Positions 1 through 64,000 of a DNA stretch of 64,000 nucleotides are shown piece after piece. The DNA is from an uncultured Chloroflexia bacterium (lineage in GTDB: Bacteria > Chloroflexota > Limnocylindria > Limnocylindrales > CSP1-4). The stretch is taken from assembly GCA_963728635.1 (NCBI GenBank), contig CAVSKR010000006.1:43203-107202 (forward strand), given 5' to 3'. The notes under the pieces are model-generated. The model ran no database searches and was not told the origin of the DNA. It saw only the letters and a list, made by a program, of their open reading frames with translations. Numbering within the stretch: position 1 is the stretch's first letter; each line of letters opens with the position of its first letter. A program made the position numbers and the translations under genes.

Positions 1-1
1 C

Positions 2-607
2 GCGTTCTGTGCCGGCCAGGACCTCGCCGAGCGCGACGAGCCGGATGCCGCTCCGCTCGACGTCGAGGTCCGCGAGCGCTACAACCCGATCATCCGCGCG
101 CTGCGGTCGATCGGTCAGCCGGTCATCGCGGCGGTGAACGGGGTTGCTGCGGGCGCCGGCGCGTCGCTTGCCTTCGCGTGCGACCTGCGGATCGCGTCGG
201 AGGATGCCCGGTTCGTCCTCGCGTTCGGCCGGATCGGGCTCGTGCCCGACAGCGGCGCGACCTGGTTCCTGCCACGTCTGGTCGGGCCGGCGAAGGCAGC
301 GGAACTGGCCCTCGTCGGCGACCCGGTCGATGCGGCCGAGGCGTTGCGGCTCGGCCTGGTGTCGAAGGTCGTGCCCGGCGATGAGCTGATGTCGGAGGCG
401 CGGGGGCTCGCTGACCGCTTGGCCGCCGGTGCGCCGCTGGCGCTCTCGCTCACGAAGGGCGCCCTGCAGCGCTCGATGACGATCGATCTCGACGAAGCGC
501 TCGACGGCGAGGCGAAGCTCCAGGGCATCGCCGGCGCCTCTGCCGACCACGCCGAGGGCCTCGCTGCCTTCCGCGAGAAGCGGCCGCCGCGGTTCAGCGG
601 CCGCTGA
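2..607 (+). CDS. enoyl-CoA hydratase/isomerase (crotonase) family protein, PaaF/PaaG-like; 5' end lies outside window
   Basis: Frame continuous from position 2 (AFCAGQDLAERDEPD...); crotonase-fold motifs (GAGASLAFACDLRIASEDARF, LVGDPVDAAEA); immediately upstream of paaA with 31-nt spacer. Confidence 0.8.
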   Translation, partial: AFCAGQDLAERDEPDAAPLDVEVRERYNPIIRALRSIGQPVIAAVNGVAAGAGASLAFACDLRIASEDARFVLAFGRIGLVPDSGATWFLPRLVGPAKAAELALVGDPVDAAEALRLGLVSKVVPGDELMSEARGLADRLAAGAPLALSLTKGALQRSMTIDLDEALDGEAKLQGIAGASADHAEGLAAFREKRPPRFSGR

Positions 608-638
608 CGATACGGTCCCGGAGGCGTAGGCTGGCGCC

Positions 639-1634
639 ATGACCGACCCGCTCGCGCTCGATCCGATCCTGTCGCCCGCTGAGCGGTCGAGCGGCGGCGC
701 GCCGGTGCGGGCGCACGACGAGGCGTACGAGGCCTGGTTCGAGCGGTTCGAGGGGCACGTGATGAACGGTGGCAAGGTCGAGGCCGTCGACGCGATGCCC
801 GACGAGTACCGGACCGCGGTGCTGCGTTTCGTCGAGATGCACGCCAACTCCGAGCTCATGGGCGTCCTGCCCGAGCGCGAGTGGCTGATGCGCGCACCGA
901 CCCTGCGCCGCAAGCTCGCCCTTACCGCCAAGGTCCAGGACGAGGTCGGCCACGCGCAGCTGCTCTACCGGATCGCGGAGGACCTCGGCAAGCCGCGCGA
1001 GGCGATGTTCGACGACCTGCTCGCGGGCAAGACCAAGTTCCACAACGTCTTCCACTACCCGACGGTCGGCTGGGCCGACGTCGGGATGATCGCCTGGCTC
1101 GTCGACGCGGCGGCGATCGTCGCCCAGCAGGCACTGCGCGACTCGAGCTATGCGCCGTACGCCCGGACGATGCGCAAGATCTGCTGGGAGGAATCGGTCC
1201 ACATCATGCATGGCCGCGACGTGGTCGTGACGATGGTCACCGGCACGCCCGCCCAGCGCGCGGCGATCCAGGACGCGCTCGACCGGTGGTGGGGCCCGCT
1301 CATGCAGATGCACGGACCCCGATCGCCGCGCGAGAAGGACATGGACCTGCGCTGGCGGATCAAGGCCAAGACCTCCGAGGAGCTGCGCCAGGAGTTCCTC
1401 ACGATCTATGTGCCGCGCATCCGCGAGCTCGGCCTCGTGATCCCGGACCCTGAGCTGCGCTTCGACGAGGACGCCGGCGAATGGCGCTACACGGAGCCCG
1501 ACTGGAACGAGCTGCGGACCGTCGTCACCAACCACGGCCCGATGTCCGAGGCTCGCCTGGAGTTCCGTCGGCTGGCGCGCGAGGAGACCAGATGGGTGCG
1601 CGAGGCGATCCTGGGCGTGCCCGCGGCCGCGTGA
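639..1634 (+). CDS. paaA: 1,2-phenylacetyl-CoA epoxidase subunit A
   Basis: 331-aa ORF with diiron-oxygenase PaaA-like sequence (EVGHAQLLYRIAEDLG, EESVHIMHG); GGAGG-like RBS upstream; first gene of paaABCD block. Confidence 0.9.
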   Translation: MTDPLALDPILSPAERSSGGAPVRAHDEAYEAWFERFEGHVMNGGKVEAVDAMPDEYRTAVLRFVEMHANSELMGVLPEREWLMRAPTLRRKLALTAKVQDEVGHAQLLYRIAEDLGKPREAMFDDLLAGKTKFHNVFHYPTVGWADVGMIAWLVDAAAIVAQQALRDSSYAPYARTMRKICWEESVHIMHGRDVVVTMVTGTPAQRAAIQDALDRWWGPLMQMHGPRSPREKDMDLRWRIKAKTSEELRQEFLTIYVPRIRELGLVIPDPELRFDEDAGEWRYTEPDWNELRTVVTNHGPMSEARLEFRRLAREETRWVREAILGVPAAA

Positions 1635-1966
1635 ACGACTCGGACCGCCTCGAGCCGGCTCTCGAGGCGTGGGAGGTCTTCCGGCAGGAAAAGGAAGGCG
1701 ATCCGATGCGCCATGGCGGCAGCGTGATGGCGCCCGACGCCGAGCTCGCCACCCATTACGCCCGCGAGATGTACGGCCGGCGGCAGGAGAGTGTTCGGCT
1801 GTGGATCGTGCGCCGCGCCGACATCGTCGACCTCGAGGATCCCGACCTGCTCCAGCCGCCACTCGATCGCTCGTTCAAGAAGCCGGGCGGCTACGTGATG
1901 CGGGACAAGCTCGCCGCCGCCCGCGAGGCCGCCGGCCAGGAGAAGCCCAAGGCCAGGGCGAAGTGA
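1631..1966 (+). CDS. paaB: 1,2-phenylacetyl-CoA epoxidase subunit B
   Basis: GTG start overlapping paaA stop (GTGA); ~110 aa PaaB-like (WEVFRQEKEGDPMRHGGSV...RLWIVRRADI); nested in longer artefactual ORF 1481..1966. Confidence 0.8.
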   Translation: MNDSDRLEPALEAWEVFRQEKEGDPMRHGGSVMAPDAELATHYAREMYGRRQESVRLWIVRRADIVDLEDPDLLQPPLDRSFKKPGGYVMRDKLAAAREAAGQEKPKARAK

Positions 1967-2730
1967 ACGCCACGGCCGCACCGGCCGTCGTCGGCCTCGA
2001 CGAGCTCCTGCTGTCGATGGCCGACGACGAGTTCGTCATCGGTTTTTCCGACTCGGAATGGACGGGCATCGCGCCGCTCCTCGAGGAGGACGTCGCGATG
2101 AGCTCGCTGTCCCAGGACGAGCTCGGCCACGCCGCCGCGTTCTATGGGCTGCTCGGCGACATCAAGGGGATGGACGCGGATGCCCTTGCGTACGACCGCG
2201 ACCCGGCCCAGTACCGCCACGCCCGCCTCCTCGATCACGGGCGGGGCGACTGGGCGATGACGATCGCCCGCCGCTACCTGTACGAGACCGCCGACGCCGT
2301 CAGGCTCGAGGCGCTCGTGGACGGATCGTGGTCGCCCCTCGCCGACCTCGTCGGCAAGATCCGCCGCGAGGAGCGCTATCACCTGATGCACATCGGGTCG
2401 TGGCTGGAGCGGCTGGCCGGGACGCCGGGCGCGCCACGTGATCGGCTGCTCGCCGCCCTCGAGACGCTCGGTCCGGACGCCGGGACCGTGTTCACGCCGC
2501 TCGACGGCGAGCCGTCGCTCATCGAGAGTGGTGTCCTCGCTCGCTCGATGGCCGATTCCGAGCGTGCCTGGCGCGAACGGCTGACGCCCGTGTTCCAGCA
2601 ACTCGACCTGCCGCTCCCGCCGCCGAGCGCCGATCCGGCGAGCGGACGGACCGACCACGGCAACGATTTCCGCTGGCTGTGGGGCGAGTTCACCTCGGTC
2701 CGCGGCGCCGACCCCGGGGCGACGTGGTGA
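1963..2730 (+). CDS. paaC: 1,2-phenylacetyl-CoA epoxidase subunit C
   Basis: GTG start overlapping paaB stop; PaaC-like ferritin-fold sequence (DDEFVIGFSDSEWTGIAPLLEEDVAMSSLSQDELGHA, EERYHLMH); longer upstream ORF extension overlaps paaB in another frame. Confidence 0.8.
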   Translation: MNATAAPAVVGLDELLLSMADDEFVIGFSDSEWTGIAPLLEEDVAMSSLSQDELGHAAAFYGLLGDIKGMDADALAYDRDPAQYRHARLLDHGRGDWAMTIARRYLYETADAVRLEALVDGSWSPLADLVGKIRREERYHLMHIGSWLERLAGTPGAPRDRLLAALETLGPDAGTVFTPLDGEPSLIESGVLARSMADSERAWRERLTPVFQQLDLPLPPPSADPASGRTDHGNDFRWLWGEFTSVRGADPGATW

Positions 2731-3191
2731 TCCGTCTCGACCCGCAGGAGGCGGACGTTCGCGCGGCACTCGGCGAGGTCCCGGACCCCGAGATCCCGGT
2801 GCTGTCGGTCGTCGATCTCGGCATCGTCCACAGCGTCGAGGTCCGCCCGGACGGCATCGATGTCGCGATCCTTCCGACCTTCGTCGGCTGTCCCGCCCTC
2901 GACGTGATCCAGGCCTCGATCGCCGACCACCTCGGGGCCAGCTTCGGGCGGCCGGTGCACGTCGAGACCACGTTCGACGTGCCCTGGACGTCCGAGCGCA
3001 TTTCGCCGGCCGGGCGAGTGGCACTCAGGCAGGCCGGGATCGCGCCGCCCAGCGCACCGGAGGATGTCCGTTGTCCGTTCTGCGCCTCGGCCGAGGTCGT
3101 CATGGACAGCGCGTTCGGGCCGACGCAGTGCCGGTCGCTCTTCTACTGCCGCGCCTGTCGCCAGCCGTTCGAAGCCCTGAAGTCGGTGTGA
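2727..3191 (+). CDS. paaD: phenylacetate-CoA oxygenase subunit PaaD (SUF-like Fe-S assembly domain)
   Basis: GTG overlapping paaC stop; PaaD-like N-terminal (VRAALGEVPDPEIPVLSVVDLGIV) and C-terminal Cys cluster (CPFC...CRAC). Confidence 0.8.
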   Translation: MIRLDPQEADVRAALGEVPDPEIPVLSVVDLGIVHSVEVRPDGIDVAILPTFVGCPALDVIQASIADHLGASFGRPVHVETTFDVPWTSERISPAGRVALRQAGIAPPSAPEDVRCPFCASAEVVMDSAFGPTQCRSLFYCRACRQPFEALKSV

Positions 3192-4252
3192 CGACCGTCG
3201 GGATCGTCGGGGCCGGCGTCATGGGCGCCGGGATCGCTCAGGTCGCGCTCGAGTCCGGCTGGGAGGTCGTCATCCATGACGTCGACGACGTCGCCGTCGA
3301 GCGAGCCCTCGCCCGGGTGCGCGAAGGGCTCGCCAGGCGGGCGGCGAGGCTGGACCTCGACGCCGACTCCATCGAGGCGTGGGTCGATGGACGGGCCGCC
3401 GGCCTCCGGCATGCCCACACACTCGATGGCCTCGCGACCGAGGCGTCGCTGATCGTGGAGGCGGTGCTCGAGGACCTGGAGCTGAAGCGGACGATCTTCC
3501 GGGCGCTCGATGCCGAGGCGACCTCGGACGTCCTCCTCGCGACAAACACCAGTGCCCTGTCGGTCACGGCCATCGCCGAGACCACGAGCCGGCCCGAACG
3601 CGTGCTCGGCCTCCATTTCTTCAATCCCGTCCCGCTCATGGGGCTGGTGGAGGTGGTCCCGGGCACGAGGACGTCGACCTCGACGCTGGACCGAGCGAGC
3701 GCGATCGTCCGCGAGTGGGGCAAGACCCCGGTCCTCAGCGCCGATCGACCGGGCTTCATCGTCAACCGGGTGAACCGACCCTTCACGATCGAAGCATTAC
3801 GGATCCTCGAGGAAGGTATGTCGGACGTCACCTCGATCGACGCCGCGATGCGCGCGGCCGGCTACCCGATGGGCCCCTTCGAGCTGATGGACCTATCGGG
3901 CCTGGACGTCAACCTGGCCGCGGCACAGGGCGTGTGGAGCGGGCTCGGCCGGCCCGATCGTCTTCGCCCGTCCAGCATCCAGGAGCGGCTCGTCGCGTCC
4001 GGCCGTCTCGGACGGAAATCAGGTGCCGGCTTCTACCGATACGAGAACGGTCGCCGGGGAGAGGTCGATCCCGAGTTTGCCGATGCGCCGGCGCGGCCCC
4101 TCGCCGGCGAGCGCATCCGGGACCGCATCGAGGCGGCCGTCGTCGAGGAGGTCTCCGTCGCGCTGGCGGAAGGGGTCGCCGGTCGCGACGACATCGCGAC
4201 CGCGTTGCGCCTGGGGGCGTCCTATCCGGAACGGTTCCTTGCCGCCCTCTGA
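3188..4252 (+). CDS. paaH: 3-hydroxyacyl-CoA dehydrogenase (PaaH-like)
   Basis: GTG overlapping paaD stop; Rossmann motif VGIVGAGVMGAGIAQ; HFFNP motif typical of 3-hydroxyacyl-CoA DH; C-terminal dimerisation domain. Confidence 0.8.
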   Translation: MTTVGIVGAGVMGAGIAQVALESGWEVVIHDVDDVAVERALARVREGLARRAARLDLDADSIEAWVDGRAAGLRHAHTLDGLATEASLIVEAVLEDLELKRTIFRALDAEATSDVLLATNTSALSVTAIAETTSRPERVLGLHFFNPVPLMGLVEVVPGTRTSTSTLDRASAIVREWGKTPVLSADRPGFIVNRVNRPFTIEALRILEEGMSDVTSIDAAMRAAGYPMGPFELMDLSGLDVNLAAAQGVWSGLGRPDRLRPSSIQERLVASGRLGRKSGAGFYRYENGRRGEVDPEFADAPARPLAGERIRDRIEAAVVEEVSVALAEGVAGRDDIATALRLGASYPERFLAAL

Positions 4253-4985
4253 GCGCCGTGCCGCTGCATGTCTGGCTCTGGCCGGCTGGGCCGCGCTCGC
4301 GGTCCTCGGCTGCACGGTCCAACCCGGCTCGACGGCGCCGTCGGCGGAGCGATCCGAATACAGCCAGCCGGCAGCGATCGCGTCGGGGACCGTGGCGCCG
4401 ACGATGAGCCCGTCGATCGCGGCCAGCCCGGCCCGCTCCTTCACGCTCCCGAGTCCGATCGCCAGCCCGTTCGCCCCCGACCTCGAGGCGCGTCTCCCGG
4501 CCGATCTGCGGGGGATCCCCCTCATCCGGGTGAGCACGCCTCTGTCGAACCTCGCCGGTGGCAGCGACATGTGCATCATCCTGTGCTCGCACGAGCCCGG
4601 CCGACTGGCGGCCGCGGCGGGCGTGGACATCGACGCCATCCGCTTCGCTGTCGCGCTGCCGCCCGACGACGCGGATCTGCCCATCCAGATCGTCGCGATC
4701 CAGTTCCCCGGCCTCGTCACGGACCAGCTGATCCCGGTCCGACTCAAGGCGGGCGGCCACTCCGGCCCACCGGAGAACGACCCACCGCCGCGCGTCACGG
4801 AGCTCTCCGCAGGGTCGGAGACCGTGACCCTCGTCGAGTGGGCCTGGTGGTTCAACGAGGCGGGCAACGGTGAGTACCTCTATGCCCGCGACGACATCCT
4901 GTACATCATCAACGGCCTCGCCCCGCAGGACGGCCATACGCCGGCTGACGTCACGCTCGCCGTCGAGGCGCTGGCAAGGCTCTGA
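4239..4985 (+). CDS. hypothetical lipoprotein embedded in paa operon
   Basis: In-frame TTG at 4239 gives [28 protein letters not shown] (signal peptide + lipobox LGC); ORF open to 4985; no ATG/GTG available; high GC3. Confidence 0.45.
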
Positions 4986-5023
4986 CCGGCGGTCCTCGAC
5001 GCGTCCGCGCCTACAATCGGACG

Positions 5024-6256
5024 ATGACCCGAGATTCGAATCGTCCGCTTCGGGACGCCTGGATCGTCGAGGCCGTCCGCACGCCGATCGGGCGCTACGG
5101 CGGCGCGCTTGCGACCGTCCGACCTGACGATCTCGCCGCGCTCGTCCTGCGCGCGGTGGTCGATCGCGCGGGTGTCGACGCGGCCCTCGTCGAGGACGTC
5201 ATCCTCGGCTGTGCCAACCAGGCCGGCGAGGACAACCGCGATGTCGCCCGCATGGCGCTCCTGCTCGCCGGCTTCCCGGTCGAGGTCGGAGGGCAGACCG
5301 TCAACCGTTTGTGTGGCTCCGGGCTCCAGGCGATCAACTCGGCGGCCCATGCGGTCGCTGTCGGCGACGGCGACGTCTTCATCGGCGGCGGTGTCGAATC
5401 GATGACGCGGGCGCCGTACGTCATGGCCAAGGCCGAAGGCCCGTGGGACCGCGGACCCCGCGAGCTCCAGGACACCACTCTCGGCTGGCGGTTCGTGAAC
5501 CCGGCCCTCTCCGAGAAGCACTACCCGTATTCGATGGGCGAGACCGCCGAGAACGTGGCGGAGCGCTGGAACGTCGGTCGCGAGCGCCAGGACGCGTTCG
5601 CGCTCGAGAGCCAGCAACGCGCAGTCGCGGCGATCGAGGCGGGCCGTTTCGACGACCAGATCGTCCCGGTCGAGGCGACCGGGCGGAAGGGCGAGCTGAC
5701 CGTCGTCTCCCGCGACGAGCATCCCCGTGCCGATACGTCAGCCGAAGCACTCGCCAAGCTGCGCCCGGCGTTCCGCGGCTCGGGTGGCACGGTGACCGCC
5801 GGGAACAGCTCGGGCATCAACGACGGCGCGTCGGCGGTCCTGCTCGTGGAGGCCGAGCGGGCACGCGATCTCGGGCTGAAGCCGCTCGCCCGCGTCGTCT
5901 CGACCGCGGTGGCAGGCGTCGATCCGGCGATCATGGGCGTCGGCCCCGTGCCCGCGACACGCAAGGCGCTCGAGCGCGCCGGTCTCGGTGTCGACGATAT
6001 CGACCTCATCGAGCTCAACGAGGCGTTCGCATCGCAGTCACTCGTGTGCATCGACGAGCTGGGCCTGGACCCGGCGAAGGTCAACGTCAACGGCGGCGCG
6101 ATCGCGCTGGGGCACCCGCTGGGCATGAGCGGCGGCCGGCTGATCACGATGCTGACCCACGAGCTGCGGCGCACGGGCGGGCGTTACGGGCTCGCGACGA
6201 TGTGCATCGGCGTCGGGCAGGGCATCGCGACGATCGTGGAGCGCATCGACTCGTAA
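5024..6256 (+). CDS. paaJ: 3-oxoadipyl-CoA / acetyl-CoA C-acyltransferase (thiolase, PaaJ-like)
   Basis: 410-aa thiolase with catalytic Cys ([11 protein letters not shown]), GHPLGMSG and MCIGVGQG motifs. Confidence 0.85.
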
Positions 6257-6377
6257 CACTCTTGCCATGCCGTAGGACCATCGGATTTCGGCGCGACGCT
6301 TGTCGAAACCGGTTGTGCTGCGTACGATGAGCGCACACGCCTCGCATCCATCCCTCCGAAGGAGGACGACCCGTCCC

Positions 6378-6785
6378 ATGATCGAACAGCAGCCGACGAT
6401 CACCGAGCCAGCACCCCCGGGCACCGTCGTGTCCCTGAGTGACGCCGCGGTCGCCAAGCTCAGCGAGCTGACGAAGGAAGAGACCAATCCGGATATCGGG
6501 CTGCGGGTCTACGTCTATTCCGGCGGTTGCTCCGGTTTCCGCTACGGGATGATGCTCGAGGACGCGCCGACGCCTGAGGACAACGTCCTCGACGTCAGTG
6601 GGATCAAGGTGTACGTCGACGGGCAGAGCATCTCTCTGCTACAGGGCTCGCAGATCGACTACGTCGACACGCTCATGGGCGCCGGTTTCACGGTCAACAA
6701 CCCGAACGCCGTCGCCGCCTGCGGCTGCGGCTCGAGCTTCCGCACGGCGGACGACACCGGGGCGCCGCGCGGCTGCGCGCACTGA
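6378..6785 (+). CDS. iron-sulfur cluster insertion protein, HesB/IscA/ErpA (A-type carrier) family
   Basis: GGAGGA RBS then ATG; A-type carrier motifs (GCSGFRYGM ... CGCGSSF) with three conserved Cys; ORF-track start at 6300 is an upstream extension. Confidence 0.8.
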   Translation: MIEQQPTITEPAPPGTVVSLSDAAVAKLSELTKEETNPDIGLRVYVYSGGCSGFRYGMMLEDAPTPEDNVLDVSGIKVYVDGQSISLLQGSQIDYVDTLMGAGFTVNNPNAVAACGCGSSFRTADDTGAPRGCAH

Positions 6786-6804
6786 CGTAGCGTCGCGACC
6801 GATC

Positions 6805-6839
6805 GAAGCCGCCGGGTGACCGGCGGCTTCTCTGTTTCC
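6805..6839 (+). terminator. rho-independent terminator downstream of the Fe-S carrier gene
   Basis: Perfect 11-bp stem GAAGCCGCCGG / CCGGCGGCTTC with GTGA loop followed by TCTGTTTCC. Confidence 0.6.
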
Positions 6840-6996
6840 TTCTCCGACCCGTCCCATCGTGCCGCGGTACGGTCGGGTCATGGGCACGGCCGCCCCGACT
6901 CATGACACTCTCGTGCCATTGATGCCTGTGGACCCTCGCTCCGGCACGTCACGCCCCGCGGCCCTCAGGCCCGAACCGGTCTAGACTCGGACGGCG

Positions 6997-7779
6997 ATGG
7001 AGATCCCGCTCTTCCCGCTTCACCAGGTCCTGTGCCCAGGCATCGTCCTGCCGCTCCATATCTTCGAGGATCGCTATCAGGCGATGACGCGGCATTGCCT
7101 CGATACCGGCGAGCCCTTCGGGGTCGTCCTGATCCGCGACGGGCGCGAGGTCGGCACGAAGGGGGTCGCGACCCTGGCGGGCGTCGGGGCCTTCGCCGAG
7201 ATCCGCGAAGCGGGGCGCTACCCCGACGGGCGCTACGACCTCCTCGCCGCAGCCACGGGCCGGTTCACGATCGAGGCGGTCGATGCCCAGAAGGAGCCCT
7301 ACCTGGTCGCCGAGGTGACGCCGCTCGACGACGAGGTCGGCGACGAGACCCGCGCCGAGCGCCTGGCCGCGCGAGCCATCCGGCGCTTCGTCCGCTATCT
7401 CGACCTCATGCGTGCTCGCGACGGCGAGTCGTCCGAGGTGCTCGACATCCGGGTCGAGATCGAGGCGAACGCCGGCGAGCCCGATCCGAACGCCGACCCG
7501 ATGGCGACGGCCGAGCCCGAGCTGACGGCCGCGGCCAGCGACCCGCCGACCCGCCGCGACCTCGACATCCCCGACGACCCGACCGTGCTGTCGTATCTGC
7601 TGTCAGGCATCGTCCAGGTCGAGCTGCCGCGCCGGCAGGCGCTGCTCGAGGCTGACACCACGGTCGAGCGACTCGAGGGCCTGATCAGCCTGCTGGAACG
7701 CGAGGTGCTGCTGCTGAGCCGGCGGCTGCGCTACTTCACGCCGGACCCGGCCACCATCGGCGGCACGCGCCGCAGCTAG
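6997..7779 (+). CDS. Lon N-terminal (LON substrate-binding) domain protein
   Basis: N-terminus MEIPLFPLHQVLCPGIVLPLHIFEDRYQ matches the Lon N-domain signature; no ATPase or protease domain. Confidence 0.7.
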   Translation: MEIPLFPLHQVLCPGIVLPLHIFEDRYQAMTRHCLDTGEPFGVVLIRDGREVGTKGVATLAGVGAFAEIREAGRYPDGRYDLLAAATGRFTIEAVDAQKEPYLVAEVTPLDDEVGDETRAERLAARAIRRFVRYLDLMRARDGESSEVLDIRVEIEANAGEPDPNADPMATAEPELTAAASDPPTRRDLDIPDDPTVLSYLLSGIVQVELPRRQALLEADTTVERLEGLISLLEREVLLLSRRLRYFTPDPATIGGTRRS

Positions 7780-7809
7780 CCGAGACTCACGCGGGGCGGC
7801 CGCTGAGCG

Positions 7810-8412
7810 CTACTCGCTGAAGCGCTCTTCCTTCCAGGGATCTGCATTGTTGTTGTAGCCGTAGCGCTCCCAGAAGCCGAGCTGGTCGTGGTCCAGGAAC
7901 TCGAGGCCACGGACCCACTTCGAGCTCTTCCAGAAGTAGCGCTTTGGGACGACGAGCCGCAGCGGGTAGCCGTGCTCGGGCTCGAGCGGTTCGCCACCGA
8001 AGGCGTCGGCCAGGATGACGTCGTCGTCATCGAGCACCGCCAGCGGCAGATTCGCGGTGTAGCCCTGTTCGGCGTGGCTGACGACATGCGTCGCGCTCGG
8101 GCGCACCTGGGCCAGCTCCAGGATCGTCTGGATGGCGACGCCCTCCCAGTCCGTGTCGAGCTTCGACCAGCGCGTCACGCAATGGACGTCGGTGTGGATC
8201 TTCTTGCGCGGCAGGTCCTTGAACTGCTGCCAGGTCAGCGTGAACGGCGCATCGACCTCGCCCCACACCTTGAAGTCCCAGGTCGCGAGGTCCGTATGCG
8301 GCACCGAGCCGTAATGGAGGACCGGGAACTTCTCCGTCTTGTACTGGCCGGGCGGGATGCGTTCGGCGATCGCGGGGTCGACAGCGGTGTTGCCGAAGAG
8401 GCGTTCGAACAT
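7810..8412 (-). CDS. sulfite-oxidase-like molybdopterin oxidoreductase (YedY/MsrP-like catalytic domain)
   Basis: ATG at 8412 with AGGAAGG RBS; molybdopterin-oxidoreductase motifs (HTDVHCVTRWSKLDTDWEGV; HGYPLRLVVPKRYFWKSSKWV). Confidence 0.8.
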   Translation of the reverse strand: MFERLFGNTAVDPAIAERIPPGQYKTEKFPVLHYGSVPHTDLATWDFKVWGEVDAPFTLTWQQFKDLPRKKIHTDVHCVTRWSKLDTDWEGVAIQTILELAQVRPSATHVVSHAEQGYTANLPLAVLDDDDVILADAFGGEPLEPEHGYPLRLVVPKRYFWKSSKWVRGLEFLDHDQLGFWERYGYNNNADPWKEERFSE

Positions 8413-8507
8413 CGGGCGCGAGATCCTTCCTGACGCGGGGTATCCGTATCGTCGCACACCGTCGATGACGACCCCGTGACCGCGGTCCACCCGCTACGCT
8501 TCGCGCC

Positions 8508-9266
8508 GTGGCCCAGCACGTCAATCCGCGGACCATCATCGTCATGCCCGCGTACAACGCCGCCCTGACGCTGGAGCGGACGTACGCGGACATCCCGCAC
8601 GACCTGATCGACCGGATCATCCTGGTCGACGACGTGTCGCGCGACGAGACCGTCGACATCGCGCGCCAGCTCGGCCTCGACGTCATCATCCACGCGCAGA
8701 ACCGGGGGTACGGCGGGAACCAGAAGACGTGCTACGACGCGGCCCTCGAGGCGGATGCCGACATCGTCGTGATGCTCCACCCCGACTACCAGTACGACGC
8801 GACCAGGATCCCGGCGCTCATCGAGCCGATCGCCAGCGGAGAGCGCGACCTCATGCTCGGAAGCCGCTTTCTCGGCGACCCGCTCGCGGGCGGCATGCCG
8901 ACCTGGAAGTACGTGAGCAACCGGTTCCTCACGACCGTCGAGAACGTCGCATTCGGCCTGCGCCTGTCCGAGTACCACACCGGCCTGCGCGCCTACAGCC
9001 GGCGGCTGCTCGAGACGATCCCGTATCACGCGAACAGCGATGACTTCGTCTTCGACCAGGAGCTGATCGCCCAGGTCGTGGCAGCCGGGATGCGCGAGCG
9101 CATCGGCGAGATCGCGGTGCCGACCCGCTACTTCGAAGAGGCGAGCTCGGTGGGCTTCCGGCGCAGCGTGGTCTACGGCCTCTCGACCCTCCGCGTCGTC
9201 GGACGCTTTCTCCTCCACCGACTCCGGCTGCGACCGTCCAAGAAGCTGACCGCCCGGCGTCCGTGA
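8508..9266 (+). CDS. family 2 glycosyltransferase (polyprenol-phosphate sugar transferase-like)
   Basis: GT2 motifs: IIVMPAYN, LVDDVSRDET, DADIVVMLHPD. Confidence 0.8.
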   Translation: MAQHVNPRTIIVMPAYNAALTLERTYADIPHDLIDRIILVDDVSRDETVDIARQLGLDVIIHAQNRGYGGNQKTCYDAALEADADIVVMLHPDYQYDATRIPALIEPIASGERDLMLGSRFLGDPLAGGMPTWKYVSNRFLTTVENVAFGLRLSEYHTGLRAYSRRLLETIPYHANSDDFVFDQELIAQVVAAGMRERIGEIAVPTRYFEEASSVGFRRSVVYGLSTLRVVGRFLLHRLRLRPSKKLTARRP

Positions 9267-10243
9267 GCCGCCGCACTGCGTTCCGCGCGGCCCTCGGCAT
9301 CGCGATCAGCGTCGCCGCGGTGGCGATCCTGCTCCGGTCGGTCGACGTCGGTGACGCCCTGGCCGTCCTCGGCCGCGCCGATCTCGGGATCGTCCTGCTC
9401 ATGGTCGTGTCGGTCATCCTGGATGTCGCGGCCCGCGGTGCTCGCTGGCAAGCGCTGCTCGTGCCGATCCGCCGCCTCGCATACGTGCGGGTGCTCGGCT
9501 ACACCTTCCTCGGCTACCTCGCCAACAACGTCCTGCCCGCACGGCTCGGCGAACTGGTCCGCAGCCATGCCCTCGGCGAGGGTGAGGGCCTGAGCCGGCC
9601 GACCGTCCTCGGCACGGTCGTCGTCGAGCGGATCGTCGACACGGTGATCGTCGTCGCGCTCGCGGCGCTCTCCGTCGTGATCCTCGGGGTCGGTGGGATC
9701 GTGTCGACGGGGGTCGTGCTCGGCGCCGTCTTCGTGGGCCTGCTGCTCGTCGGGCTGTTCGTCGCGGTCCTCAGTCATCGCTTCCCGGGGGCCGAGCGCG
9801 TGAGCGCCGCTGCGGAGCGGTTCCCGCGGATCCTCGACCTCGCGCGGCGGCTGCGCGAGGGCCTCGCCGTCGTGAGCCGGCCCGGGACGGTCGCCGCCGC
9901 GCTCGCCTTCAGCGCCCTTGCATGGACGTTCTCGATCCTCACGTTCGTCCTCGGCGGCCGGGCGCTCGGCATCGACCTGAGCCCCGCCGAGGGCGCGCTG
10001 CTCTCGAGTGGCGTCGCTCTCGCGACGATCGTGCCGTCAGGCCCTGGCTACCTCGGCACCTTCGAGCTCACCGCGGTCGGCATCGCGACCCAGTTCGGTG
10101 TCGAGGCGAACGCCGCCTTCGCGATCGCGCTGCTCGTCCACGCGATGATCCTGCTGGTGACCTCGGTCGGCGGCGCGGTCTCCGCGCTGCGACTGGGTGT
10201 CGGACTGTCGACCGGGTCGCGGGACGAGAGTCAGGCGAGTTAG
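9263..10243 (+). CDS. flippase-like / lysylphosphatidylglycerol-synthase TM-region family membrane protein (UPF0104)
   Basis: GTG overlapping GT2 stop; ~8 predicted TM helices; conserved ANNVLPARLGE motif; coupled to the GT2 gene. Confidence 0.7.
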   Translation: MSRRTAFRAALGIAISVAAVAILLRSVDVGDALAVLGRADLGIVLLMVVSVILDVAARGARWQALLVPIRRLAYVRVLGYTFLGYLANNVLPARLGELVRSHALGEGEGLSRPTVLGTVVVERIVDTVIVVALAALSVVILGVGGIVSTGVVLGAVFVGLLLVGLFVAVLSHRFPGAERVSAAAERFPRILDLARRLREGLAVVSRPGTVAAALAFSALAWTFSILTFVLGGRALGIDLSPAEGALLSSGVALATIVPSGPGYLGTFELTAVGIATQFGVEANAAFAIALLVHAMILLVTSVGGAVSALRLGVGLSTGSRDESQAS

Positions 10244-10707
10244 GCCGCGCGCTCCGTTGCCGGGTCGTCGCTGACCGGGGCGTCGTACGGCGCGAACGAC
10301 AGCGGCAGGCCGGCCCGGCCGGTCACGCGCACGAACTCGAGCGTGTAGCGCTCGTACATCTCGTCGAGCAGCGTGATCGCCTCGAGGTGGTTCGGCCGCC
10401 CGGACGCGGCGCGCGCCTCGGCACGGGACGTCCAGAGGCAGAACGACAGGCAGGTGCCGTCATCGGCCGTCGGCCCCTTGAAGTAGTGGACGAAGCCCGG
10501 AGCCGAGGCGGCCTCGAGATGGGCTCGCTCGTCGTACTCGGCGAGGCGCACTTCGTCCGCGTCGACTCGATGGACGGATCTGAACGCCACCAGGTACCAC
10601 TCGCCCTCGCCGAGCTGCTGCGCGACGTCACTCCAGTCGAAGGCATCGGCGATGGGCAGCCACGCGTACGAATCGGAGACCGGTCCGAGAGCCGCGAGCG
10701 CGTCCAT
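10240..10707 (-). CDS. hypothetical protein
   Basis: 155-aa ORF from ATG at 10707 (MDALAALG...) with high GC3; no recognisable motifs. Confidence 0.45.
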   Translation of the reverse strand: MDALAALGPVSDSYAWLPIADAFDWSDVAQQLGEGEWYLVAFRSVHRVDADEVRLAEYDERAHLEAASAPGFVHYFKGPTADDGTCLSFCLWTSRAEARAASGRPNHLEAITLLDEMYERYTLEFVRVTGRAGLPLSFAPYDAPVSDDPATERAA

Positions 10708-11012
10708 GTGGCGGCAGCATCCGCTTCCACCGTCCAATTGTCAAATCGTGGAAAGTCCCGCTACCACATCGCGATAGTACCGGCCACCGGCGGACCAGGG
10801 CATCCGCCATGACCTGGGCTCCTGATCTGGCAGGTCAAAGCGACGCGTCAGCATGGATGCTGGGATGAATGTGCAGCGCGGCGCTCGACTTCGTGCCCCG
10901 AGCGTCGGAATCTGCGAGGTGCTCCGCACGTTCGTCGGGCCACGTGACCTCACGCGTCGTTCTGACCTAGGAGGTCAGTCGACCGGCATGTCCGAACGGG
11001 GGTCGGACCGCC

Positions 11013-11762
11013 TCAGTCGGGCGTGAGCGAACGTTCCAATGTCCCGGTCGCTCGGCGAAGCGCCAGACGCGCCCGTGCCTCCCAGCGCCCGCTCGCCCGT
11101 TCCGCCGGGGCGGCCACACCGAGGGCGGCCACGATCCCGTCGTCGCGGAGGACCGGAGCGGCCAGCGTGGTGGCCCCCGGGAAGGTCAACCCGTCGTCCT
11201 GGGCAAATCCTGCGGCGACGATCCTCGGCAGCGCTCGACGGATCGCGGCCGCCTCGACCACGTCGGCCAGCGCGGCATCGGCGACCTCCGGCGGGGCAAG
11301 CGCCAGGAGCACGAGCGCGACGGCGCCCACGTGCAGCGGGCCGGTCTGGCCCGGTTCGAGGACCACCCGCAGCGACTCGGGGGAGGGATGCTGGGCGAGA
11401 CTCGTGGCGGTGAGCCCGATCCGCCGGCTGATGAACGTCGTCTCGCCGGTCGACTCCGTCAGCTCGGCCAGGATCGGTTCAGCGGCGCGGATGAGCTCCT
11501 CCGCTGTCACGATCGGCCCCGCGCCGATCACGTGCAGCCGGGACCCGAGTCGGTAGCCGCCCTCCTGGCGCTCGACGAACCCGAACTCCGTCAGCGTGCG
11601 CAGGTATCGGTAGATCGTCGAGAGCGGGGTCTCGAGGAGCGTGCTGAGCTCATCCGCGCGGATCTCGCCCCGATCGGCGATCGTCAGGAACACGCGCAGG
11701 CCGCGCGCGAACGACGTGTCTTCGCCAGCTTCTTCGGGGGGTCGATCGAGGGCCGTGGTCAT
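11013..11762 (-). CDS. IclR family transcriptional regulator
   Basis: N-terminal wHTH (LSTIYRYLRTLTEFGFVER) and C-terminal IclR effector domain; divergent to the betaine catabolic operon. Confidence 0.85.
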   Translation of the reverse strand: MTTALDRPPEEAGEDTSFARGLRVFLTIADRGEIRADELSTLLETPLSTIYRYLRTLTEFGFVERQEGGYRLGSRLHVIGAGPIVTAEELIRAAEPILAELTESTGETTFISRRIGLTATSLAQHPSPESLRVVLEPGQTGPLHVGAVALVLLALAPPEVADAALADVVEAAAIRRALPRIVAAGFAQDDGLTFPGATTLAAPVLRDDGIVAALGVAAPAERASGRWEARARLALRRATGTLERSLTPD

Positions 11763-11809
11763 AGGGTCTCCGGGGGCCTGGGGAGCGGTCAGGGTACCGC
11801 AGCAGCGCG

Positions 11810-12958
11810 ATGACGCGGCGTCGCGGGCCGGTCGGCGATACTGCGCTCGTGAGGATCAGCGCCATCCGGCTGCAGCGGCTGCGTGTGCCGCTCGACCCAC
11901 CCTTCCCGGCGGCATGGGACCCGGTGCCGCGCACGGAGTTCCCGGTCACGGTCGTCCGCGTCGAGACCGATGAGGGCGTGACGGGCATCGGTTCGGGCGA
12001 CACGATGGATGGGTTCGAGGCATTCGAGCACCTGTTCATCGGGCAGGACCCGTTGGCGATCGCACGCCACGTCCGCGTCCTCGAGACGATCGACTTCCAT
12101 GCCGGCCGCTACTGGCCGCTCGAGGCGGCGCTGTGGGATATCGCCGGCCAGGTCGCCGGCGTCCCGGTCGCGTCGCTGTTCGGTGGTGCGAGCGATGGCC
12201 TGCCCGCCTACGCCTCGTGCGGGATGCTCCTGCCGGCGGCTCAGCGCGCCGAGTCCGCGCTGCGCCTCCGCGAAGAGGGTTTCCGCGCGCTCAAGATCCG
12301 CGTCGATCCGCGCCGACTCGAGGAGGGGCTCGCCGCGGTGACCGCGACACGAGCCGCCATCGGCGATTCGATGGCGATCATGGTCGACCTGAACCAGGGC
12401 TGGCGGATGGCCGGCGACGTCACCCCGTCGATCGACGTGACCGCCGCGCGGGAGATCGCCGCCCGGCTCGCCGATGACGGCGTGCTCTGGCTCGAGGAGC
12501 CCCTGATCGGCACGGACCTGCGGGGGCTGGCTTCACTGCGTGCGTCGGGGCTCGGCATCCGGATCGCGGGCGGGGAGATGACGCGCACCCATCACGAGGC
12601 GCTCGCCGCGCTCGAGGCGGATGCGTTCGACGTGTACCAGCAGGACGTCGTGCTTGCGGGGGGCATGCTCCGCAACCGGACGCTGGCCGAGCTCGTGCTC
12701 GCCCGCGGCCGCTGGTTCACCCCGCACACCTGGACCAACGGCCTCGGCCTGCTCGCCAATCTGCACGTGGCGGCCGGAGTCGGCGGCGGCCCGTTCATCG
12801 AATACCCGTACGACCCACCGGGCTGGACCCCGGAGCGACGCGACGCGTTCCTCGCCGAGCCCATCCGACCGGATGCCGACGGCATCCTCCATGTCCCGGT
12901 GGCGCCAGGCCTGGGCGCGGCACTCGACGACGTCTCGATCCGGAGGTACGCCGCATGA
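11810..12958 (+). CDS. enolase superfamily enzyme (mandelate racemase / muconate lactonizing enzyme family)
   Basis: Metal-ligand motifs MVDLNQGW and LEEP, capping and barrel domains; an alternative GTG start exists at 11849. Confidence 0.8.
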   Translation: MTRRRGPVGDTALVRISAIRLQRLRVPLDPPFPAAWDPVPRTEFPVTVVRVETDEGVTGIGSGDTMDGFEAFEHLFIGQDPLAIARHVRVLETIDFHAGRYWPLEAALWDIAGQVAGVPVASLFGGASDGLPAYASCGMLLPAAQRAESALRLREEGFRALKIRVDPRRLEEGLAAVTATRAAIGDSMAIMVDLNQGWRMAGDVTPSIDVTAAREIAARLADDGVLWLEEPLIGTDLRGLASLRASGLGIRIAGGEMTRTHHEALAALEADAFDVYQQDVVLAGGMLRNRTLAELVLARGRWFTPHTWTNGLGLLANLHVAAGVGGGPFIEYPYDPPGWTPERRDAFLAEPIRPDADGILHVPVAPGLGAALDDVSIRRYAA

Positions 12959-14472
12959 CAGCGACCGCACCGAGTGGGCCGACCGCGGCCGACTGGATCG
13001 CACGCGCGGACGCGGTGGAGCCGCGCAACGAGGCATTCATCGACGGCCGGTTCGTCCCAGCGGCCTCGGGCAGGACGTTCGACGACATCGCCGGTCGCGA
13101 CGGCCGTGTGATCACGCGTGTCGCGGAGGGAGGGCCCGAGGACGTCGACCGTGCGGTCGCCGCCGCGCGTCGTTCGTTCGATGATCGGCGCTGGGCCGAT
13201 ATGTCGCCGGCCAAGCGCAAGATCATCCTGCTCAAGCTCGCCGAGTCGATGCGCGCGAACAGGGAGGAGCTCGCGCTCCTCGAATCGCTCGATGTCGGCA
13301 AGCCGATCCGCGACGCCCTATCGGTCGACGTGCCGTCGTCGGCCAAGACGATCCAGTGGTTCGCCGAGACCATCGACAAGGTCTACGGCGAGGTCGGCCC
13401 GACGGGACCCGACGCGATGTCGCTCGTGACACGCGAGCCGATGGGGGTCGTCGCGGCCATCGTCCCGTGGAACTACCCCTTGATCGTGACGGCATGGAAG
13501 CTCGGCGCCGCGCTGTCCACGGGCAACTCGGTCGTGCTCAAGCCGGCCTCCGCCTCGCCCCTCACCGCGCTCCGGCTCGCGGAGCTCGCCTCGGAGGCAG
13601 GTCTGCCGGATGGCGTCCTCAATGTCGTCCCGGGACCCGGCCGGGTGCTCGGCGAGGCGCTCGCCCGCCATCCGGGCGTCGACAAGATCGCGTTCACCGG
13701 GTCGACCGAGGTCGGCCGTTCGCTGCTCCGGGCGATCGGCGAGACCGATGTCAAAGCCATCTCGCTCGAGCTCGGTGGCAAGAGCCCGCAGGTCGTGCTC
13801 GGTGATGTCGGCGACCTGGCGGCGGCAGCCACATCGATCGGCGACGGGATCTTCTACAACAGCGGCCAGACCTGCAACGCCGGCTCGCGCCTCATCGTCC
13901 ATCGGTCCGTCCGGGAGGAGCTGGTCGAGCGCGTCGCGGAGATCGGGAGCGGGATGGCTCCGGGCGAGCCGCTCGACCCGGCGACCCGCCTCGGTTCGAT
14001 CGTCGATGCCGGCCAGCTCGACAAGGTGCTCGGCTATGTCGAGCTCGGCCAGCGCGAGGGCGCGCGGCTCGTCACCGGCGGACAGCGCGTCCGCGAGGAC
14101 ACCGGCGGCTACTACGTCCCACCGACGATCCTCGACGGCGTCGACAACGGCTGGCGCGTTTCGCGCGAGGAGATCTTCGGTCCGGTCCTGACGGTCACCG
14201 AGTTCGACGACGAGGCCGAGGCGATTCGAATCGCGAACGACACGCCGTACGGTCTCGCCGCCGGCGTGTGGACGCGGGACATCACCCGCGCGCATCGGCT
14301 GGCGCGCGCGCTCCGTGCCGGGACCGTCTTCATCAACACCTTCGACACCGCGGACATCACCGTCCCGTTCGGCGGCTACAAGCAGTCGGGCTTCGGACGC
14401 GACAAGTCGCTCCACGCGCTCGATGGCTACACCCAGCTCAAGACGACCTGGATCGACCTGTCCGGTGGATGA
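12955..14472 (+). CDS. NAD(P)+ aldehyde dehydrogenase (candidate betaine-aldehyde dehydrogenase)
   Basis: ALDH motifs: catalytic Cys in GQTCNAGSR, ELGGKSP, GTVFINT, and the NAD-binding region; ATG overlaps stop of the upstream gene. Confidence 0.9.
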   Translation: MTATAPSGPTAADWIARADAVEPRNEAFIDGRFVPAASGRTFDDIAGRDGRVITRVAEGGPEDVDRAVAAARRSFDDRRWADMSPAKRKIILLKLAESMRANREELALLESLDVGKPIRDALSVDVPSSAKTIQWFAETIDKVYGEVGPTGPDAMSLVTREPMGVVAAIVPWNYPLIVTAWKLGAALSTGNSVVLKPASASPLTALRLAELASEAGLPDGVLNVVPGPGRVLGEALARHPGVDKIAFTGSTEVGRSLLRAIGETDVKAISLELGGKSPQVVLGDVGDLAAAATSIGDGIFYNSGQTCNAGSRLIVHRSVREELVERVAEIGSGMAPGEPLDPATRLGSIVDAGQLDKVLGYVELGQREGARLVTGGQRVREDTGGYYVPPTILDGVDNGWRVSREEIFGPVLTVTEFDDEAEAIRIANDTPYGLAAGVWTRDITRAHRLARALRAGTVFINTFDTADITVPFGGYKQSGFGRDKSLHALDGYTQLKTTWIDLSGG

Positions 14473-14485
14473 GGAAAAGCCACTC

Positions 14486-16051
14486 ATGACGGACATGGAC
14501 TCGGCGGCAGGCCAGGGGCTGCAGCGCCGCCGCGGCGGTGGACGCGCCGGGCACGAGCGCAGCCGCCTCCCGATGCAGCGGCCGTGGGCGCAACCGCGGA
14601 TGCGCTACAAGCCGACCGAGGTGCTGTCGGCCGACGAGATCGAGTCGATCCACCACGCCTCGCTGCGCGTCCTGTCCGAGCTCGGGATGGACTTCCTAGA
14701 CGCCGACGCGCGCGAGGCGCTGCGCGGTGCCGGGGCCGAGACGTCGCCGGATACCCAGCGCGTCCGCTTCGACCCGGACATGGTCACCGGGGCGATCAAG
14801 ACGGCGCCGTCGTCGTTCACGCTCCACGCCTGGAACCCCGAGCACGACCTGCGGCTCGGCGGCGACTGGATGGCGTTCGGGACCGTCGGCAGTCCGCCGA
14901 ACGTGTCGGACCTCGACCGGGGCCGGCGCATCGGCAACCGGGTCGATTACCAGAACCTGCTACGGCTGGGCCAGGCGCTGAACACCGTCCACTTCCTCGC
15001 CGGCTATCCGGTGGAGCCCGTGGACCTTCATCACGGCGTCCGGCATCTGCATGCGACCCACGACGCGCTGACGCTCATGGACAAGGCGATCCACTGCTAC
15101 AGCCTCGGTCGCCAGCGCAACGTCGACGTGCTGGAGATGGTCCGGATCGCGCGCGGCGTGGAGGACGCCACCCTCGATACCGAGCCGTCGGTGTTCACGG
15201 TCGTCAATTCCAGTTCCCCGCTCCGACTCGACGCCCCGATGCTCCAGGGGATCATGGCGTTCGCCGAGCGCAACCAGGTGGTGTGCATCACGCCGTTCAC
15301 GCTGGCGGGCGCCATGGCGCCGGTGACGCTCGCCGGCGCGCTGGCCGAGCAGAACGCCGAGGCGCTGGCCGGGATGGTCCTGACCCAGGTCGTCCGCCCC
15401 GGATCTCCGGTCATCTACGGGGGCTTCACCTCCAACGTCGACATGCAGTCGGGCGCGCCCGCGTTCGGGACCCCGGAGTACATGCGGACGGCCATGATCG
15501 GCGGTCAGCTGGCGCGTCGGTACGGTGTGCCGTATCGCTCGTCCAACGTGAATGCCGCGAACGCGCTCGACGCGCAGGCCGCCTACGAGTCGGTCTTCTC
15601 GTTGTGGGGCGCGATCATGGGTGGCGTCAACCTGCTCATGCACGGGGCGGGCTGGATGGAGGGCGGTCTCCACGCCGGGTACGAGAAGATGATCCTGGAC
15701 GCGGAGCTGCTGGGGATGGTCGAGGCGTTCCTCGATCCGGTCGTGGTCGACGACGCGTCGCTCGCGTTCGAGGCCATGCAGGACGTCGGCCCGGGCGGCC
15801 ACTTCTTCGGAACGGAGCACACGCAGAGCCGCTACAGGACGGCCTTCCACAGGCCGATGCTCAGCGACTGGCGTAACTTCGAGACGTGGGAGGAGGCCGG
15901 TTCCCCCGAGGTGCCGGGCAAGGCCAACCGCATCTGGAAGGAGCTGCTCGCGGCCTACGAGCCGCCGCCGATGGACCCGGCCGTCCGCGAGGAGCTCGAC
16001 GCGTTCGTCGCACGCCGGGTCGCCGAGGGTGGCGTCCCGACCGACTATTGA
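14486..16051 (+). CDS. trimethylamine methyltransferase (MttB) superfamily protein, non-pyrrolysine member (candidate quaternary-amine:corrinoid methyltransferase)
   Basis: 521-aa uninterrupted ORF with no in-frame TAG; MttB-family sequence throughout (ESIHHASLRVLSELGMDFLD...VNLLMHGAGWMEGGL); GAGGAAAAG RBS; ORF-track start 14315 overlaps the ALDH. Confidence 0.85.
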   Translation: MTDMDSAAGQGLQRRRGGGRAGHERSRLPMQRPWAQPRMRYKPTEVLSADEIESIHHASLRVLSELGMDFLDADAREALRGAGAETSPDTQRVRFDPDMVTGAIKTAPSSFTLHAWNPEHDLRLGGDWMAFGTVGSPPNVSDLDRGRRIGNRVDYQNLLRLGQALNTVHFLAGYPVEPVDLHHGVRHLHATHDALTLMDKAIHCYSLGRQRNVDVLEMVRIARGVEDATLDTEPSVFTVVNSSSPLRLDAPMLQGIMAFAERNQVVCITPFTLAGAMAPVTLAGALAEQNAEALAGMVLTQVVRPGSPVIYGGFTSNVDMQSGAPAFGTPEYMRTAMIGGQLARRYGVPYRSSNVNAANALDAQAAYESVFSLWGAIMGGVNLLMHGAGWMEGGLHAGYEKMILDAELLGMVEAFLDPVVVDDASLAFEAMQDVGPGGHFFGTEHTQSRYRTAFHRPMLSDWRNFETWEEAGSPEVPGKANRIWKELLAAYEPPPMDPAVREELDAFVARRVAEGGVPTDY

Positions 16052-16085
16052 CCCGACCGTCCCAGGGACCGCTCGAGGGGATCGC

Positions 16086-18554
16086 GTGAAGAAAGACACC
16101 CAGGTCGTCGTCATCGGTGGGGGCGTCGTCGGCGCCAGCGTCCTGTACCACCTCACGAAGGCGGGCTGGACCGACGTCCTGCTGCTCGAGCGGCGCGAAC
16201 TGACCGCCGGCTCGACGTGGCACGCCGCCGGCGGGATGCACACGCTCAACGGCGACCCGAACGTCGCACGGCTGCAGCAGTACACGATCCAGCTGTACGA
16301 GGAGATCGAGCGCCAGTCCGGGCAGGACTGCTCGATCCACCTGCCGGGTGGGCTGATGCTGGCCGACACGGAGGTCCGGATGGACTTCCTCCGGATGGCG
16401 GTCGCGCGCGGCCGCTACCTCGGCATGGACCTCGAGCTGATCACGGCCCAGGAAGCGGCCGACATGTTCCCGCTGATGGACCCGCAGTACTTCGTGGGCG
16501 CGCTGTACGACCCCGTGGAGGGGCACGTCGACCCGACCGGGGTCACGCGCGCGTACGTGAAGTGCGCCCAGATGGCGGGAGCCGAGGTCCACCAGCACAT
16601 GCCGGTGACTGCCCTCGAGCAGCGTGCCGACGGCACGTGGGACGTCCGCCTCGAGAACGGCGAGTCGATCCATACCGAGCACGTCGTCAACGCCGGCGGA
16701 CTGTGGGCGCGCGAGGTCGGCCGGATGGTCGGCGTGGAACTGCCGGTCCTCGCGATGGAGCACCACTACCTCATCACCGAGGACATGCCGGAGGTCGCGG
16801 CCCAGGTCGCCAAGACCGGTCACGAGATGCCGATGGCGCTCGACTTCGCCGGCGAGATCTACATCCGCCAGGAGGGCGGCGCGATGCTCATGGGCACGTA
16901 CGAGCAAGCGTGCGTGCCATGGTCGCCGCGCGAGACGCCGTGGGACTTCGGGTCGCAGCTGCTCAAGCCACAACTCGATCGGATCACGCCGGAGCTGTCG
17001 GTCGCGTTCAAGCACTATCCGCCGATGCACACGGTCGGCATCCGCCGTGTCGTCAACGGCCCGTTCACGTTCTCTCCGGACGGCAACCCGCTCGTCGGGC
17101 CGATCCGCGGCCTGCGTGGCTACTGGGTCGCATGTGCGGTGATGGCCGGGCTGTCGCAGGGCGGTGGCGTCGGCCTGGCGCTGGCGAACTGGATGACCGC
17201 CGGCGACGACGGCGACAGCGGGATGGATATCTGGGCGATGGACGTCGCCCGTTACGGTGACTACGCCACGCTCGGGTACACGAACGCCAAGGTCCAGGAG
17301 AACTACCGGCGCCGGTTCCGCATCACGTTCCCGAACGAAGAGCTCCCGGCCGCCCGACCACTCCTCACGACGCCGATCTACGACCGGCTGACCGCCGCGA
17401 ACGCCGTGTGGGGCGCGACCTTCGGGCTCGAACACGCCCTGTGGTTCCAGAAGGCCGGGTTGGAGCCGAAGGAGGACGTGACGTTCCGCCGCTCGAACGC
17501 GTGGGAGTGCGTGGCCGAGGAGGTCGCCGCCGTCCGCGAGCAGGTCGGCATGACCGAGATCTCGAACTATGCGAAGTACCGCGTCACCGGTCCCGGTGCC
17601 GAGTCATGGCTGTCGTCGCTGCTGACGCAGCGGATGCCCGCGCCCGGCCGGATCACGCTGACCGCGATGCTCAACGAGGGTGGCCGGATCGTCGGCGAGT
17701 TCACGGTCGCCCGAGCCTCCGGGGCCGACGAGTTCTACCTGTTCGGCTCGCTCCCGGCCGAGGTCCACCACTCGCGCTGGTTCCGCCACCATCTGCCGGC
17801 CGACGGCAGCGTCCGTTTCGAGGTCCTGGGCCTGTCGCTGACCGGCCTGTCGATCGCAGGCCCACGCGCACGCGACCTTCTGTCATCGATCGCGCCCGAC
17901 CTCGACCTCTCGACCGAGGCCTTCCCGTTCATGACGTTCCGCAAGGTGGATCTCGGGATGGTCCCGGCCATCGTCGCCCGGATCAACTACGCCGGCGACC
18001 TCGGCTACGAGCTGTGGGTGGCACCGGAGCACCAGCGAGCCCTGTTCGACAGGATCGTCGCGGCCGGCGAGGAGTTCGGGCTGCGCCTCTTCGGCATGCG
18101 CGCCCTGATGTCGCTCCGCCTCGAGAAGAGCTACGGGACGTGGTTCCGCGAATACCGCCCGATCTATACGCCGTCCGAGGCGGGGATCACCCGCTACATC
18201 AAGCTCGACCACGACTTCATCGGTCGCGCCGCGCACGAGGCCGAGCTCGCGGACGGCGGTCCGAAGCGCCGGCTCGTTGCCTTCGTCGTCGAGCCCGACC
18301 CGGACGATCCCGCCGATGTCATCGGCGACGAACCGATCTGGCACGACGGCGCGGTGGTCGGATGGGTCACGTCGGGCGGGTACCTCCATCACGTGCGGGA
18401 GTCTCTCGCGCTGGGTTATGTGCCGACCGCGCTGGCGACGCCCGAGGGTCCGGGCGGGAGCGGTTTCGAGATCGAGATCATCGGGCATCGGCGCCCGGCC
18501 CGACTCCAGCCGGAGCCGCTGTTCGATCCCAGCGGCGCAAGGATGCGCCAGTGA
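16086..18554 (+). CDS. dimethylglycine/sarcosine dehydrogenase family FAD oxidoreductase with C-terminal GcvT (aminomethyltransferase) domain
   Basis: GTG start after GAGGGG; DAO-type FAD motif VVVIGGGVVGASVLYHL; C-terminal folate-binding GcvT domain; 823 aa. Confidence 0.85.
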   Translation: MKKDTQVVVIGGGVVGASVLYHLTKAGWTDVLLLERRELTAGSTWHAAGGMHTLNGDPNVARLQQYTIQLYEEIERQSGQDCSIHLPGGLMLADTEVRMDFLRMAVARGRYLGMDLELITAQEAADMFPLMDPQYFVGALYDPVEGHVDPTGVTRAYVKCAQMAGAEVHQHMPVTALEQRADGTWDVRLENGESIHTEHVVNAGGLWAREVGRMVGVELPVLAMEHHYLITEDMPEVAAQVAKTGHEMPMALDFAGEIYIRQEGGAMLMGTYEQACVPWSPRETPWDFGSQLLKPQLDRITPELSVAFKHYPPMHTVGIRRVVNGPFTFSPDGNPLVGPIRGLRGYWVACAVMAGLSQGGGVGLALANWMTAGDDGDSGMDIWAMDVARYGDYATLGYTNAKVQENYRRRFRITFPNEELPAARPLLTTPIYDRLTAANAVWGATFGLEHALWFQKAGLEPKEDVTFRRSNAWECVAEEVAAVREQVGMTEISNYAKYRVTGPGAESWLSSLLTQRMPAPGRITLTAMLNEGGRIVGEFTVARASGADEFYLFGSLPAEVHHSRWFRHHLPADGSVRFEVLGLSLTGLSIAGPRARDLLSSIAPDLDLSTEAFPFMTFRKVDLGMVPAIVARINYAGDLGYELWVAPEHQRALFDRIVAAGEEFGLRLFGMRALMSLRLEKSYGTWFREYRPIYTPSEAGITRYIKLDHDFIGRAAHEAELADGGPKRRLVAFVVEPDPDDPADVIGDEPIWHDGAVVGWVTSGGYLHHVRESLALGYVPTALATPEGPGGSGFEIEIIGHRRPARLQPEPLFDPSGARMRQ

Positions 18555-20806
18555 CCGAGCGGTCCCCCAAGGGAGACGCGAAGGGCGCAGGGCGGATCGT
18601 CGTCGACGGGCGCCCGGTGCCGTTCGAGCCCGGCGATTCCGTCGCTATCGCGATCCTCCGGACCGGCGTGACCCCGGCCGGCGGCGGGACGCAGTGCCTG
18701 AGCGGTGACTGCGGGAACTGCCTGGCCCAGGTCGACGGGGTGGCGTACGTCCGGACCTGCCAGGTCGGCGCACGACCGGGGCTGGCCGTCGTCCGGCATC
18801 CGGCGGACGGCCTGCCGCCCCTCCCGACGATCTCCGGTGCGGACCTGTCGGCGTCGCTGTCGGGGCCCGACATCGAGGTCCTGCGCGCCGAAGTCGACGT
18901 CGCCGTGATCGGCGCGGGCGACAGTGGCCGGGAGGCGGCTGCGACCGCGGAGCGCGCCGGCAAGCGCGTCCTCGTCCTCGATGCCGCGGGAGGCGATGAG
19001 GTCGTCGGCGTCTATCCCGGTCCGATGCTGGTCGTTCGGACGCCGACGCTGATGCTCCACGTCCACGCCCAGGAGATCGTCGTCGCCACCGGCGCGGCCG
19101 AGCTCCACCCGGTCGTCCCCGGCAGCGACCTCGCGGGTATCGTGACCTCGCGCGCCGCCCAGCGATTGCACGCGGCCGGCGTGGAGATGGGCGCGGCGAT
19201 CGCCGTCGGGACGCCACCGCCGGGCGTGCCCAGCATCCCGGTGGCCGGCCAGCTCATCCGGCTCGAAGGCGACGAGCGCGGTCGCGTGCGCGCGGTCGTG
19301 ACCGCCGACGACTGGATCGGGGCCGAGACCACGACGCCCTGCGACACCGTCATCGTCGGGCTCGGCTTCGCGCCCCGCGACCTGCTCGCGCGGATGGCCG
19401 GGGAAGTGCCACTGAGCGTGGTCGGGTCGGCGGCGTTGCCGGCTGCCCTGCCCCCCGCTCCGACCAGCGGGATCGTCTGCCCCTGTTCGGGGACCACCGT
19501 CGACGACCTGCAGGCGGCCTGGGATCGCGGCTTCCAGGAGCTGGAGCTCCTCAAGCGGTCGAGCCTCGCCTGCCTCGGCACGTGCCAGGGCAGCGCGTGC
19601 CTGCCGCACGTCCGCGCGTGGATCGCGGCGCGGACCGGCGAGGTGCCGGCGCCCTTCACCGCGCGTCCCGCCTCGCGGCAGATCACGCTCGCCGAGGCTG
19701 CCGCGGACACCCAGGTCGATGTCTTCCGGCGGACGCCGCTGCACGAAGAGCACCTCGCGCTCGGCGGGCGGCTCGACCGGTTCGGGAACTGGTGGCGGCC
19801 GTGGCACTACGGCGACGCGATCGCCGAGTACTGGAGCGTCCGCGAGGGCGTGTCGGTGGGCGACGTCAGCACGCTCGGGAAGGTCGTTGTCTCTGGGCCC
19901 GACGTCGTCGAGTTCCTCGAGCGGCTGTACCCGTGCAACGTCGCCGACATCCGGCCGGGTCGCTCGCGCTACGCGCTGCTGCTCAACGAACGCGGCCACA
20001 TCATGGACGACGGGATGATCCTGCGCGAAGCGGAGACCCGGTTCGTGCTGACGTTCACGTCGGGTGGTGCGGCGAACGCCGAGATGTGGCTCCGCGACTG
20101 GGTCGACGAATGGGGGCTCCGGGTCCACGTGATGGACCGCACGATGTCCCTCGCCGCGATCAACGTCACGGGGCCGCTGGCCGGCCAGCTCCTTCGGCGC
20201 GCCGGTCTGGCCGAGCCACCGGCATTCCTCGGGCACGTCCGGGCCGACGTGGCGGGGGTCCCGTGTCACGTGATGCGGCTCTCCTTCACCGGCGAGGCAT
20301 CCTGGGAGCTGCATCACCCGGTCGATCGGTCGGTGGAGCTGTGGCGAGCGCTCCTGTCGATGGGCGAGGAATGGGGAATCCGCCCGCACGGTCTCAAGGC
20401 GCTCTTCGGCCTGCGGCTCGAGAAGGGCCACGTGATCGTGGGCATGGACACCGAGCTGGACACGACGCCGCGTCGGGTCGGGATGCCGTGGGCCGTCCGC
20501 ATGGACAAGCCGACGTTCATCGGTCGCGCGGCACTCGAAAGGACGGCGAACCAGCCCGACCATCGCCGGCTGCGCGGGTTCACGATGGAGGGTGACGCGC
20601 CCATCGAGGGCTCGCCGATCTTCGTCGACGGCGAGATCGTCGGCCACATCTCGGGCAGCTGGGCGTCACCGATCCTCGAGAAGACCGTGATGCTCGGCTG
20701 GCTCAAGCGGTTGCCGTTCGCCGAGACGGTCGAGATCGACGGTCGCGAGGCGGTCGTCACGCCGACTCCGTTCTATGACCCGGAGGGCCACCGTGCACGT
20801 GCTTAG
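18551..20806 (+). CDS. soxA: sarcosine oxidase alpha-subunit family protein (N-terminal 2Fe-2S, FAD/NAD-binding and GcvT domains)
   Basis: GTG overlapping upstream stop; N-terminal Cys cluster CLSGDCGNCLAQVDG, VAVIGAGDSG dinucleotide fold, GcvT domain at C-terminus; 751 aa is short for SoxA; 1132-aa ORF-track call is an out-of-frame upstream extension. Confidence 0.75.
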   Translation: MTERSPKGDAKGAGRIVVDGRPVPFEPGDSVAIAILRTGVTPAGGGTQCLSGDCGNCLAQVDGVAYVRTCQVGARPGLAVVRHPADGLPPLPTISGADLSASLSGPDIEVLRAEVDVAVIGAGDSGREAAATAERAGKRVLVLDAAGGDEVVGVYPGPMLVVRTPTLMLHVHAQEIVVATGAAELHPVVPGSDLAGIVTSRAAQRLHAAGVEMGAAIAVGTPPPGVPSIPVAGQLIRLEGDERGRVRAVVTADDWIGAETTTPCDTVIVGLGFAPRDLLARMAGEVPLSVVGSAALPAALPPAPTSGIVCPCSGTTVDDLQAAWDRGFQELELLKRSSLACLGTCQGSACLPHVRAWIAARTGEVPAPFTARPASRQITLAEAAADTQVDVFRRTPLHEEHLALGGRLDRFGNWWRPWHYGDAIAEYWSVREGVSVGDVSTLGKVVVSGPDVVEFLERLYPCNVADIRPGRSRYALLLNERGHIMDDGMILREAETRFVLTFTSGGAANAEMWLRDWVDEWGLRVHVMDRTMSLAAINVTGPLAGQLLRRAGLAEPPAFLGHVRADVAGVPCHVMRLSFTGEASWELHHPVDRSVELWRALLSMGEEWGIRPHGLKALFGLRLEKGHVIVGMDTELDTTPRRVGMPWAVRMDKPTFIGRAALERTANQPDHRRLRGFTMEGDAPIEGSPIFVDGEIVGHISGSWASPILEKTVMLGWLKRLPFAETVEIDGREAVVTPTPFYDPEGHRARA

Positions 20807-21209
20807 GTCGCCGGGCGTTCGGGTCGTCGCGTCGCCCGCGGCGATCGATGGCGCGGCGTGGCAGCGTGCCAACCCAGGCCCCGATGATGACTTCGAGCCG
20901 CTGATCCTGCGGTTCGCGCCTGACGAGGTCTTCGCGATCGGGGCGACCGGAGTCCGCATCGACGACCCCGACGCGATCACCGAGGCCGAGGTCGGCTACG
21001 TCGCGGTCATGTTCCCCGTGGACGAGTTCATCGACTTCGTCCTGCCCCGGATCGAATGGCCGGCGCCCGCCACGCGGCCGGCCTTCGCACAGGGCGCGAT
21101 CGCTGGGGTGCCCGCGAAGCTGTATATCGATTCGACCGGCGCGGCCACGGTCTTCGTCCTCGCCGCCTATCTCGACGACCTCCTGGCGCGTCTGCCGGTG
21201 CCGACGTGA
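20775..21209 (+). CDS. soxG: putative sarcosine oxidase gamma-subunit-like protein
   Basis: 144-aa ORF between soxA and soxB in operon position; assignment by context only; start ambiguous (ATG 20775, GTG 20793 or 20799). Confidence 0.4.
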   Translation: MTRRATVHVLRSPGVRVVASPAAIDGAAWQRANPGPDDDFEPLILRFAPDEVFAIGATGVRIDDPDAITEAEVGYVAVMFPVDEFIDFVLPRIEWPAPATRPAFAQGAIAGVPAKLYIDSTGAATVFVLAAYLDDLLARLPVPT

Positions 21210-21330
21210 CGCGGCACCCCATGCGCCGTCACCGCCGCGTTGCCGACTGCGCGTGCTCGCTCACGCACGTCGGAGTGCGATCGCTCGCATGCTCGTCGGC
21301 GCCTTGCGCTGACACCACCTGGGGAGCCGC

Positions 21331-22554
21331 GTGAGGACCGGGGTCGCCGCCGGCTACGTCGCGACGCTGCCCCACCTGCGCTGGGATGAGCCGCGCGATG
21401 CCTACGACGTGGTGATCGTCGGTGGCGGGGGGCACGGGCTGTCGACCGCGTACTACCTGGCGACCCGCCACGGCATCACGAACGTCGCCGTCCTCGAAGC
21501 CGACTACATCGCCTCGGGGAACACCGGCCGCAACACGACGATCATCCGCGCCAACTACGGCCTGCCCGAGGCGATCCGCTTCTACCAGCACTCGCTGGAG
21601 ATGTACCGCGACCTCGAGGACGAGGTCGGCGCGGCGATCCTCCACCAGACCAAGGGCATCTTCTGGCTGGCCCATACCGAGATGGCGCTGCGCACCGAAC
21701 GTGCGCGGGCGGCGATGAACACCGCCGCCGGCGCGAAGACGGTGATGGTGACGCCGGCCGAGATCAAGGAGCTCGTTCCCCAGATCGACCTGACCGGTGG
21801 GCGCCGGTATCCCGTCCTGGGTGCCTCGCATCACCTCGAGGCGGCCACCGCCCGACATGATCGTGTCGCCTGGGCCTATGCGGCGGGTGCCGCCGCACGT
21901 GGCGTCCACGTCATCCAGCACACGCCGGTGACGGGCCTCGTTCGCGACGGCGATCGCATCGTCGGCGTGGAGACGGCGCGCGGCCGGATCGCCGCTGGCA
22001 TCGTGCTGTCGGCCGTGGGCGGGCGGGTCACCGCTTTGGCGGCGCAGGCCGGGCTCAGGCTCCCGATCCGGACCCACCCGCTGCACGCCTTCGTGACCAA
22101 CGACTACGCGCAGGGTTTCGGTCCGATCGTCGCGAGCACCGAGCTCATGTGCTACGTCTCCCAGACCGAGCGAGGGCAGATGCTGATCGGCGCCGAGTTC
22201 GATGCCCAGCCCTCGTACTCCCGTCAGTCGTCGTTCGCCGCCCTGCGTGGCTACGCCCACAAGATCACGCGCATCCTGCCGTTCCTGCGCGACCTGCGGA
22301 TCCTGCGGACGTGGGCCGGCATCTGCGACATCTCGGTCGACTTCTCGCCGATCATGGGCTTCACCGGCGTCGACGGGTTCCTCGTCACGACCGGCTGGGG
22401 GACATGGGGCTTCAAGGCGATCCCCGCTGGTGGCGAAGCGATGGCCGAGCTGATCGCCACGGGCCGGACGCCGGATCTCATCGCGCCGTTCGGACTCGAT
22501 CGATTCCGTCGCGACCACGCGATGGCCGACCAGGGCTCGGCGGGGACGCGCTGA
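21331..22554 (+). CDS. soxB: sarcosine oxidase beta subunit (FAD-dependent)
   Basis: GTG after GGGGAG; FAD motif VVIVGGGGHGLSTAYYLA; DAO-family core; 407 aa. Confidence 0.85.
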   Translation: MRTGVAAGYVATLPHLRWDEPRDAYDVVIVGGGGHGLSTAYYLATRHGITNVAVLEADYIASGNTGRNTTIIRANYGLPEAIRFYQHSLEMYRDLEDEVGAAILHQTKGIFWLAHTEMALRTERARAAMNTAAGAKTVMVTPAEIKELVPQIDLTGGRRYPVLGASHHLEAATARHDRVAWAYAAGAAARGVHVIQHTPVTGLVRDGDRIVGVETARGRIAAGIVLSAVGGRVTALAAQAGLRLPIRTHPLHAFVTNDYAQGFGPIVASTELMCYVSQTERGQMLIGAEFDAQPSYSRQSSFAALRGYAHKITRILPFLRDLRILRTWAGICDISVDFSPIMGFTGVDGFLVTTGWGTWGFKAIPAGGEAMAELIATGRTPDLIAPFGLDRFRRDHAMADQGSAGTR

Positions 22555-22800
22555 ATGCTCTGGCTCGATTGCCCACGCTGCGGCCGGCGACCGCTGGAGG
22601 AGTTCACCTTCGGCGGCGAACGTCGCCAGGTGCCGGACTCGATCACCGACCCGGCCGACCGCGACTTCGACGATGTCTGGATCTTCGAGAACCCCGATGG
22701 CCCCTCGACCGAGCGCTGGTTCCACGCCCACGGATGCCGGCGCTGGCTGACCGTCCGGCGGGACACGAGCGTCGACCAGGTGCTCGAGATCCTGCCGTGA
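22555..22800 (+). CDS. soxD: sarcosine oxidase delta subunit
   Basis: 81-aa protein with zinc-ribbon CPRCG...HAHGC; ATG immediately after soxB stop. Confidence 0.8.
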   Translation: MLWLDCPRCGRRPLEEFTFGGERRQVPDSITDPADRDFDDVWIFENPDGPSTERWFHAHGCRRWLTVRRDTSVDQVLEILP

Positions 22801-22820
22801 CGGGCCTGGCCGACCGCGAA

Positions 22821-23984
22821 ATGGAGATCACGCTGCGCAATCGCGTCCTTTTCGGGGTGGGCGCCGTGCGACGACTCCCCGAGCTGGTCGCCGCGGTCGG
22901 TGGCACGCGGGTCTTCCTCGTGACCGATCCTGGCGTCTTCACTGCCGGCCTGGCCGGCGAGGCACTGGACGTGCTGTCAGACGCCTCGGTCCCGACGACG
23001 ATGTTCAGCGCGGTCGAGGCGAACCCATCCGGCTCCACCGTCGAGCTCGGCGCTGAGGCGCTCCGAACCGTCGGCCTCGATAGGACCGTGATCGTGGCCC
23101 TCGGCGGCGGATCGGCCATGGACGCGGCCAAGGGTATGGCGCTGTGCGCGGCCAACGATCGACCGGTGTGGGAGCTCGAGTACGACGGGCCGGACCTCTC
23201 GCCAGGGGTCCCGATCATCGCGATCCCGACCACGGCGGGGACCGGTTCCGAGGCCCACCCGTTCGCGGTCATCACCCACGAGGAGATCGGACGCAAGGAC
23301 TACATCGGCCACCGGTCGCTGCTGCCGGTCGCGACGATCCTCGATCCGGCCCTGACCGTCGGGTTGCCGGCCGGGATGACCGCCGCGTCCGGCGTCGACG
23401 CACTGACCCACTCCCTGGAATCGCTGCTCTCGCGGAACGGCAACCCGTTCGCCGAGGCGACCGCCCTCGGCGTCATCCGGACCGTGGTCGAGTGGCTGCC
23501 GCTGGCCGTCGCGGACGGCACGGACCTCGAGGCGCGCTCGCAGATGCTCATGGCCGCCCACCTTGCCGGCGTCGGGCAGGCGAGCGGGACGGGCGTCGGT
23601 CTGGTTCATGCCCTCGGGCACGCGCTCGGCACTCGGGGTCGGCTGGCCCATGGGACGGCCCTCGCCGTGGTGCTGCCGGAAGTGCTCGAGTTCTACGCTG
23701 CGGAATCCGGCCTGCGGGATCGCGAGCTCGCCCTCGTCGGTGTCGCGATCCGAGCCGCCAGCCCGACCGAGCAGCCCGCGACGGCCGCGGGTGCAGCGAT
23801 CGGCGAGCTCCGTCGGTTCCTGGCCGGGGTCGGGCAGCGCCACCGCCTGACCGCGCTTGGCTTCGACGACGCGGCCCTCGACGTCGTCGCTCAGGACGCC
23901 ATCGATGACGCCGCGATCCGGAACTCGCCCCGTTTGCCGACTCTGATCCAGGCCCGAACGGTGCTCGCCTCCGTCACGGGCTGA
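22821..23984 (+). CDS. iron-containing (group III) alcohol dehydrogenase, candidate choline dehydrogenase analogue
   Basis: Fe-ADH motifs GGGSAMDAAK and metal-binding His residues; an alternative GTG at 22797 overlaps soxD stop. Confidence 0.85.
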   Translation: MEITLRNRVLFGVGAVRRLPELVAAVGGTRVFLVTDPGVFTAGLAGEALDVLSDASVPTTMFSAVEANPSGSTVELGAEALRTVGLDRTVIVALGGGSAMDAAKGMALCAANDRPVWELEYDGPDLSPGVPIIAIPTTAGTGSEAHPFAVITHEEIGRKDYIGHRSLLPVATILDPALTVGLPAGMTAASGVDALTHSLESLLSRNGNPFAEATALGVIRTVVEWLPLAVADGTDLEARSQMLMAAHLAGVGQASGTGVGLVHALGHALGTRGRLAHGTALAVVLPEVLEFYAAESGLRDRELALVGVAIRAASPTEQPATAAGAAIGELRRFLAGVGQRHRLTALGFDDAALDVVAQDAIDDAAIRNSPRLPTLIQARTVLASVTG

Positions 23985-24359
23985 TCCTGCCGTGCCGCAG
24001 CCCCGCTTCGGGATCTCGGTCGTGCCGCTGGCCGCCGATGAACTCCGCCAGGTCGAGCGATTCGCGTGGGAGGTGGCCCCAGCGGTCCGCGAGGCACTTC
24101 TCGGGCAGGCCTGACGCCAAACCCACGAGTTTCTGTCAGATGCTCGCCACACCAGCCGCCGGACAGCACCACGGCGCTGTGCACCCCTCCCTGGACGCAT
24201 GAATATGCGGTGACGCTCGTCCTCTTGCGTGGATCCATCCAGCGCTGTGCATGACGATGCACCGCGGCGAGCGGAATGACCAACGCCGCGTCCCTGGCTG
24301 ACCACACGAGCATTTGGCGAGAACGAGGCCGCGCTCAGCTGGCGACGATTCGGCCGCGC

Positions 24360-24783
24360 TCAGGCCGGCGCGATCACCTCGGCCCGCACCGTGATCGGCG
24401 GGCCCTCGCGGATGGCGCGCGGAATCTCGGCGATCCGCTCGACCTCGTCGATGAGCTCGCGGATCCGATCCTCGCGCGCCGCCGACCGCACGACCAGGTC
24501 CACCGTGATCGGCGTGGAGCCCGATCCCCGGGCCGGGAAGTCGCCGTCGACCGTGATCTCGACTCCGTCGAGCTCGATGCCCATCGTCGCCGCCTCACGG
24601 TAGAGGTCGTTCGACCAGCAGGCCGCGATCGCCATATAGAGCAGCCTGCCCCCCGCTGAAGCCCAGTCCGCCACCACCCGCCGCAGCGGGGCGATCGACG
24701 ATCAACGTGAAGGGCCCGGCCTCACCGAGAGCAGTCGGGCCGTCCCCGACGGTCCGGAGCCGAACCCGATATGCATCGGACAT
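24360..24783 (-). pseudogene. OsmC family peroxiredoxin-like protein interrupted by +1 frameshift in a G6 homopolymer
   Basis: N-terminal half (GGGGLGFSGG) in ORF 24595..24783 and C-terminal half (RLLYMAIAACWSNDLYREA...) in ORF 24360..24677; frames switch at C6 run 24649..24654 on the plus strand; deleting one G restores a canonical OsmC core. Confidence 0.6.
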
Positions 24784-24791
24784 CTCGCCGC

Positions 24792-25742
24792 TTAGCCGCT
24801 CACGATCAGCGGCTTCACCTCGCCGATGAAACGCTCGAGGGTCTCGACGTCGTATGGCGCGGGCTGCTCGGAGATGACGGTCCGGAACCCGAGGTCGACG
24901 TACGGTCGGAGCCGGTCCGCGAGCTGCTCGGGCGTCCCGTTCCAGAACGTGTCGTCGTCCTCGACCTCGGACATCGGCGTCCGGTTGTGCTCCATCGCGG
25001 CCTTCCAGACCCGATCGGCCTCGGCCTCGCTGTCGCGGATCGTGAACTTGACGCCGAGCGTGAACTCGATCTCGGCGATGTCGCGACCGACCTCATCACA
25101 ATGCCGCTTGAGCACATCGACCTTGCGCGCCATCACCTCGGGCGGCCCCATCGCGTTCCACATGTCCGCATACCTGGCCACGGTCCGGAGCGTCTTCTTC
25201 TCGCCGCTGCCGCCGATCATGATCGGCAGCCTGCGCTGGATCGGCAGTGGCTGGTGGCGGAGGTCGTCGAAGGCGTATCGACCGCCGGGCTGCGAGGTGA
25301 CCGACCCTCCATCGAGCACGGTGCGCATCGCCGCGACCGCCTCGTCCATCCAGTCGAGCCGCTGACCGACGCCCGACCCGAAGTCGATACCGTGGGCCGT
25401 GTGCTCGAGCTCGAACCACGCCCCGCCGATCCCCAGGATCGCCCGCCCGTTGCTGATGTGATCGAGCGTGGCGGCCATCTTCGCGGTGAGACCCGGGTTG
25501 CGGAACGGGTTCGCACCCACGAGCAGGCCCAGACGAGTCCTCTCGGTGGCCATCGCCCAGGCCGCGAGGGTCGTCCAGCCCTCCACGATCGGCTGGTACG
25601 GGTCGCCAAAGATCGCGTACAGGTGGTCCCAGGTCCAGATGTGGTCGTAGCCCAGCCGGTCGACCCGCGTGGCCGCGTCGACCATCTCGGGCCAGGTGGC
25701 ACCCTGGCTCCAGAGCAGGATGCCGGTTTTGAGATCGGTCAC
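24792..25742 (-). CDS. LLM-class F420-dependent oxidoreductase (luciferase-like monooxygenase family)
   Basis: TIM-barrel LLM sequence (GYDHIWTWDHL, RAILGIGGAW). Confidence 0.8.
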   Translation of the reverse strand: MTDLKTGILLWSQGATWPEMVDAATRVDRLGYDHIWTWDHLYAIFGDPYQPIVEGWTTLAAWAMATERTRLGLLVGANPFRNPGLTAKMAATLDHISNGRAILGIGGAWFELEHTAHGIDFGSGVGQRLDWMDEAVAAMRTVLDGGSVTSQPGGRYAFDDLRHQPLPIQRRLPIMIGGSGEKKTLRTVARYADMWNAMGPPEVMARKVDVLKRHCDEVGRDIAEIEFTLGVKFTIRDSEAEADRVWKAAMEHNRTPMSEVEDDDTFWNGTPEQLADRLRPYVDLGFRTVISEQPAPYDVETLERFIGEVKPLIVSG

Positions 25743-25843
25743 GGATGAGCCTCCGAAGGGTGCTTGCGGGGACGCTCAGTCTAGGACGCCGCCGTCCCTT
25801 CTGGCCGGCCGCGTCGCGTGCTGACGAGACCTACACTCGCCGG

Positions 25844-26236
25844 ATGATCAGCCGCGCGATCTCGCTCCTGATCGCCGTGATGATCGTGGGCGCGTGCGCC
25901 GGTTTCGACCCGCGACCCCAGGGCAAGGTCACCCTCTATGGGCGCAACGGGGCGCCCGGCCCAGCGTGGTTCGGCGTGGTCCCGGTCGGCGATCCGCCGG
26001 AGACCGTCGGCTTCGGACCAGATTCCGGGGTGGCGTGTCTCACCGGCGCTGCCGGATCGGATCTCGCGGCCTACGACGGCGATCCGAGCGATGGCGGTCG
26101 ACCGCAGCGCCTCCTCGGTCGCCTCCCCGGCGAGGCGAATGCGCTCGTGATATGGGTCGATGTGGCGGCGGACGGCACGCTCACGACGGGGAACGGCGTG
26201 CCGGCGTGGTGGGTCGGCGACCCGCCGGCCTGCTGA
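25844..26236 (+). CDS. hypothetical lipoprotein
   Basis: MISRAISLLIAVMIVGACAG signal and lipobox; ORF-track start 25745 is an upstream extension. Confidence 0.5.
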   Translation: MISRAISLLIAVMIVGACAGFDPRPQGKVTLYGRNGAPGPAWFGVVPVGDPPETVGFGPDSGVACLTGAAGSDLAAYDGDPSDGGRPQRLLGRLPGEANALVIWVDVAADGTLTTGNGVPAWWVGDPPAC

Positions 26237-26263
26237 CCTCGCGCGCGAACGACCCGTGGCCGT

Positions 26264-26542
26264 CTAGGCGCGATCGAGCTCGCGGTCGATGGCCCGGAGG
26301 ATGAACCTGGCCGCCTCGGCGCTCTTGCCGCCGAGCCTCTCGCCCTCGTCCTGGTCGAGCGCCAGCTTCAGGTCGGTGAGGTATCGCTCGAGCTCGGATG
26401 TCGGGACCAGCGAGCCGTCTTCGAAGGCCCCCTCGAGCCGGGCGACGATGGCCCGGGCGTTATCCACGGTGTGGCCCTTCGCAACGATCAGGTCGCGGAC
26501 GTCCCGCCGGGCTGCTTCTGCCCCGGGGCCCACACTCGTCAC
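26264..26542 (-). CDS. hypothetical small protein, translationally coupled to the GNAT gene
   Basis: GTG start overlapping GNAT stop (GTGA); high GC3; no motifs. Confidence 0.4.
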   Translation of the reverse strand: MTSVGPGAEAARRDVRDLIVAKGHTVDNARAIVARLEGAFEDGSLVPTSELERYLTDLKLALDQDEGERLGGKSAEAARFILRAIDRELDRA

Positions 26543-27246
26543 GAGAACCTCCTGACCGTCCGCCGGATGAGCTCGCTGGTCCGATGTGGCACCCGTGCCG
26601 TCGAGGCGTCCGGCTCCACGCCGACGGCGACGGCCTCCTCGCGCAGGCCGTCGCGTTCCGCCTCATCCTCGATCTCGGCCGCGCGCAGCTTCCGCCAGTC
26701 GGACTCCAGGACGCTCATCGCGAGCTCGTCCCACCAGCGACCGTCACGGAAGATCAATTCGCGTGCGCGCCCCTCGATGACGAAGCCGCTGCGCTTGTAT
26801 GTCCGGATGGCGCGCTCGTTGAACTCGAACACGAAAAGCGCGATGCGATGCAGGCCCAGCGGCCCGAACGCATGCTCGAGCATCAGCCGGGTCGCCTCCG
26901 TGCCGTATCCGCGCCCCCAGGCATCCTTCTCGCCGATCGTGATGTGGTACAGCGCCGAGCCGTTGTCGCCGTCGAGCTGGCTGAACGCGCAGGTGCCGAT
27001 GAGGCGGTCCGACCCGCGCAGGTGGATCGCCATCGCGAGCGCGTCCGGGCCGACGACCCGCGCGGCGAAGAACCGCTCGATCTCCTCGGCGCGCATCGGC
27101 GCTTCCTGGTATCGAGCGAGCCGGGCGATCTCCGGATCGGAGTACCAGCGCCGGAACGCCTCGAGGTTCTCGGGCGCGTGGCGGCGCAGCACGACCAGCG
27201 ACCCTGTCAGGACCTCCGGGAACCACCTTCCCATTTTCGGCGCCAT
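26539..27246 (-). CDS. GNAT family N-acetyltransferase (RimJ/RimL-like)
   Basis: GNAT acetyl-CoA motifs (RIALFVFEFNERAIRTYKRSGF); ATG at 27246; ORF-track start 27312 would overlap the ligase gene. Confidence 0.8.
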   Translation of the reverse strand: MAPKMGRWFPEVLTGSLVVLRRHAPENLEAFRRWYSDPEIARLARYQEAPMRAEEIERFFAARVVGPDALAMAIHLRGSDRLIGTCAFSQLDGDNGSALYHITIGEKDAWGRGYGTEATRLMLEHAFGPLGLHRIALFVFEFNERAIRTYKRSGFVIEGRARELIFRDGRWWDELAMSVLESDWRKLRAAEIEDEAERDGLREEAVAVGVEPDASTARVPHRTSELIRRTVRRFS

Positions 27247-27272
27247 CGGCGGAACCGTATACCATCGCCGCC

Positions 27273-29000
27273 ATGCGCCGCTGGAGCGAGCTGGCCGAGC
27301 GCGTGGCGGCAACGACCCGGACCTCCGAGAAGACCGCCCTGCTGGCCGACTACCTGCGCAGCCTGGGCCCCGACGAGCTGCCGATCGCGGCCGTCTTCCT
27401 CACCGGCCGGCCGTTCCCCGAAGCGGACCAGCGGGCCACGGGGCTCGGGTGGTCGTCGATCGTGGCGGCGGTCGGGGCACTCACCGGGGCGTCACGCGAG
27501 GACCTGGCCGAGGCGTACGACCGTCACTCCGACCTGGGCCTCTCGGTCGAGGACGTGCTCACGCGGGCCGGTCACACCCCGCCGCCGGAGGTAAGCCCGA
27601 CGCTCCCTGATGTGGCGGCTGCGTTCGCGGCGATCGAGATCGCGTCGGGGCCGGCGGCCAAGGCGCAGCTGTTGCACGCCCTCCTCGTCCGAGCCGACCC
27701 CCGAACGGCAAAGGCCATCGTGAAGGTGCTCGGCGGCGAGCTCCGCATCGGGTTGCGGGAAGGCCTCGTGGAGGCCGCCATCGCAAAGGCCTTCGACCGT
27801 CCGATCGAGGACGTGAAATGGGCGGGCATGCTGACCGGCGACATGGGCCGGCTGGCCGCGCTCGCACGCGACGACGAGCTCGGCGACGCGGAGCTCGCGC
27901 TCTTCCACCCCCTCAAGTTCATGCTCGCCTCGCCGGCGGAGGACGCGGACGAGATCATCGGCCGGCTGGGGCCCGAGGTCTGGGTCGAGGACAAGTACGA
28001 CGGCATCCGCGCCCAGCTCCACAAGCGCGGTTCGGACGTGCGCCTCTATTCACGCGACCTCCATGACGTGAGCAACCAGTTCCCCGAGATCGTCGAAGCC
28101 GCCCGGCCCCTGCGCTGGACTGGCGTGATCGACGGCGAGATCCTCGCCTACAAGGACGGGTTCGTCTTGCCGTTCATCAGCCTCCAGGCGCGCCTTGGAC
28201 GGAAGACCCCGTCAGATCAGATCAAGAGCGACATCCCGGTGGTCTACGTGGCCTTCGACCTGCTCGCCCTCAGCCCGGGTGACGACCCGGACGGCGACAG
28301 CACCGTCGATCCTCTGCTGCGCGAGCCGCTCCGGAGACGCCGGGAAAGGCTGGACCGGATCGACCTGCCGCTGGTCGAGGACGGAGGGCGCTTCACCCGA
28401 TCGCACCTCGCCGTGGCCCGCGACGCCGACGCGCTCGAAGTGGCGTTCGCCGACGCGCGTGGCCGGCGCAACGAGGGTCTGATGGTCAAGGACCCCACGA
28501 GCGGCTATTCACCGGGGCGGCGCGGGCTCGGCTGGCTGAAGATGAAGAAGGCGCTCGCGACGATCGATTGCGTCGTCGTCGGCGTGGAGGTCGGTCACGG
28601 CAAGCGCCACGGCGTGCTGTCCGACTACACGTTCGCAGTCCGCGACGAGGAGACCGGCAAGCTCGTCAACATCGGCAAGGCTTACAGCGGGCTGACCGAC
28701 GCGGAGATCGCCGAGATGACGGAGTGGTTCGAGGCGCACACGATCGCCCGGTTCGGCCGCTACCGCCAGGTCGAGCCGACCGTTGTCGTCGAGATCGCCT
28801 TCGATGTCATCGTGCGCAGCAAGCGGCACGGATCCGGGTTCAGCCTCCGATTCCCGCGGATCCACGCGCTGCGACGCGACAAGAACGTCGACGAGATCGA
28901 CACGGTCGCGACCGTGACGGCGCTGTACGAGGGTCTCCAGCACGGGTCGGAGCTGCTGGTGACGGCCGGTGCCCGCACCGTGCCCCCGGAGCCCGTCTGA
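27273..29000 (+). CDS. ATP-dependent DNA ligase
   Basis: Adenylation motif I KYDGIR plus downstream nucleotidyltransferase and OB-fold motifs; 575 aa. Confidence 0.85.
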   Translation: MRRWSELAERVAATTRTSEKTALLADYLRSLGPDELPIAAVFLTGRPFPEADQRATGLGWSSIVAAVGALTGASREDLAEAYDRHSDLGLSVEDVLTRAGHTPPPEVSPTLPDVAAAFAAIEIASGPAAKAQLLHALLVRADPRTAKAIVKVLGGELRIGLREGLVEAAIAKAFDRPIEDVKWAGMLTGDMGRLAALARDDELGDAELALFHPLKFMLASPAEDADEIIGRLGPEVWVEDKYDGIRAQLHKRGSDVRLYSRDLHDVSNQFPEIVEAARPLRWTGVIDGEILAYKDGFVLPFISLQARLGRKTPSDQIKSDIPVVYVAFDLLALSPGDDPDGDSTVDPLLREPLRRRRERLDRIDLPLVEDGGRFTRSHLAVARDADALEVAFADARGRRNEGLMVKDPTSGYSPGRRGLGWLKMKKALATIDCVVVGVEVGHGKRHGVLSDYTFAVRDEETGKLVNIGKAYSGLTDAEIAEMTEWFEAHTIARFGRYRQVEPTVVVEIAFDVIVRSKRHGSGFSLRFPRIHALRRDKNVDEIDTVATVTALYEGLQHGSELLVTAGARTVPPEPV

Positions 29001-29037
29001 CCGCGCCGCGACGACGGTCGCCGCGTATCCTTGATGA

Positions 29038-29619
29038 ATGTTCGACGCGCTCGGGGGGATGCCTGCCCAGCAAGTCCGTCTCACCCTCTACACGGACTCG
29101 TTCGTCATCCACGGTTCGCTGACGACCCGCCAGCGGCGCGTGACCGACATGCTCAACCTGGCCGAGGACCGGTTCCTCGTCCTCTCCGACGTGGCGACCG
29201 ACGAGTTCGGCACCCGCGGCGAATCGATCCGAGCCGAGTTCGCCCAGGTCAACCTCGCCTCGGTCCTCTTCGCGGTCGTCAACGAGCCGGTCGAACCCGC
29301 GCCGGAGCTGCGCACGCCGAAGATCCCGGAAGAGGCCCTGATCTCGGTGCCACCCTTCAAGGTCACCGGGTTCATCCACCTCATGCCGGAACGCAGCCTG
29401 CGCGACGCACTGTCGGAGCTGACCGGGCACTTCCTGCCGGTGACCGGCGCGACCTACTGGTCCGACGTCCTGAGCGAGGCCCGCACGACCGCCGAGCTGC
29501 TCGCCGTCAACCACGAGCGCGCCCAGATCCTCGCGCCGCACCGCGAGACGGACCCGTGGGTGGGCCTGGACCAGACCACGCCGCGACCCGAGCCGCCGCC
29601 GGAACCGACCGGCTGGTAG
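29038..29619 (+). CDS. hypothetical protein
   Basis: 193-aa ORF with ATG start and high GC3; no recognisable domain. Confidence 0.5.
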   Translation: MFDALGGMPAQQVRLTLYTDSFVIHGSLTTRQRRVTDMLNLAEDRFLVLSDVATDEFGTRGESIRAEFAQVNLASVLFAVVNEPVEPAPELRTPKIPEEALISVPPFKVTGFIHLMPERSLRDALSELTGHFLPVTGATYWSDVLSEARTTAELLAVNHERAQILAPHRETDPWVGLDQTTPRPEPPPEPTGW

Positions 29620-29638
29620 GTCGCGCGGCGGTGCCGCG

Positions 29639-30490
29639 CTAGCGGTCGACCGGAAGGTCGAGCCGGTTGCCCCACTCGGCCCAGCCGCCGTCGTACACGG
29701 CGACATCGTCGTGGCCGAGGAGGCTCAGCACGAAGGCGAGCTTCGCGGCTGCCACGCCCGATCCGTCGTACGCCACCATCCGGCTGCCGCGGCTGACATT
29801 CGCGGCGTGCAGGCGATCGCGCAGGTCGCCGCCCTCCCGCAGCCGCTGGCTGCCGGCCGCGTGCATCGAGCCGACGGGAACGTTGATGGCGCCCGGGATG
29901 TGCCCGAGTCGCCGGGTGTTGCCTTCGAAGCCGCGGTACTCGGCCGGCGCCCGCGCGTCGAGCAGCGTGACGCCGGGCGCGCCCAGGAGACCACGGACGT
30001 CCGAGGTCGTCAGATGGAGCCGGTTCGGGCCACGCGGCGTGAATGGGGTCAGCGGCGCGGGTGGGGTCTCGCCGGTCCCGCGCTCGACCGGGCGGCCCTC
30101 CGCCTCCCACGCCGGGAACCCGCCATCGAGGATCCGGACGTGTTCGGCGCCGTAGGTGCGGAACGTCCACCAGATCCGAGCCGCGTAGAGGCCCTGGGTG
30201 TCGTCATAGATCACGATCGTCGTCTCGTCGCCGATCCCGGCTCGGCCCGCCGTCGCCGCGACTCGACCGGGAGAGGCGACCCGGATGGCATCCCCGGATT
30301 GATCCATGTCGACGAGGTCGGTGCGCCAGTCGACCGAGACCGCGCCCGGGATGTGGCCCGCCCGGTGGACGTCCGCTCCGGTCCCGTCCGGCCGCCAGCG
30401 GGCGTCGAGGATGCGCACACCCGAGCGACCCAGGTGCTCGGCGAGCCACTCGGTCGTGGCGAGGATCTCGGGTCGGGCCAGGCCGGACAT
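29639..30490 (-). CDS. thiosulfate/3-mercaptopyruvate sulfurtransferase (tandem rhodanese domains)
   Basis: Two rhodanese domains; catalytic-loop region (RLGHIPGAINVP); 283 aa. Confidence 0.85.
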   Translation of the reverse strand: MSGLARPEILATTEWLAEHLGRSGVRILDARWRPDGTGADVHRAGHIPGAVSVDWRTDLVDMDQSGDAIRVASPGRVAATAGRAGIGDETTIVIYDDTQGLYAARIWWTFRTYGAEHVRILDGGFPAWEAEGRPVERGTGETPPAPLTPFTPRGPNRLHLTTSDVRGLLGAPGVTLLDARAPAEYRGFEGNTRRLGHIPGAINVPVGSMHAAGSQRLREGGDLRDRLHAANVSRGSRMVAYDGSGVAAAKLAFVLSLLGHDDVAVYDGGWAEWGNRLDLPVDR

Positions 30491-30501
30491 CGTGGGTATA
30501 T

Positions 30502-31752
30502 ATGATACGGGCCGTGGCCGCCCTCGAACCCCCTGACGACGGCCGGCTCGCGGCCGTTCGGGCGGCCCTCCCCGCGCTCGAGGCGGGCATCTACCTGAAC
30601 ACCGGCTCGGTCGGGCCGCTTCCCGCCGAGACCGCGGCCGCCATGGCCGAGCTGGCCGAGTACGAGCTCCGCACCGGCCGGGCGCACATGGCGTACTACG
30701 AGGAGATGCTCCAGCGCATGGCCGAGGCGCGTGCCGCGGTCGCCGCCGTGCTCACCGCCGACGTCGGCGACATCGCGCTGACGCACTCCACCACCGACGG
30801 CATGAATATCGGGATCTGGTCGATCGACTGGCGGCCGGGCGACAAGGCCGTCACGACCAGCCTCGAGCACCCGGGCGGCATCGGTGCGCTGTACAACCTG
30901 CGGGAGCGATTGGGTATCGAGCTCGCGTTCGTCGACGTCGGTCCGGCTCGGGCCCCGGAGGATGTCGTCGCCGACTTCGAACGCGCGATCGACCAGCGCA
31001 CGCGGGTCGTCGCGATCTCCCACGTGTTGTGGGCTTCGGGCACGGTCCTGCCGATCGCGCGGATCGCGGAGCTTGCCCACGCCCAGGGGGCCGTCCTCGT
31101 GGTCGACGGCGCGCAGAGCGCCGGCGCCATGCCGGTCGACCTCGAGGCAACGGGCGCGGACGTGTATGCGATCCCCGCCCAGAAATGGCTGCTCGGGCCG
31201 GAGGGCATGGGTGCGGTCGCGGTGGCGCCGTCGGTCCGGGATCGTCTCGCTCCGGCGTACGGTGGTCATTTCACATTCGAGAAGGTCGACTCGAGCGGGA
31301 CGGCGGTCTGGTGGCCGGACGCGCACCGCTTCGAGGCGTCGAACTACCACCGTCCGTCGATCGTCGGTATGGCCCGCTCGATCGGGTGGATGAGCATGTT
31401 CCTCGGACTCGACTGGGTCTACGGTCGCGGCGCGGCGATGGCGGACGCGGCCGCCCGCCGGCTGGCCGCGATCGATGGCGTGGAGGTCGTGACGCCGATG
31501 GACCGGATGGCGACGCTCGTCGCGTTCCGGATCGCCGGCTGGCCCGCGCAGGTCGCGCTCGACGAGTTGAGCGCCCGGGTGTTCGCGGTCGCTCGGATCG
31601 TGGCGCTCATCGATGCGCTGCGGATCAGCGTGGGGTTCTTCACCTCGGACGACGAGCTGGAGCGCTTCGCCGGCGCTGTCGAGCTGCTCGCGGCTCACAC
31701 GCCGGAGACGATCCCGCCCAGGCGGACGCTCACGATCCTCAGCGGTGGCTGA
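30502..31752 (+). CDS. class V aminotransferase-fold PLP enzyme (cysteine desulfurase/selenocysteine-lyase-like)
   Basis: ATG at 30502; class V fold, PLP-Lys region (AIPAQKWLLGPEGMG); divergent from the rhodanese; ORF-track start 30043 is an extension. Confidence 0.8.
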   Translation: MIRAVAALEPPDDGRLAAVRAALPALEAGIYLNTGSVGPLPAETAAAMAELAEYELRTGRAHMAYYEEMLQRMAEARAAVAAVLTADVGDIALTHSTTDGMNIGIWSIDWRPGDKAVTTSLEHPGGIGALYNLRERLGIELAFVDVGPARAPEDVVADFERAIDQRTRVVAISHVLWASGTVLPIARIAELAHAQGAVLVVDGAQSAGAMPVDLEATGADVYAIPAQKWLLGPEGMGAVAVAPSVRDRLAPAYGGHFTFEKVDSSGTAVWWPDAHRFEASNYHRPSIVGMARSIGWMSMFLGLDWVYGRGAAMADAAARRLAAIDGVEVVTPMDRMATLVAFRIAGWPAQVALDELSARVFAVARIVALIDALRISVGFFTSDDELERFAGAVELLAAHTPETIPPRRTLTILSGG

Positions 31753-31825
31753 CGGGCCACCGATCCGGCGGCGTTCCTGGGCGGAGATCCGCTGGCGCCA
31801 GTTCCGCAACGCCCCCCGGCCCGTC

Positions 31826-32140
31826 GTGCGGGCCGTGCTGTCCAGCCTGGTGATCGCGATCGTGCTGGCGGTCGCGTACCTGTCCTACGACCTCGCGCTC
31901 GTGCATGGCGCGACCCTCCCCGGCGGTGACCTGCGCCTCCTCGCACTCCTCGCCTACGCCGTGGCCGTCCTGGCCGTCGGGACGGTCGTCACCTATCTCG
32001 TCGTGCCCCAGCCGAGCGGGTCCGGGACGATCCGCCGACGGAGCCCCTGGAGCGCCGCCCTCGGGCTGTTCGCCGCCGTGCCGATCGCGTGGCTGGTGAT
32101 GATCGTGACGCTCCAGCTCATCCGGCCGATCCTCGCCTGA
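31826..32140 (+). CDS. hypothetical small membrane protein
   Basis: GTG start; three predicted TM segments; start uncertain. Confidence 0.35.
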   Translation: MRAVLSSLVIAIVLAVAYLSYDLALVHGATLPGGDLRLLALLAYAVAVLAVGTVVTYLVVPQPSGSGTIRRRSPWSAALGLFAAVPIAWLVMIVTLQLIRPILA

Positions 32141-32295
32141 TCGTTGTCGCGTCAGTGCAACACCAAAGGCTGCCCGACGATGCGAACCGCCTAGCCCATC
32201 CGTACCATTCCCGCTACCCTGCGCTGGCATCATCATCCGGCGTGTCTCCCGGGGATCCAGGGAGACCCTCCGCATCTCCCTTCGAGGTTTCCGCG

Positions 32296-32598
32296 TTGTC
32301 CATCGACGAGCAGCACGTCGCGCTCCCGAAGCTCTACGGAGCACCGGCCTACGCCCGCCCGCCGGCCGTGGCGGAGACCGTCGATCGGCCGTTCGATCCC
32401 GATGACCTCCCCATCGAGGCATTCCAGACAGAGGAAGACCGCGCCTTCGCCGCGACCTTGCCCGCCCGGGCCTGGGCGCCCGGCGGCTCCTCACTCGATC
32501 GCGGGCGGCGTGACGGCCGGAGCGGCGATTCGCCTCTCAGCCTCGCCGGGCGGCACCTGAGCCTTCGCTCGATCGCGGGCAAGCTCCTCGGCGACTGA
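32296..32598 (+). CDS. hypothetical protein
   Basis: TTG start after GAGG; high GC3; no motifs; lies just upstream of tRNA-Ile. Confidence 0.3.
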   Translation: MSIDEQHVALPKLYGAPAYARPPAVAETVDRPFDPDDLPIEAFQTEEDRAFAATLPARAWAPGGSSLDRGRRDGRSGDSPLSLAGRHLSLRSIAGKLLGD

Positions 32599-32647
32599 CC
32601 GGGCCGCTTCGGACCGATTTCCCTCCCGGCGGGTGTAGCATCGTCGC

Positions 32648-32723
32648 GGGGGAGTAGCTCAACGGTCAGAGCGGCGGGCTTATATCCCGCTGGTTCCAGG
32701 TTCGAATCCTGGCTCCCCTACCA
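32648..32723 (+). tRNA. tRNA-Ile, anticodon TAT (UAU) by manual folding
   Basis: 76 nt: acceptor GGGGGAG/CTCCCCT (G1-U72), D-arm GCTC-AACGGTCA-GAGC, anticodon arm GCGGG-CTTATAT-CCCGC (U33, A37), T-arm CCAGG-TTCGAAT-CCTGG, discriminator A, encoded CCA. Confidence 0.75.
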
Positions 32724-32743
32724 GCCCTCCTCCAACCCCCGTG

Positions 32744-33496
32744 TCAGCGAGCGGCTGCGCGAACCGCCTCCGCGACCTGCTGACGGCGTCCATCGGTGAG
32801 GCTGCGTTGTGGCGGCAGCGCATCGATCCAGGCGACCAGCTGGTCCGGCGCGAGCACGGCACAGTCCGTCGTCCGTGGCATGGTCGGCTCGGGTCCGACG
32901 ACAGCCGCGTAGACCTTGACGACGAAGTCGGCGTCATCGTGGCCGAGCCAGCGTCGGACACGCTCGGCATCGCGAGCCGCCCGCTCGAGCGGGTTCTCGA
33001 TCGAGACCCATCCGCGTCTCGTGCGGAGCTCCCAGCGTCCCTCGCGGATCCGGGTCACGGCCGCGGGCGGCAGCTCTCGGATGACTGCGCCACCGAACGG
33101 TCCGATGACGAGCTCCGAGACGCCGCGACCATCGGGCAGCGTGATGCCCGTCGCGACGATGACATCGTCGGCAGCTCCGTCGAGCGCGCGGATGGTCGTC
33201 GATCGACGCGGGATGCGACCGCGCGCCGAGGCCAGGATCCGGACGAGCCGGCTCGTGCCGATGAGCACCAGCCCAGCGGGCGCGACGAGGGCGATCGACC
33301 AGACGGCAGCACCGGTCGCGATCTTGCCGGCATCGAGATGTCCTTGGGGCATCAGCGACCGCAGGGCAGGCGTCGCGAGCGCGAGGTATGCGAGGACGAT
33401 GCCGGTGACGATGAGCACCGTCCCGACGACGGTGCTCCCGACGAGCGGCGCCATCGACGGTCGCTGGGTCGCGTGCGAGGGGTGGATGACCTCCAT
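32744..33496 (-). CDS. NERD (nuclease-related domain)-like membrane protein
   Basis: ATG at 33496 (MEVIHPSH...); two N-terminal TM helices then region with ELVIGPFGGAVIREL resembling the NERD core. Confidence 0.5.
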   Translation of the reverse strand: MEVIHPSHATQRPSMAPLVGSTVVGTVLIVTGIVLAYLALATPALRSLMPQGHLDAGKIATGAAVWSIALVAPAGLVLIGTSRLVRILASARGRIPRRSTTIRALDGAADDVIVATGITLPDGRGVSELVIGPFGGAVIRELPPAAVTRIREGRWELRTRRGWVSIENPLERAARDAERVRRWLGHDDADFVVKVYAAVVGPEPTMPRTTDCAVLAPDQLVAWIDALPPQRSLTDGRRQQVAEAVRAAAR

Positions 33497-33747
33497 GAGG
33501 CCATCCTCGGGAGCACGGCCGGGAGCGTCGATGGGCGAACCGGGGTAAGCGGTGCGGCCGGTGGGACCACGGCGCACACCGGACCGCACCTCACCCGACA
33601 GGCCCGGCCGTGGGCTGGTGCGCGCCTGCACCGCGCCGGTCGGCGACCGCGCACCGGACCCCCGTACCATTGCTCGGCCCTCGCCCGAAACGCATCCTCG
33701 CGGTCAGGATGCATCGTCCCGACCGTCACCCCAGACCCCCCAGAACG

Positions 33748-35217
33748 ATGCGCGAGCCAGGTCGCTGGCGGGCCCGCATCGGTGCGTCGATCGGCGCCAT
33801 CGCGCTCGTGCTGTCGGCCGTCGCCCCGGCGTGGGCAGGTTCGGGTCCGACCCGCCTGTCCGACCCCGCCGCGTCGCCTCGCTCGGGCACGCCCACGACG
33901 ACCGTGGCGATCACCGTCGGATACCGGAACCGCGAGGGATCGCCCGCCGACTGGGTGCGCGTGACGGTCGCGGGCTCGACGCGAACGATGTCCAGCACCG
34001 GTGGCACCGACTGGAAGCGCGGAGTGACCTTCCGGTGGGCCGGTCGGCTGCCGGCCGGTTCGCACGCCATCTCGATCGAGGCGATGAGCCGCGACCGGTT
34101 CTCCGACACGATCTCGGCGGGAACGGTCACGATCGCCACCCCGCCGACCCCCGAGCCGACCCCGCGTCCGACCGCGCGCCCGACGCCGAGACCGACTCCC
34201 CGTCCGACCCCACGCCCGACTCCCCGGCCGACGCCGAGGCCGACTGCGGCACCGGTCGCCGCTGCGCCGACGGCGGCTCCGACCGCGTCGCCCACCGCGT
34301 CGCCGAGCGAAACCGCCACCGCCTCGCCCAGCCCAGCGCAATCCCCAACCGAGAGCCCGGTTCCGAGCGAGGATGCCGTGGCGGTCGTGCCCGGCCTCGC
34401 CAGCGCGACACCCGGTGGCGGCACGTCACAGCCGGGAGCCCCGGTGCAACCACCCGTCGGGGGAGGGGACGACGGGCCATTCGCGGCTTTCGAGGCAGGC
34501 ATCGACTTGCTCACGAGCGGTCGCCCATCCGTCCCGCTCGGCCTCGTTGCCACGCTCGTCACGACGTCTGGCGTCGTCGGCGCGACGCTGGCCTTTGGCG
34601 TATTCGGAAAGCGCCGGCGGGACGGCGAGCCACCGGTTCCCGACGAGGTGCTCCGGCACAACGCCTCCAGCCCGATCGCGATCGCGGCCGCAGCCGCCTA
34701 CGCCGAGAGCCTTGCTGCGAGTCCCCACCCGGGCGTGGCGGTCGCGAACGCCCCCCACCCGCTCGACAGCGAGCTGGCGATGCCGCGCTGGCGCCGTCCG
34801 TCGCTGCTCGAGGCACGCAGGAACGACCCGATCCGCGACGCGACCGATGCTCCCCGCCTCACCTTCGACCACGGGCTGGTCGGGCCGATCGACGGGCGCG
34901 AGCGTCGACTGATCCGCTACAGCCTGGTTCGCCTGCTCGATATCCCCGACGAGCTGCGCGGGACGGAGCTCGCCTTCCTCGACCAGGGTGACGAGGTGCA
35001 GCTCCTCGAGAAGCGCGGCGACTACTGGCTGGTCCTGTGCCCTGACGGCCGCCAGGGCTGGATCCACAAGATGACCCTCGGCGACGTGATCGGCGAGGCG
35101 CCGGTCCAGAGCACGCCCACCGCGACGATGCCGATCGCCGCGGACACCTGGACGATGGGCGATGACGTCGACGGCGACGTCCTCGCGGCCTACATGGAGA
35201 GTCGCCGCCGGGCCTGA
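33748..35217 (+). CDS. secreted/membrane-anchored protein with PT-rich repeat linker and C-terminal SH3b-like domain
   Basis: Signal peptide (IGASIGAIALVLSAVAPAWAG), (TPRP)n repeat tract, central TM helix, C-terminal YWLVLCPDGRQGWIHKMTLGDV resembling bacterial SH3. Confidence 0.6.
   Translation: MREPGRWRARIGASIGAIALVLSAVAPAWAGSGPTRLSDPAASPRSGTPTTTVAITVGYRNREGSPADWVRVTVAGSTRTMSSTGGTDWKRGVTFRWAGRLPAGSHAISIEAMSRDRFSDTISAGTVTIATPPTPEPTPRPTARPTPRPTPRPTPRPTPRPTPRPTAAPVAAAPTAAPTASPTASPSETATASPSPAQSPTESPVPSEDAVAVVPGLASATPGGGTSQPGAPVQPPVGGGDDGPFAAFEAGIDLLTSGRPSVPLGLVATLVTTSGVVGATLAFGVFGKRRRDGEPPVPDEVLRHNASSPIAIAAAAAYAESLAASPHPGVAVANAPHPLDSELAMPRWRRPSLLEARRNDPIRDATDAPRLTFDHGLVGPIDGRERRLIRYSLVRLLDIPDELRGTELAFLDQGDEVQLLEKRGDYWLVLCPDGRQGWIHKMTLGDVIGEAPVQSTPTATMPIAADTWTMGDDVDGDVLAAYMESRRRA
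34144..34250 (+). repeat. imperfect 12-nt tandem repeats encoding a (Pro-Thr-Pro-Arg)n linker
   Basis: ccgacccc(g/a)cg(t/c) units repeated ~8 times inside the CDS. Confidence 0.5.
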
Positions 35218-36158
35218 CGCGTCCGGTCACGGCGCGGCCGCTCGCCCCCGGCCGGCTCGCGCCGCAGCACGAGGATGTGCTGGTGGGCGATGTTCGGGAC
35301 GAACACCCGCGGGTATCCGTACGGGCGCAAGCGTGTCCCGGCCTGATGCCAGATGAGGTCGCCCTTGGGCACGAGCCCGGCGCCGTCCGCACGGGCCGCG
35401 AGATCGGCGCCCACGAACTGGTAGCGGCCATTCTGGTAGGCGTCGCGCACGATGACGATCGCGTAGCGCCCCGGGCGCAGGATGCGCGCGAGCTCGGCGA
35501 ACACCCGGCCCATCGCCTCGAGGAACGCCTCGTAGTCGGCGGCGTTGGCGAGGTCGGCGGGAGCGTCGCTGATCATCGCGTAGTCGGTCCGCCGGTTCGC
35601 GTGCGCCTCGGCGAGCTTGCCGCCGGCCATCGTCAGCGGAAGCTGGATGTTGTAGGGCGGGTCGGTCGCCACCAGGTCGATCGAGGCGTCCGGCAGCGTC
35701 GGCAGGATCTCGAGCGCGTCGCCGGTCCGCATCTCGAGCCCGGCCGGATCGAATGAGCGGATCGGACCCGGATCCGCCGTCCCGAGGTCCGCGATCGCGG
35801 GGCCACGCCCGTCGCGCTCCCCGGCGAGCCCGGCGACGACCTCCTCGTACACGGCGACCCAGCGCGGGTCGAGCTCGATGCCGAGCGCACGCCTGGGTCC
35901 GCGCGCGATCGCGGCACCGATCAGGGTGCCTCCGACGCCGGCGAATGGGTCGAGGACGAGCTCATCGGTCTTGCTGAAGAACTCGATGAGGCGCGCCATG
36001 AGGCGTGGCGGCTTGTTCGCGCCGTGCGCCTTGCGCGCGACATGACCGAGCTCCGAGGGATAGGCGGTCGTCAGGACCGACTTCGTGAAATAGAGCCATT
36101 CCTCGCCGGGCAGCTCGTTGAGCGTGTTGTCGGGGTGGGGAGCTCGACGGCCGTCGGT
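35190..36158 (-). CDS. DNA methyltransferase, N4-cytosine/N6-adenine family; orphan
   Basis: AdoMet motif HGANKPPRLMARLIEF...VLDPFAGVGGT precedes catalytic DPPY (LVATDPPYN); GTG start at 36158 leaves a divergent promoter for the LAL gene; ATG 36293 alternative. Confidence 0.7.
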   Translation of the reverse strand, partial: TDGRRAPHPDNTLNELPGEEWLYFTKSVLTTAYPSELGHVARKAHGANKPPRLMARLIEFFSKTDELVLDPFAGVGGTLIGAAIARGPRRALGIELDPRWVAVYEEVVAGLAGERDGRGPAIADLGTADPGPIRSFDPAGLEMRTGDALEILPTLPDASIDLVATDPPYNIQLPLTMAGGKLAEAHANRRTDYAMISDAPADLANAADYEAFLEAMGRVFAELARILRPGRYAIVIVRDAYQNGRYQFVGADLAARADGAGLVPKGDLIWHQAGTRLRPYGYPRVFVPNIAHQHILVLRREPAGGERPRRDRTRQARRRLSM

Positions 36159-36313
36159 CACGACGCGCAGCGTAGCCGCTCCCGGCGGCGAACGGACCGC
36201 GACCGGCGGCGTCGGGGCTGCCTTCGGAAGAGTGGTGCCCGCGGTCCACAGGTCAGCCCGGCAGTCGCCGATCCGTGGGTGTCCAGCGCCCACCGTTGTG
36301 TACGATGGGCTCG

Positions 36314-39300
36314 ATGGCCGCCACCTACACGAGCGCGCGGTTCGTGGGGCGAGAGGACGCGTTCGCGAGGCTCGCGACCGTGCTCCGATCGGCCTCGGCG
36401 GGCGCTTCAGGGACGCTCCTCGTCGACGGGACGGCGGGGGTCGGCACGAGTCGCTTCATCGATGAGGCGATCCGCCGCGTGGCCGGCCTGCAGGAGCCGA
36501 TGGCCGTCCTGCGAGGAGGGGCGTTCGGTCCGGGAACCGATGCGCCGTACGAGCCCCTGGTCCGGGCGCTGCGGCCCGTCCTGACCGAGTTGCCGGACGA
36601 TGAGCTCGCGCGGGTGCTCGGCACCGCGACCGACGAGCTCGTCCGGCTCATCCCGGAGCTCGCGGATCGCGTCGAGCCGCCGGGAGCCGAGGGTCGCCGG
36701 ATCCTGACGGCCGTTCCGGAGCGTCGTCAGGCGAGGCTGCTCGAGGGTGTGCTCGGCGTGGTCGGCCGGCTCGGCGAACGGCAGCCGGTCCTCCTGATCA
36801 TGGAAGACCTCCACCGTGCGGACGCCGGCACCCGGACGCTCGTCACGTTCCTCGCGCGGATCGCCCGGTCGCACCGGCTCGCGGTGGTGGCCACCTACCA
36901 GGCCGACGCGATCAGACGCGAGGATCCCTGGTCGCTCGATCTGGCGATCCTCGACGCCGCGCCACGACCGCCGGCGCGGCTCACGCTTGCGCCTCTCGGG
37001 CGCGACGAGCTCGCACGGCTGATCGAGTCGATCGAGGATTCGCGGCCGTCGGCGAGCGTGCTGGTCGTCGTCGCGGAGCGCTCCGGTGGCCGCCCGCTGG
37101 TCGCCGAGGAGCTGCTTGCGGCGCGACGCGAGCTGCCGACCGTGTCCCTCACCTCATCGTTCCAGGATCTGGTCCTCGCGCGGATCGGGGCGCGCTCACC
37201 GGAGGCGCGGCGGGTGCTGCGCCTGCTCGCTCCGGCCGGCCGGCCGCTGCAGCGCGCGGACCTCGCCTCCATCGCCGAGGCATTCGAGGCGGACCTGACC
37301 AGCGGCCCGCCGCGCTCCTCCCATGAGCCCCGGCGCGGCGACGGCGTCCTCGACGCCGACCTTGTCCACGGGCTCGACGAGGCGATCGAGTACGGGTTCG
37401 TCCGCGAGGACGATGCGGGTCTCGCGCTCCGCCATGAGCTCGTCGGCCGTGCGATCGAGGCCGACCTGCTGCCATCGATGCGTATCCGCCATCACGCGGC
37501 GGTGGCGCGAGCGCTCGACGATCGACCGTTCGTCGCGATGCACCATTTCCGGACCGCCCTGGACCCGGTGGCGGTGCGTCATGCCGCTATTGCCGCAGCC
37601 GATGCCGCCGCCGCGATCGACGCGCCACTCGACGAGCTGGAGGCACTCGAACTCGCGATCGCTGCCGGCAGCGCGACCGGTGTTACCTCGCGCCACGGCG
37701 GCCGACGACGGAGCGACCCACCGGTCCTGCCACCGACCGAGATGAATGCGCGCGCAGCGGAAGCGGCGTTCGCCGCAGGCCGGCCGGTCCGGGCGGCCGC
37801 CTACCTCGATGCAGCGATCGCGTCCATAGATGGGCGGCGCGACCGCACTCGGCTGGGTCTCATCCACGACCGCCTGGCCCTGTTCCGCCGGATCGCCGGC
37901 GACGTGGAGGGCTCGCTCGCGGCTCGCCGACGGGCGGTCGATCTCGTCCCCACGACGCCCTCGCCGGCGCGTGCGGCGGTCGTCGCCGGACTGGCGCAGA
38001 TGCTCATGCTCGAGGGCACCTTTTCCGAAGCCGACCGTCTTGCCCGCGACGCGATCCGGATCGCCAGGGCGTGCGATCCGCCGGCGCGGCGCTGGGAGCT
38101 GCACGCCACCACGACGCTCGGTGTCTCCCTCGGCTGGCGGGCCGACCCGGAGGCCGCGCTCGCGATGCTGGCCGACGCCCGGGTGATGGCCGAAGAGCTC
38201 GGTGATCTCGACGAGCTCTTCCGGATACAGGCAAACCTGACCACCGTCCTGGAACTGGCGGGGCGGCACGAGGAGGCCGTCACGGTCGCGTCGGCCGGGA
38301 TCGAGGCGGCCAAGGCCGCCGGTCTCGAGGCCGTCTACGGCAACGTCCTGCGTGGCAACGCGGCCGACTCGCTGTTCCTGCTCGGTCGCTGGGAGGAAGC
38401 GCGAGCCATGAGCATGACCGCGCTCGAGTGGCTGCCGGCCGGCATCAACTTCCTGAACGCCCTGGTCTCCCTCGCGACCGTCGAGATCGAGCTGTCGGCG
38501 GGGGAGGCGGCCGGTCGGCTCCTCGGTCAGACGCTCCTGGAGCTCGAGGCGGTTCGCGACGCGCAGCAGGCCGTCCCGCTCCACCTCGCGTCCGCTTCGT
38601 TCGCGTTGTGGCGTGGCGACCTCGCCGACGCCCGCCGCGCGGCCGAGCGGGGCTGGTCGCTCGTGCGCGAGACCGAGGACTGGATCCTCGCCGCGCGAAC
38701 GGCAGCCGCCGTGATCGAGGTGGAGGCCGCGGCCGCGGCCGAATCACGCGAGCAGCGCGACCTGGCCGGTCTCGCCGCCGCCCGCGAGCGGGCACGGGAC
38801 GTGATCCGCGCCGCCGAAGCGATCGTCAAGCGCCACGGCGTCGCCCCGTCACTCGGGTCGCGACGGCTGGCCGACGCGTGGCTGGCAACGGCACGCGCCC
38901 ATCGGCGGCGTGTCGATGCGCGTGACGACCCCGCGACCTGGACGGCGGTCGGCGACGCGTGGACCGACCTGCACATCCCATACGAGACGGCCCGTGCCCG
39001 ATGGCGTGAGGCCGAGGCGATGCTCGGATCCGGTGCCGGTCGCGCCGGTCGGGCGGACGCACGCGTCCCGCTCAAGGAAGCCGTCGACATCGCACTCACC
39101 CTCGGCGCGCTGCCGCTGTTGCGCGAACTGCGGGAGCTCGCAGGCCGGGCGCTCATCCCCCTGCCGTCCGAGGTCGAGACCGCCCTCGCGGGTCCGGACG
39201 ATCGACCGCGCCCGCTCATCGGCGTGATCGCGTCGGCGCCGGTGGCCGCGGCGATGTCGGTCGGGGCGGACGGGCTGGAGCCTGGCGATCCGTGGCAGCT

Positions 39301-39538
39301 CGGCGGTCCCGTCGAGCCACCGACCCGCCGCGACACCTTCGGGCTGAGCGGGCGCGAGCGCGAAGTCCTCGTCCAGATCGCCCGCGGCCGGACGAATCGC
39401 GAGATCGGCGAACGCCTGTTCATCAGCCAGAAGACCGTGGGCGTCCACGTCGGGAACATCCTGGCCAAGCTGGGCGTGTCGGGTCGGGTGGAGGCGGCGG
39501 CCGTCGCGATCCGGCTGGGACTGACCGAGAAGGGCTGA
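36314..39538 (+). CDS. LAL-family (large ATP-binding LuxR) transcriptional regulator: N-terminal AAA/STAND NTPase, helical TPR-like middle, C-terminal LuxR HTH
   Basis: N-terminal FVGREDAFARL; P-loop-like GTAGVGTSR (Lys replaced by Thr); LuxR HTH at C-terminus (LSGREREVLVQIARGRTNREIGERLFISQKTVGVHVGNILAKLGV); ~1075 aa. Confidence 0.85.
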   Translation: MAATYTSARFVGREDAFARLATVLRSASAGASGTLLVDGTAGVGTSRFIDEAIRRVAGLQEPMAVLRGGAFGPGTDAPYEPLVRALRPVLTELPDDELARVLGTATDELVRLIPELADRVEPPGAEGRRILTAVPERRQARLLEGVLGVVGRLGERQPVLLIMEDLHRADAGTRTLVTFLARIARSHRLAVVATYQADAIRREDPWSLDLAILDAAPRPPARLTLAPLGRDELARLIESIEDSRPSASVLVVVAERSGGRPLVAEELLAARRELPTVSLTSSFQDLVLARIGARSPEARRVLRLLAPAGRPLQRADLASIAEAFEADLTSGPPRSSHEPRRGDGVLDADLVHGLDEAIEYGFVREDDAGLALRHELVGRAIEADLLPSMRIRHHAAVARALDDRPFVAMHHFRTALDPVAVRHAAIAAADAAAAIDAPLDELEALELAIAAGSATGVTSRHGGRRRSDPPVLPPTEMNARAAEAAFAAGRPVRAAAYLDAAIASIDGRRDRTRLGLIHDRLALFRRIAGDVEGSLAARRRAVDLVPTTPSPARAAVVAGLAQMLMLEGTFSEADRLARDAIRIARACDPPARRWELHATTTLGVSLGWRADPEAALAMLADARVMAEELGDLDELFRIQANLTTVLELAGRHEEAVTVASAGIEAAKAAGLEAVYGNVLRGNAADSLFLLGRWEEARAMSMTALEWLPAGINFLNALVSLATVEIELSAGEAAGRLLGQTLLELEAVRDAQQAVPLHLASASFALWRGDLADARRAAERGWSLVRETEDWILAARTAAAVIEVEAAAAAESREQRDLAGLAAARERARDVIRAAEAIVKRHGVAPSLGSRRLADAWLATARAHRRRVDARDDPATWTAVGDAWTDLHIPYETARARWREAEAMLGSGAGRAGRADARVPLKEAVDIALTLGALPLLRELRELAGRALIPLPSEVETALAGPDDRPRPLIGVIASAPVAAAMSVGADGLEPGDPWQLGGPVEPPTRRDTFGLSGREREVLVQIARGRTNREIGERLFISQKTVGVHVGNILAKLGVSGRVEAAAVAIRLGLTEKG

Positions 39539-40011
39539 CGCCCGGCACCTGCCACAAAGAGCGAGACCCGGAGGGAGGTCTCCGGGTCTCGAATGAGGAC
39601 GATCGTCGGCCAGCAATGTCCGACGAGCGAAAGTCGATGGTCGTCGGCCGCGAGATCGCGACCGAGTACGGCCGGCCGTCCGGCCGCTGGGTCTACCAGC
39701 GGCGAGCGGCGACCAGGGTGAGTGCGATGGCGAGGATCGGGCCAAGGATGACGGCGATGCGCCAGGCTCGATCGATGACAGGTCTGATCATGGTGTCGGG
39801 TTGGGCTCCGGTCTCCCCTGAGGCGCGAGGTTCGCACCCGGATGGGGAAGAGCAGGCTAGTCCCGCGATGGTCCCGAAACAATCCGGACGATGGTACTGG
39901 TGGGGTCCTGGGTCGGAGGTACCGGTCGGACCCGACCGCGCTCGATTCGGTAGCATCGTCGCGAACACCCGACCGCGGTCATCCACGCGATCCGAGAGGT
40001 CTCCCGAAACG

Positions 40012-40521
40012 ATGCGAACCCTTCGTACCCTGTCCGCCGTCCTGGCCGTCGTCGCGCTCGGTGCGTGCACGGCCGCCAAGCCCGGCTGGACCTACGCCCC
40101 GGCGCCATCGCCCACACCCATCCCGAGCGTCGTGCCGAGTGGCTCCGCGCCCGCGCCCAGCGCCTCAGCGAGTGCCTCTGCCAGTGCGCCGGCCAGCCCG
40201 AGTGCCAGCGCCAGTGCGTCCGCGAGCGCCTCCGCTGGTGCCGGGACCGTCCTCGAGCTCGTCGCCGAGCAGATCGCCTTCACCACGACGACGCTGTCGG
40301 CGCCCGCCGATCAGCCGTTCCAGATCGACCTCCAGAACAACGACGCAGGGGTCCCCCACAACGTCGAGATCAAGGACGCGGGCGGTGCCTCGCTGTTCCA
40401 AGGCGACATCATCAACGGCGTCGCCGAGATCGTGTACGACGTGCCGGCACTGGCCGCCGGGCAGTACACGTTCCTGTGCACGGTCCATCCGAACATGACC
40501 GGGACCCTCACCGCGGGGTGA
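40012..40521 (+). CDS. cupredoxin-like (type-1 copper) lipoprotein with Ala/Ser-rich linker
   Basis: Signal and lipobox (LAVVALGACT); (SA)n low-complexity linker; C-terminal Cys-His-Met ligand set in FLCTVHPNMTG and upstream His in GVPHNVEI; ORF-track N-terminal extension rejected. Confidence 0.7.
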   Translation: MRTLRTLSAVLAVVALGACTAAKPGWTYAPAPSPTPIPSVVPSGSAPAPSASASASASAPASPSASASASASASAGAGTVLELVAEQIAFTTTTLSAPADQPFQIDLQNNDAGVPHNVEIKDAGGASLFQGDIINGVAEIVYDVPALAAGQYTFLCTVHPNMTGTLTAG

Positions 40522-41276
40522 CACCCGTCGCCGAACATATCTGCTACACCGACGCGTACGCCCGCTCGGCCCGGGCGCGCGTCCGGCACGTCGAGGTTGG
40601 TGACGCCACTCTCGTGGTCCTCGATCGAACGGTCTTCTACCCGGGCGGCGGCGGCCAGCCTCCCGACCGAGGCGTGCTCCTACGAGCATCCGACGGCCGC
40701 ACCTGGACGGTGCGCGCCGCGCGCAAGGCGGGTGGCGAGATCGTCCACGAGCTGGAACCCGATGGCGGCGACCCGCCGGCCGTGGACGACACGCTCGAGG
40801 TCGACCTCGACTGGCCTCGCCGCTTCGCGCTCATGCGCACCCACACGGCCCTCCACGCACTCTGCGGTGTCGTCTGGCGCGACCACGGCGCGCAGGTGAC
40901 CGGCGGCAACATGGAACCGGCCTCGGGCCGGATGGACTTCGAATTCGAGACGATGTCGGGCGACCTGGTCGACTCGATCGAGTCCGCGGTGAACGAGGAG
41001 CTCGCCGCAGCGCGCGACGTCCGTGTCGCGGTGCTGCCCCGCGACGAGGCGTTCGCGATCCCGGATCTCATCCGGACCAAGATCAACCTGTTGCCCGAAG
41101 GGATCGACGAGATCCGGACGATCGAGATCGTCGGGCTCGACCTGCAGGCCGATGGCGGCACGCATGTCGCCAACACCCGCGAGGTAGGCCAGATCAGGGT
41201 CACGGGCTACGAGTCGAAAGGCCGCATCAACAAGCGCATCCGCATCGAGCTGATCGACCCGATCGCCTCGATCTAG
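40518..41276 (+). CDS. alanyl-tRNA editing protein (AlaX-type, AlaRS second-additional domain)
   Basis: GTG overlapping cupredoxin stop; zinc motif HTALHAL; conserved ADGGTHV region. Confidence 0.7.
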   Translation: MTPVAEHICYTDAYARSARARVRHVEVGDATLVVLDRTVFYPGGGGQPPDRGVLLRASDGRTWTVRAARKAGGEIVHELEPDGGDPPAVDDTLEVDLDWPRRFALMRTHTALHALCGVVWRDHGAQVTGGNMEPASGRMDFEFETMSGDLVDSIESAVNEELAAARDVRVAVLPRDEAFAIPDLIRTKINLLPEGIDEIRTIEIVGLDLQADGGTHVANTREVGQIRVTGYESKGRINKRIRIELIDPIASI

Positions 41277-41325
41277 ACGGTCGGGCCCCGGCTCGATGGT
41301 CGGCCGAGGCCCGTCGTGGTGCACG

Positions 41326-42591
41326 TCAGCGGGTGAAGACCATGGATTCGACGATCGAGGTCGCTTCCTCGACCATGCCGTCGAAGGTGGCCGCATCCTG
41401 CGCCTCGACATGGATGACGAGGGTTCTCCCGTCCCCGAGATCGAGGACGTAGAGGCGCATCCGCGTGTCGGCCCCCAAAGTCGAATGGAGTCCTTCGCCG
41501 GGCTCGCTGTCCGTGAACAGACCCCGGCTGGGCTGGCCTTCCGAGAACGAGCAGACCGTCGTCCACGTCGGATCCATGGCGATATCGAGCCGCCACCCCG
41601 ACAGGCCGCCGATCGAGACCGCCGCCGGTTCGGTCGCGACGATCCCGGGTGCGCTCGTGAGCCAATCCGTCATCGCCCGCGCCGTCCGCTCCACGGTGGG
41701 CTCGGGCGCCTGTGAACACGGATCGCTTTCCGACACGATCACGATGTCGCTCCACAGGTGGATGGAGGCGTCGACTGGCGCTGACTGTGGTCGAAGACCG
41801 TATGCATGCGGCCAATCTTCGTGGCTCGCCCAGCCTGCCGGCACCTCGTATGTCACGGCACCGAACCGCGGTCGCCATGCCCCCCCGGCCGTGGTCCACG
41901 GATCGAAGAAGAACGACGAGTAGGACCCTGCCTCGAGCTTTCCGAGGCAGAAGTTGTCGGCGTTATCGCAATCGGAGCTCAGCCATTCTCCCGGGATGAC
42001 GGCCGCTCTTTGCACGCATGCGTCCTCGATCAACGTGAACATGACCTTCTTCGCCCCCGGCGTGGAAGACCAGCCATATGTGCCCACGTCTCCCACCGCG
42101 CAGCCGCCTGCGACCGAATCCGAGACCAGGCGAACCCGATCCGCAGACGGAGCGCTGGCGGACGAGCCAAGAAGGTTGCCGTTGTAAGCAAAGGTCGATG
42201 CCGTGAACACGAGGATCGACCGATCTTGCGATGCAGGTGCGGGCGGATCCGAACGGAACGCCCCGAGGAATGGATGTTGCAGCACCTCGGGGAGCATCGA
42301 GGCTGAAGCGGACGGGGATACGGACGGTGACGGCCCTCCAGGGCCGGGATCGCTCGAGCGGCCCAGGGTGGCGACACCCACGCCGATCACGAGGACCGCG
42401 GCCGCTGCGGCAGCGGCCATGCGGGCGGTGTTGGACATGTCAGAGAACCTCAGTTGAAGTCGCGCGAGGCGCCGCTGGGGCACGCGCTCGACCTGGTCGA
42501 GGACGGCGTCGAACAAGGCGTCGGGCATGAGGATCGGACCGTCGCTGAAGTAGGCCTCGAGCGTCCGGTCGAAGTCGCTCCGACGCGTCAT
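41326..42591 (-). CDS. anti-sigma factor: cytoplasmic N-terminal domain, one TM helix, ~300-aa Cys-containing extracytoplasmic domain
   Basis: Coupled (ATGA) to the ECF sigma gene; N-terminus MTRRSDFDRTLEAYFSDG then poly-Ala TM helix; 7 Cys in the periplasmic part. Confidence 0.6.
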   Translation of the reverse strand: MTRRSDFDRTLEAYFSDGPILMPDALFDAVLDQVERVPQRRLARLQLRFSDMSNTARMAAAAAAAVLVIGVGVATLGRSSDPGPGGPSPSVSPSASASMLPEVLQHPFLGAFRSDPPAPASQDRSILVFTASTFAYNGNLLGSSASAPSADRVRLVSDSVAGGCAVGDVGTYGWSSTPGAKKVMFTLIEDACVQRAAVIPGEWLSSDCDNADNFCLGKLEAGSYSSFFFDPWTTAGGAWRPRFGAVTYEVPAGWASHEDWPHAYGLRPQSAPVDASIHLWSDIVIVSESDPCSQAPEPTVERTARAMTDWLTSAPGIVATEPAAVSIGGLSGWRLDIAMDPTWTTVCSFSEGQPSRGLFTDSEPGEGLHSTLGADTRMRLYVLDLGDGRTLVIHVEAQDAATFDGMVEEATSIVESMVFTR

Positions 42592-43139
42592 GCGAGCTGT
42601 CCTCCGATGGCGGTCGCGCGCGCATCCGCTTCGAGAGCGGCGCGCATCGCGCGGTGGGCATGGTGGAGTCGCGAGCGGGCCGTGCCGGCCGGGATGCCGA
42701 GCATCTCGGCGATCTCGGCCGGTTGGTAGCCCGCGAAGTACCGCAGCACGAGGATCGCGCGCTGCTGAGGATCGAGTCGTCGGAAGCCGCGATCGAGCTG
42801 GTCGCGGTCCGCGACCGACACGATGTCGTCGGTGGCACCCGGCAGCTCCGCCGGGAGGACACGGAGATTGGCGGCGAGGCGACGCTCACGCACCGCCTCG
42901 CGGAGGCAGGACCGAACGACGAGACGATGAAGCCACGCATCGAACCGGTCCGGATCGCGGAGCCCCGGGAGGTCACGCCAGGCGATCACCAGCGCTTCCT
43001 GGACGGCGTCCTCTGTCCGGTCGATGTCGCGAAGGATCCGCTGCGCGATCGCGTAGAGCCGGTCGCCGCGCGTACGGATCAGGTCGGCGTAGGCCTCCCT
43101 GTCGCCGCGTCGCGCCGCCTCGACGAGATCTCGATCCAC
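42588..43139 (-). CDS. RNA polymerase sigma-70 factor, ECF subfamily
   Basis: Region 2 (DAVQEALVIAWR) and region 4 (QRAILVLRYFAGYQPAEIAEMLGIPAGTARSRL) motifs. Confidence 0.85.
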   Translation of the reverse strand: MDRDLVEAARRGDREAYADLIRTRGDRLYAIAQRILRDIDRTEDAVQEALVIAWRDLPGLRDPDRFDAWLHRLVVRSCLREAVRERRLAANLRVLPAELPGATDDIVSVADRDQLDRGFRRLDPQQRAILVLRYFAGYQPAEIAEMLGIPAGTARSRLHHAHRAMRAALEADARATAIGGQLA

Positions 43140-43302
43140 GCTTCGTCCCTCGTTGACGCCCAGCGGGGGCGTCCGTCTGACGACTCTGGGCCGTCTGGTG
43201 ACATATGGGACATCGAGGGAATCCCGCGTTCAATCTACGCGGCAGGTCGATCGCGCGGACCCCAGCATTGACCGCCTTCGGGCTCGATGTCATGGTCGGC
43301 CG

Positions 43303-44055
43303 ATGTCTGGCCGTCTTCTCCACGGGCGCGTGGCGCTGGTCACCGGTGCCGCGTCCGGGATCGGGCGGGCGACGGCGCTTCGTCTCGCGGCGGATGGTGC
43401 CCTCGTCGGATGTCTCGACCGCGACGGCGACGGGGTCCGGGCCGTGGTCGCGGCCATCGAGGCGGCCGGCGACCGCGCGACCGCGCTCGTCACGGACGTG
43501 ACGGATCGCGACGCCGTTCGCGCGGCGATCGACGCGATGGCCGCCGCTGCCGGCCCGATCTCCATCCTCGTCAACAACGCCGGCGTGCCCGGCGCCGGTC
43601 GGTTCGTCGATACGTCGTACGAGGACTGGCGGCACGTGCTCGACGTCCATGTCGACGGTGCGTTCCACGTGACGAAGGCGGTGCTCCCGGGCATGCTCAC
43701 GGGTGGAGGTGGCCGGATCGTCTGCATCGCGTCCGAGGCGGTCTGGCTCGGCAACCAGAGCGTCCAGTACGTGACCGCCAAGGCCGCGCTGGTCGGCTTC
43801 ACGCGCGCCCTGGCGTATCAGCTGGCTCCAGCAGGCATCCGTGTCAACGCGATCGCTCCGGGACCCGTGGACACACCGATGCTGCGGGACAACGACGAGG
43901 CGGCCATCGACGCGGAGCTGGCCAGCGTCCGGATCGGGCGATTCCTGGAACCCGACGAGATCGCGGCGACCGTCGCCTTCCTGGCAGGCCCGGGTGGCGA
44001 ATCCTACGTCGGTCAGATCCTCTCGCCGAACGGCGGGACCGTGTTCCCCTCCTGA
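43303..44055 (+). CDS. SDR family oxidoreductase
   Basis: TGAASGIGRA cofactor motif, NNAG, and YxxxK (YVTAKAA); ATG at 43303. Confidence 0.85.
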   Translation: MSGRLLHGRVALVTGAASGIGRATALRLAADGALVGCLDRDGDGVRAVVAAIEAAGDRATALVTDVTDRDAVRAAIDAMAAAAGPISILVNNAGVPGAGRFVDTSYEDWRHVLDVHVDGAFHVTKAVLPGMLTGGGGRIVCIASEAVWLGNQSVQYVTAKAALVGFTRALAYQLAPAGIRVNAIAPGPVDTPMLRDNDEAAIDAELASVRIGRFLEPDEIAATVAFLAGPGGESYVGQILSPNGGTVFPS

Positions 44056-45332
44056 TCGCCGGCGCGGCGCGGCAGCGTCTCGCGCATCCTGCCGAGCACC
44101 ACGAGACCGGAGACCGCGGTCAGCCCGGCAACTGCCAGGATCGCCGTCGACATCCCGGCAGCGTCCGCGAGGACACCCGCCACGATCGCGCCGACGGCGA
44201 ACCCGAGGTCGCGCCAGAGCCGGTACACCCCGAGGGCAGATGCCCGCCATGCCGGCGCCGCCACGTCCGCGACGACTGCCAGCAGCGTCGGATAGACCAT
44301 GGCCGTGCCGAGGCCGAGGCCGACACCGGCGATGAGCCATGGCGTGAAACCGGTGGAGAGGGCGATGGCAGCGATGGCCACGGCCTGAACGAGCATCCCG
44401 GTCACGATCAGTCTCTTGCGTCCGATCCTGTCCGACAGCGCGCCGGTCGCGACCTGCCCGATCCCCCATACGGCGGGGTACGCCGCGGCGAGGAGTCCGA
44501 TCTCGGGCAGTGACAGACCCGCAGCAGCGAAGTACACCGGCAGCAACCCCCACGCGACGCCGTCGTTGAGGTTGTTGACGAGACCGGCCTGCGACGCCGC
44601 CGAAAGCGAGCGATCGCGCCAGGTGGTTCGCGCGGCGACCTCGCGCCAGCGGCGCGCTGGTCCTGCGCCGCCCACGCGACCGACGCCGCCTTCCCGCTCG
44701 ACATGTGGACTCGTCTCCTTGACGAACAGGACCGACACGCCGAGGCCGAGACCGGCGTAGGCGAGACCGAGAAGGAACGGGGCCGGCCGCAGTCCTGCCT
44801 CGGCCGCGATCAGGCCGGTCAGGAGGGCGGTCGCCGCGACGGCGACGTATCCCGCGGCCTCGTTGAGGCCCAGCGCCAGTCCACGGCGGGTCGGTCCGAC
44901 GAGGTCGATCTTCATGGTCACGGTGGTCGACCACGTGAGGCCCTGGTTCACGCCGAGCAGCACGTTCGCGAGGATCACCCATGCCCAGGACGGTGCCCAG
45001 ATGAGCAACAGCGGGACCGGGAGGCCGATCAGCCAGCCGGCGATGAGGACGGGCCGCCGCCCGAAACGATCGGCGAGCGCGCCCGCAGCGAGGTTGGAGA
45101 GCGCCTTGGTGACACCGAAGGCGACCAGGAACGTGAGCACGACGGCGACGCCGTCAAGCCCGAACACGTCGCGTCCGAGCAGCGGAAGGATCGTCCGCTC
45201 CTGGCCGACCATCCCGCCGACGAGGCCATTGACACCGACCAGCAGGGCGAACTGTCCGGCGTTCGCGCGGAGGCCGAGTCGAGGCGCCTCAGAGCCCGGG
45301 TTGGTCACGGCGCGAGTATCGTCCACGGGCAT
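44013..45332 (-). CDS. MFS transporter
   Basis: 12 predicted TM helices, MFS motif (ALADRFGRRPV); start ATG at 45332 shares a CATG with the divergent ybaK start; alternative GTG at 45308. Confidence 0.75.
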   Translation of the reverse strand: MPVDDTRAVTNPGSEAPRLGLRANAGQFALLVGVNGLVGGMVGQERTILPLLGRDVFGLDGVAVVLTFLVAFGVTKALSNLAAGALADRFGRRPVLIAGWLIGLPVPLLLIWAPSWAWVILANVLLGVNQGLTWSTTVTMKIDLVGPTRRGLALGLNEAAGYVAVAATALLTGLIAAEAGLRPAPFLLGLAYAGLGLGVSVLFVKETSPHVEREGGVGRVGGAGPARRWREVAARTTWRDRSLSAASQAGLVNNLNDGVAWGLLPVYFAAAGLSLPEIGLLAAAYPAVWGIGQVATGALSDRIGRKRLIVTGMLVQAVAIAAIALSTGFTPWLIAGVGLGLGTAMVYPTLLAVVADVAAPAWRASALGVYRLWRDLGFAVGAIVAGVLADAAGMSTAILAVAGLTAVSGLVVLGRMRETLPRRAGDQEGNTVPPFGERI

Positions 45333-45804
45333 GGACCCCGAGACGCCCGCGACACGTGCGATCGCGGCGACCGGAATCGCCCATCGGGTCGTCGTGACCG
45401 AGCGGGCCGGCAGCGCCGAGGAAGCGGCCGGGCTCCAGGGCATCCCGCTCGGTGGCCTCCTCCGGACGATCGTCGTGCGACGCGGTGATGACGATTACCT
45501 GTTCGTGCTCGTGCCGGCCGGTCGCCGCTTCGATTGGCCGAAGCTGCGCGCCCACCTCGGGGTCCGGCGCATGACGCTGCCCGACGCCGAGGAGGCCCGG
45601 GCGGTCACGGGCTACGAGCGATACACGATCACGCCGTTCGGTTCCACCCGGGCGTGGCCGGTCGTGGTGGACGCGACCGTCATCGACGAACCGGTGGTCT
45701 CGGTCGGCGGCGGTGCCTTCGGCGTCAACCTCCATCTCCGCCCATCGGACCTGGTGTCAGCGCTCGATGCCGAGGTGGCGGACGTCTCGATCGCCGATCA
45801 GTAG
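45331..45804 (+). CDS. YbaK/ProX-type aminoacyl-tRNA deacylase (prolyl-tRNA-synthetase-associated domain)
   Basis: 157 aa, YbaK-like length and core (ITPFGST...VSVGGGAFGVNLHLRPSDL). Confidence 0.7.
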   Translation: MDPETPATRAIAATGIAHRVVVTERAGSAEEAAGLQGIPLGGLLRTIVVRRGDDDYLFVLVPAGRRFDWPKLRAHLGVRRMTLPDAEEARAVTGYERYTITPFGSTRAWPVVVDATVIDEPVVSVGGGAFGVNLHLRPSDLVSALDAEVADVSIADQ

Positions 45805-46307
45805 GGCGGCGCCATCGCCGGGTCGTCGGTCGTGGTCCTGCCCATGCGTCGGGCCGCCGATTGCCCGCGCCGGGCGACCGGCTCGATCCCGACGGCGGCA
45901 GCCATCCCGAACGCCGGCATGTTCCCGTAGAAGGTCTCGGCGGAGCCGGGGCCGACCCGGTACGTCTCGTGGAAGATCCCGACGTCCTCGTTGTCGCGGA
46001 CGAGTCGATTGAACTCCCGCCACGCGGGCAGATGCTCGTGATCGGGCGAACGGGCGAAGGCCTCGAGATGGTCGAACGAGCGCCAGTACTGCACGCCGAC
46101 GATGACTCGCCCCGCCCACAGGGTCTGCACGTGGAGCAGGCCGAGCGATGGGTCGGCCGCCAGCTCGCGAAGCATCTTGGCCATCGCCCTGGCGGGGGGC
46201 AGCCACGATCGAACGCTGCGCAGCCGGTTGATCCGCATGCCGATGATGAAGACGACGACCTCGTCGTCGAGGGCCGCCGTCTGACGACCGCTGATGACCT
46301 CGGCCAT
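45798..46307 (-). CDS. DUF4188 domain protein (monooxygenase-like)
   Basis: VVFIIGMRINRLRSVRSW, QYWRSFDHLEAFA and GIFHETY match what I recall as the DUF4188 pattern. Confidence 0.55.
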   Translation of the reverse strand: MAEVISGRQTAALDDEVVVFIIGMRINRLRSVRSWLPPARAMAKMLRELAADPSLGLLHVQTLWAGRVIVGVQYWRSFDHLEAFARSPDHEHLPAWREFNRLVRDNEDVGIFHETYRVGPGSAETFYGNMPAFGMAAAVGIEPVARRGQSAARRMGRTTTDDPAMAPPY

Positions 46308-46349
46308 GCCGGGTGCTCCCTTCTCGCGGGCGACCCGCGGACGCCATTT

Positions 46350-46397
46350 TGATGTGAACGGTGTCCACTTTACGGATCGATGTGAACGATGTCAACA
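46350..46397 (+). promoter_or_regulatory. pair of 19-bp direct repeats with internal dyad symmetry (candidate TetR operator) in divergent promoter region
   Basis: TGATGTGAACGGTGTCCAC ... CGATGTGAACGATGTCAAC, ending 11 bp before the tetR ATG. Confidence 0.3.
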
Positions 46398-46407
46398 TAT
46401 TCCTGTC

Positions 46408-47043
46408 ATGACCGCCCAGGAAGCACGCGTCCGCCCGTACCATCACGGCGATCTTCGGCGCGCGCTCGTCACGGCCGCGACCGAGCTCGCCGCGACCGGC
46501 GGCGCCGAGAACGTCACGCTCCGCGAGGTGGCCCGTCGTGTCGGCGTGTCGGCGAGTGCGGCGTATCGCCATTTCCCGAACCGCGAGGGCCTGCTCGCGC
46601 AGGTCGCGTCCGAGGCACGCGAGGCCCTCGCCAGGCGGATGATCGCCGCGGCCGAGGCGGCCGGGTTGCGTGTGGACGGTGTGGAGGGAGCGAAGGGAGC
46701 CCCGGTGGACCGCTTCCGGGCGACGGGGCGGGCCTACATCGAGTTCGCCCTCGACGAGCCAGGCTTGTTCGAAGTCGCCTTCCGGGCCTGCCCGCCGAAC
46801 CTGTACGTGCCCGACGACCCATCGCCCTACGCGGTGCTGTCCGAGAAGCTGGATGCTCTCAGCGACGCCGGACTGCTGGCCGTCGCACGGCAGGGCGCGG
46901 AGGTCGCGGCGTGGGTCGCCGTGCACGGCGCCGCCGTGCTGCTCGGAGACGGGATGCTGCCCCGCTCGGAGTGCGACGCGATCACCGACGCCACGCTGGA
47001 GATGGTCGGTGGCGGCCTCCTGGTGGCCACGGCCCACGCGTAG
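46408..47043 (+). CDS. TetR/AcrR family transcriptional regulator
   Basis: N-terminal HTH (VTLREVARRVGVSASAAYRHF); ATG at 46408. Confidence 0.85.
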   Translation: MTAQEARVRPYHHGDLRRALVTAATELAATGGAENVTLREVARRVGVSASAAYRHFPNREGLLAQVASEAREALARRMIAAAEAAGLRVDGVEGAKGAPVDRFRATGRAYIEFALDEPGLFEVAFRACPPNLYVPDDPSPYAVLSEKLDALSDAGLLAVARQGAEVAAWVAVHGAAVLLGDGMLPRSECDAITDATLEMVGGGLLVATAHA

Positions 47044-47055
47044 ACTTGCTGTCCG

Positions 47056-47730
47056 ATGCCCATCGACCTCGCCGCGGACACGGGCTACGCGCTCCGCCTG
47101 CTGGTGGCCGCGATCCTGGGCGCGCTGGTCGGTCTCGAGCGCGAGATCCACGAGCGTCCGGCCGGGATGCGGACGCATCTGCTCGTCTCGCTCGGGTCGG
47201 CCGGGTTCACCGTCCTGTCGATCGCAGCATTCACCGCGCCCGGTGCGGACCCCGGACGGATCGCCGCGCAGATCGTGTCGGGGATCGGCTTCCTCGGGGC
47301 CGGTGCGATCCTCAAGGAAGGCGCCACGGTCCGAGGGCTGACCACCGCCGCCAGCCTGTGGGCCGTCGCCGCGGTCGGGATGGCCGCCGGGGCGGGTGCG
47401 TGGGTCATCGCCATCACCGTGACCGCGATCGCGATCATCTCACTGTGGCCGCTCCGCCTGGTGACGGAGAGGATGATCGGTCGCGAGCGCCATCAGGTCC
47501 GGATGCGATTGAGGGCGGCCGATCCTGCCGCGATCGGCCGGCTCGTCTCGGTGATCGCGACGGAACACGGGACGATCGACCACCTGGCCACCAAGGGGAC
47601 GGGTGGCGGACGCCTGGAGATCGACCTCGAGGTGCGCACCGCGGACGTCGAGAGCGGCGCCGCGCTGACGGCTGCCGTCGCCGCGACCGACGGCGTCGAG
47701 GTCGACGAATCGCGCGCGATCGGCGACTGA
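47056..47730 (+). CDS. MgtC/SapB family membrane protein
   Basis: MgtC N-terminal signature (LLVAAILGALVGLEREIHERPAGMRTHLLVSLGSA) with 4 to 5 TM helices and soluble C-terminal domain. Confidence 0.8.
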   Translation: MPIDLAADTGYALRLLVAAILGALVGLEREIHERPAGMRTHLLVSLGSAGFTVLSIAAFTAPGADPGRIAAQIVSGIGFLGAGAILKEGATVRGLTTAASLWAVAAVGMAAGAGAWVIAITVTAIAIISLWPLRLVTERMIGRERHQVRMRLRAADPAAIGRLVSVIATEHGTIDHLATKGTGGGRLEIDLEVRTADVESGAALTAAVAATDGVEVDESRAIGD

Positions 47731-47779
47731 CCGCGATCGCGACTGGCGACGGGGGAGACCGTATGGCACGATCGGGCGG

Positions 47780-48919
47780 ATGAGGCGACCCCGTCTGCCG
47801 CGGTCGATCCCGCGCTCGCTTCCGCTCCTCAATTCGCCGCTCGTCCGGCGGGTGCTGTGGCACGTGCAGCGGATGCGCGGACAGCTCGACCGTCGGTTCT
47901 TCCTGTCGCTGGCTCAAGGCATCGTCGGGTTCGTCCTCATCGCCGCTGTCCTGATCACGCTGTTCGAGAAGTCGTGGACGTTCGAATCGATCTTCGATTC
48001 GTTCAACTGGGGCATCGCGACCGTGCTCGGGCAGGGCGATTCAGGCTACGTGACGTCCCCAGCGGGGCGGCTGATCAGCTGGTTCCTCATCCTGTTCGGG
48101 GTCGCCATGCTGGGTATGATCACCGGCGCCCTCGTCGCGATGGTCATCGATTTCTTGCTGAAGGAGGGCCAGGGCTTGGGTGCTTCCGGGTATAAGGACC
48201 ACATCGTCGTCTGTGGGTGGAACACCACGGCCCGCGACCTGATCGCCGAGCTGAGGGGCGACGACTATCGATCGAAGGTCGTCGTGCTCGCCGACCTTGA
48301 CAAGAGCCCGGCCGGCGACGGCGTGTACTTCGTCCGCGGCGAGCCGACCAGTGACGAGGACCTCAAGCGGGCGGGCATCGAGGACGCCGCGGCGGCCCTG
48401 ATCTTCCCGCGCGATGCCACGGACGACGCCGATATGCATTCGATCCTGACGATCCTCGCGATCGAGCACGCGGCTCCCGGCGTCCGCACCGTGGCCGAGG
48501 TCAACAACCCGAAGCATGAGGTCCATTTCCGACGCACCGACGTCGATGAGCTCCTCGTGACCTCGAAGATCGCGTCGCACCTGCTGGCTCGGTCCGCGCT
48601 GTATCCCGGTCTGACCGGGATCGTCACCGACATCGTGTCGGGCGGCGAGGGATCGGAGCTGTATCGGATCGGGTTGCCCGACGACTACATCGGGCTGTCG
48701 ATCGACGCCGTTGCGGCGCGCCTCCGGACCGAGCATCGGGCGACGCTGCTGTCGGTGAACCGGGGCGGGCACGCCTTCGTGAACCCAGGCTCCGACTTCG
48801 TGCTGCAACGGGACGACGACGCGGTTGTCGTTGCCGAGTCTCTCGGGTCGCTCGCGCCGCTGGAGATCTCGGACACGGCGGTCGCGCCGCGAACCGCTGC
48901 GGTGGTGCCGTCGGCGTAG
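47780..48919 (+). CDS. two-TM cation channel with C-terminal RCK/TrkA-N domain; non-canonical selectivity filter
   Basis: TM1, pore helix and filter FNWGIATVLGQGDSGY (TVLGQGD instead of TVGYGD), TM2, then Rossmann-type RCK (HIVVCGWNTTARDLIAEL). Confidence 0.8.
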   Translation: MRRPRLPRSIPRSLPLLNSPLVRRVLWHVQRMRGQLDRRFFLSLAQGIVGFVLIAAVLITLFEKSWTFESIFDSFNWGIATVLGQGDSGYVTSPAGRLISWFLILFGVAMLGMITGALVAMVIDFLLKEGQGLGASGYKDHIVVCGWNTTARDLIAELRGDDYRSKVVVLADLDKSPAGDGVYFVRGEPTSDEDLKRAGIEDAAAALIFPRDATDDADMHSILTILAIEHAAPGVRTVAEVNNPKHEVHFRRTDVDELLVTSKIASHLLARSALYPGLTGIVTDIVSGGEGSELYRIGLPDDYIGLSIDAVAARLRTEHRATLLSVNRGGHAFVNPGSDFVLQRDDDAVVVAESLGSLAPLEISDTAVAPRTAAVVPSA

Positions 48920-48984
48920 GGTCGCCGCCGTCGGTCGCCACGCCCGAACGCGGACCGCGCGGCGGCCCGGCGCCGCGGAACTCC

Positions 48985-50427
48985 CTACAGCGCCTTGACC
49001 GCCGCGGTCAGCGCCGCGAGCCCCTCCTTCGCGTCGGCGAAGAGCATCCCGGTCTTGTCGTTCGTGTAGAGCTCGTTGTCGATGCCGGCGTAGCCGCGGC
49101 CCATCGAGCGCTTGATGACGACGATCGACTTGGCCTTGTCCACGTCGAGGATCGGCATCCCCGACACCGGTGACCCGGGCCGCCGGGCGGCGGGATTCGT
49201 GACGTCGTTCGCGCCGATGACGAGGGCCACGTCCGCCCGCTCGAACTCGGGGTTGATGTCGTCCATCTCCTTGAGCTGGGGATACGGCACGTTCGCCTCG
49301 GCCAGGAGCACGTTCATGTGACCCGGCATCCGGCCGGCGACCGGGTGGATCGCGTATTTCACGTCGACACCACGCTCCTCGAGCAGATCGGCCAGTTCGC
49401 GCACCGCGTGCTGCGCCTGCGCCACCGCCAGCCCGTAACCCGGCACGACGATCACGTGCTGGGCGTACGCGAGCTGGATCGCGACGTCGTCCGCGCTGAT
49501 CGAGCGGACGGACCCACCGGCACCTGTCACCGCGGCACCCGCCGCATCGTCGCCGCCACCGAAGCCGCCGAGCATGATGTTCAGCACCGAGCGGTTCATC
49601 GCGTCGGCCATGAGCTTGGTCAGGATCGCGCCAGACGCGCCGACCAGAGCGCCGGCGATGATCAGGACGGGGTTCTCGAGGACGAAGCCCGCCATCGCGA
49701 CCGCGGTGCCCGTGAACGAGTTCAACAGGCTGATGACGACCGGCATGTCGGCGCCGCCGATCGGCAGCGTCATCGTCACGCCGAAGATCAGCGACGCAGC
49801 GAGGATCAGCAGGATCAGGGCGAGGCTGGGCGTGCCTGTGATGAACAGGATCGCCGAGGCGACGACCGCGACCGCGGCGAGCGCCAGCGTCACGAGCCGG
49901 CCGCCCGGGATCATGATCGGTTTGCCCGGGATGAACCCCTGGAGTTTGCCGGAGGCGATGAGCGACCCGGTGAACGTGATCGAGCCGATGATGATGTCGA
50001 GCACGATGAAGATGTGCTCGTCCAGACGGACGTGGCCGCCGCCCAGAAGGCCGAGGTAGTCGTCGATCGCGATGAGGGCCGCGGCGCCGCCGCCCACCGC
50101 GTTGAACAGCGAGACGAGCTGCGGCATCGCGGTCATCTTCACGACGCGGGCCGTGTACAGGCCCAACCCGCCGCCGATGATGATCCCGCCCGCGATGAGC
50201 GCCCATCCGGAGGCGCGGATCCCGAAGCTCTCTGGCGCGAGCAGCTGGCGGGACCCGATGAGGATGGCGGTCGCGACGACGGCCAGGATCATGCCGCCGG
50301 CCGACAGGAGATTTCCGTTGCGCGCCGTGGCGGGCGAGTTCATCCGGGCGAGACCGATGACGAATGCCACGGCGCCCGCGAGCCACGCGATCCTGACGAG
50401 GATCTCGATGAGTTGCAACGTGGTCAC
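48985..50427 (-). CDS. pntB: NAD(P) transhydrogenase subunit beta
   Basis: Multi-TM N-terminus and C-terminal NADP(H)-binding domain (GYGLAVAQAQ, VIGANDVTNP). Confidence 0.9.
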   Translation of the reverse strand: MTTLQLIEILVRIAWLAGAVAFVIGLARMNSPATARNGNLLSAGGMILAVVATAILIGSRQLLAPESFGIRASGWALIAGGIIIGGGLGLYTARVVKMTAMPQLVSLFNAVGGGAAALIAIDDYLGLLGGGHVRLDEHIFIVLDIIIGSITFTGSLIASGKLQGFIPGKPIMIPGGRLVTLALAAVAVVASAILFITGTPSLALILLILAASLIFGVTMTLPIGGADMPVVISLLNSFTGTAVAMAGFVLENPVLIIAGALVGASGAILTKLMADAMNRSVLNIMLGGFGGGDDAAGAAVTGAGGSVRSISADDVAIQLAYAQHVIVVPGYGLAVAQAQHAVRELADLLEERGVDVKYAIHPVAGRMPGHMNVLLAEANVPYPQLKEMDDINPEFERADVALVIGANDVTNPAARRPGSPVSGMPILDVDKAKSIVVIKRSMGRGYAGIDNELYTNDKTGMLFADAKEGLAALTAAVKAL

Positions 50428-50429
50428 CG

Positions 50430-50762
50430 TCAGGCCTCCGCCTCTTCGGCGGCCGGCTTGGGCGCGACCGGTCTCTTCCGGAACATCTGGAGCATCCGGT
50501 CGGTGACCACGTAGCCACCGACCACGTTCATCGTCGCGAATGCCACCGCGATGAGCGACAGGGCCTGGCTCACCCCGCCACGCGCCTCGGACGCGATGAG
50601 CATCGCGCCGACGAGGACGATCCCGTGGATCGAGTTCGCGCCGGACATCAGTGGCGTGTGGAGCGTGGCCGGGACCTTGCTGATGACCGCGAACCCCACC
50701 AGGATCGCGAGCGTGAAGATCGTCAGGGCGGTGATCAGCGCGTCGACCTGTTCGGGGGTCAT
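50430..50762 (-). CDS. pntAB: NAD(P) transhydrogenase subunit alpha part 2 (membrane domain)
   Basis: 110-aa, 3-TM protein coupled (ATGA) to pntAA and followed by pntB. Confidence 0.85.
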   Translation of the reverse strand: MTPEQVDALITALTIFTLAILVGFAVISKVPATLHTPLMSGANSIHGIVLVGAMLIASEARGGVSQALSLIAVAFATMNVVGGYVVTDRMLQMFRKRPVAPKPAAEEAEA

Positions 50763-51907
50763 GCCTGGCCTCCGGGGTTGAGCAGCTTGTTCACGGCGTC
50801 GGACACGACGGCGCCGTCCCTGGTGATGACCGTGGCCTTCGTGACCTCATCCTCGAAGTCGAGGTTGAGCGCCCCGTCCTTGACCATCCCGAGCAGCAGG
50901 GACGAGATGTTGCGGGCGTAGAACGCCGACGCGCCGGCCGGCATGCTTGCGGGCAGGTTGTCGGGGGCGATGATCGTGACGCCGTTCGGGGTCGTCACGG
51001 TCTCGCCGACCTTCGACAACTCGCAGTTGCCGCCGAGCGCGCTGGCGGCCATGTCGACGATGACCGAGCCGGGCTTCATCTTTTCGACCGCCTCGCCGGT
51101 GACGAGCACCGGCGGCTTTCGACCAGGGACCTGCGCCGTGGTGATCACGACGTCCATGCCACCGATCACCTCGTTGAGCTCGGCCTGCTGGGCGGCGCGC
51201 TCCTCGGCGGTCAGCTCGCGGGCGTAGCCGCCCGCGCCGGTCGCGTCGATGGTCGTCTTGAGCTTGACGAACTGGGCGCCGAGGCTCTCGGCCTGCTCTC
51301 GCGTCTCCGGTCGGACGTCGTACGCCTTGACCACGGCGCCGAGCCGCTTGGCCGTGCCGATCGCCTGGAGCCCGGCCACGCCGATGCCCAGGATGAGCAC
51401 GTTCGCCGGCTTGGCCGTCCCGGCGGCCGTCGTCAGCAACGGGAAGTAGCGGCCGTACGCGTTGGCCGCGATCAGCACGGCCTTGTAGCCGCCGACGTTC
51501 GCCTGGCTGCTTAACGCGTCCATGGACTGCGCGCGGGACAGGGTCCGCGGGATCGCGTCGAGGCTGATGGCCGTGATGCCGTTCGCGGCGAGCTCCTGCG
51601 CAAGCTTCGGATCGATCAGCGGGGCGAGGAAGCCGACGATCGCCTGGCCCTTGCGCAGCCTCGCCACCTCCGACGCGTCCGGCTTGGCGACACGGAGCAC
51701 GACATCGGATCCCTGGTAGAGGGCGTCGGTCGGGACGATCGTCGCGCCCGCTTCGGTGAAGGCGCTGTCCGGGATGGCGGAGCCGGCTCCGGCGCCGGTC
51801 TCGACGAGGATCTCGAGCCCGGCCGCTTGCAGCTTGCCGAGCGCTTCGGGCACCAGGGCGACGCGCCGCTCTCCGGGCGCGGTCTCCTTGGCCACACCGA
51901 CCTTCAT
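50759..51907 (-). CDS. pntAA: NAD(P) transhydrogenase subunit alpha part 1 (NAD(H)-binding, AlaDH-like)
   Basis: ATG at 51907 (MKVGVAKETAPGERRVALVPE...), dinucleotide-binding LILGIGVAGL; ORF-track 663-aa call is an N-terminal extension. Confidence 0.9.
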   Translation of the reverse strand: MKVGVAKETAPGERRVALVPEALGKLQAAGLEILVETGAGAGSAIPDSAFTEAGATIVPTDALYQGSDVVLRVAKPDASEVARLRKGQAIVGFLAPLIDPKLAQELAANGITAISLDAIPRTLSRAQSMDALSSQANVGGYKAVLIAANAYGRYFPLLTTAAGTAKPANVLILGIGVAGLQAIGTAKRLGAVVKAYDVRPETREQAESLGAQFVKLKTTIDATGAGGYARELTAEERAAQQAELNEVIGGMDVVITTAQVPGRKPPVLVTGEAVEKMKPGSVIVDMAASALGGNCELSKVGETVTTPNGVTIIAPDNLPASMPAGASAFYARNISSLLLGMVKDGALNLDFEDEVTKATVITRDGAVVSDAVNKLLNPGGQA

Positions 51908-52072
51908 GGGCACCACCTGTTCCGAGATGACGGGACCGCGGACGTGGGGGAGTCCGCGGGGGACGCTTGGGGTCGCGGCGAAGTCTAGCGCCTCCGTTCG
52001 CGGTTGGTCGCGTCGGTCGCTTCCCATCCAGACCCGGGACTTTCGAGTGATCTGGGCTGGTCCGGTGGCGTG

Positions 52073-54043
52073 ATGTCCAGGTGCGGTTCCGATCCGTACG
52101 GTCCGGTGGTGTTCAAGACCGTCCCCGCCGCACGCGTGGCCTCGGCAGATCCGCCGATCTTTCGCGACGGGTCGCTGCCGGCGCCGGAGTCGACCGCCCG
52201 ACTGGCGCTGATCCACGGCGTCGCGCTCCTGGCCCTTGCCGTCACCGCCGCGTACCTGGCGTGGCGTCTCACCGGCACGATCTCGGCCCAGTGGTGGTGG
52301 GTCGCCATCCCGCTCTTCGTCGTCGAGGTGCACAACGCGTTCGGCCTGGCCCTGTACACGGTCGCCCTGTGGCGGGTCGACGCGCAACCGCATGCGACCG
52401 GAGACCGACCCCCGCGAGCCAAGGTGGCCGTCCTGATCCCGACATACAACGAACCGCCCGACGTCCTGCTGCCGACGATCGCCGCGGCGGTCGCCCTCAA
52501 GCCGGCGCACGAGACCTGGGTCCTCGATGACGGCAAGCGCGAGGAGATCCGGGTCTTGGCCGAGACCCTGGGCGCGCGTTACCTGACCCGTCCCGACAAC
52601 AAGCACGCGAAGGCCGGCAACCTGAACCACGCGCTCGAGCACATCCGGGCCGACATCATCGGCGTGCTCGACGCCGACCACGTCCCGACGGCCCGCTTCC
52701 TGACCGCCCTCCTGCCGTACTTCCACGACCCGCAGCTGGCCTTCGTCCAATCACCACAGGATTTCTACAACCTCGAATCGTTCGAGCATCAGCGTCGCTG
52801 GAACGGCCAGATCTTCAACGAGGAGGCGGTCTTCTATCGAGTCATCGCGCCGGCCAAGAACCGCTGGCAGGCTCCGTTCTGGTGCGGCACCTGCGCGCTC
52901 GTGCGGGTCGAGGCACTCCGGTCGGTGGGCGGCGTCAGCACCGACAGCGTGACCGAGGACATCCACACCACGATCCGGATGTACCGCAAGGGCTGGACGG
53001 GCGCGTATCACAACGAGGTGGTCGCCCGCGGCCTGGCGCCCGACGACGCGACGTCCTACCTGATCCAGCGCAACCGCTGGGCGCTCGGGGCGATGCAGGT
53101 CCTGCGCAAGGAGAATCCATTGTTCGGCCGCGGTCTGGCAGCCGGACAGCGCCTGGCGTTCCTCACGACGTTGTTCGGCTGGTTCGACAGCTGGCGCACG
53201 TTCGCCTACATCACGATCCCGCTCGCGGTCGTCGCCACGGGTGCCGTGCCGATCGACGCACCGGGCGAGATCTTCGGACCGTTCTTCCTCGCGACGCTCG
53301 GCATCCAGTTCATCGCTCTCCGGCTGCTGGCGCGCGGGCATTACCCGCCGATCCTGTCGGTCCTGTTCGAGGTGCTGCGCATGCCCGCGGTCCTGCCGGC
53401 GACCCTCGCGCTCATCTGGCCGGACCGCGCCGCGACCTTCAAGGTCACCCCGAAGGGCAGGAGCGCGAGTGCCGGTCATCGGACCCCTGTCCCACGGCTG
53501 CTGACCGTGCTGGCCGCGGCGTCGTCGATCGGTCTGGTGTGGTTCACGGCGACGCTCTTCGGGCTCACTCCCTTGCGCTACGGGATCCCATGGGCGGCCA
53601 TCGGGGCAGCCGGGTTCATGGCCGTCAATCTCGCGCTGCTGCTGGCTGCGATCCGACGGATCCGCTCCTCGCGCTTCGCGGGCAACCGCCGGGCCGGGAC
53701 ACGTCTGCCCGTGCATGTCCCCGCGCGCCTCGCCGGGCTCGACGGGGAGCTCCTCGATCTGTCCGTCAGCGGGGCACGGATCCACGTCCCTGCTCCGATC
53801 GACGGCTGGATGGGCGAACTCTGGCTGACGCTCGACCTGCCGGCACGACGACTCGAGCTGCAGGTCGAGATCCGGCGGACGGAGATCCGCGACGGTGAGG
53901 CGATCCTCGGTCTGTCCTTCCTCGAGGGCCAGGAGACGACCATCGCGGCCATGGCGGTGGCGGTCTTCCACGCCGACGTCTCGACGCCGCGGGATCGCCG
54001 TCGCCGGGGCCGCGGTCTGGTCTGGGAGGGAGCGGCGGCCTGA
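52073..54043 (+). CDS. cellulose-synthase-like processive GT2 glycosyltransferase with C-terminal PilZ domain (BcsA-like)
   Basis: GT2 motifs (VLDADH, QSPQDF), QxxRW motif (QRNRWALG), multiple TM helices, PilZ RxxxR and DLSVSGARI; no bcsB adjacent. Confidence 0.8.
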   Translation: MSRCGSDPYGPVVFKTVPAARVASADPPIFRDGSLPAPESTARLALIHGVALLALAVTAAYLAWRLTGTISAQWWWVAIPLFVVEVHNAFGLALYTVALWRVDAQPHATGDRPPRAKVAVLIPTYNEPPDVLLPTIAAAVALKPAHETWVLDDGKREEIRVLAETLGARYLTRPDNKHAKAGNLNHALEHIRADIIGVLDADHVPTARFLTALLPYFHDPQLAFVQSPQDFYNLESFEHQRRWNGQIFNEEAVFYRVIAPAKNRWQAPFWCGTCALVRVEALRSVGGVSTDSVTEDIHTTIRMYRKGWTGAYHNEVVARGLAPDDATSYLIQRNRWALGAMQVLRKENPLFGRGLAAGQRLAFLTTLFGWFDSWRTFAYITIPLAVVATGAVPIDAPGEIFGPFFLATLGIQFIALRLLARGHYPPILSVLFEVLRMPAVLPATLALIWPDRAATFKVTPKGRSASAGHRTPVPRLLTVLAAASSIGLVWFTATLFGLTPLRYGIPWAAIGAAGFMAVNLALLLAAIRRIRSSRFAGNRRAGTRLPVHVPARLAGLDGELLDLSVSGARIHVPAPIDGWMGELWLTLDLPARRLELQVEIRRTEIRDGEAILGLSFLEGQETTIAAMAVAVFHADVSTPRDRRRRGRGLVWEGAAA

Positions 54044-54056
54044 CCCGCCGGCCGCC

Positions 54057-54833
54057 CTAGAGCCGCGAGCGAATCTCCCAGAGGTCGGGAAACGCGGGCC
54101 GGAAGAGTGTCCCGCGGAGATACTCGACGCCGCTCGATCCGCCGGTGCCACGTTTCGTCCCGATCGTCCGCTCGACCATCTTGACGTGCCGGTAGCGCCA
54201 TTCCTGGATGCCTTCGTCGAGATCGACCAGGCGCTCGGCGACCAGCCCGGCGTCCGCGTCATCGCGGTACGCCGCGATCAGCACCTCCTGGACGCGGCTA
54301 TCGGGCACGACGGCATCGTCAGGCACCGCATGGCCGCGCTCCACCAGGTAGCCGAGGAATGACTCCCAGACGGACGTCGCCGACTGGGCCTCCTCGATCG
54401 TCCGCCGGGCGTCGGACCCTTCCGGCTGGGCATCGATCGCCGAGGGCTCGCGCAAGCCCAGCATCGCCTCGATCGCACGGAAGCCCGCCGACTGGAAGCC
54501 GGACGCCGAGTCGAGCCGATCGCGGAAGGAGAGGAACTGCAGCGGCGTCATGGTCTCGAGGACATCGACCTGGGCCACCAGCGTCTTGAGGATCTTCAGG
54601 ACGCGGTTCAGGAGGTGGAGCGCCCGATCGGTGTCGCCCTCCTCGAGTGCCCCCTGGACGCCACGGAGCTCGTGCCGCAACGACTTGAACCAGAGCTCGT
54701 AGACCTGGTGGACGACGATGAACAGGAGTTCGTCGTGCTCGGCGCCATCGGGTCCAGCCGAGCGCTCGACCTGGAGCGACAGCAGCTCCGGCACCCTCAG
54801 GTAGGAGGCGTAGGTCACCGCGCGTCGGGTCAC
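54057..54833 (-). CDS. kynA: tryptophan 2,3-dioxygenase
   Basis: TDO sequence pattern (YASYLRVPELLSLQ, HDELLFIVVHQVYELWFK); 258 aa. Confidence 0.85.
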   Translation of the reverse strand: MTRRAVTYASYLRVPELLSLQVERSAGPDGAEHDELLFIVVHQVYELWFKSLRHELRGVQGALEEGDTDRALHLLNRVLKILKTLVAQVDVLETMTPLQFLSFRDRLDSASGFQSAGFRAIEAMLGLREPSAIDAQPEGSDARRTIEEAQSATSVWESFLGYLVERGHAVPDDAVVPDSRVQEVLIAAYRDDADAGLVAERLVDLDEGIQEWRYRHVKMVERTIGTKRGTGGSSGVEYLRGTLFRPAFPDLWEIRSRL

Positions 54834-54851
54834 GAGGGGGATGGTACGGGC

Positions 54852-55421
54852 TCAGTCGCGGGGACGGATGCGGATGATCAGCATCGACGCTTCCTCGTCC
54901 CCGACCACCTCGCCCTCGTGGGGCACGGAGCCATCCCAGCGCAGGTAGTCGCCCGGGCCGAGCTCCACGCTGTGCCCGCCCTGCGTCAAGCGCAACCGAC
55001 CGCGCAGGACGAGGTGGTGCTCGTCCCCCGCATGGGCATGCAGCCCCACACGGCCACCGGGCTGGGCGATCGCCGCGATGATCGTGACGTCACGCGAGGC
55101 CCGGCCATCGACATGCTCGATCCGGCCGAGCTCACCCGGGACGATGGGCCTGTCGGCCGCGCGGATCACGAGCGGCGGAGCGACCTCGCCCATCAGGAAC
55201 CAGGCGGGCGGCACGTCGAGCGCCTCGGCGAGTGAGCCGAGGACGGCCAGCGAGGGCGACGCCTTGTCGTTCTCGATCTGCGAGAGATAGCCGAGGTTCA
55301 GGCCGGTCCGGCCCGCGACTTGCGCGAGCGTCAGGCCGCGGACGCCACGCCAGCGGCGCACCTGGGCGCCGACGGCCAGGCGCGGCTTGCCGGTCGTTTC
55401 CTCGGATCGCACAGGATCCAC
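54852..55421 (-). CDS. XRE-family transcriptional regulator with C-terminal cupin domain
   Basis: HTH (LTLAQVAGRTGLNLGYLSQIENDKASPSL) plus cupin. Confidence 0.8.
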   Translation of the reverse strand: MDPVRSEETTGKPRLAVGAQVRRWRGVRGLTLAQVAGRTGLNLGYLSQIENDKASPSLAVLGSLAEALDVPPAWFLMGEVAPPLVIRAADRPIVPGELGRIEHVDGRASRDVTIIAAIAQPGGRVGLHAHAGDEHHLVLRGRLRLTQGGHSVELGPGDYLRWDGSVPHEGEVVGDEEASMLIIRIRPRD

Positions 55422-55527
55422 GTCTATTTGCCCTCCACAAACCTATATTGACATCAGTGTAACAGGCGACTATGGTTGCATGAGCAACGAACGCGAGGCA
55501 TCCGCTTCGCGACACGGAGGTCCACCC

Positions 55528-56190
55528 ATGAAAGTCGCCATCATCGGAGCCGGCAATGTCGGCACAGCCCTTGCCACGTCGATCGCCCGAGCCGGCCACG
55601 ACGTCCTCATCACGTCGCGCGATCCGGAGGACGCCGCGAGCGCTGCCGCCGCCTCGGGTGCACGCATCGTCGAGTCGAGCGCAGCGGCCGCAGGCGAAGC
55701 AGATGTCATCATCCCCGCCGTGGCCTTCCCCGACTTCGAGGATGTCGCGACGGAGATCGCCGGCCCGGCGGCCGGCAAGCCCGTCGTCGACGTGACGAAC
55801 CGGATCGGATTCGGGGCCGCGGGACCGGAGATCGACACGACATCGTCCAATGCCGAGGAGCTTGCGACCCTGCTGCCGAAGAGCTCGGTCGTGAAGGCCT
55901 TCAACACGCTCTTCGCGTCGAAGCAGGTGGACCCCATCAGCGACGGCGTGCAGCTCGACGGCTTCGTCGCCGGCGACGACCCCTCGGCGAAGGCGAAGGT
56001 CCTCGAGCTCGTCCGCTCGATCGGCCTGCGCCCCATCGATGTCGGCCCCCTCGCTCGCGCGCGACAGCTCGAGGGACTAGCCTTCCTGAACATGGCGCTC
56101 AACATCGTCAACCAGGGTCCGTGGCAGTCGGGCTGGAAGCTCGTCGGTGCGCCGGCAGCCGATCCCGCAGCCGAGGGCGCTCGCCGATGA
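55528..56190 (+). CDS. NADPH-dependent F420 reductase-like / NAD(P)-binding pyrroline-5-carboxylate-reductase-fold protein
   Basis: GGAGG RBS, ATG; MKVAIIGAGNVGTALA Rossmann motif; ~220 aa typical of Npd. Confidence 0.7.
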   Translation: MKVAIIGAGNVGTALATSIARAGHDVLITSRDPEDAASAAAASGARIVESSAAAAGEADVIIPAVAFPDFEDVATEIAGPAAGKPVVDVTNRIGFGAAGPEIDTTSSNAEELATLLPKSSVVKAFNTLFASKQVDPISDGVQLDGFVAGDDPSAKAKVLELVRSIGLRPIDVGPLARARQLEGLAFLNMALNIVNQGPWQSGWKLVGAPAADPAAEGARR

Positions 56191-56678
56191 GCATCCCGGT
56201 CGCGCGCCTCAATCACGCGGTGCTGTACGTGCGCGACGCGACGGCATCGGCCGAGTTCTACGGCCGCGTCTTCGGCTTCGAGGTCGTCGAGTCGGCATTC
56301 GGCGGACGGGCCGTGTTCATGCGGTCCGCCAGCGCCGAGAACCACCACGATCTCGGCCTGTTCTCGGTCGGGCCGGACGCCCCGCGCCCGCCGCGCGGCT
56401 CGGTGGGCCTGTACCACCTGGCCTGGGAGGTCCCGACGATCGAGGATCTCGCCAGTGCAGCCGAGACGCTGTCGGCCGAGCGTGCGCTCGGCGGCGCTTC
56501 CGACCATGGCGTCAGCAAGTCGCTGTACGGAGCGGACCCGGACGGCAACGAGTTCGAGATCATGTGGCGCGTCCCGCGCGAGGCATGGGGCGAGTTCGAG
56601 AGCAAGGGCGCGGTGATGCCCCTCGACCTGGACGCCGAGCTCAAGCGCTGGGGGGCAGCCGGCGCCGCCCGCGCCTGA
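56187..56678 (+). CDS. VOC family protein (glyoxalase/bleomycin-resistance/dioxygenase fold)
   Basis: ATG overlapping upstream stop; VOC pattern (LNHAVLYVRDATASAEFYGRVFGFEVV, LYHLAWEV). Confidence 0.75.
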   Translation: MSIPVARLNHAVLYVRDATASAEFYGRVFGFEVVESAFGGRAVFMRSASAENHHDLGLFSVGPDAPRPPRGSVGLYHLAWEVPTIEDLASAAETLSAERALGGASDHGVSKSLYGADPDGNEFEIMWRVPREAWGEFESKGAVMPLDLDAELKRWGAAGAARA

Positions 56679-56681
56679 CGG

Positions 56682-57425
56682 TCAGGCAGCCGGCGGCTGG
56701 GCCGCCGCCACCGTGACCAGGCTGAGGATGTACACGTGCGCCATCGATCCCCACAGGATCGATCGCGTTCGCCATGCCAGCCAGCCGTATGCCAGCCCGC
56801 CGCCGAGCGTCGATAGCAGCTCCAGTGCGGGCTTGCCGACATGGGCGAAGGCGAAAGGCATCACGGCGATGAGCACCCCGATCGGCCCGACCGCCCGAAC
56901 CAGCGTCAGCATCAGGAACCCGCGGAAGAGGAACTCGGCCGACGTCAGGTCGAGGGTGTTGGTCAGCACGACGTCCTGGACCGGTGCCGCGCTCACCGCG
57001 TAGTAGGCGCGGACGTCCGGCAGGGACGCGAACCACAGCACGATCGGCGTCATCAGGATGCAGCCGGCCACGCTGAGCGCAACGCCCGCGCGACCGTCAC
57101 CCAACGTCCACCCGTAGCGCGTCGGCCGATCGCGGAACCCGAGCAGGACCACGGCGAGCGGCACGAGCGCGAACACCACGACCCGCTCCAGCGCGATCGC
57201 GCGGAGGGCGTCCGGCGCACGCCCGAGCTGGACGACATCAACAGGCAGCAGCACCCGCGAGAGGTCGACCAGGAAAATCATCGTCGTCACCGCGACCGCG
57301 GCCGAGGCGCGGGCCGGCAATCGGAGACCGACGAGTTCGACCGCCCGGCGATCCTCAGCCACGATCACATCGGCGGGCGGCGTGATCAGCCACGCCCAGG
57401 CGCGATCGAGGGGTGACGGGACCAT
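56682..57425 (-). CDS. CPBP family intramembrane metalloprotease (CAAX protease-like)
   Basis: EExxxR motif (SAEFLFRGFL) and downstream FxxxH (AFAHV); multi-TM. Confidence 0.8.
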   Translation of the reverse strand: MVPSPLDRAWAWLITPPADVIVAEDRRAVELVGLRLPARASAAVAVTTMIFLVDLSRVLLPVDVVQLGRAPDALRAIALERVVVFALVPLAVVLLGFRDRPTRYGWTLGDGRAGVALSVAGCILMTPIVLWFASLPDVRAYYAVSAAPVQDVVLTNTLDLTSAEFLFRGFLMLTLVRAVGPIGVLIAVMPFAFAHVGKPALELLSTLGGGLAYGWLAWRTRSILWGSMAHVYILSLVTVAAAQPPAA

Positions 57426-57523
57426 TCGCAGAGGGTATCCGTGAGGGGACCTGTCATCCTCGCGGTCGCGATTGCAAGACGGATGTAGCGCCGCGCCCGA
57501 GGCGGCCGGTTAGGCTGCGCACC

Positions 57524-57832
57524 ATGATCGTCCGGCTCGTGACGGCGACGGTGAGGACGGACCGCGCCGGCTCGTTCAACGCGCTGATGCGCGCACAACT
57601 CCCGATCCTGCGAGAGCATCCGGGGCTTGTCTACGTGAAGCTGGCCCGGCGGATCACCGGCGATGTCGAGGAGGTGCTGCTCTACGAGGAGTGGCAGAAT
57701 ACCGCCGCGCTCTACGGCTGGACCGGTGCCGAGATCACGCGTGCCAAGCTCATCCCCGGTGCCGAGGAGCTGATCACGGACGTCTCGGTCGTCCATTACG
57801 AGGCGCTGGATATCGACCCGCCGCTCGACTGA
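57524..57832 (+). CDS. antibiotic biosynthesis monooxygenase (ABM/Dabb) domain protein
   Basis: ~100-aa ferredoxin-like fold (MIVRLVTATVRTDRAGSFNALMRAQLPILREHPGLVYVKL); ATG at 57524. Confidence 0.6.
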   Translation: MIVRLVTATVRTDRAGSFNALMRAQLPILREHPGLVYVKLARRITGDVEEVLLYEEWQNTAALYGWTGAEITRAKLIPGAEELITDVSVVHYEALDIDPPLD

Positions 57833-58010
57833 CATCCCGGGGCGTCAGGAGGGTTAGGGCCCCGGCGCTCGACCGATCCCCCAGTGATGGGAGCGACACG
57901 GGACCCGTGCCGGGAGACTGGGCGCAGCGGTGCATCCGGGCAACGACCCGGAAGTACCAGTCCGGGGGAGTACCCTCTTGGACACCGGACCGGAGGACGG
58001 AGGGACGCGA

Positions 58011-58442
58011 GTGACCGACGAGGACCTGACGGACGAGATGGCGATCCTGCGGGCGACGTCCGATCAGCTGATCCAGGCCATCGCCGAGACCGATGCACGT
58101 GAGAGGCAGAAGCGCGGCAGGCTGCCCGCCGATCCCTCCTTCGTCGAACTGGCTCGAGGGGTGCGCATCGCCGCCGAAGTCGTCGTCGAGCTGGCGCGCC
58201 AGGAGGAGCGCACCGCCATCGAGATCGACCGTGAGTCGACCGCCGGCACCGTCCTGCCCCCCATTGAAGCCATGCATCCGGCACGGGAGCTCGCCAGCAT
58301 CCTCGAGGAGTGGCGGGCGGTCGAGAAGAAGATGACCACCGCGGAGGCGGGCTCGGCGGAGGCCGAGGCCCTGATGCTGGAGTTCGAACGGCTCCGCGAC
58401 GGCTACGCGCAGGCGCTCGAGGCGCGCCGCAAGGACCGCTAG
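58011..58442 (+). CDS. hypothetical protein (predicted helical/coiled-coil)
   Basis: GTG preceded by GGAGGG; Glu/Arg/Ala-rich; no motifs. Confidence 0.4.
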   Translation: MTDEDLTDEMAILRATSDQLIQAIAETDARERQKRGRLPADPSFVELARGVRIAAEVVVELARQEERTAIEIDRESTAGTVLPPIEAMHPARELASILEEWRAVEKKMTTAEAGSAEAEALMLEFERLRDGYAQALEARRKDR

Positions 58443-58464
58443 CGCGTTCCGTCCGTACGCTGGA

Positions 58465-59568
58465 TCAGCGAGACGCCTCGTGCTGGATGTGCCCGAATGG
58501 CCCGGGCACAGGCGTCCAGGCGCTCTCCCAGCTATCCGGCTTGTGCGCCCGCTGGAGGCGGGAGCACAGCTCGGGGTCGCGCTCCAGCAGGTCGACGAAG
58601 AGCCGCGCCAGCTCGGGATCGAATTGCGTGCCAGCGTGTCGATCGATCTCCGCGAGCGCCCAGTCGACCGGCCGGGCGGCCTGGTATGGCCTGCCGTGCG
58701 TGATGGCATCGAACGCATCCGCCAGGCGCACGATCCGGGCTTCGAGCGGGATGGCATCCCCGGCGAGGCGATCGGGGTAGCCCGATCCGTCGAAGTTCTC
58801 GTGATGGGAGCGGGCGATCTGCCGTGCGACCTCGAACCCGGCTCCCTGCGCAAGGATCTCCGAGCCCCACACCGGGTGGAGGCGCATGACCTCCCATTCG
58901 GCGTGGTCGAGCGGGCCGGGCTTGAGCAGGATCCGATCCGGGACGTGGATCTTGCCGATGTCGTGCAGCATCGCCGACCAGCCGATGGCGGCCGCCGTTT
59001 CCGCCGCCAGCCCCGTCGCGAGCGCCAGCTCGGTGGCGATCTCCTGGATGCGAACGACGTGGTCGCCCGTGTCGGTGTCCTTCGCTTCCGCACCTCGGGC
59101 CAGCGCGACCATCCCGTCGCGCTGCAGGTCGACGACCTCGATCGTCGCCGATCGAAGATCCACCAGGTTGCTCCGCACGCGGTCGAACAAGGCACCCGTG
59201 GTCGCACCGGCGATCAACAGCATGGCGCTGCGAAAGGCGGAGACCTCGATGCTCTCGTCGCTGCCGGGCAGTCCGAGTGCCGGCGCGACGGGCCCGAGCA
59301 CGACCCCGACGTACAGCGCGCTCAGGAGGCCACCGCGCAGGCCGAAGATGTATGCGCCCAGGAGGACGGGCAGGTACCCGAGGTGGTTCAGCGGGTTCGG
59401 CGTCCCGCCGGTCGACCGGACCAGGAGCAGAACGAGCAGCCCGGCGAGTCCGATGACGGCCACGCCGAGCAGGCGGATCGCGCGCAGGCGCGAGAGGTCG
59501 CCCGAGGCGAGGTCCGGCAGGCCCAGCGAACGGCCGTTGCGCGCGAGCGTCGAAGTCGGATAGGTCAT
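58465..59568 (-). CDS. membrane-anchored HD-GYP domain c-di-GMP phosphodiesterase
   Basis: N-terminal TM helices; HD motif (LHDIGKIHVPDRILLKPGPL) and GYP motif (HENFDGSGYPD). Confidence 0.85.
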   Translation of the reverse strand: MTYPTSTLARNGRSLGLPDLASGDLSRLRAIRLLGVAVIGLAGLLVLLLVRSTGGTPNPLNHLGYLPVLLGAYIFGLRGGLLSALYVGVVLGPVAPALGLPGSDESIEVSAFRSAMLLIAGATTGALFDRVRSNLVDLRSATIEVVDLQRDGMVALARGAEAKDTDTGDHVVRIQEIATELALATGLAAETAAAIGWSAMLHDIGKIHVPDRILLKPGPLDHAEWEVMRLHPVWGSEILAQGAGFEVARQIARSHHENFDGSGYPDRLAGDAIPLEARIVRLADAFDAITHGRPYQAARPVDWALAEIDRHAGTQFDPELARLFVDLLERDPELCSRLQRAHKPDSWESAWTPVPGPFGHIQHEASR

Positions 59569-59701
59569 GGTCGTCGCACTCCCGGGGAGGGGCAGCGTAT
59601 CCGGGGTGGGGGTCCGGTGGAACGCGGCGATGGTCCTCGCAGACGCGGGTACTTGGGGTCTACCGGCGCGTCCGGGATGCTCACGGCCCTACACTCGGCC
59701 G

Positions 59702-60232
59702 ATGGATGACGTCCCCGCCGAAGCCGTGTTGCGGGCCTTACGCCGCACGCGACAGGTCCGGCGCTTCACGGACGAGCCAGTCGACGACGCGGCGATCCAG
59801 GCGATCCTCGAGGTCGCGCGCTGGACGGGCAGCTCAGAGAACCGTCAGCCGTGGATGTTCATCGTCATCCGGGATGGAGATGTTCGGCGACGGATCGCGG
59901 AGCTCGCGCCGTATGCGCGGCACGTCGCCAAGGCTCCAATCGCGATCGCCATCCTGATGAACGGTGAGCATCCCGACGAGGACACCTACGATGAGGGCCG
60001 GGCGGCCGAGCGGATCCTGATCGCGGCGCATGCGCTCGACCTCGGCGGCGGCATCGGCTGGGCCGACAGCGCTGCCGAACAGGCCGCGGTCGGGGCGTTG
60101 CTGGGTGTCGCGCCGCCGGCCTGGGTTCGGACCGTCGTTGCGATCGGCCACCCGACGGACGAGGCTCGTCGGCCTCGGACGGGCCCCGGGACCGGACGGC
60201 GACCGCTCGCCGAGCTCATTCGCGAGATCTGA
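59702..60232 (+). CDS. nitroreductase family protein
   Basis: Nitroreductase N-terminal signature (RRTRQVRRFTDEPVDDAAIQAILEVARWTGSSENRQPW); ATG at 59702. Confidence 0.75.
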   Translation: MDDVPAEAVLRALRRTRQVRRFTDEPVDDAAIQAILEVARWTGSSENRQPWMFIVIRDGDVRRRIAELAPYARHVAKAPIAIAILMNGEHPDEDTYDEGRAAERILIAAHALDLGGGIGWADSAAEQAAVGALLGVAPPAWVRTVVAIGHPTDEARRPRTGPGTGRRPLAELIREI

Positions 60233-60265
60233 CCGAAGGGCGCGCTCGGGTGAGGCGAGCTCCGG

Positions 60266-61351
60266 TCAGGCACGTCCGCCGGCCGGCCGGAAGACCGTCA
60301 CGAACTCCTCGCCACGGACCACGGTGTACGAGTCGAACTCGACGAGTGAACCGTCGCCGCGCGGCATCCGGAAACGTGACTCCGCGGCACCCGCCTCGGC
60401 GAGGATCTCGAGCATCACGGTGACCTGCTCGGTCGAGCCCGGCGTCACGAACTCCTGCCAGTGATGCCCGACCAGCGGACGCCCGAAGTACGTCTGAGCG
60501 GCCTCGTTGGCCTCGAGGATCAATGCCTGTGCGTCGTAGCGGACCATCGGCAGGTTCGAGGCGCGCCACCAGGTGCCCTCTTCCGGGGCTGCCTCCCTGC
60601 CGTCGCGTCGGGCGACCCATCGGGCGCCGTCGGCGACGACCGTCGCGTGGGGGTACAGGCGGCGAATCCGCAGCTCGAGTCCGCCGGCGGTCGGCTCAGG
60701 CATCCGTCCGAGGGCACGAACTGCGTAGCCGCGGAACGCCGGGTCGGCCTCCGGGATGTATGCGATCGAGGTCGGACCGGCGGCCGGGGTTCCTCCGACG
60801 CTGATCTCGACGTCGTCCGCCAGCCGGAAGACGCCGAAGATGTCAGCACCGTCCTTCTCGGAGTGGAGGTCGATGGCGATCACGTCGCCTGACGTCGGTC
60901 GAAGCAGCACGGTCGCCGTGAGGCCCTTCCCCTCCTCGATGATCCGGAACAGGGCGACCGAGTCCTCGAGCGTGCCCGGCACGATGAAGTCGGTGAAGTG
61001 ATGGGTACCCGGTTCATCGCCATCGATGCCCAGGAGCCCGACGGCCGTCGCATTGGCTTCGGTGATCCAGCCGGACGCCGAGACCGTCACTCGGGGGAGA
61101 TCGGGGTCATCCCACCAGGAACCCGCGAGCGACGATCCCCAGGCGCCGTCCCGGTAGACGTACCACGCCGGCGCTTCGCCCGAGATCGTGCGCTCGCGGA
61201 CGACGACGCGCGGGAACATGCGCCTCAGGCGGGTTTCGAGGTCCGCTGGGCTTGCCACTCGCCTCAGCCTTTGGACATGGTCGCGAAAGGCTGCGTCGGA
61301 GCTCGGGATCGTTATCAGAGCGGGCTTGATCGGCCCCCGGGTCATGACCAT
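60266..61351 (-). CDS. hypothetical protein with two PAS-like folds and no output domain
   Basis: Two repeats resembling PAS cores (WITEANATAVGLLGIDGDEPGTHHFTDFIVPG and ILEANEAAQTYFGRPLVGHHWQEFVTPG); start ATG 61351 or 61366. Confidence 0.45.
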   Translation of the reverse strand: MVMTRGPIKPALITIPSSDAAFRDHVQRLRRVASPADLETRLRRMFPRVVVRERTISGEAPAWYVYRDGAWGSSLAGSWWDDPDLPRVTVSASGWITEANATAVGLLGIDGDEPGTHHFTDFIVPGTLEDSVALFRIIEEGKGLTATVLLRPTSGDVIAIDLHSEKDGADIFGVFRLADDVEISVGGTPAAGPTSIAYIPEADPAFRGYAVRALGRMPEPTAGGLELRIRRLYPHATVVADGARWVARRDGREAAPEEGTWWRASNLPMVRYDAQALILEANEAAQTYFGRPLVGHHWQEFVTPGSTEQVTVMLEILAEAGAAESRFRMPRGDGSLVEFDSYTVVRGEEFVTVFRPAGGRA

Positions 61352-61455
61352 GCGCGCACACCACATGATTCATCGGTGTCCCGCCCGCGGTCATTGCAAA
61401 ACCATCAAGACCCGGGCCGCCGGGCTTACGTCCGTCCTCAACCGTTGGCCCGGCG

Positions 61456-61698
61456 TCACCGGTCGACGCTGAGGTGGGCCTCCTCGGCGTGCACTTCGAT
61501 CTGATCCGCTCGGACGCCCACCTCCGCGGCGATCGAGCGTCGTGCAGCTTCGGCGATGGCCGCCGGCCCATCGCCGTCGAACTCGAGCCACGGCATCTCG
61601 ACGACCTGCCGGCGCTCCAGGGCGACCCGATAGCGCGGGGTTCGTCCCTGCTTCACCAGGTGGCGGCCGGCCCGACGTGCTTCCCTCCGTCGTCCCAT
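61456..61698 (-). CDS. hypothetical small protein
   Basis: 80-aa ORF MGRRREARRAG...; the longer ORF-track call 61456..61875 runs through the tRNA fragment. Confidence 0.3.
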   Translation of the reverse strand: MGRRREARRAGRHLVKQGRTPRYRVALERRQVVEMPWLEFDGDGPAAIAEAARRSIAAEVGVRADQIEVHAEEAHLSVDR

Positions 61699-61774
61699 GG
61701 CGCAGAGTCTGGCGGTGCCCCCATGTCGTCCGTGGCGGAGCGCGCCTCGACCAGGTTGCAGGCGCATCGACCGT

Positions 61775-61825
61775 TGGCCCGCCCGGAGGGATTCGAACCC
61801 CCGACCTACTGATCCGAAGTCAGTC
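61775..61825 (-). repeat. 51-bp 3'-half fragment of tRNA-Arg(TCG), perfect direct repeat of 63742..63792
   Basis: tggcccgcccggagggattcgaacccccgacctactgatccgaagtcagtc identical at both loci, with divergence immediately after. Confidence 0.8.
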
Positions 61826-61921
61826 AGAGGAACGGGCCACACGTTCAGGGCTTCCGGGCTCGAGGGTGCCCGCAAGGCGCTCGGCGCGGCGCCAAGGAGC
61901 CAGGATTTCCGGGGTATTGAA

Positions 61922-61958
61922 GGACCCTCCGGCCGGGAGGTGACTGGCCGGAGGGTCC
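61922..61958 (+). repeat. perfect 13-bp inverted repeat (stem-loop) GGACCCTCCGGCC-n11-GGCCGGAGGGTCC
   Basis: Read directly from sequence; lies ~100 bp inside the repeat-bounded segment; no U-tract follows. Confidence 0.5.
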
Positions 61959-62400
61959 CACGGCCCCCTACGGGCTTCGACAGTCAAAACGAACCTGGGC
62001 CGGATGCGTTAGGGTCCGCCGCCGACGCGGGTTGGGCGCCCCGGCGGAAGCCCGTGCAGGGGGGTGACACGGAGTACCGAGACGCCCGCGGCTAGCGTAC
62101 GTCGCCGGCCACGATCCGTTCTCACCTGCCGTCGCGATGGATCACGGCGCCACGGTCGGCAGCCGACGCCCGATGCGTACCCGCCAGATGTAATGCCCGC
62201 GATGCGTCGAGAGAGGTGGGAAGCACGGCCTTCGAAGCCACTGGTGGACCAACAATCGACAGAGTGACGGGCGGCATGGGGCTGTTGCCGCCCACTGACG
62301 CGCGGAAGGAGCGATGGCGAGCAGGCGGGATCGGTACGAACGTGGAAATCGGCCGCGTTTGGCCGAGTCTGAAGCGCATGCCCCGAATCCGGGACTGGTG

Positions 62401-62631
62401 ATGCAGGAGGCCCTTCGGCGCCTCGCCGACTGCGAGCGTCGTCTGCGTCGGGAGGCGAATTCCAGCGACCGGTATCGCGAGCTCACCTACGAGGTCCAGG
62501 CGTTACGCGACGAGGTGTTGCGTCTGGCTCGAGAGACCGCTGAGGAGCTGACGGACGCGGACGCTCAGGCCGATGCAGAGGCAAGAGATACGAACGTGAG
62601 ACGGCTGCCGCGTCGGCGCGTCACCGGATAA
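62401..62631 (+). CDS. hypothetical small coiled-coil protein
   Basis: ATG MQEALRRLADCERRLRRE...; an alternative earlier start at 62314; weak support. Confidence 0.25.
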   Translation: MQEALRRLADCERRLRREANSSDRYRELTYEVQALRDEVLRLARETAEELTDADAQADAEARDTNVRRLPRRRVTG

Positions 62632-62851
62632 GCGCGATCCTGGAGGGAGCGGCCTTCAGGTCGTTGGCGGACGACCCGACGGCGAGCTCGACGTCTGGCG
62701 CATCCGGCTCAACTGCGGCATCTGCTAGAGCTTGGTAGCGAACGCCGCTCTTCCTCGATCGTCCGAGCTCGAAGCCATCGCGCCGTCCGCCATGTCGCAC
62801 CCGTACGGTGAGGGCTAATCCGTCCCATGTCCGAGTTGACCGAAGACTTGG

Positions 62852-63127
62852 TCAGACGTGCCTGTGTAGGTCCGCCTCAGGTGTCGCTGGGGCATCGTCG
62901 CCGCGCGGCGGCTGTTGCCAACCCAGCTCCGACACATCGCGCTGCGGGACCGAAAGGTGCACGACTTCGTGCTCGACATTGGCGATGGCCGATGCAGGAA
63001 CGTAAATGTCGCTTGCCAGCCCGGTGGAGGTGAGAACATAGTTTTGTCCAACTTCCCGAACTTCGCCAACGCGGCGTCCGTCGTTCCCGACCACCGTCCA
63101 GCCAGGCTTGAGATCTGCCATTCGCAC
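62852..63127 (-). CDS. PRC-barrel / DUF2171-like small protein
   Basis: 91 aa with DGRRVGEVREVGQNYVLTS...DIYVPASAIANVEHEVVHLSV pattern resembling PRC-barrel stress proteins. Confidence 0.45.
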   Translation of the reverse strand: MRMADLKPGWTVVGNDGRRVGEVREVGQNYVLTSTGLASDIYVPASAIANVEHEVVHLSVPQRDVSELGWQQPPRGDDAPATPEADLHRHV

Positions 63128-63346
63128 TTTGGTCCTTGAGCCTCCTCGGGGCAGAGTCCGACTACCTTAGCCCGCGTCCGCGCGGGTGTACGTGGAAGGA
63201 GATCCATGGGTCGACCCTCACGATGAACCTCGTGGCCTCGCTCCGAGCCTTTCAGGCGCGCCGGGTCGAAATTCGCGGCTACCTTGATCCGGCGCGATAG
63301 AGTAACGCGGACGGGAACGTCACCAGCAACCGAGAGGAGAGGTCGC

Positions 63347-63628
63347 ATGGGTATCATCTCTTGGATCGTGGTCGGCGCGATCGCCGGCTATCTCGCCGGC
63401 CTCCTGGTCAAGGGTGACGAGAGTCTCGGCGTGATCGGTCATATCGTCCTCGGCATCGTCGGGGCGCTCATCGGTGAATTCCTCGCCGGAGTCCTGACGG
63501 GCGGAACGGACTACACCACCGGCATCAACGTCACGACGATCGTCGTCGCGACGATCGGCGCGGTCATCGCAGTGGTCGGCTACAGCGCCATCCGCGGACG
63601 GTCCCGGTCCGGTCGCGGACCGATCTAG
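63347..63628 (+). CDS. GlsB/YeaQ/YmgE family stress-response membrane protein
   Basis: AGGAGAGG RBS; MGIISWIVVGAIAGYLAGLLV... Gly-zipper TM helices typical of this family. Confidence 0.7.
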   Translation: MGIISWIVVGAIAGYLAGLLVKGDESLGVIGHIVLGIVGALIGEFLAGVLTGGTDYTTGINVTTIVVATIGAVIAVVGYSAIRGRSRSGRGPI

Positions 63629-63741
63629 CCGCACGCCACGACCGGAGGCCGCATCCGGCTGAGTGGGGTACGGCCGGGGGTACGACACTGAATCAAATGG
63701 CCCTCCGGAACGCCCGGAGGGCCATTTCGTGCTCAGGATCA

Positions 63742-63818
63742 TGGCCCGCCCGGAGGGATTCGAACCCCCGACCTACTGATCCGAAGTCAGTCGCTCTGAT
63801 CCACTGAGCTACGGGCGG
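63742..63818 (-). tRNA. tRNA-Arg, anticodon TCG (UCG) by manual folding
   Basis: Reverse complement folds with acceptor CCGCCCG/CGGGCGG, D-arm GCTC...GAGC, anticodon arm ACTGA-CTTCGGA-TCAGT, T-arm GGGGG-TTCGAAT-CCCTC, discriminator G, encoded CCA. Confidence 0.85.
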
Positions 63819-63937
63819 ACGCGCGGATGATACCGCGATGCTCGGCGGTGCCGGCCGCGACTCGCTGCGTCGGCGCTCCCCACTCGTGAGGACTAGCATC
63901 AGCGCGAGCCGAGCGCTCAATAGGAGGAACCCATCCG

Positions 63938-64000
63938 ATGACCCGTCAGCGCGTCAGCCTGTTGGTCGTGGCCTGGCTGCTCGTGGCGTGCACGTCCGGC
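63938..64000 (+). CDS. 5' end of a lipoprotein gene (continues beyond window)
   Basis: AGGAGGAA RBS then MTRQRVSLLVVAWLLVACTSG (signal and lipobox). Confidence 0.4.
   Translation, partial: MTRQRVSLLVVAWLLVACTSG

Follow-up and report, generated by a model that had tools for sequence, protein, structure and literature searches.

The window analysed here, a 64 kb stretch of DNA from a 'Candidatus Limnocylindria' (Chloroflexota) bacterium of a soil or freshwater setting, contains a cluster of ten genes (11013–23984), kept in relatives, that probably demethylates a betaine-type osmolyte. The gene of an IclR-family transcriptional regulator (11013–11762, minus strand; HTH_IclR and IclR_C domains) points away from a co-directional gene block on the plus strand (11810–23984). 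The block starts with an enolase-superfamily protein of the mandelate racemase/muconate lactonizing type (11810–12958; MR_MLE_C 161 bits, MR_MLE_N), followed by an NAD(P)-dependent aldehyde dehydrogenase (ALDH, 12955–14472; Aldedh 559 bits), a non-pyrrolysine MttB-superfamily methyltransferase, predicted to be of the quaternary amine:corrinoid type (14486–16051; PF06253), and a DMGDH/SARDH-type flavoprotein with a fused THF-binding GcvT domain (16086–18554; DAO, FAO_M, GCV_T, and GCV_T_C). Next come a shortened sarcosine-oxidase alpha-like subunit of 751 aa (18551–20806; Fer2_4, SO_alpha_A3, GCV_T, and GCV_T_C), a small conserved protein, orf144, with a predicted gamma-subunit (SoxG)-like fold (20793–21209), a sarcosine-oxidase beta-type FAD subunit (soxB, 21331–22554; DAO 212 bits), a delta-type subunit (soxD, 22555–22800; PF04267 SoxD 78.6 bits), and an iron-containing alcohol dehydrogenase (Fe-ADH, 22797–23984; Fe-ADH and ADH_Fe_C domains). 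A sequence-only reading of this DNA had described a cluster with a divergent IclR regulator, which is present, and with DMGDH-type, SoxA-like, SoxB, SoxD, ALDH, and Fe-ADH genes, the domains of which were all found in the Pfam scan. It had also placed the Fe-ADH and the ALDH together as a first block; however, the gene at 11810–12958 belongs to the enolase superfamily, absent from that reading, and the Fe-ADH is the final operon gene, so the two do not make up a block.

Four-nucleotide overlaps were found at the enolase/ALDH (ATGA), DMGDH/SoxA (GTGA), and SoxD/Fe-ADH (GTGA) junctions, and soxD begins right behind the soxB stop codon. The reading frame of orf144 opens at 20775, the gene being taken from 20793, and is separated from soxB by 121 nt. 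Translational coupling of the ALDH, MttB, DMGDH, and soxA genes, as had been claimed, held for the DMGDH/SoxA overlap, but the MttB and DMGDH genes are 34 nt apart when the likely DMGDH start at 16086 is used (the frame opens at 16029). The ALDH/MttB junction depends on the MttB start, with a 13-nt gap for 14486 and an 8-nt overlap for an alternative GTG start at 14465. The latter gives a protein of 528 aa, and public homologues are annotated at 528 or 521 aa.

The MttB homologue matched PF06253 with 647 bits over profile positions 1–500 of 500, and its reading frame is uninterrupted, without an amber/pyrrolysine codon, indicating a complete non-pyrrolysine member of the superfamily as first assigned. 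Compared with solved relatives, it scored 349 bits against 4YYC from S. meliloti, 338 bits against Desulfitobacterium hafniense MtgB (2QNE/9YCE), and 161 bits against MttB (7XCL). In MtgB, R312 and H348 form the carboxylate-binding Arg/His pair, and Y97 and F356 hold the trimethylammonium group of glycine betaine; this aromatic pair is MtgB-specific, and R312 is common to the enzymes for carnitine, proline betaine, butyrobetaine, and phosphocholine (PMC13080624). The R312 and H348 equivalents were invariant in 80/80 MttB orthologues. In the same 80 proteins, the Y97 equivalent was Ala, Gly, or Ser and the F356 equivalent was Gly (both are Gly in the window protein), and Y97 was kept in MttB paralogues of the same loci and in 4YYC. 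Across the two phyla (Chloroflexota and Actinomycetota types), the orthologues share 65–83% identity, which argues for one conserved function.

The DMGDH-type protein aligned over its full length with human and rat dimethylglycine dehydrogenase (551 and 540 bits, respectively) and scored 297 bits against Arthrobacter dimethylglycine oxidase. A sarcosine-dehydrogenase-type activity, or demethylation of another N-methyl amino acid, would be an equally plausible function. The ALDH, Fe-ADH, and Sox proteins all fell short of NCBIfam equivalog or subfamily cut-offs. Only residues 316–748 of the SoxA-like protein aligned, to positions 491–962 of canonical SoxA (TIGR01372, 278 bits; cut-off 1164), and SoxB and SoxD scored 403 bits against TIGR01373 (cut-off 529) and 68.7 bits against TIGR01374 (cut-off 116.5), respectively. 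For orf144, tentatively listed before as the G subunit, there was no Pfam, PDB-profile, or hhalign match and no sequence match to SoxG. Its AF2 model (25-sequence alignment, pLDDT 82.6) was most similar in Foldseek to 2GAG_C and 1VRQ_C (E 2e-4, TM 0.50), then to GcvT folds, making sarcosine oxidase gamma chains the closest match to the predicted fold; in 28 loci the gene separates the alpha from the beta gene. The labels of a GbsB-like Fe-ADH and a betaine aldehyde dehydrogenase (BADH) were kept at the family level but fell below cut-offs. The ALDH was nearest to PuuC (607 bits, under cut-off) and BADH (TIGR01804, 511 bits; cut-off 669), and the Fe-ADH scored about 220–235 bits with the ErcA, lactaldehyde reductase, 4-hydroxybutyrate dehydrogenase, and GbsB models, far under their cut-offs (GbsB NF053866, 222 bits; cut-off 550).

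The enolase-superfamily gene probably starts at GTG 11849, its relatives being annotated at 369 aa. The protein is closest to acid-sugar dehydratases and cycloisomerases, and 4GGB was its best solved relative (E 6.5e-30). It retains the D/E/E metal ligands and the His–Asp dyad, K-x-R replaces K-x-K, and the family has a specific insertion with an invariant Trp. In 35 loci the gene accompanies MttB, with three different arrangements; in those that lack the ALDH (e.g., locus L021), the enolase and MttB genes themselves share 4 nt.

Among the related loci with enough flank, a DMGDH-type gene lay directly 3′ of the MttB orthologue in 62/63, an arrangement far beyond chance. The divergent four-subunit sarcosine-oxidase-type enzyme follows in many related loci, and its alpha, gamma, beta, and delta genes do so in 18/18 Chloroflexota-type loci. 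An IclR gene was found at the matching position in 13 related loci, and ETF genes were nearby in 16 Actinomycetota-type loci. In six relatives, an OpuA-type betaine ABC transporter, comprising OpuAC (PF04069), an ABC ATPase with a CBS domain, and permeases, sits between the IclR gene and the operon; no betaine transporter was found in the 64 kb window. These data uphold the earlier view of a quaternary-amine catabolic operon that combines a corrinoid-type MttB with THF-dependent flavoprotein N-demethylases.

The absence of a corrinoid partner, first stated for 20 kb, held for the entire 64 kb window. Pfam scans of all called genes from 1 to 46.3 kb, and phmmer searches in which validated queries were run against all six frames of the full 64 kb, revealed no B12-binding, pterin-binding, RACo, DUF1638, or MtrH-type genes, and there was no cobalamin riboswitch in the window. 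Corrinoid-module genes were present within 10 kb of the MttB orthologue in none of 33 Chloroflexota-type loci and in 9/47 Actinomycetota-type loci. In Acidimicrobiia (L057, L062, L073, L074, L035, and others), clusters with orthologues 65–77% identical to the window protein adjoin a module of a B12-binding corrinoid protein, DUF1638, a pterin-binding methyltransferase, a RACo activase, an MTHFR-like gene, and a homocysteine S-methyltransferase. In L057, the corrinoid protein (PF02310 and PF02607), DUF1638, Pterin_bind, and MTHFR-like genes are divergent from the orthologue and about 130–245 bp away; L062, L073, and L074 carry the same module plus RACo. In L035, soxD precedes genes for a homocysteine S-methyltransferase, RACo, a PF13769 protein, and DUF1638, and module fragments lie at the locus edge in L039, L042, and L058. 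The same module types, MtgC, MtgD, MtgE, RamA, DUF1638, and MetF2, are listed for Ruegeria pomeroyi, a marine aerobe that combines a cobalamin-dependent first demethylation with oxidative later steps and in which mtgB is unlinked from mtgC and mtgD (2025, PMC12478193). Since the module directly adjoins the Acidimicrobiia clusters, the methyl acceptor is expected to be a corrinoid protein encoded elsewhere in the genome rather than THF directly. The sequence-only reading had called the acceptor unknown, possibly THF, and the hybrid logic novel; with the system of aerobic Ruegeria already published, both claims fall away.

On balance, we consider it probable that this IclR-controlled operon removes the N-methyl groups of a carboxylated quaternary amine one by one, the likeliest substrate being glycine betaine, and that its corrinoid partners are encoded elsewhere. 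Choline might be fed in via the Fe-ADH and the ALDH. The MttB-family enzyme would bind the betaine through its conserved Arg/His pair, as homology and orthologous loci suggest, and transfer one methyl group to Co(I) of a small MtgC-type corrinoid protein. This protein, a pterin-binding methyl-cobalamin:THF methyltransferase, a RACo/RamA-type reductive activase, and DUF1638 would be encoded elsewhere in the genome, as in R. pomeroyi. The DMGDH-type flavoprotein, judging from its domain architecture and close similarity to mammalian DMGDH, would convert the second methyl group to 5,10-methylene-THF, and the divergent alpha–gamma–beta–delta enzyme would remove the third, leaving glycine or the corresponding amino acid. 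The order of the MttB, DMGDH, and Sox genes is that of the proposed reactions; the enolase-superfamily protein has no place in this scheme.

Because the Y97/F356 aromatics are absent from all 80 orthologues and an enolase gene is linked, the substrate may be a betaine other than glycine betaine, and the choline or betaine to glycine route of the sequence-only reading is tentative. It is possible, though we hold it only tentatively, that the same corrinoid logic serves a chiral or hydroxylated betaine, e.g., proline betaine, carnitine, beta-alanine betaine, or an alpha-substituted amino-acid betaine; the enolase would racemise, epimerise, or dehydrate the substrate or an intermediate, and the DMGDH and Sox enzymes would demethylate the matching N,N-dimethyl and N-methyl amino acids. 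Glycine betaine catabolism offers no step for the linked enolase with its family insertion, the Sox subunits have diverged, and two loci (L043 and L052) each carry two parallel MttB-plus-flavoprotein modules, implying two different substrates. However, the flavoprotein is far closer to true DMGDH than to other solved proteins, and three successive demethylases suit a trimethyl compound ending as glycine. The hydroxyproline/proline betaine epimerase-racemase HpbD is likewise an enolase-superfamily enzyme of a betaine catabolic cluster, but it uses two Lys bases at beta-2 and beta-6 (PMC3950512), whereas in the window enzyme K-x-R occupies beta-2 and the dyad is formed by Asp on beta-6 and His on beta-7, and HpbD structures were absent from its best 60 solved relatives.

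It is very unlikely that the Limnocylindria enzyme works without a dedicated corrinoid protein and passes its methyl group to THF (e.g., on the neighbouring GcvT-domain proteins), free cobalamin, or another acceptor. The lack of nearby module genes in Chloroflexota-type loci fits this idea, as does an older survey in which freshwater Chloroflexi MAGs, though incomplete, yielded no genes for corrin synthesis or Btu transport (PMC6169038). None of about 13 long Limnocylindria contigs (0.2–3.1 Mb) was among the contigs of the best 120 MtgC homologues, a very weak test with matches listed only to about 80% identity. But all characterised MttB-superfamily enzymes methylate a corrinoid (PMC13080624, PMC12478193), orthologues in the same MttB–DMGDH–Sox context stand beside a complete module, and unlinked partners are the published norm in Ruegeria. 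Moreover, the upstream region of a Limnocylindria relative (L024) encodes formate-THF ligase and a weak MTHFR-like fragment, in keeping with methyl-THF production. That the genes are merely adjacent, with a non-catalytic or unrelated TIM-barrel protein, is highly improbable given the MttB–DMGDH adjacency in two phyla, the start/stop overlaps, and a full-length match with invariant substrate-binding Arg/His.

Among known systems, the proposed betaine demethylation pathway most resembles MtgBCD(E), the split cobalamin-dependent glycine betaine demethylase/methionine synthase of aerobic R. pomeroyi and Phaeobacter inhibens (Mausz et al. 2025, PMC12478193). Both have a PF06253 MtgB-type protein and later demethylation by dimethylglycine and sarcosine enzymes, and the accessory set (PF02310, PF00809 methyltransferase, PF02574 MtgE, RamA/RACo, DUF1638, and a MetF paralogue) lies beside the Acidimicrobiia orthologues. 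In contrast to MtgBCD(E), the window system is from soil or freshwater Chloroflexota, joins MttB with DMGDH and Sox genes in one operon, belongs to a clade without the Tyr97 equivalent, and adds an enolase-superfamily gene.

D. hafniense MtgB–MtgC–MtgA (Ticak et al. 2014, cited in PMC12478193; active site in PMC13080624) also has a non-pyrrolysine TIM barrel, about 37% identical to the window protein, with R312 and H348 conserved. The window protein differs in Y97 and F356 and in an N-terminal extension of about 40 aa shared with 4YYC, and D. hafniense, in what these sources relate of it, is an anaerobe with adjacent partners and without oxidative downstream demethylases. The Eubacterium limosum enzymes MtpB, MtcB, MtyB, and MthB (proline betaine, carnitine, gamma-butyrobetaine, and phosphocholine, respectively), as described, keep R312 and lack the aromatic pair like the window protein, but come from anaerobic acetogens with adjacent corrinoid proteins (PMC13080624). 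The FAD, FAO_M, and GcvT architecture of the flavoprotein is that of mammalian DMGDH (5L46, 4P9S) and Arthrobacter dimethylglycine oxidase (1PJ5). The heterotetrameric sarcosine oxidase SoxBDAG (2GAG, 1VRQ) is matched in its beta and delta subunits, in the GcvT half of its alpha subunit, and, by predicted fold, in its gamma subunit. The window genes, however, are ordered A-G-B-D; the alpha subunit is reduced in its N-terminal half (751 aa, against about 965 in SoxBDAG), and the gamma subunit, with about 138 aa against about 190, is unrecognisable by sequence.

The genes of the betaine operon, in a window with a G+C content of 70%, were mapped by Pfam and NCBIfam profile scans. The IclR regulator gene (11013-11762) lies on the minus strand, and the plus strand carries, in order, genes for an enolase-superfamily (MR/MLE) protein (11810-12958), an ALDH (12955-14472), the MttB-family protein (14486-16051), a DMGDH-type protein (16086-18554), a SoxA-like protein (18551-20806), the small ORF orf144 (20793-21209, in an ORF of 20775-21209), SoxB (21331-22554), SoxD (22555-22800) and an Fe-ADH (22797-23984). 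The orf144 product is annotated everywhere as a hypothetical protein and has no Pfam family. The sequence-only reading had the Fe-ADH as the leading gene of the cluster, where in fact it comes last; the leading gene, absent from that reading, encodes the enolase-superfamily protein. At the enolase/ALDH, DMGDH/SoxA and SoxD/Fe-ADH junctions the start codon overlaps the preceding stop codon by 4 nt, soxB and soxD abut, and the remaining junctions in the operon measure 13-121 nt. Public contigs of near-identical sequence, with independently called genes, agree on these boundaries. A search for regulatory signals gave no match to a cobalamin riboswitch, promoter or terminator. Between the gamma-like orf144 gene and soxB lies a 108-nt insertion (21215-21322) that is missing in the close relatives L081, L002 and L004; it folds as a long, imperfect hairpin (-67.3 kcal/mol, z -1.97), and the window has one copy of it.

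Upstream of the operon is a phenylacetate catabolic set (134-6256) unrelated to it, consisting of PaaA/B/C/D, an enoyl-CoA hydratase, a 3-hydroxyacyl-CoA dehydrogenase and a thiolase. Further features of the window are an ATP-dependent DNA ligase followed by a DUF6812 protein (27273-29619), an AAA/TPR/LuxR regulator of 1087 aa (36275-39538), the PntAB transhydrogenase (48985-52027) and tRNA genes at 32648-32720 and 63745-63818.

The MttB homologue matched the MTTB profile PF06253 with 647 bits over profile positions 1-500 of 500. Its ORF (14315-16051) is unbroken, so the pyrrolysine position has no in-frame amber codon, and TIGR02369, the profile for pyrrolysine-containing MttB, gave only 312 bits where its cut-off is 525. 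A 2026 structure-function study of Desulfitobacterium hafniense MtgB described four contacts to glycine betaine, with Y97 and F356 making cation-pi contacts and R312 and H348 binding the carboxylate; R312 is common to the carnitine, proline betaine, butyrobetaine and phosphocholine enzymes, whereas the aromatic pair is not (PMC13080624). We mapped these positions by HMMER alignment and then by a MAFFT alignment of 90 sequences. The equivalents of R312 and H348 were invariant in all 80 orthologues in the alignment, and because this Arg and His are kept, the predicted ligand of the window MttB is a carboxylated quaternary amine. At the aligned aromatic positions, Y97 is replaced by A, G or S and F356 by G, again in 80 of 80. 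The pocket of the window protein thus differs from that of D. hafniense MtgB, the sole characterised glycine betaine enzyme compared, in both aromatics. A conserved Trp three residues past the His might stand in for the pair. Y97 is kept in Sinorhizobium meliloti 4YYC and in eight same-locus paralogues (38-41% identity), among them ones inside a corrinoid operon and ones beside an OYE/StcD/DgcA-like flavoprotein.

The product of 16086-18554 combines DAO, FAO_M and a GcvT folate domain in one chain. It aligned to human DMGDH with 551 bits over residues 5-814 and to Arthrobacter DMGO with 297 bits, and is a predicted member of the dimethylglycine dehydrogenase family. The sarcosine-oxidase-type subunits are more divergent. 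SoxB scored 403 bits against the TIGR01373 cut-off of 529, with a clear family-level DAO match; SoxD exceeded the PF04267 cut-off (78.6 against 27 bits) and fell short of that of TIGR01374 (68.7 against 116.5). The SoxA-like protein (TIGR01372, 278 bits; cut-off 1164) has 751 aa, only the C-terminal 435 residues of which align to canonical SoxA. It is ~215 residues shorter than canonical SoxA; the N-terminal Fer2_4 is kept and the nucleotide-binding region is a mere remnant. For orf144, no sequence match to the gamma family PF04268 came from a Pfam scan of 16 members at E values of up to 10, from a PDB profile search or from an hhalign comparison with the GcvT domain, and the only sequence relatives detected were the ~470 hypothetical proteins of its own family. 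The single-sequence AF2 model was unusable (pLDDT 49.7). An AlphaFold model built on 25 homologues reached a pLDDT of 82.6, and it is from this alignment-based model only that the gamma match comes: its best PDB matches were the sarcosine oxidase gamma chains 2GAG_C and 1VRQ_C (TM 0.50), followed by GcvT-type folate domains. The structures 2GAG and 1VRQ are the two solved heterotetrameric sarcosine oxidases. By this model, orf144 appears to be a shortened SoxG unrecognisable by sequence. Because it best matches gamma chains and the SoxA-like alpha subunit is shortened, the oxidase is predicted to be a divergent alpha-gamma-beta-delta relative of sarcosine oxidase with the gene order A-G-B-D.

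Neither the 521-aa nor the 528-aa form of the window MttB had an exact-sequence record in our look-up. The homologue in a 'Candidatus Limnocylindrales' MAG shares 95% identity with it, and those in ~30 further Chloroflexota MAGs share 76-94%; relatives in Acidimicrobiia and Ilumatobacteraceae follow at 64-77%. Conservation was counted over 80 loci, one genome per species, in which genes were called and then clustered. The DMGDH-type gene directly follows the MttB orthologue in 62 of the 63 loci with enough flank. Genes for Sox alpha, the small ORF, beta and delta come next in 18/18 Chloroflexota-type and 8/26 Actinomycetota-type loci, and the enolase gene is linked, in three arrangements, in 25/33 and 10/47, respectively. 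An OpuA-type betaine ABC transporter, comprising OpuAC (PF04069), an ATPase with a CBS domain and two permeases, is located between the IclR gene and the operon in six Limnocylindria relatives. ETF genes are frequent in Actinomycetota-type loci, as expected if the enzyme is a DMGDH-type dehydrogenase. The cluster is real and is a quaternary-amine catabolic island. Its well-conserved MttB clade is now delimited, with 80 orthologues at the species level and thousands of homologues from metagenomes.

Several related loci carry additional genes. Two of them, L043 (9209-18956) and L052 (9008-18835), each contain two parallel modules, the first with the orthologue MttB and DMGDH, the second with a TetR gene, a Y97-containing paralogue MttB and an OYE/StcD/DgcA-like flavoprotein. 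Such a layout suggests that two different quaternary amines are handled side by side. At 3452-4915 of locus L021, and also in L017/L018-type loci, a gene of the aromatic-amino-acid-lyase family PF00221 lies between the IclR gene and the OpuA transporter; the family takes in ergothionase and histidine ammonia-lyase. In many Limnocylindria relatives (L006, L010-L014, L020, L034, L082 and L083), the ALDH and MttB genes are separated by an ORF of 139 aa that matches no Pfam family and by an ABC1 atypical kinase gene, an insert that the window does not have.

The closest solved relatives of the enolase-superfamily protein are acid-sugar cycloisomerases/dehydratases and mandelate racemase. We aligned 29 family members with mandelate racemase, using a reference sequence that we take to be correct, as it reproduced the score and coordinates of the search for solved relatives. 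The Asp/Glu/Glu metal ligands and the His-Asp dyad are conserved across the 29 members. The family has K-x-R where the mandelate racemase subgroup motif is K-x-K, the second Lys being replaced by Arg, and it has a specific insertion with an invariant Trp. In the betaine enzyme HpbD, the catalytic Lys residues sit where beta-strands 2 and 6 end (PMC3950512). With Asp on beta-6, His on beta-7 and K-x-R on beta-2, the protein is ruled out as an HpbD-type betaine epimerase or racemase. Across two phyla and 35 related loci the gene is tied to the MttB-DMGDH pair, with two tandem copies in locus L078; we found no literature on an enolase-MttB link. Together with the altered binding pocket, this unexplained partner makes the MttB clade a target for substrate discovery.

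As the substrate, glycine betaine is roughly twice as likely as another betaine. In its favor, the DMGDH-like protein is much closer to human DMGDH than to Arthrobacter DMGO, the operon encodes three demethylases in a row, in the order of the pathway steps, and the Fe-ADH and ALDH could turn over choline. Against glycine betaine count the MttB pocket, which is unlike that of characterised MtgB, the enolase, which has no role in the glycine betaine pathway, and the scores of the ALDH, the Fe-ADH and all Sox subunits, which are below NCBIfam cut-offs. The GbsB-like label given to the Fe-ADH in the sequence-only reading is unsupported at the equivalog level (NF053866, 222 bits against 550). The ALDH is not assigned as BADH (GbsA-BetB) either, with 511 bits against the TIGR01804 cut-off of 669 and a higher score, 607, for PuuC.

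No B12-binding, pterin-binding, MtrH or RACo domain was found in Pfam scans of every called gene between 1 and 46.3 kb. The B12 domain of Escherichia coli MetH, an exact match to 1BMT, detects MttC, MtaC, MtmC and a Desulfitobacterium corrinoid protein at E values of 1e-20 to 1e-27. Used as a probe in a six-frame phmmer search of the window it found nothing, and in three related loci it found corrinoid proteins. The absence of a corrinoid partner near the operon, claimed from the sequence at the outset, is therefore borne out by both searches. No corrinoid-module gene lay within 10 kb of the orthologue in any of the 33 Chloroflexota-type loci. Conceivably, Limnocylindria have no dedicated corrinoid protein, whether by loss or from the start, and MttB hands the betaine methyl to a different acceptor, such as, by direct transfer, THF bound to the neighbouring GcvT-domain demethylases. 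A 2018 survey of incomplete freshwater Chloroflexi MAGs found no genes for cobalamin synthesis and no Btu genes (PMC6169038); a 2024 survey named Limnocylindria, without detail, among lineages with corrinoid methyltransferase genes (PMC11264602). We hold this acceptor scheme to be very improbable; if true, the Limnocylindria MttB would be the first corrinoid-protein-independent member of its superfamily.

Partners encoded in trans are by far the most likely. Corrinoid-module genes stand beside the orthologue in nine Actinomycetota-type loci. In L057, from an Acidimicrobiales MAG, the core is MttB-DMGDH-SoxA-small ORF-SoxB-SoxD, as in the window. Divergent from it, with a start 130-245 bp upstream of MttB, runs an operon whose products are a corrinoid protein with PF02310+PF02607, DUF1638, a pterin-binding methyltransferase (PF00809) and an MTHFR-like protein. 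Three further loci (L062, L073 and L074) have the module plus a RACo-type activase, a PF13769 protein and a paralogous MttB. Past soxD, L035 carries a PF02574 homocysteine methyltransferase, RACo, PF13769 and DUF1638, and pieces of the module are found at the locus edges of L039, L042 and L058. Upstream in the Limnocylindria relative L024 are a formate-THF ligase and a weak MTHFR-like fragment. No contig was common to the best 120 MtgC homologues and the best 120 MttB/orf144 homologues, a badly underpowered comparison in which the MtgC matches listed go no lower than ~80% identity. A canonical corrinoid pair within the operon, which the sequence-only reading had named as a result that would refute it, occurs in orthologous loci, but not in the operon of this genome.

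The Acidimicrobiia-type module matches MtgC/MtgD/MtgE/RamA/DUF1638/MetF2 of Ruegeria pomeroyi domain for domain (PMC12478193). In this aerobe, two betaine-induced PF06253 proteins are encoded apart from mtgC and mtgD, and in other marine bacteria the later demethylation genes often adjoin mtgBCD (PMC12478193). Because the module in the relatives is the Ruegeria Mtg set and mtgB-type genes are unlinked there too, the hybrid logic that the sequence-only reading called novel has already been published for R. pomeroyi (PMC12478193). That reading was largely correct in what it observed, although it mis-mapped the cluster, and its interpretation was right in outline but wrong on novelty. There is no new kind of chemistry here unless the improbable corrinoid-free reading holds. 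The reach of the recently recognised aerobic, cobalamin-dependent quaternary-amine demethylation probably extends from marine Proteobacteria to Limnocylindria and Acidimicrobiia/Ilumatobacteraceae, abundant lineages of soil and freshwater in which a B12 demand for osmolyte turnover is implied. Alongside the Ruegeria system, the aerobic betaine demethylation systems that depend on cobalamin probably have in this cluster a new, lineage-specific member.

Follow-up and report, generated by a model that had tools for sequence, protein, structure and literature searches.

In soil and sea, quaternary amines (glycine betaine, choline, carnitine, ergothioneine and hercynine) act as major osmolytes and supply nitrogen and carbon, and trimethylamine is formed from them. 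That MttB-type demethylases and MIO-less trimethylammonia-lyases (TMA-lyases) are used aerobically was recognised only recently (PMC12478193; bioRxiv 10.64898/2026.04.22.720169). An enolase-superfamily member encoded in a betaine catabolic cluster is the 4-hydroxyproline betaine 2-epimerase/proline betaine racemase HpbD, which deprotonates the alpha-carbon of an onium-bearing carboxylate and employs K164/K266 as bases, D194/E219/D242 as metal ligands and W312/D293 as betaine binders (PMC3950512). Mandelate racemase (MR) of P. putida needs two bases for racemisation, the (S)-specific K166 and the (R)-specific H297 (PMC9835602).

The closest solved relatives of the enzyme described here are the MR-subgroup proteins 4GGB/4HPN, proposed to be the galactarolactone cycloisomerase of Agrobacterium tumefaciens, and 5OLC and 5XD7-9, which are cycloisomerases for 3,6-anhydro-galactonate (6.5e-30 by sequence, TM 0.84 by fold). 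These enzymes carry a His/Asp dyad and whose names imply beta-elimination with a ring oxygen leaving. Single-histidine acid-sugar dehydratases of the same subgroup (e.g. L-rhamnonate dehydratase) use one His/Asp dyad as the sole acid/base for a syn beta-elimination; we propose the same mechanism for our enzyme, whose partners are not sugar-acid genes. A literature search for MR/MLE enzymes occurring together with MttB, Fae or ergothionase yielded nothing relevant.

The enolase-superfamily gene and its operon

We analyzed a stretch of 64,000 nucleotides of Chloroflexota (Limnocylindria) DNA, referred to as the window, in which an enolase-superfamily gene (ENO) leads a tightly packed operon of nine genes. 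The ENO reading frame spans exactly 11810-12958 on the plus strand and its codon-position GC (0.75/0.51/0.89) is typical of genuine genes in this window of 70% GC; it is real, coding and full length. Since most homologues have 369 aa, the true start may be the GTG given as the second option below.

11013 to 11762, minus strand: IclR-family regulator, divergent (Pfam HTH_IclR and IclR_C), syntenic in 40-47 Limnocylindria loci
11810 to 12958, plus strand: ENO, enolase-superfamily (mandelate racemase subgroup) enzyme, starting at ATG 11810 (382 aa) or GTG 11849 (369 aa)
12955 to 14472, plus strand: aldehyde dehydrogenase (ALDH), KauB/PuuC/AldA type, translationally coupled to ENO (Pfam Aldedh 7e-168)
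14486 to 16051, plus strand: methyltransferase of the non-pyrrolysine MttB superfamily, beginning at either 14486 or 14495 (Pfam MTTB 2.7e-194)
16029 to 18554, plus strand: DMGDH-like flavoprotein with domains DAO, FAO_M, GCV_T and GCV_T_C
18551 to 20806, plus strand: SoxA-like gene, part of a Sox-like block spanning 18551 to 22800
20775 to 21209, plus strand: 144-aa ORF in the SoxG position, without family match
21331 to 22554, plus strand: SoxB
22555 to 22800, plus strand: SoxD
22797 to 23984, plus strand: iron-type alcohol dehydrogenase (Fe-ADH), final operon gene (Pfam Fe-ADH)

Pfam assigned MR_MLE_C (4.4e-47) and MR_MLE_N (5.3e-07) to ENO, its AlphaFold2 model reached a pLDDT of 93.6, and Foldseek matched this model to enolase-superfamily structures with a TM of about 0.85 (0.8-0.87 over many members), MR-subgroup structures ranking at the top. 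Together these results reveal the architecture of the superfamily, an N-terminal capping domain followed by a C-terminal (beta/alpha)7beta barrel. The nearest relatives by PDB sequence were 4GGB/4HPN, TalrD and MR, and identity to any characterised homologue among the sequence and fold matches peaked at about 30%. A sequence-only reading of this DNA had placed an enolase-superfamily enzyme at the head of the operon, in agreement with the Pfam domains, the predicted fold and the divergent IclR gene upstream.

The stop codon of ENO overlaps the start of the next gene (ATGA at 12955-12958), which encodes ALDH and not MttB. This ALDH scored 607 bits against the NCBIfam model for PuuC and 512 bits against BADH, both under the cut-off, its top PDB matches were 5IUU, 6B4R (KauB) and 4LIH at about 600 bits, and orthologues with 50-59% identity adjoin ENO in Alphaproteobacteria. 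Judged by its matches, it is closest to KauB, PuuC and AldA, enzymes for cationic omega-amino or guanidino aldehydes. MttB matched 4YYC and MtgB (9YCE/2QNE) at about 1e-100 and keeps equivalents of MtgB R312 and H348, while Gly occupies the positions of both Y97 and F356, the aromatic residues by which MtgB holds glycine betaine (PMC13080624). The absence of both aromatics makes a substrate besides plain glycine betaine conceivable. The Fe-ADH had NAD-dependent methanol dehydrogenase 8ZRL as its top PDB match (1e-60) and scored 222 bits against the NCBIfam GbsB-type choline dehydrogenase (cut-off 550).

The genes flanking the operon bear no relation to a betaine or methylated-amine pathway. 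No corrinoid protein for MttB was present among the annotated window genes, and neither Fae nor GFA was found in the window; a 165-aa ORF on the minus strand (10240-10737) considered as Fae was rejected, as it is not a Fae homologue. A promoter and terminator scan of 10700-24800 returned zero sites, a result that is uninformative at 70% GC. Formally, the route from choline or betaine to glycine in the window is complete without ENO.

The active site of ENO

A MAFFT alignment of ENO with MR reproduced the canonical MR numbering and located the following catalytic features.

12293 to 12301, plus strand: K162-I-R164 motif, located where barrel strand 2 ends and aligned with MR K164-x-K166, with Arg at the position of the (S)-specific catalytic Lys
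Within 12386 to 12577, plus strand: predicted Mg2+ ligands D193 (12386-12388), E229 (12494-12496) and E256 (12575-12577), aligned with MR D195/E221/E247, invariant
Within 12644 to 12727, plus strand: His/Asp dyad of Asp279 (12644-12646) and His306 (12725-12727), aligned with MR D270/H297, family-invariant

With the same fold and subgroup as MR, and 23-24% identity to it, ENO matches it at K162, D193, N195, E229, E256, D279, H306 and E331 (MR K164, D195, N197, E221, E247, D270, H297 and E317), but differs in its capping residues W36, D37, R41 and D64, in its gene context and in lacking the Lys at position 166. Acidic metal ligands stand at the ends of strands 3, 4 and 5, the third of them (Glu256) in the state of the MR subgroup, and the alignment likewise places the strand-7 His and the strand-6 Asp of this subgroup at H306 and D279. 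The K-x-K motif of the subgroup, whose second Lys is the base in racemases and two-base dehydratases, is on the other hand replaced by K-x-R, with Arg at position 164 in all 120 of 120 close homologues and in all three clades described below. The engineered MR mutant K166R (1MDL) was among the fold matches of ENO, and the family is naturally in the state of that mutant; once its reaction is known, it would add a natural 'half-site' MR-subgroup enzyme to the repertoire of the superfamily.

As the exchange of the second Lys for Arg164 equals the K166R change of MR, a two-base epimerase mechanism is unlikely, which undermines the epimerase role that had been proposed for ENO. His306 is, going by the alignment, the only obvious general base. 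Arg can serve as a general base in certain lyases, and R164 may act as a second base of this kind.

HpbD (2PMQ, 4E8G, 4J1O) was compared through its published catalytic residues and the fold search rather than its full sequence. The Lys pair on strands 2 and 6 of HpbD, a pattern that we take to be of the muconate-lactonizing-enzyme type, is absent from ENO, which has R164 on strand 2, Asp279 at the position of the beta6 Lys and His306 at beta7. The third metal ligand is Glu256 as opposed to Asp242 in pdHpbD, and no HpbD structure occurred among the 50 best fold matches. The gene contexts differ as well, HpbD being accompanied by the Rieske demethylases HpbB/C, the flavoenzyme HpbA and the LysR regulator HpbR, and ENO by ALDH, MttB, DMGDH, Sox, Fe-ADH and IclR. 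The analogy with HpbD on which the sequence-only reading was built thus fails at the catalytic residues (D193/E229/E256, K162-x-R164, Asp279 and His306), and cis-3-hydroxy-L-proline dehydratase, which it had named as the second enzyme for comparison, gave 50.8 bits over a partial alignment (NF043002, cut-off 500). Two MR/MLE genes on the plasmid of Pseudomonas MPC6 that adjoin a BCCT transporter were considered as HpbD proxies and dropped, since their best PDB matches were not HpbD but 3SJN and 4JHM, two structures without assigned function.

It is quite unlikely, in our estimate, that ENO is an alpha-betaine racemase or epimerase (for proline betaine, hydroxyproline betaine or hercynine) that combines His306 with an unconventional R164 or K162 base and feeds a stereospecific MttB or TMA-lyase. 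Such an enzyme would have a superfamily precedent (PMC3950512) and would suit both the MttB without the glycine-betaine aromatics of MtgB and the vicinity of enzymes for N-alpha-trimethyl amino acids, including a TMA-lyase that is translationally coupled to ENO in L173-L175 and present in Limnocylindria. Against it, not a single HpbD catalytic or metal signature is found in ENO, every family member has Arg in place of the (S)-face base (MR Lys166, PMC9835602), and the constant partnership with ALDH and alcohol dehydrogenases would be left unexplained by a racemase. For two of the compounds at issue a racemase would moreover have little to do, because natural ergothioneine and hercynine are L-isomers.

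As far as residues can indicate, the active site is that of an acid-sugar dehydratase of the MR subgroup, the very pattern that the earlier proposal had named as speaking against itself. An ordinary acid-sugar dehydratase or galactarolactone cycloisomerase that merely lies beside betaine genes nevertheless strikes us as very improbable. In its favour are the NCBIfam matches, led by talarate/galactarate, arabinonate and galactonate dehydratases, the closest structure (4HPN) and JGI labels such as 'D-galactarolactone cycloisomerase' and 'L-rhamnonate dehydratase'. The scores, however, lie 5-7 times under the curated cut-offs: among the models for TalrD/GalrD, GalD, AraD, RhamD and ManD the best was TalrD/GalrD with 102.9 bits (cut-off 500), the rest being lower, with 54 bits for L-rhamnonate dehydratase (cut-off 393). 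Identity to 4GGB/4HPN and 5OLC is 24-29% (29% for 4HPN), and 4GGB and 5OLC have K-x-K where ENO has K-x-R. Neither the window nor the roughly 170 related loci showed sugar-acid transport, kinase or aldolase genes around ENO, the neighbours being methylated-amine and aldehyde genes; a KDG-type aldolase or uronate dehydrogenase was likewise not seen beside it. The link to methylated amines, with translational coupling, is kept across three phyla down to 45% identity.

Family boundary and gene partners across three phyla

To delimit the family we defined an 18-residue signature (W36, D37, R41, D64, K162, R164, D193, N195, W198, R199, E229, E256, R259, D279, H306, W308, N310 and E331), all of which (18/18) are found in the window ENO. 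At identities of at least 45% this signature was invariant, in 79/80 Limnocylindria as well as in actinobacterial and alphaproteobacterial clades; at about 41% or below it was broken and the partner genes vanished at the same point, with an N-methyl/betaine gene or Fae/GFA in none of 24 outgroup loci. The capping residues follow this boundary.

11915 to 12001, plus strand: family-specific capping residues W36, D37 and R41 of the 20s loop and D64 of the 50s loop, all invariant in homologues with at least 45% identity and replaced at about 41% or below

Together with R199 and R259, these four residues define the K-x-R family, and ENO represents a new, sharply bounded and probably isofunctional family within the MR subgroup. 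The family comprises thousands of metagenomic sequences (each of three homologue searches gave over 100 clusters at an identity of at least 80%) and is highly conserved, without assigned function and wrongly annotated as belonging to sugar-acid metabolism. Knowledge of the reaction would close a gap in the pathways for methylated amines and correct a widespread annotation. The long 'fusion' representatives P0387, P0407, P0458, P0466 and P0468 are frameshifted read-throughs of adjacent genes and not true fusions, and P0417 is a degenerate homologue without the catalytic residues.

The tie to betaine and methylated-amine catabolism that had been suggested for the window extends to Chloroflexota (Limnocylindria), Actinomycetota and Alphaproteobacteria, where ENO orthologues adjoin MttB, BHMT, DMGDH, Sox, betaine transporters and TMA-lyases. 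All 59 of the 59 Limnocylindria loci with at least 3 kb on each side contained an N-methyl/betaine gene. MttB was present in 65/80 and ALDH in 63/80 loci of this class, MttB directly following ENO where ALDH was absent, and Limnocylindria loci also had a divergent operon facing ENO that encodes IclR, an OpuA-type transporter and a TMA-lyase. Alphaproteobacteria repeatedly showed the order Fe-ADH, ALDH, ENO, joined in some loci by MttB, DMGDH, Sox, BHMT or the pair of carnitine dehydrogenase and BKACE. In Actinomycetota a MIO-less TMA-lyase and/or Fae was translationally coupled to ENO, and genes for ALDH, a beta-hydroxyacid dehydrogenase and Fe-ADH came next. The most constant partners overall were ALDH and alcohol dehydrogenases.

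Members of the family were also found in clusters of the glycine-betaine type and in carnitine and histidine-betaine/ergothioneine clusters. As the carbon skeletons of these compounds differ, the association argues against a role bound to one cyclic betaine. Of the earlier suggestion that the pathway acts on a cyclic betaine in place of plain glycine betaine, the second half thus remains conceivable given the exchanged MttB aromatics, while the cyclic betaine itself is disfavoured.

In 22/37 loci of the actinobacterial clade, the gene immediately before ENO encodes an Fae that passes the NCBIfam cut-off (142-157 bits versus 118), its stop codon overlapping the ENO start; Fae also adjoins ENO in Caulobacter and other alphaproteobacterial loci. 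This tight coupling in Actinomycetota is unexplained by a simple route from ALDH to a lyase. One could envisage that ENO makes or uses a Mg2+-stabilised enolate to cleave a C-C (aldol/retro-aldol) or C-O bond, with formaldehyde or methanol set free or taken up, and operates with Fae, in the manner of the archaeal Fae-Hps, for which NCBIfam has a bifunctional model (NF009833) joining Fae to a TIM-barrel enzyme that forms an enediolate and depends on Mg2+. The gene pair of Fae and ENO is similarly arranged, and GFA, a class-III-ADH-like Zn-ADH, a methanol-dehydrogenase-like Fe-ADH and formate dehydrogenase are encoded nearby. The likeness to Fae-Hps is organisational only, however, as Hps is outside the enolase superfamily, and to our knowledge no member of this superfamily cleaves or forms a C-C bond. 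Furthermore, the window and all 80/80 Limnocylindria loci (Fae or GFA in 0/80) have ENO without these partners, and genes handling formaldehyde are expected beside DMGDH/Sox-type demethylases for independent reasons. We regard a formaldehyde-coupled ENO as improbable.

Proposed function

The reading that we prefer, tentatively and at slightly less than an even chance, is that the ENO family is an accessory module of trimethylammonium catabolism (betaine, choline, carnitine and histidine-betaine) that acts as a single-base beta-elimination lyase on a cationic carboxylate. The carboxylate of the substrate would bind Mg2+ and K162, and His306 would abstract the alpha-proton to give a Mg2+-stabilised enolate. 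With a second base on the opposite face absent, this enolate would not be racemised and would collapse by beta-elimination, with OH, an amine/onium group or an ether/ester oxygen as the leaving group, which would make ENO a lyase or dehydratase.

The expected substrate class would be small carboxylates with a cationic (ammonium or onium) group, which D37, D64, Trp36, Trp198 and Trp308 might hold. Such a carboxylate could be made by the adjacent KauB/PuuC-type ALDH, or else ENO could yield an aldehyde that the ALDH consumes. Beta-alanine betaine would be a candidate, as would carnitine, demethylated carnitine, and those 2-hydroxy-3-onium or 3-amino propanoates from which pyruvate would form. 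The family-specific residues R41, R199 and R259 could point to an anionic or polyhydroxy substrate instead.

In a broader formulation, which we consider rather doubtful, the family would supply a missing oxygen-independent step shared by the quaternary-amine catabolism of abundant soil and marine bacteria, e.g. an enolase-type cleavage of the C-N/C-O bond in carboxylates with a beta- or gamma-onium group (beta-alanine betaine, carnitine/demethylated carnitine or a glyceryl- or lactyl-linked onium compound) or a Fae-coupled cleavage that releases formaldehyde. If true, either cleavage would give the enolase superfamily a new type of reaction and open a new branch of betaine/trimethylamine metabolism. 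Four further ideas were set aside because evidence was lacking or the thermodynamics were poor: a reverse Michael addition in which an enoate captures trimethylamine, the Stevens-type rearrangement of glycine betaine, a sulfolactate sulfo-lyase and the dehydration of a C4 acid sugar to 4-hydroxy-2-oxobutanoate.

An unlikely alternative to the lyase on cationic carboxylates is a terminal dehydratase of the pathway for small hydroxy- or amino acids, which would convert, for example, D-glycerate, serine or isoserine into pyruvate and deliver to central metabolism the C2/C3 compounds that betaine demethylation and C1 assimilation leave. The ALDH partner, being of the cationic aminoaldehyde type and not of the glyceraldehyde/semialdehyde type, speaks against this, and both the coupling to the TMA-lyase and the first-gene position by MttB would be left unexplained. 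In its favor are the dehydratase-like MR-subgroup site, in which the conserved N195 aligns with N197, the alpha-OH binder of MR, and tartronate-semialdehyde-reductase-like genes that adjoin ENO in L129, L136, L174 and L175. In L090, the gene after ENO encodes a protein that scores above the cut-off for L-lactate dehydrogenase; a 2-oxo-acid or pyruvate as the product would agree with this, under the preferred lyase reading as well.

The operon headed by ENO

GC content of the window is ~70%, for which reason most of its mechanical ORFs are spurious, and genes were called via codon-position GC. The ORF encoding ENO, the enolase-superfamily protein under study (11810-12958, +; 382 aa; GC1/2/3 of 0.75/0.51/0.89), is genuine and matches Pfam MR_MLE_C (4.4e-47) and MR_MLE_N (5.3e-07), which bears out the superfamily assignment (MR/MLE) of the sequence-only reading. 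As homologues are mostly 369 aa long, translation may start at the GTG at 11849. ENO heads a compact operon of nine genes:

11013-11762, divergent from ENO: IclR regulator
11810-12958 (+): ENO, gene 1
12955-14472 (+): aldehyde dehydrogenase (ALDH), gene 2, ATGA stop/start overlap with ENO
~14486-16051 (+): MttB-family methyltransferase, gene 3
16029-18554 (+): DMGDH-like, gene 4
18551-20806 (+): SoxA-like, gene 5, GTGA overlap
20775-21209 (+): 144-aa ORF without Pfam/NCBIfam match, gene 6, GC3 0.88
(+): SoxB, then SoxD, genes 7 and 8
22797-23984 (+): iron-type alcohol dehydrogenase (Fe-ADH), gene 9, GTGA overlap

The first position proposed for ENO stood, whereas the next gene proved to be ALDH and not MttB. 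The flanking genes are unrelated (glycosyltransferase, lysyl-PG-synthase-like membrane protein, OsmC and luciferase-like monooxygenase).

Several further features were observed in the window. The 144-aa ORF occupies the position expected for SoxG between the SoxA-like gene and SoxB, and is kept in related loci (40-87% identity). At 751 aa, the SoxA-like protein falls short of the TIGR01372 model (~996) and covers only the C-terminal part of this model, plus N-terminal Fer2_4 and partial Pyr_redox_2. A conserved 165-aa ORF beside the IclR gene (10240-10737, -), syntenic in ~46 Limnocylindria loci, had no significant family match (best ABM-like, E = 0.12) and was rejected as a formaldehyde-activating enzyme (Fae), being not Fae-like. 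Other regions encode a phenylacetate or beta-oxidation type cluster at the left end (134-6256, +; enoyl-CoA hydratase, PaaA/PaaC-like, 3-hydroxyacyl-CoA dehydrogenase and thiolase), a 575-aa ATP-dependent DNA ligase with a DUF6812 protein after it (27273-29619, +), and a DNA methylase (-) whose gene overlaps the start of a gene for a 1087-aa AAA_16/TPR/LuxR-type regulator (+; 35190-39538).

Active site and subgroup of ENO

NCBIfam models matched ENO only weakly and far below their curated cut-offs, with talarate/galactarate dehydratase at the top (103 bits versus 500) and cis-3-hydroxy-L-proline dehydratase at 51 bits (cut-off 500). Among solved structures the nearest was A. tumefaciens 4GGB/4HPN (6.5e-30, 29% identity), a proposed galactarolactone cycloisomerase, followed by other proteins of the mandelate racemase (MR) subgroup, TalrD/GalrD and MR itself. 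A confident AlphaFold2 model (pLDDT 93.6, pTM 0.93) gave the same ranking in a fold search, and no entry for HpbD (4-hydroxyproline betaine 2-epimerase) was present among its best 50 matches. The automatic labels carried by ENO homologues ('D-galactarolactone cycloisomerase', 'L-rhamnonate dehydratase' and 'L-Ala-D/L-Glu epimerase-like') were found to be unsupported.

The alignment of ENO comprised 120 homologues, five relatives from plasmids and an MR sequence that reproduces the canonical numbering (K164, K166, D195, E221, E247, D270, H297 and E317). The corresponding ENO residues K162, R164, D193, N195, E229, E256, D279, H306 and E331 form a predicted active site of the MR subgroup, and ENO fits the enolase superfamily and this subgroup by its His/Asp dyad and the Glu as third metal ligand. 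The exception is K-x-K, which ENO lacks since the second Lys position is Arg in every family member; ENO also stays below every equivalog cut-off. An engineered K166R mutant of MR (1MDL), which reportedly lost racemase activity while retaining His297-dependent chemistry on the (R)-substrate, was among the fold matches. The Arg of the ENO family occupies the position of this K166, the (S)-specific base of MR (PMC9835602). With the second base missing, ENO appears poorly equipped for 1,1-proton transfer.

P. denitrificans HpbD employs D194/E219/D242 as metal ligands, K164 and K266 as catalytic bases, and W312 and D293 as betaine binders (PMC3950512). None of its catalytic and metal features occur in ENO, which therefore lies outside the HpbD family. 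Together with the Arg replacing the second base, this leaves the earlier proposal of an HpbD-like epimerase acting on a cyclic betaine unsupported, and at sequence level ENO shows the acid-sugar-dehydratase type of pattern that had been named beforehand as counting against it. ENO is neither HpbD nor cis-3-hydroxyproline dehydratase nor a recognised acid-sugar dehydratase. A betaine racemase of the HpbD type with an unconventional second base would agree with the betaine genes around ENO and is, given these replacements, unlikely.

Family boundary and partner genes

Eighteen positions were read out of every ENO homologue across ~175 retrieved loci. They form a signature (W36, D37, R41, D64, K162, R164, D193, N195, W198, R199, E229, E256, R259, D279, H306, W308, N310 and E331) that is invariant within each of three clades: Limnocylindria (Chloroflexota; 77-94% identity to window ENO, 79/80 loci), MAGs labelled Streptosporangiaceae (actinobacterial clade; 57-69%) and Alphaproteobacteria (45-49%; Paroceanicella, Oceanicella, Rhodobium, Rhizobium deserti and halophytocola, Pelagibius, Caulobacter sp. 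and others). D37, R41, D64, R199 and R259 are replaced at ~41% identity or below. Only ~6 full-length representatives in the 50%-identity library were at least 45% identical to ENO, yet every clade comprises >100 clusters at >=80% identity. This marks a compact family, both abundant and strongly constrained, that is probably isofunctional. A 537-aa homologue (P0417, 44% identity) carries acidic, Pro-rich N- and C-terminal extensions and has Arg, Asn and Gly at the equivalents of H306, D279 and E256, and may be a non-catalytic derivative.

In Limnocylindria, the syntenic order is ENO, ALDH, MttB, DMGDH and SoxA. MttB and ALDH were located within 5 kb of ENO in 65/80 and 63/80 loci, and one or more N-methyl/betaine genes occurred in each of the 59 loci whose flanks extend >=3 kb to either side; in ~9 loci ALDH is absent and MttB directly follows ENO. 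Upstream of ENO, many loci harbor a divergent operon that encodes IclR together with a HAL-family lyase and an OpuA-type ABC transporter for betaine, while others have an SBP_bac_5 transporter and a second MttB paralogue upstream. The lyase lacks MIO in L023, L030, L039, L050, L062, L069, L071, L074 and L080 (46-50% identity to the ergothionase-like lyase of actinobacterial locus L134), and its location beside IclR and the OpuA-type transporter suggests that these soil Chloroflexota break down histidine betaine or ergothioneine, releasing trimethylamine. This arm is missing from the window, as is a ~2.3 kb insert between ALDH and MttB in many loci (L017, L028, L035, L041, L047 and others) whose product, a 568-aa protein resembling ABC1/UbiB atypical kinases, is unexpected in a betaine operon.

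The recurring alphaproteobacterial unit, (LysR) Fe-ADH, ALDH and ENO, was accompanied by MttB and DMGDH (L092, L093, L104), DMGDH-SoxABD (L108), BHMT-like and DMGDH (L099, L148), carnitine 3-dehydrogenase, BKACE and MttB (Rhodobium, L086), AKR and Fae (L088, L097, L100), or, in some genomes, GFA. ALDH (50-59% identity), MttB (54-65%) and DMGDH (~62%) look orthologous to the window genes by sequence, while Fe-ADH (31-36%) represents a different lineage.

In the actinobacterial clade, Fae was encoded directly upstream of ENO in 22/37 loci with overlapping stop/start codons (142-157 bits versus an NCBIfam cut-off of 118), often preceded by Zn-ADH, which in L133 most resembles class III, thiol-dependent formaldehyde dehydrogenases. 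ALDH, beta-hydroxyacid dehydrogenase and window-type Fe-ADH follow ENO; in L121 the order is BHMT-like, DAO oxidase, Fae and ENO. On three long contigs (L173-L175), ENO shows translational coupling to a HAL-family lyase gene. In L125 and L126, urocanase-like, M20 and amidohydrolase genes follow, a set that matches the later part of histidine-betaine or ergothioneine breakdown. The homologous L134 lyase gives a better match to ergothionase 6S7J than to true histidine ammonia-lyases, and SIGQGDL takes the place of the MIO-forming Ala-Ser-Gly triad; MIO-less members of the HAL family are trimethylammonia-lyases that strictly require the trimethylamino group (bioRxiv 10.64898/2026.04.22.720169). 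In L173 (12228-14657), a DMGDH-like gene beside ENO is broken up into four successive ORFs (DAO; DAO and FAO_M; GCV_T; GCV_T_C), reflecting either a pseudogene or frameshift errors in a long-read assembly.

Among the 24 outgroup loci below 42% identity, neither N-methyl/betaine genes nor Fae/GFA were present. The partnership thus belongs to the ENO family and does not reflect phylogenetic inertia within one lineage, and the earlier placement of ENO with betaine genes holds across all three clades.

Neighbouring enzymes and candidate reaction

In a comparison that covered MttB of the window, L026, L086, L092 and L059, the ENO-linked orthologues retain the MtgB residues R312 and H348, which bind the carboxylate, and exhibit Gly at both Y97 and F356, the aromatic residues that hold the trimethylammonium of glycine betaine in MtgB (PMC13080624). 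The motif FG(T/N)V(G/S)SPPNV is common to those of Limnocylindria and Alphaproteobacteria, whereas the second Limnocylindria paralogue keeps an MtgB-like Tyr (PTYGSPFI). Judged from these residues, their substrate may not be glycine betaine. No corrinoid (B12-binding) protein, methyl-corrinoid:THF methyltransferase or betaine transporter was detected among the annotated window genes; OpuA-type or SBP_bac_5 transporters are present in related loci, and an MttB without neighbouring corrinoid protein resembles aerobic MtgB systems, in which MtgC is encoded elsewhere (PMC12478193).

ENO accompanies clusters for differing skeletons (glycine-betaine/choline type, carnitine, and histidine betaine/ergothioneine) with differing first steps (MttB or BHMT demethylation, trimethylammonia-lyase and carnitine dehydrogenase), and the earlier view that it signals more than the textbook choline-to-glycine route was upheld. 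The genes found beside it most steadily encode an orthologous ALDH and alcohol dehydrogenases, the latter drawn from families that can replace one another (two Fe-ADH lineages, Zn-ADH, AKR and beta-hydroxyacid dehydrogenase). The window ALDH is nearest to KauB, PuuC and AldA (~600 bits), whose substrates are cationic omega-amino or guanidino aldehydes, and the window Fe-ADH to NAD-dependent methanol dehydrogenases.

We tentatively propose, at somewhat less than an even chance, that ENO is a Mg2+-dependent single-base lyase or dehydratase and not an epimerase. The His306-Asp279 dyad, as sole base, would abstract the alpha-proton of a Mg2+-bound carboxylate and a beta-leaving group would then be eliminated; the substrate would probably be a small cationic carboxylate that the neighbouring ALDH, of the aminoaldehyde type, either produces or uses. 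A terminal dehydratase forming pyruvate from small hydroxy- or amino-acids would suit L090, which encodes a protein above the L-lactate dehydrogenase cut-off beside the alphaproteobacterial unit; set against the cationic substrates of the ALDH relatives, this appears rather improbable. A Fae-coupled reaction releasing or consuming formaldehyde, analogous to archaeal Fae-Hps, would explain the Fae-ENO overlaps of the actinobacterial clade and is unlikely.

We found no literature that connects MR/MLE enzymes to MttB, Fae or trimethylammonia-lyases, and the family appears new, combining a natural 'half-site' active site with a metabolic context that is likewise new. An onium group would fit the family-specific D37, D64 and Trp residues, while the three family-specific Arg make an anionic or polyhydroxy substrate possible. 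A sugar-acid enzyme hitch-hiking in these operons would agree with the nearest structures, and is very improbable beside the partnership conserved in three clades.

Follow-up and report, generated by a model that had tools for sequence, protein, structure and literature searches.

The window, by which is meant the whole 64-kb stretch of DNA analysed here, encodes a 76-nt tRNA at 32648..32723 on the forward strand. ARAGORN called this gene as tRNA-Ile with the anticodon tat, and the same positions (32648–32723) matched the full-length Rfam model RF00005 with a score of 73 bits (E 4.7e-14), well above the gathering score of 29. The MFE fold of this sequence is a clean cloverleaf with a 7-nt anticodon loop of C32-U33-U34-A35-U36-A37-U38 (CTTATAT in DNA), an anticodon stem of GCGGG/CCCGC, an acceptor end with a G1·U72 wobble pair and A73, and an encoded CCA. 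The initial annotation, made by manual folding, had proposed a tRNA-Ile with a UAU anticodon in a loop of CU-UAU-AU, and this is borne out: the automated prediction by ARAGORN returned the same isotype and the same anticodon, the Rfam match and the MFE cloverleaf agree with it, and the computed loop from C32 to U38 is identical to that drawn by hand. The isotype call of ARAGORN rests on the anticodon, and the tRNA is assigned to isoleucine because of its anticodon, A73, A37 and the alignment columns in which its codon is found (described below). U12–A23 is present together with A37 and A73, whereas the pairs C4–G69 and C29–G41, which are identity pairs for the IleRS of Escherichia coli, are replaced by G4–C69 and G29–C41. 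Charging of the tRNA with isoleucine is predicted. The three G–C pairs of the anticodon stem and the weak 1–72 pair resemble hallmarks of an initiator tRNA; such a role is not proposed, since the D-stem pair 11–24 is C–G, as in elongators, and the genome has a GC content of 70%.

An extended −10-like promoter box (TGTAGCAT, 32634..32641, forward strand), recognized by its conservation, lies 6 nt upstream of position 1 of the tRNA and contains the hexamer TAGCAT at 32636–32641. A box of the form TA[GC][GCA][AT]T was present within 70 nt upstream of the tRNA in 87 of 120 loci, compared with 2.8% of background windows of 70 nt, and its end was located 6–9 nt before G1 in 70 of these loci, with a distance of exactly 6 nt in 45. 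About 33 of the 120 loci have no −10-like box upstream of the tRNA, and a generic sigma-70 scan of the upstream sequence gave no match. The conservation of the box suggests a promoter function, and the tRNA gene is probably driven by this −10-type promoter of its own.

Upstream of the tRNA, a gene for a tandem-rhodanese sulfurtransferase resembling 3-mercaptopyruvate sulfurtransferase (29639..30490, reverse strand) is divergent from one encoding a SufS/CsdA-like class-V aminotransferase (cysteine-desulfurase-like; 30514..31752, forward strand). The GTG start of the latter is leaderless and lies 7 nt downstream of a TATGAT box (30501–30506). The rare ATA found as its second codon was considered as a regulatory rare codon close to its tRNA and was rejected, because the alignment shows a TATSAT −10 box followed by the leaderless GTG start. 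A conserved small membrane ORF of 131 aa (31745..32140, forward strand) comes next, and the tRNA is directly preceded by a conserved ORF of about 100 aa (32287..32598, likewise on the forward strand) with no assigned function, which is annotated as a gene of 98–104 aa in related contigs.

On the downstream side, the gene for a NERD-like membrane protein (32744..33496, reverse strand) is convergent with the tRNA, and its stop codon and the 3′ end of the tRNA are 21 nt apart. The protein has two TM helices and a C-terminal NERD-like/PD-(D/E)xK-like domain; its longest ORF extends to 33670, while most homologues start at the 250-aa position. A Pfam search of this protein gave no match to the NERD domain (PF08378) above the gathering score, and a profile search of its family against PDB sequences returned no match of any kind. 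It is followed by a PT-repeat protein (33748..35217, forward strand, with an alternative start at 33610), consisting of a PT-rich linker with 12-nt tandem repeats at 34144–34251, a TM segment and, at the C-terminus, a weak SH3-like domain (SH3_3, E 1.7e-4, below the Pfam cutoff). The next gene encodes a solitary N6/N4 DNA methyltransferase (35190..36293, reverse strand; N6_N4_Mtase, PF01555, E 1.9e-20), in which motif I (DPFAGVGGT) is located before motif IV (TDPPY), so that the order is circularly permuted with respect to that in the beta-class structure 2ZIE. The last is a LAL-type regulator (36305..39538, forward strand, with an alternative GTG start at 36275) containing AAA_16 (residues 22–205), TPR_12 (613–679) and GerE/LuxR HTH (1024–1078) domains; it has the N-terminal NTPase, TPR region, C-terminal LuxR-type HTH and length of about 900–1100 aa by which this family is defined. 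These four genes are roughly as had been described from the sequence: the methyltransferase, along with its permuted motif order, and the LAL regulator were upheld, while the NERD and SH3 assignments fall below the Pfam cutoffs.

To further examine the distribution of the tRNA, one genome per GTDB species was scanned with a family-specific tRNA pattern that included TAT; this pattern was used because a general tRNA(TAT) pattern was too broad, matching phage tRNA-Ile(TAT) genes as well. At least 119 loci were obtained, nearly all of them in Chloroflexota MAGs, with about one third of the matches listed being labelled Candidatus Limnocylindria or Limnocylindrales. Comparison of these loci by tblastn showed that, among the matches listed, gene order is conserved on both sides of the tRNA in approximately 115 of 119, namely ligase, DUF6812, rhodanese, cysteine-desulfurase-like protein (AT5), the 131-aa ORF, orf169, tRNA-Ile(UAU), NERD-like protein, PT/SH3 protein, methyltransferase and LAL regulator. 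The NERD-like gene adjoins the tRNA in about 115 genomes of the same set of listed matches. Protein identities decay smoothly to 35–45% across the syntenic genomes, and the synteny persists where the NERD-like protein is only 33–45% identical. The PT-repeat protein is conserved in position with 36–90% identity, the methyltransferase is 57–90% identical across the class, and the LAL regulator is also conserved in position in related loci.

The tRNA itself shows very little variation. Nearly all recovered copies (236 of 238) represent one near-invariant family, in which differences are confined to the D-loop, positions 26, 28, 44 and 59, and compensatory stem changes. All 21 stem pairs are formed in the 16 distinct sequences (100% of cells paired), with compensatory changes at four stem pairs of the alignment, and G1·U72 is kept in 16/16. 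When 241 million metagenome records were searched with the same tRNA body, at least 120 matches were found with T at position 34 and none with A, C or G; T34 is fixed in this family. The genome scan was conditioned on TAT, and the only sample independent of that pattern is a set of contexts fetched solely via homologues of the neighbouring protein (58–88% identity), in which tRNA-Ile(tat) was found in the same place, with gene order likewise maintained on both sides, in 7/7. On the basis of these seven neighbour-anchored contexts, and with a genome scan that is TAT-conditioned, the tRNA is apparently universal within the lineage and not rare there.

Transfer RNA genes are common integration sites, and the initial annotation had raised the reading that this one is such a site, with 32744–39538 being accessory cargo of an island and so horizontally acquired. 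The block does hold gene types that are frequent in islands, with its solitary methyltransferase and its nuclease-like protein, the methyltransferase had no tblastn match in about 18 related loci among those extending far enough, and in about 15 loci the NERD-like gene is separated from the tRNA by 1–1.9 kb of extra genes. However, no mobility genes were found among these extra genes, which encode a PT-rich lipoprotein and a uracil-DNA glycosylase of family 4, and the genes of the block itself keep one order in about 115 species-level genomes among the matches listed. In agreement with the earlier remark that neither an integrase nor a flanking repeat was present, no integrase domain was detected when about 47 of the window's roughly 64 predicted ORFs were scanned with Pfam, no integrase or recombinase was found next to the tRNA among the ORFs searched by Pfam, NCBIfam or PADLOC, no second copy of the 25-nt 3′ end of the tRNA was found in the window even when up to 3 mismatches were allowed, and no long direct repeat was found flanking the block. 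A defence-system scan of the block gave no match except the methyltransferase, and its GC content of 0.70–0.76 represents no shift in composition from the window mean of 0.70. The locus resembles tRNA-associated islands in having genes for a nuclease-like protein and a methyltransferase downstream of a tRNA, but differs from them in showing no integrase among the ORFs scanned, no att repeat, no compositional shift and no presence/absence polymorphism of the block. The proposal of an island fails because the downstream genes are syntenically conserved across relatives, and we regard it as very improbable; together with the upstream genes they form an ancient conserved chromosomal neighbourhood and not a mobile island. 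A tRNA-linked duplication of 51 nt does exist elsewhere in the window, at a tRNA-Arg gene 30 kb away. That the tRNA gene alone is phage-derived or otherwise recently transferred is considered even more improbable. Phage tRNA-Ile(TAT) genes are common, with at least 120 matches of the general tRNA(TAT) pattern in viral contigs, but the family-specific pattern matched only one viral contig, whose GC content is 44% and whose tRNA body is unrelated; there was no megablast match to plasmids, and the neighbourhood of the tRNA is conserved and chromosomal.

The usage of the AUA codon, to which the initial annotation had pointed as a check, was found to be close to nil. Within the window ATA accounts for 4 of 19,113 codons, one of which is actually a promoter box, giving about 0.2 AUA per 1000 codons, with AUG being approximately 90 times more frequent. 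In 222,316 aligned orthologous codons, 35 genuine ATA codons were identified; in this small sample, with many of the codons at variable sites, most were in columns rich in Ile, Leu or Val and none was in a Met-dominated column, the most conserved of the columns being 100%, 89% and 67% Ile. These columns and the anticodon are consistent with AUA-specific decoding, in which tRNA-Ile(UAU) would read the very rare AUA directly as isoleucine. An unmodified U34 would be expected to wobble onto AUG. An unseen restriction must be assumed, for example a modification, low abundance of the tRNA or a feature of the ribosome.

A tRNA-Ile(UAU) had been noted as rare in bacteria, and this is supported by surveys in which it occurs in ~17–19 genomes, mainly of Mycoplasma, Bifidobacterium and Neorickettsia (PMC3575796, PMC4013482, PMC8450103). 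Chloroflexota are absent from both the first of these (PMC3575796) and the tRNAscan-SE 2.0 survey (PMC8450103). Mycoplasma mobile is an AT-rich, genome-reduced parasite in which AUA is common and tilS absent, with an unmodified U34 and an IleRS carrying Arg865 (Taniguchi et al., 2013, PMC3575796). Its tRNA-Ile2(UAU) likewise has an encoded UAU, AUA decoding without lysidine and an A37 available for t6A, whereas the host here belongs to a free-living soil lineage with 70% GC and about 0.2 AUA per 1000 codons, and its tRNA has an invariant G1·U72. In Bifidobacterium and Neorickettsia tilS is also absent and the IleRS is of the eukaryote type (PMC3575796, PMC8450103). Their tRNA-Ile3(UAU) is similarly a replacement of, or supplement to, tRNA-Ile2(CAU) at the level of the lineage, and Bifidobacterium is also high-GC, but these bacteria belong to a different phylum from the Chloroflexota lineage described here. 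The canonical tRNA-Ile2(CAU), with lysidine introduced by TilS, shares the codon AUA, the amino acid, the cloverleaf and A73 with the present tRNA. The gene here encodes T34 and not C34, and lysidine is therefore neither needed nor possible on its product; the encoded-UAU route would need no lysidine-modified CAU anticodon.

The UAU tRNA could be a redundant second AUA decoder beside TilS and tRNA-Ile2(CAU), adding nothing essential, and this is given a nearly even chance. It is favoured by the fact that tilS is, to our knowledge, near-universal in bacteria. The analysis covered the 64-kb window of this genome and blocks of 8–20 kb from its relatives; no tilS was detected by Pfam in the window, of whose roughly 64 ORFs about 47 were scanned, and the window has no ileS. 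Some bacteria are listed as having TilS alongside tRNA-Ile(TAT), namely Lactobacillus casei, Cyanothece PCC 7424 and Ferrimonas balearica (Taniguchi et al., PMC3575796), and the coexistence of two AUA-decoding systems may be a point of likeness; these are, however, individual strains or species, whereas here more than 115 species-level genomes share the gene as a fixed trait. If the gene were redundant, a patchy distribution or decay would be expected, yet T34 is fixed (0 matches with another base against at least 120), the tRNA is near-invariant even where the neighbouring proteins are only 35–60% identical, and the gene is retained in two deep sub-lineages, each with a conserved neighbourhood of its own around it. 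It is suggested tentatively, with the odds somewhat against it, that the whole class Candidatus Limnocylindria has lost, or never possessed, the lysidine system (TilS and tRNA-Ile2(CAU)) and that AUA is read by the encoded-UAU tRNA only. If the class is lysidine-free, the invariant G1·U72 and the restriction of U34 would be lineage-specific identity and fidelity devices, a conceivable form of the latter being thiolation fed by the neighbouring cysteine-desulfurase-like and rhodanese genes.

The explanation preferred here, to which a probability of roughly 0.85 is given as a joint claim, is that 32648–32723 is a functional, vertically inherited and lineage-wide AUA decoder of the tRNA-Ile3(UAU) type, that the genes downstream of it are not cargo, and that this tRNA is a fixed trait of the uncultured, high-GC Candidatus Limnocylindria (Chloroflexota), the lineage to which the window itself belongs. 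A tRNA of this kind is already known, but seemingly unreported for the class. For annotation, the locus illustrates that finding a methyltransferase and a nuclease-like gene after a tRNA does not by itself point to an island. The discrimination of AUA from AUG is one of the few points of the bacterial genetic code that depend on a single essential modification enzyme, TilS, and the natural escapes from this dependence that are known come from a handful of genomes only, most of them reduced or from host-associated bacteria. A fixed tRNA-Ile(UAU) in an abundant soil and freshwater class of Chloroflexota would extend that list to a large free-living clade, and its hundreds of MAGs would offer a clean comparative system for the behaviour of U34 towards AUG, the adaptation of IleRS and the dispensability of TilS. 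Should the class prove to lack the lysidine system, it would become the first example of a large, free-living bacterial clade of high GC in which AUA is decoded independently of TilS.

Of the two tRNA genes that ARAGORN predicted in the window, one is a tRNA-Ile with the anticodon tat at 32648–32723 on the forward strand. This gene scored 73 bits over its full length with the Rfam tRNA model (gathering score 29), and its minimum-energy fold was a clean cloverleaf. By direct reading of the sequence, the acceptor stem is GGGGGAG/CUCCCCU with a G1.U72 wobble, the D stem GCUC/GAGC, the anticodon stem GCGGG/CCCGC and the anticodon loop C-U-U-A-U-A-U, with discriminator A73 and an encoded CCA at the 3' end. 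The UAU anticodon assigned by manual folding in the initial annotation is thus borne out by the gene call, the Rfam model, the computed fold and the reading of the loop. It should also be noted that the anticodon stem contains three consecutive G-C pairs (32676–32678 with 32686–32688; pairs 29-41, 30-40 and 31-39), and that G1.U72 (32648 and 32719) closes the acceptor stem in 236 of the 236 listed members of the tRNA family, including those in which pairs 6-67 and 7-66 have covaried. The G1.U72 wobble and the three-G-C anticodon stem may represent an identity or processing feature.

The anticodon arm and T loop of this tRNA, with TAT required, were used as the query in a scan of one genome per GTDB species, in which at least 119 records matched. 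Nearly all of the listed matches were MAGs named Candidatus Limnocylindria/Limnocylindrales, Chloroflexota or 'uncultured Chloroflexia' (Microflora Danica MAGs), with a Limnocylindria or Limnocylindrales label on approximately one third; the NCBI taxonomy assigns Limnocylindrales to the class Candidatus Limnocylindria (phylum Chloroflexota). Among the matches listed from genomes and metagenomes, 236 of 238 copies belong to one tRNA family with 36 distinct sequences. These vary in the D loop and at positions 26, 28, 44 and 59, and otherwise only by compensatory changes at the stem pairs 6-67, 7-66, 27-43 and 51-63. All 21 stem pairs are formed in every distinct sequence, with double changes at four pairs, and G1.U72, A73 and CCA are invariant across the listed family. 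As the genome scan required TAT, a metagenome scan was added in which position 34 was A, C or G. No match to the same tRNA body was obtained in 241 million metagenome records, in which the T34 control pattern gave at least 120 matches. The tRNA-Ile(UAU) gene appears to be fixed across the lineage, and this fixation, together with its near-invariance, suggests that it is more than a dispensable duplicate. Its supposed rarity holds for bacteria in general, as published surveys indicate, but not for the Limnocylindria lineage.

Two divergent members were found in a second conserved context, in the order ABC transporter, UbiA prenyltransferase, tRNA-Ile(UAU), YetF/DUF421 and SDR. These lie at 3471–3546 of locus L210, from a Candidatus Limnocylindrus sp. 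MAG (63% GC), and at 3198–3274 of locus L158; the genomes with this context are that MAG and 'Chloroflexi bacterium RE-chloro-G1' (63–65% GC). Both retain G1.U72 and the anticodon arm, with covariation in the acceptor and T stems. The gene is therefore older than the divergence of at least two sub-lineages. Among viral contigs, generic phage tRNA-Ile(TAT) genes are common, and the family-specific pattern had a single match, in a sequence of 44% GC with an unrelated tRNA body. No plasmid match to the window was found.

The genes following the tRNA (32744–39538) had been interpreted as the accessory cargo of a tRNA-adjacent island. Twelve window proteins were compared by tblastn with 122 related loci, using the tRNA to orient each locus. 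In approximately 115 listed loci the tRNA is preceded by the ATP-dependent ligase, DUF6812, rhodanese (reverse strand), class-V aminotransferase, orf131 and an ORF of roughly 100 amino acids, and followed by the NERD-like gene (reverse), the PT/SH3 gene, the methyltransferase (reverse), the LAL regulator, cupredoxin and AlaX. Protein identity to the window reaches 84–98% in the closest listed loci (e.g., L195, L121 and the Candidatus Limnocylindrales-labelled L156), and the order is intact even where identity falls to 33–45% for the NERD-like protein and 44–57% for the LAL regulator. Three contigs of 385–664 kb, found through the NERD-like protein alone, showed the identical order in independent gene calls. 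A tRNA-Ile(tat) was in the matching place in all three and in four further neighbour-anchored contexts (7/7). This synteny, the outcome that the initial annotation itself gave as grounds for rejecting the island, refutes that reading. Within the window, there was also no second copy of the tRNA 3' end, no long direct repeat bounding the block and no integrase among the ORFs scanned, and the block has a GC content of 0.70–0.76, like the remainder of the window. The methyltransferase was the sole item recognised by PADLOC.

Some variation around the tRNA was observed. The methyltransferase had no tblastn match in approximately 18 loci, and in approximately 15 genomes 1–1.9 kb of extra DNA separates the tRNA from the NERD-like gene. 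This DNA carries no mobility genes; it codes for a PT-rich lipoprotein, joined in some genomes by a family-4 uracil-DNA glycosylase. These differences are ordinary lineage-specific gene turnover. The inserted PT-rich lipoprotein-like gene (approximately 288 amino acids) was seen in eleven related loci (L142, L174, L191, L201, L203, L206, L207, L217, L226, L233 and L236), three of which also carry the glycosylase, and its product has a conserved C-terminal domain (LAMNLYxKGDFVSQATKDQCVSAAMQIMLN...). Ten loci (L160, L172, L189, L196, L206, L207, L133, L154, L205 and L229) are syntenic, with protein identity of up to 91%, and carry non-Limnocylindria labels. Such odd labels on syntenic MAGs (Verrucomicrobiia, Patescibacteria, Eisenbacteria, Methylomirabilota, Sulfomarinibacteraceae or Anaerolineaceae) probably reflect mislabelled or mis-binned Limnocylindria contigs.

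Domain, motif and model searches found the downstream gene set to be roughly as first described. The NERD-like gene (32744–33496, reverse) encodes a membrane protein that has two TM helices and, at its C-terminus, a domain with only sub-threshold NERD matches; its AlphaFold model (pLDDT 77) weakly matches PD-(D/E)xK nucleases. Its homologues number more than 576 and come almost entirely from metagenome assemblies; none is informatively named, and identity declines smoothly from 97% to approximately 58% in the best 120. The PT-rich protein (33748–35217, forward) has a weak SH3 match. The solitary N6/N4 methyltransferase (35190–36293, reverse) has motif I before motif IV, a circularly permuted order relative to the beta-class structure 2ZIE. 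Its gene and the 3' end of the PT/SH3 gene share 28 nt, and the enzyme is better conserved (mostly 64–90%) than its NERD-like and LAL neighbours in the same genomes. The LAL-type regulator (36305–39538, forward) has an AAA_16/TPR/GerE architecture. Beyond it, an AlaXM-type free-standing alanyl-tRNA editing protein is encoded at 40518–41276 (NCBIfam E 7.8e-76, below cutoff), a gene conserved in related contigs, where it follows those for the LAL regulator and cupredoxin.

The window as a whole (70.3% GC) encodes ordinary chromosomal metabolism: paa genes, thiolase, an MttB-family methyltransferase, sarcosine-oxidase-like genes, an ATP-dependent DNA ligase and transhydrogenase. The cluster at 12955–23984, with aldehyde dehydrogenase, the MttB-family methyltransferase (E 2e-194), two DAO/GCV_T fusion proteins, sarcosine-oxidase-like subunits and Fe-ADH, looks like a methylated-amine/glycine-betaine catabolic locus. 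The real tRNA-linked insertion signature of the window is a perfect 51-nt direct repeat (61775–61825 and 63742–63792), one copy of which is the 3' half of tRNA-Arg(TCG) (63742–63818, reverse). The 1.97 kb between the copies contains only small ORFs (coiled-coil, PRC-barrel-like and a GlsB/YeaQ-like membrane protein) and no integrase; the repeat resembles the att-type scar that an element integrating into tRNA-Arg would leave.

An extended −10-like box, TGTAGCAT, was detected upstream of tRNA-Ile(UAU) at 32634–32641. Such a box is present in 87 of 120 listed loci, against 2.8% of background 70-nt windows, and absent in approximately 33; its end lies 6–9 nt before G1 in 70 of the 120 and exactly 6 nt in 45. 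A generic sigma-70 scan of this upstream region found nothing. The conservation suggests a dedicated tRNA promoter with a predicted start at or adjoining the mature 5' end, and with this spacing the primary transcript may have little or no RNase P leader. Genes for a SufS/CsdA-like desulfurase-like protein and a tandem-rhodanese sulfurtransferase (29639–31752) lie within 1–3 kb 5' of the tRNA in almost every related genome, separated from each other in the window by a divergent intergenic region (30488–30516) of only approximately 23 nt. A conserved TATSAT box (30501–30506) lies 7 nt 5' of the GTG start at 30514, implying a leaderless desulfurase-like mRNA; by alignment, a longer ORF starting 'ATG ATA' at 30502 is an artefact. 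A sulfur relay this close to a U34 tRNA brings wobble thiolation to mind; no MnmA-like enzyme was found near the tRNA, and the whole region is syntenic anyway.

Within the gene set of the window, ATA accounts for 4 of 19,113 codons; one of the four, at 30505, is no codon but part of the TATSAT box. By extrapolation, a whole genome would contain only a few hundred AUA codons. Across 222,316 tblastn-aligned orthologous codons there were 35 genuine ATA codons, whose best-conserved columns are 100%, 89% and 67% Ile; most others are Ile/Leu/Val mixtures and none is dominated by Met. This fits AUA being a rare isoleucine codon that would be read by tRNA-Ile(UAU). As AUG is approximately 90 times commoner than AUA in the window, the U34 tRNA must be barred from wobbling onto AUG. 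In Mycoplasma mobile, AUG misreading is avoided by an unmodified U34, an adapted IleRS and a property of the ribosome (PMC3575796).

Bacteria are known to use encoded-UAU isoleucine tRNAs, though not commonly. Taniguchi et al. described nine species in three clades without tilS, and a few with both systems (PMC3575796), tRNADB-CE holds such genes in 19 species (PMC4013482), and the tRNAscan-SE 2.0 survey found them in 17 genomes of Bifidobacterium, Mycoplasma and Neorickettsia (PMC8450103); a review describes UAU as generally missing in prokaryotes (PMC8007984). A full-text search for tRNA in Limnocylindria, or lysidine in Chloroflexota, returned nothing on the trait. What appears to be new here is a large, free-living, high-GC lineage with this known kind of tRNA. 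It represents a clean lead for specialists in tRNA and decoding, and would become notable if the class turned out to lack TilS.
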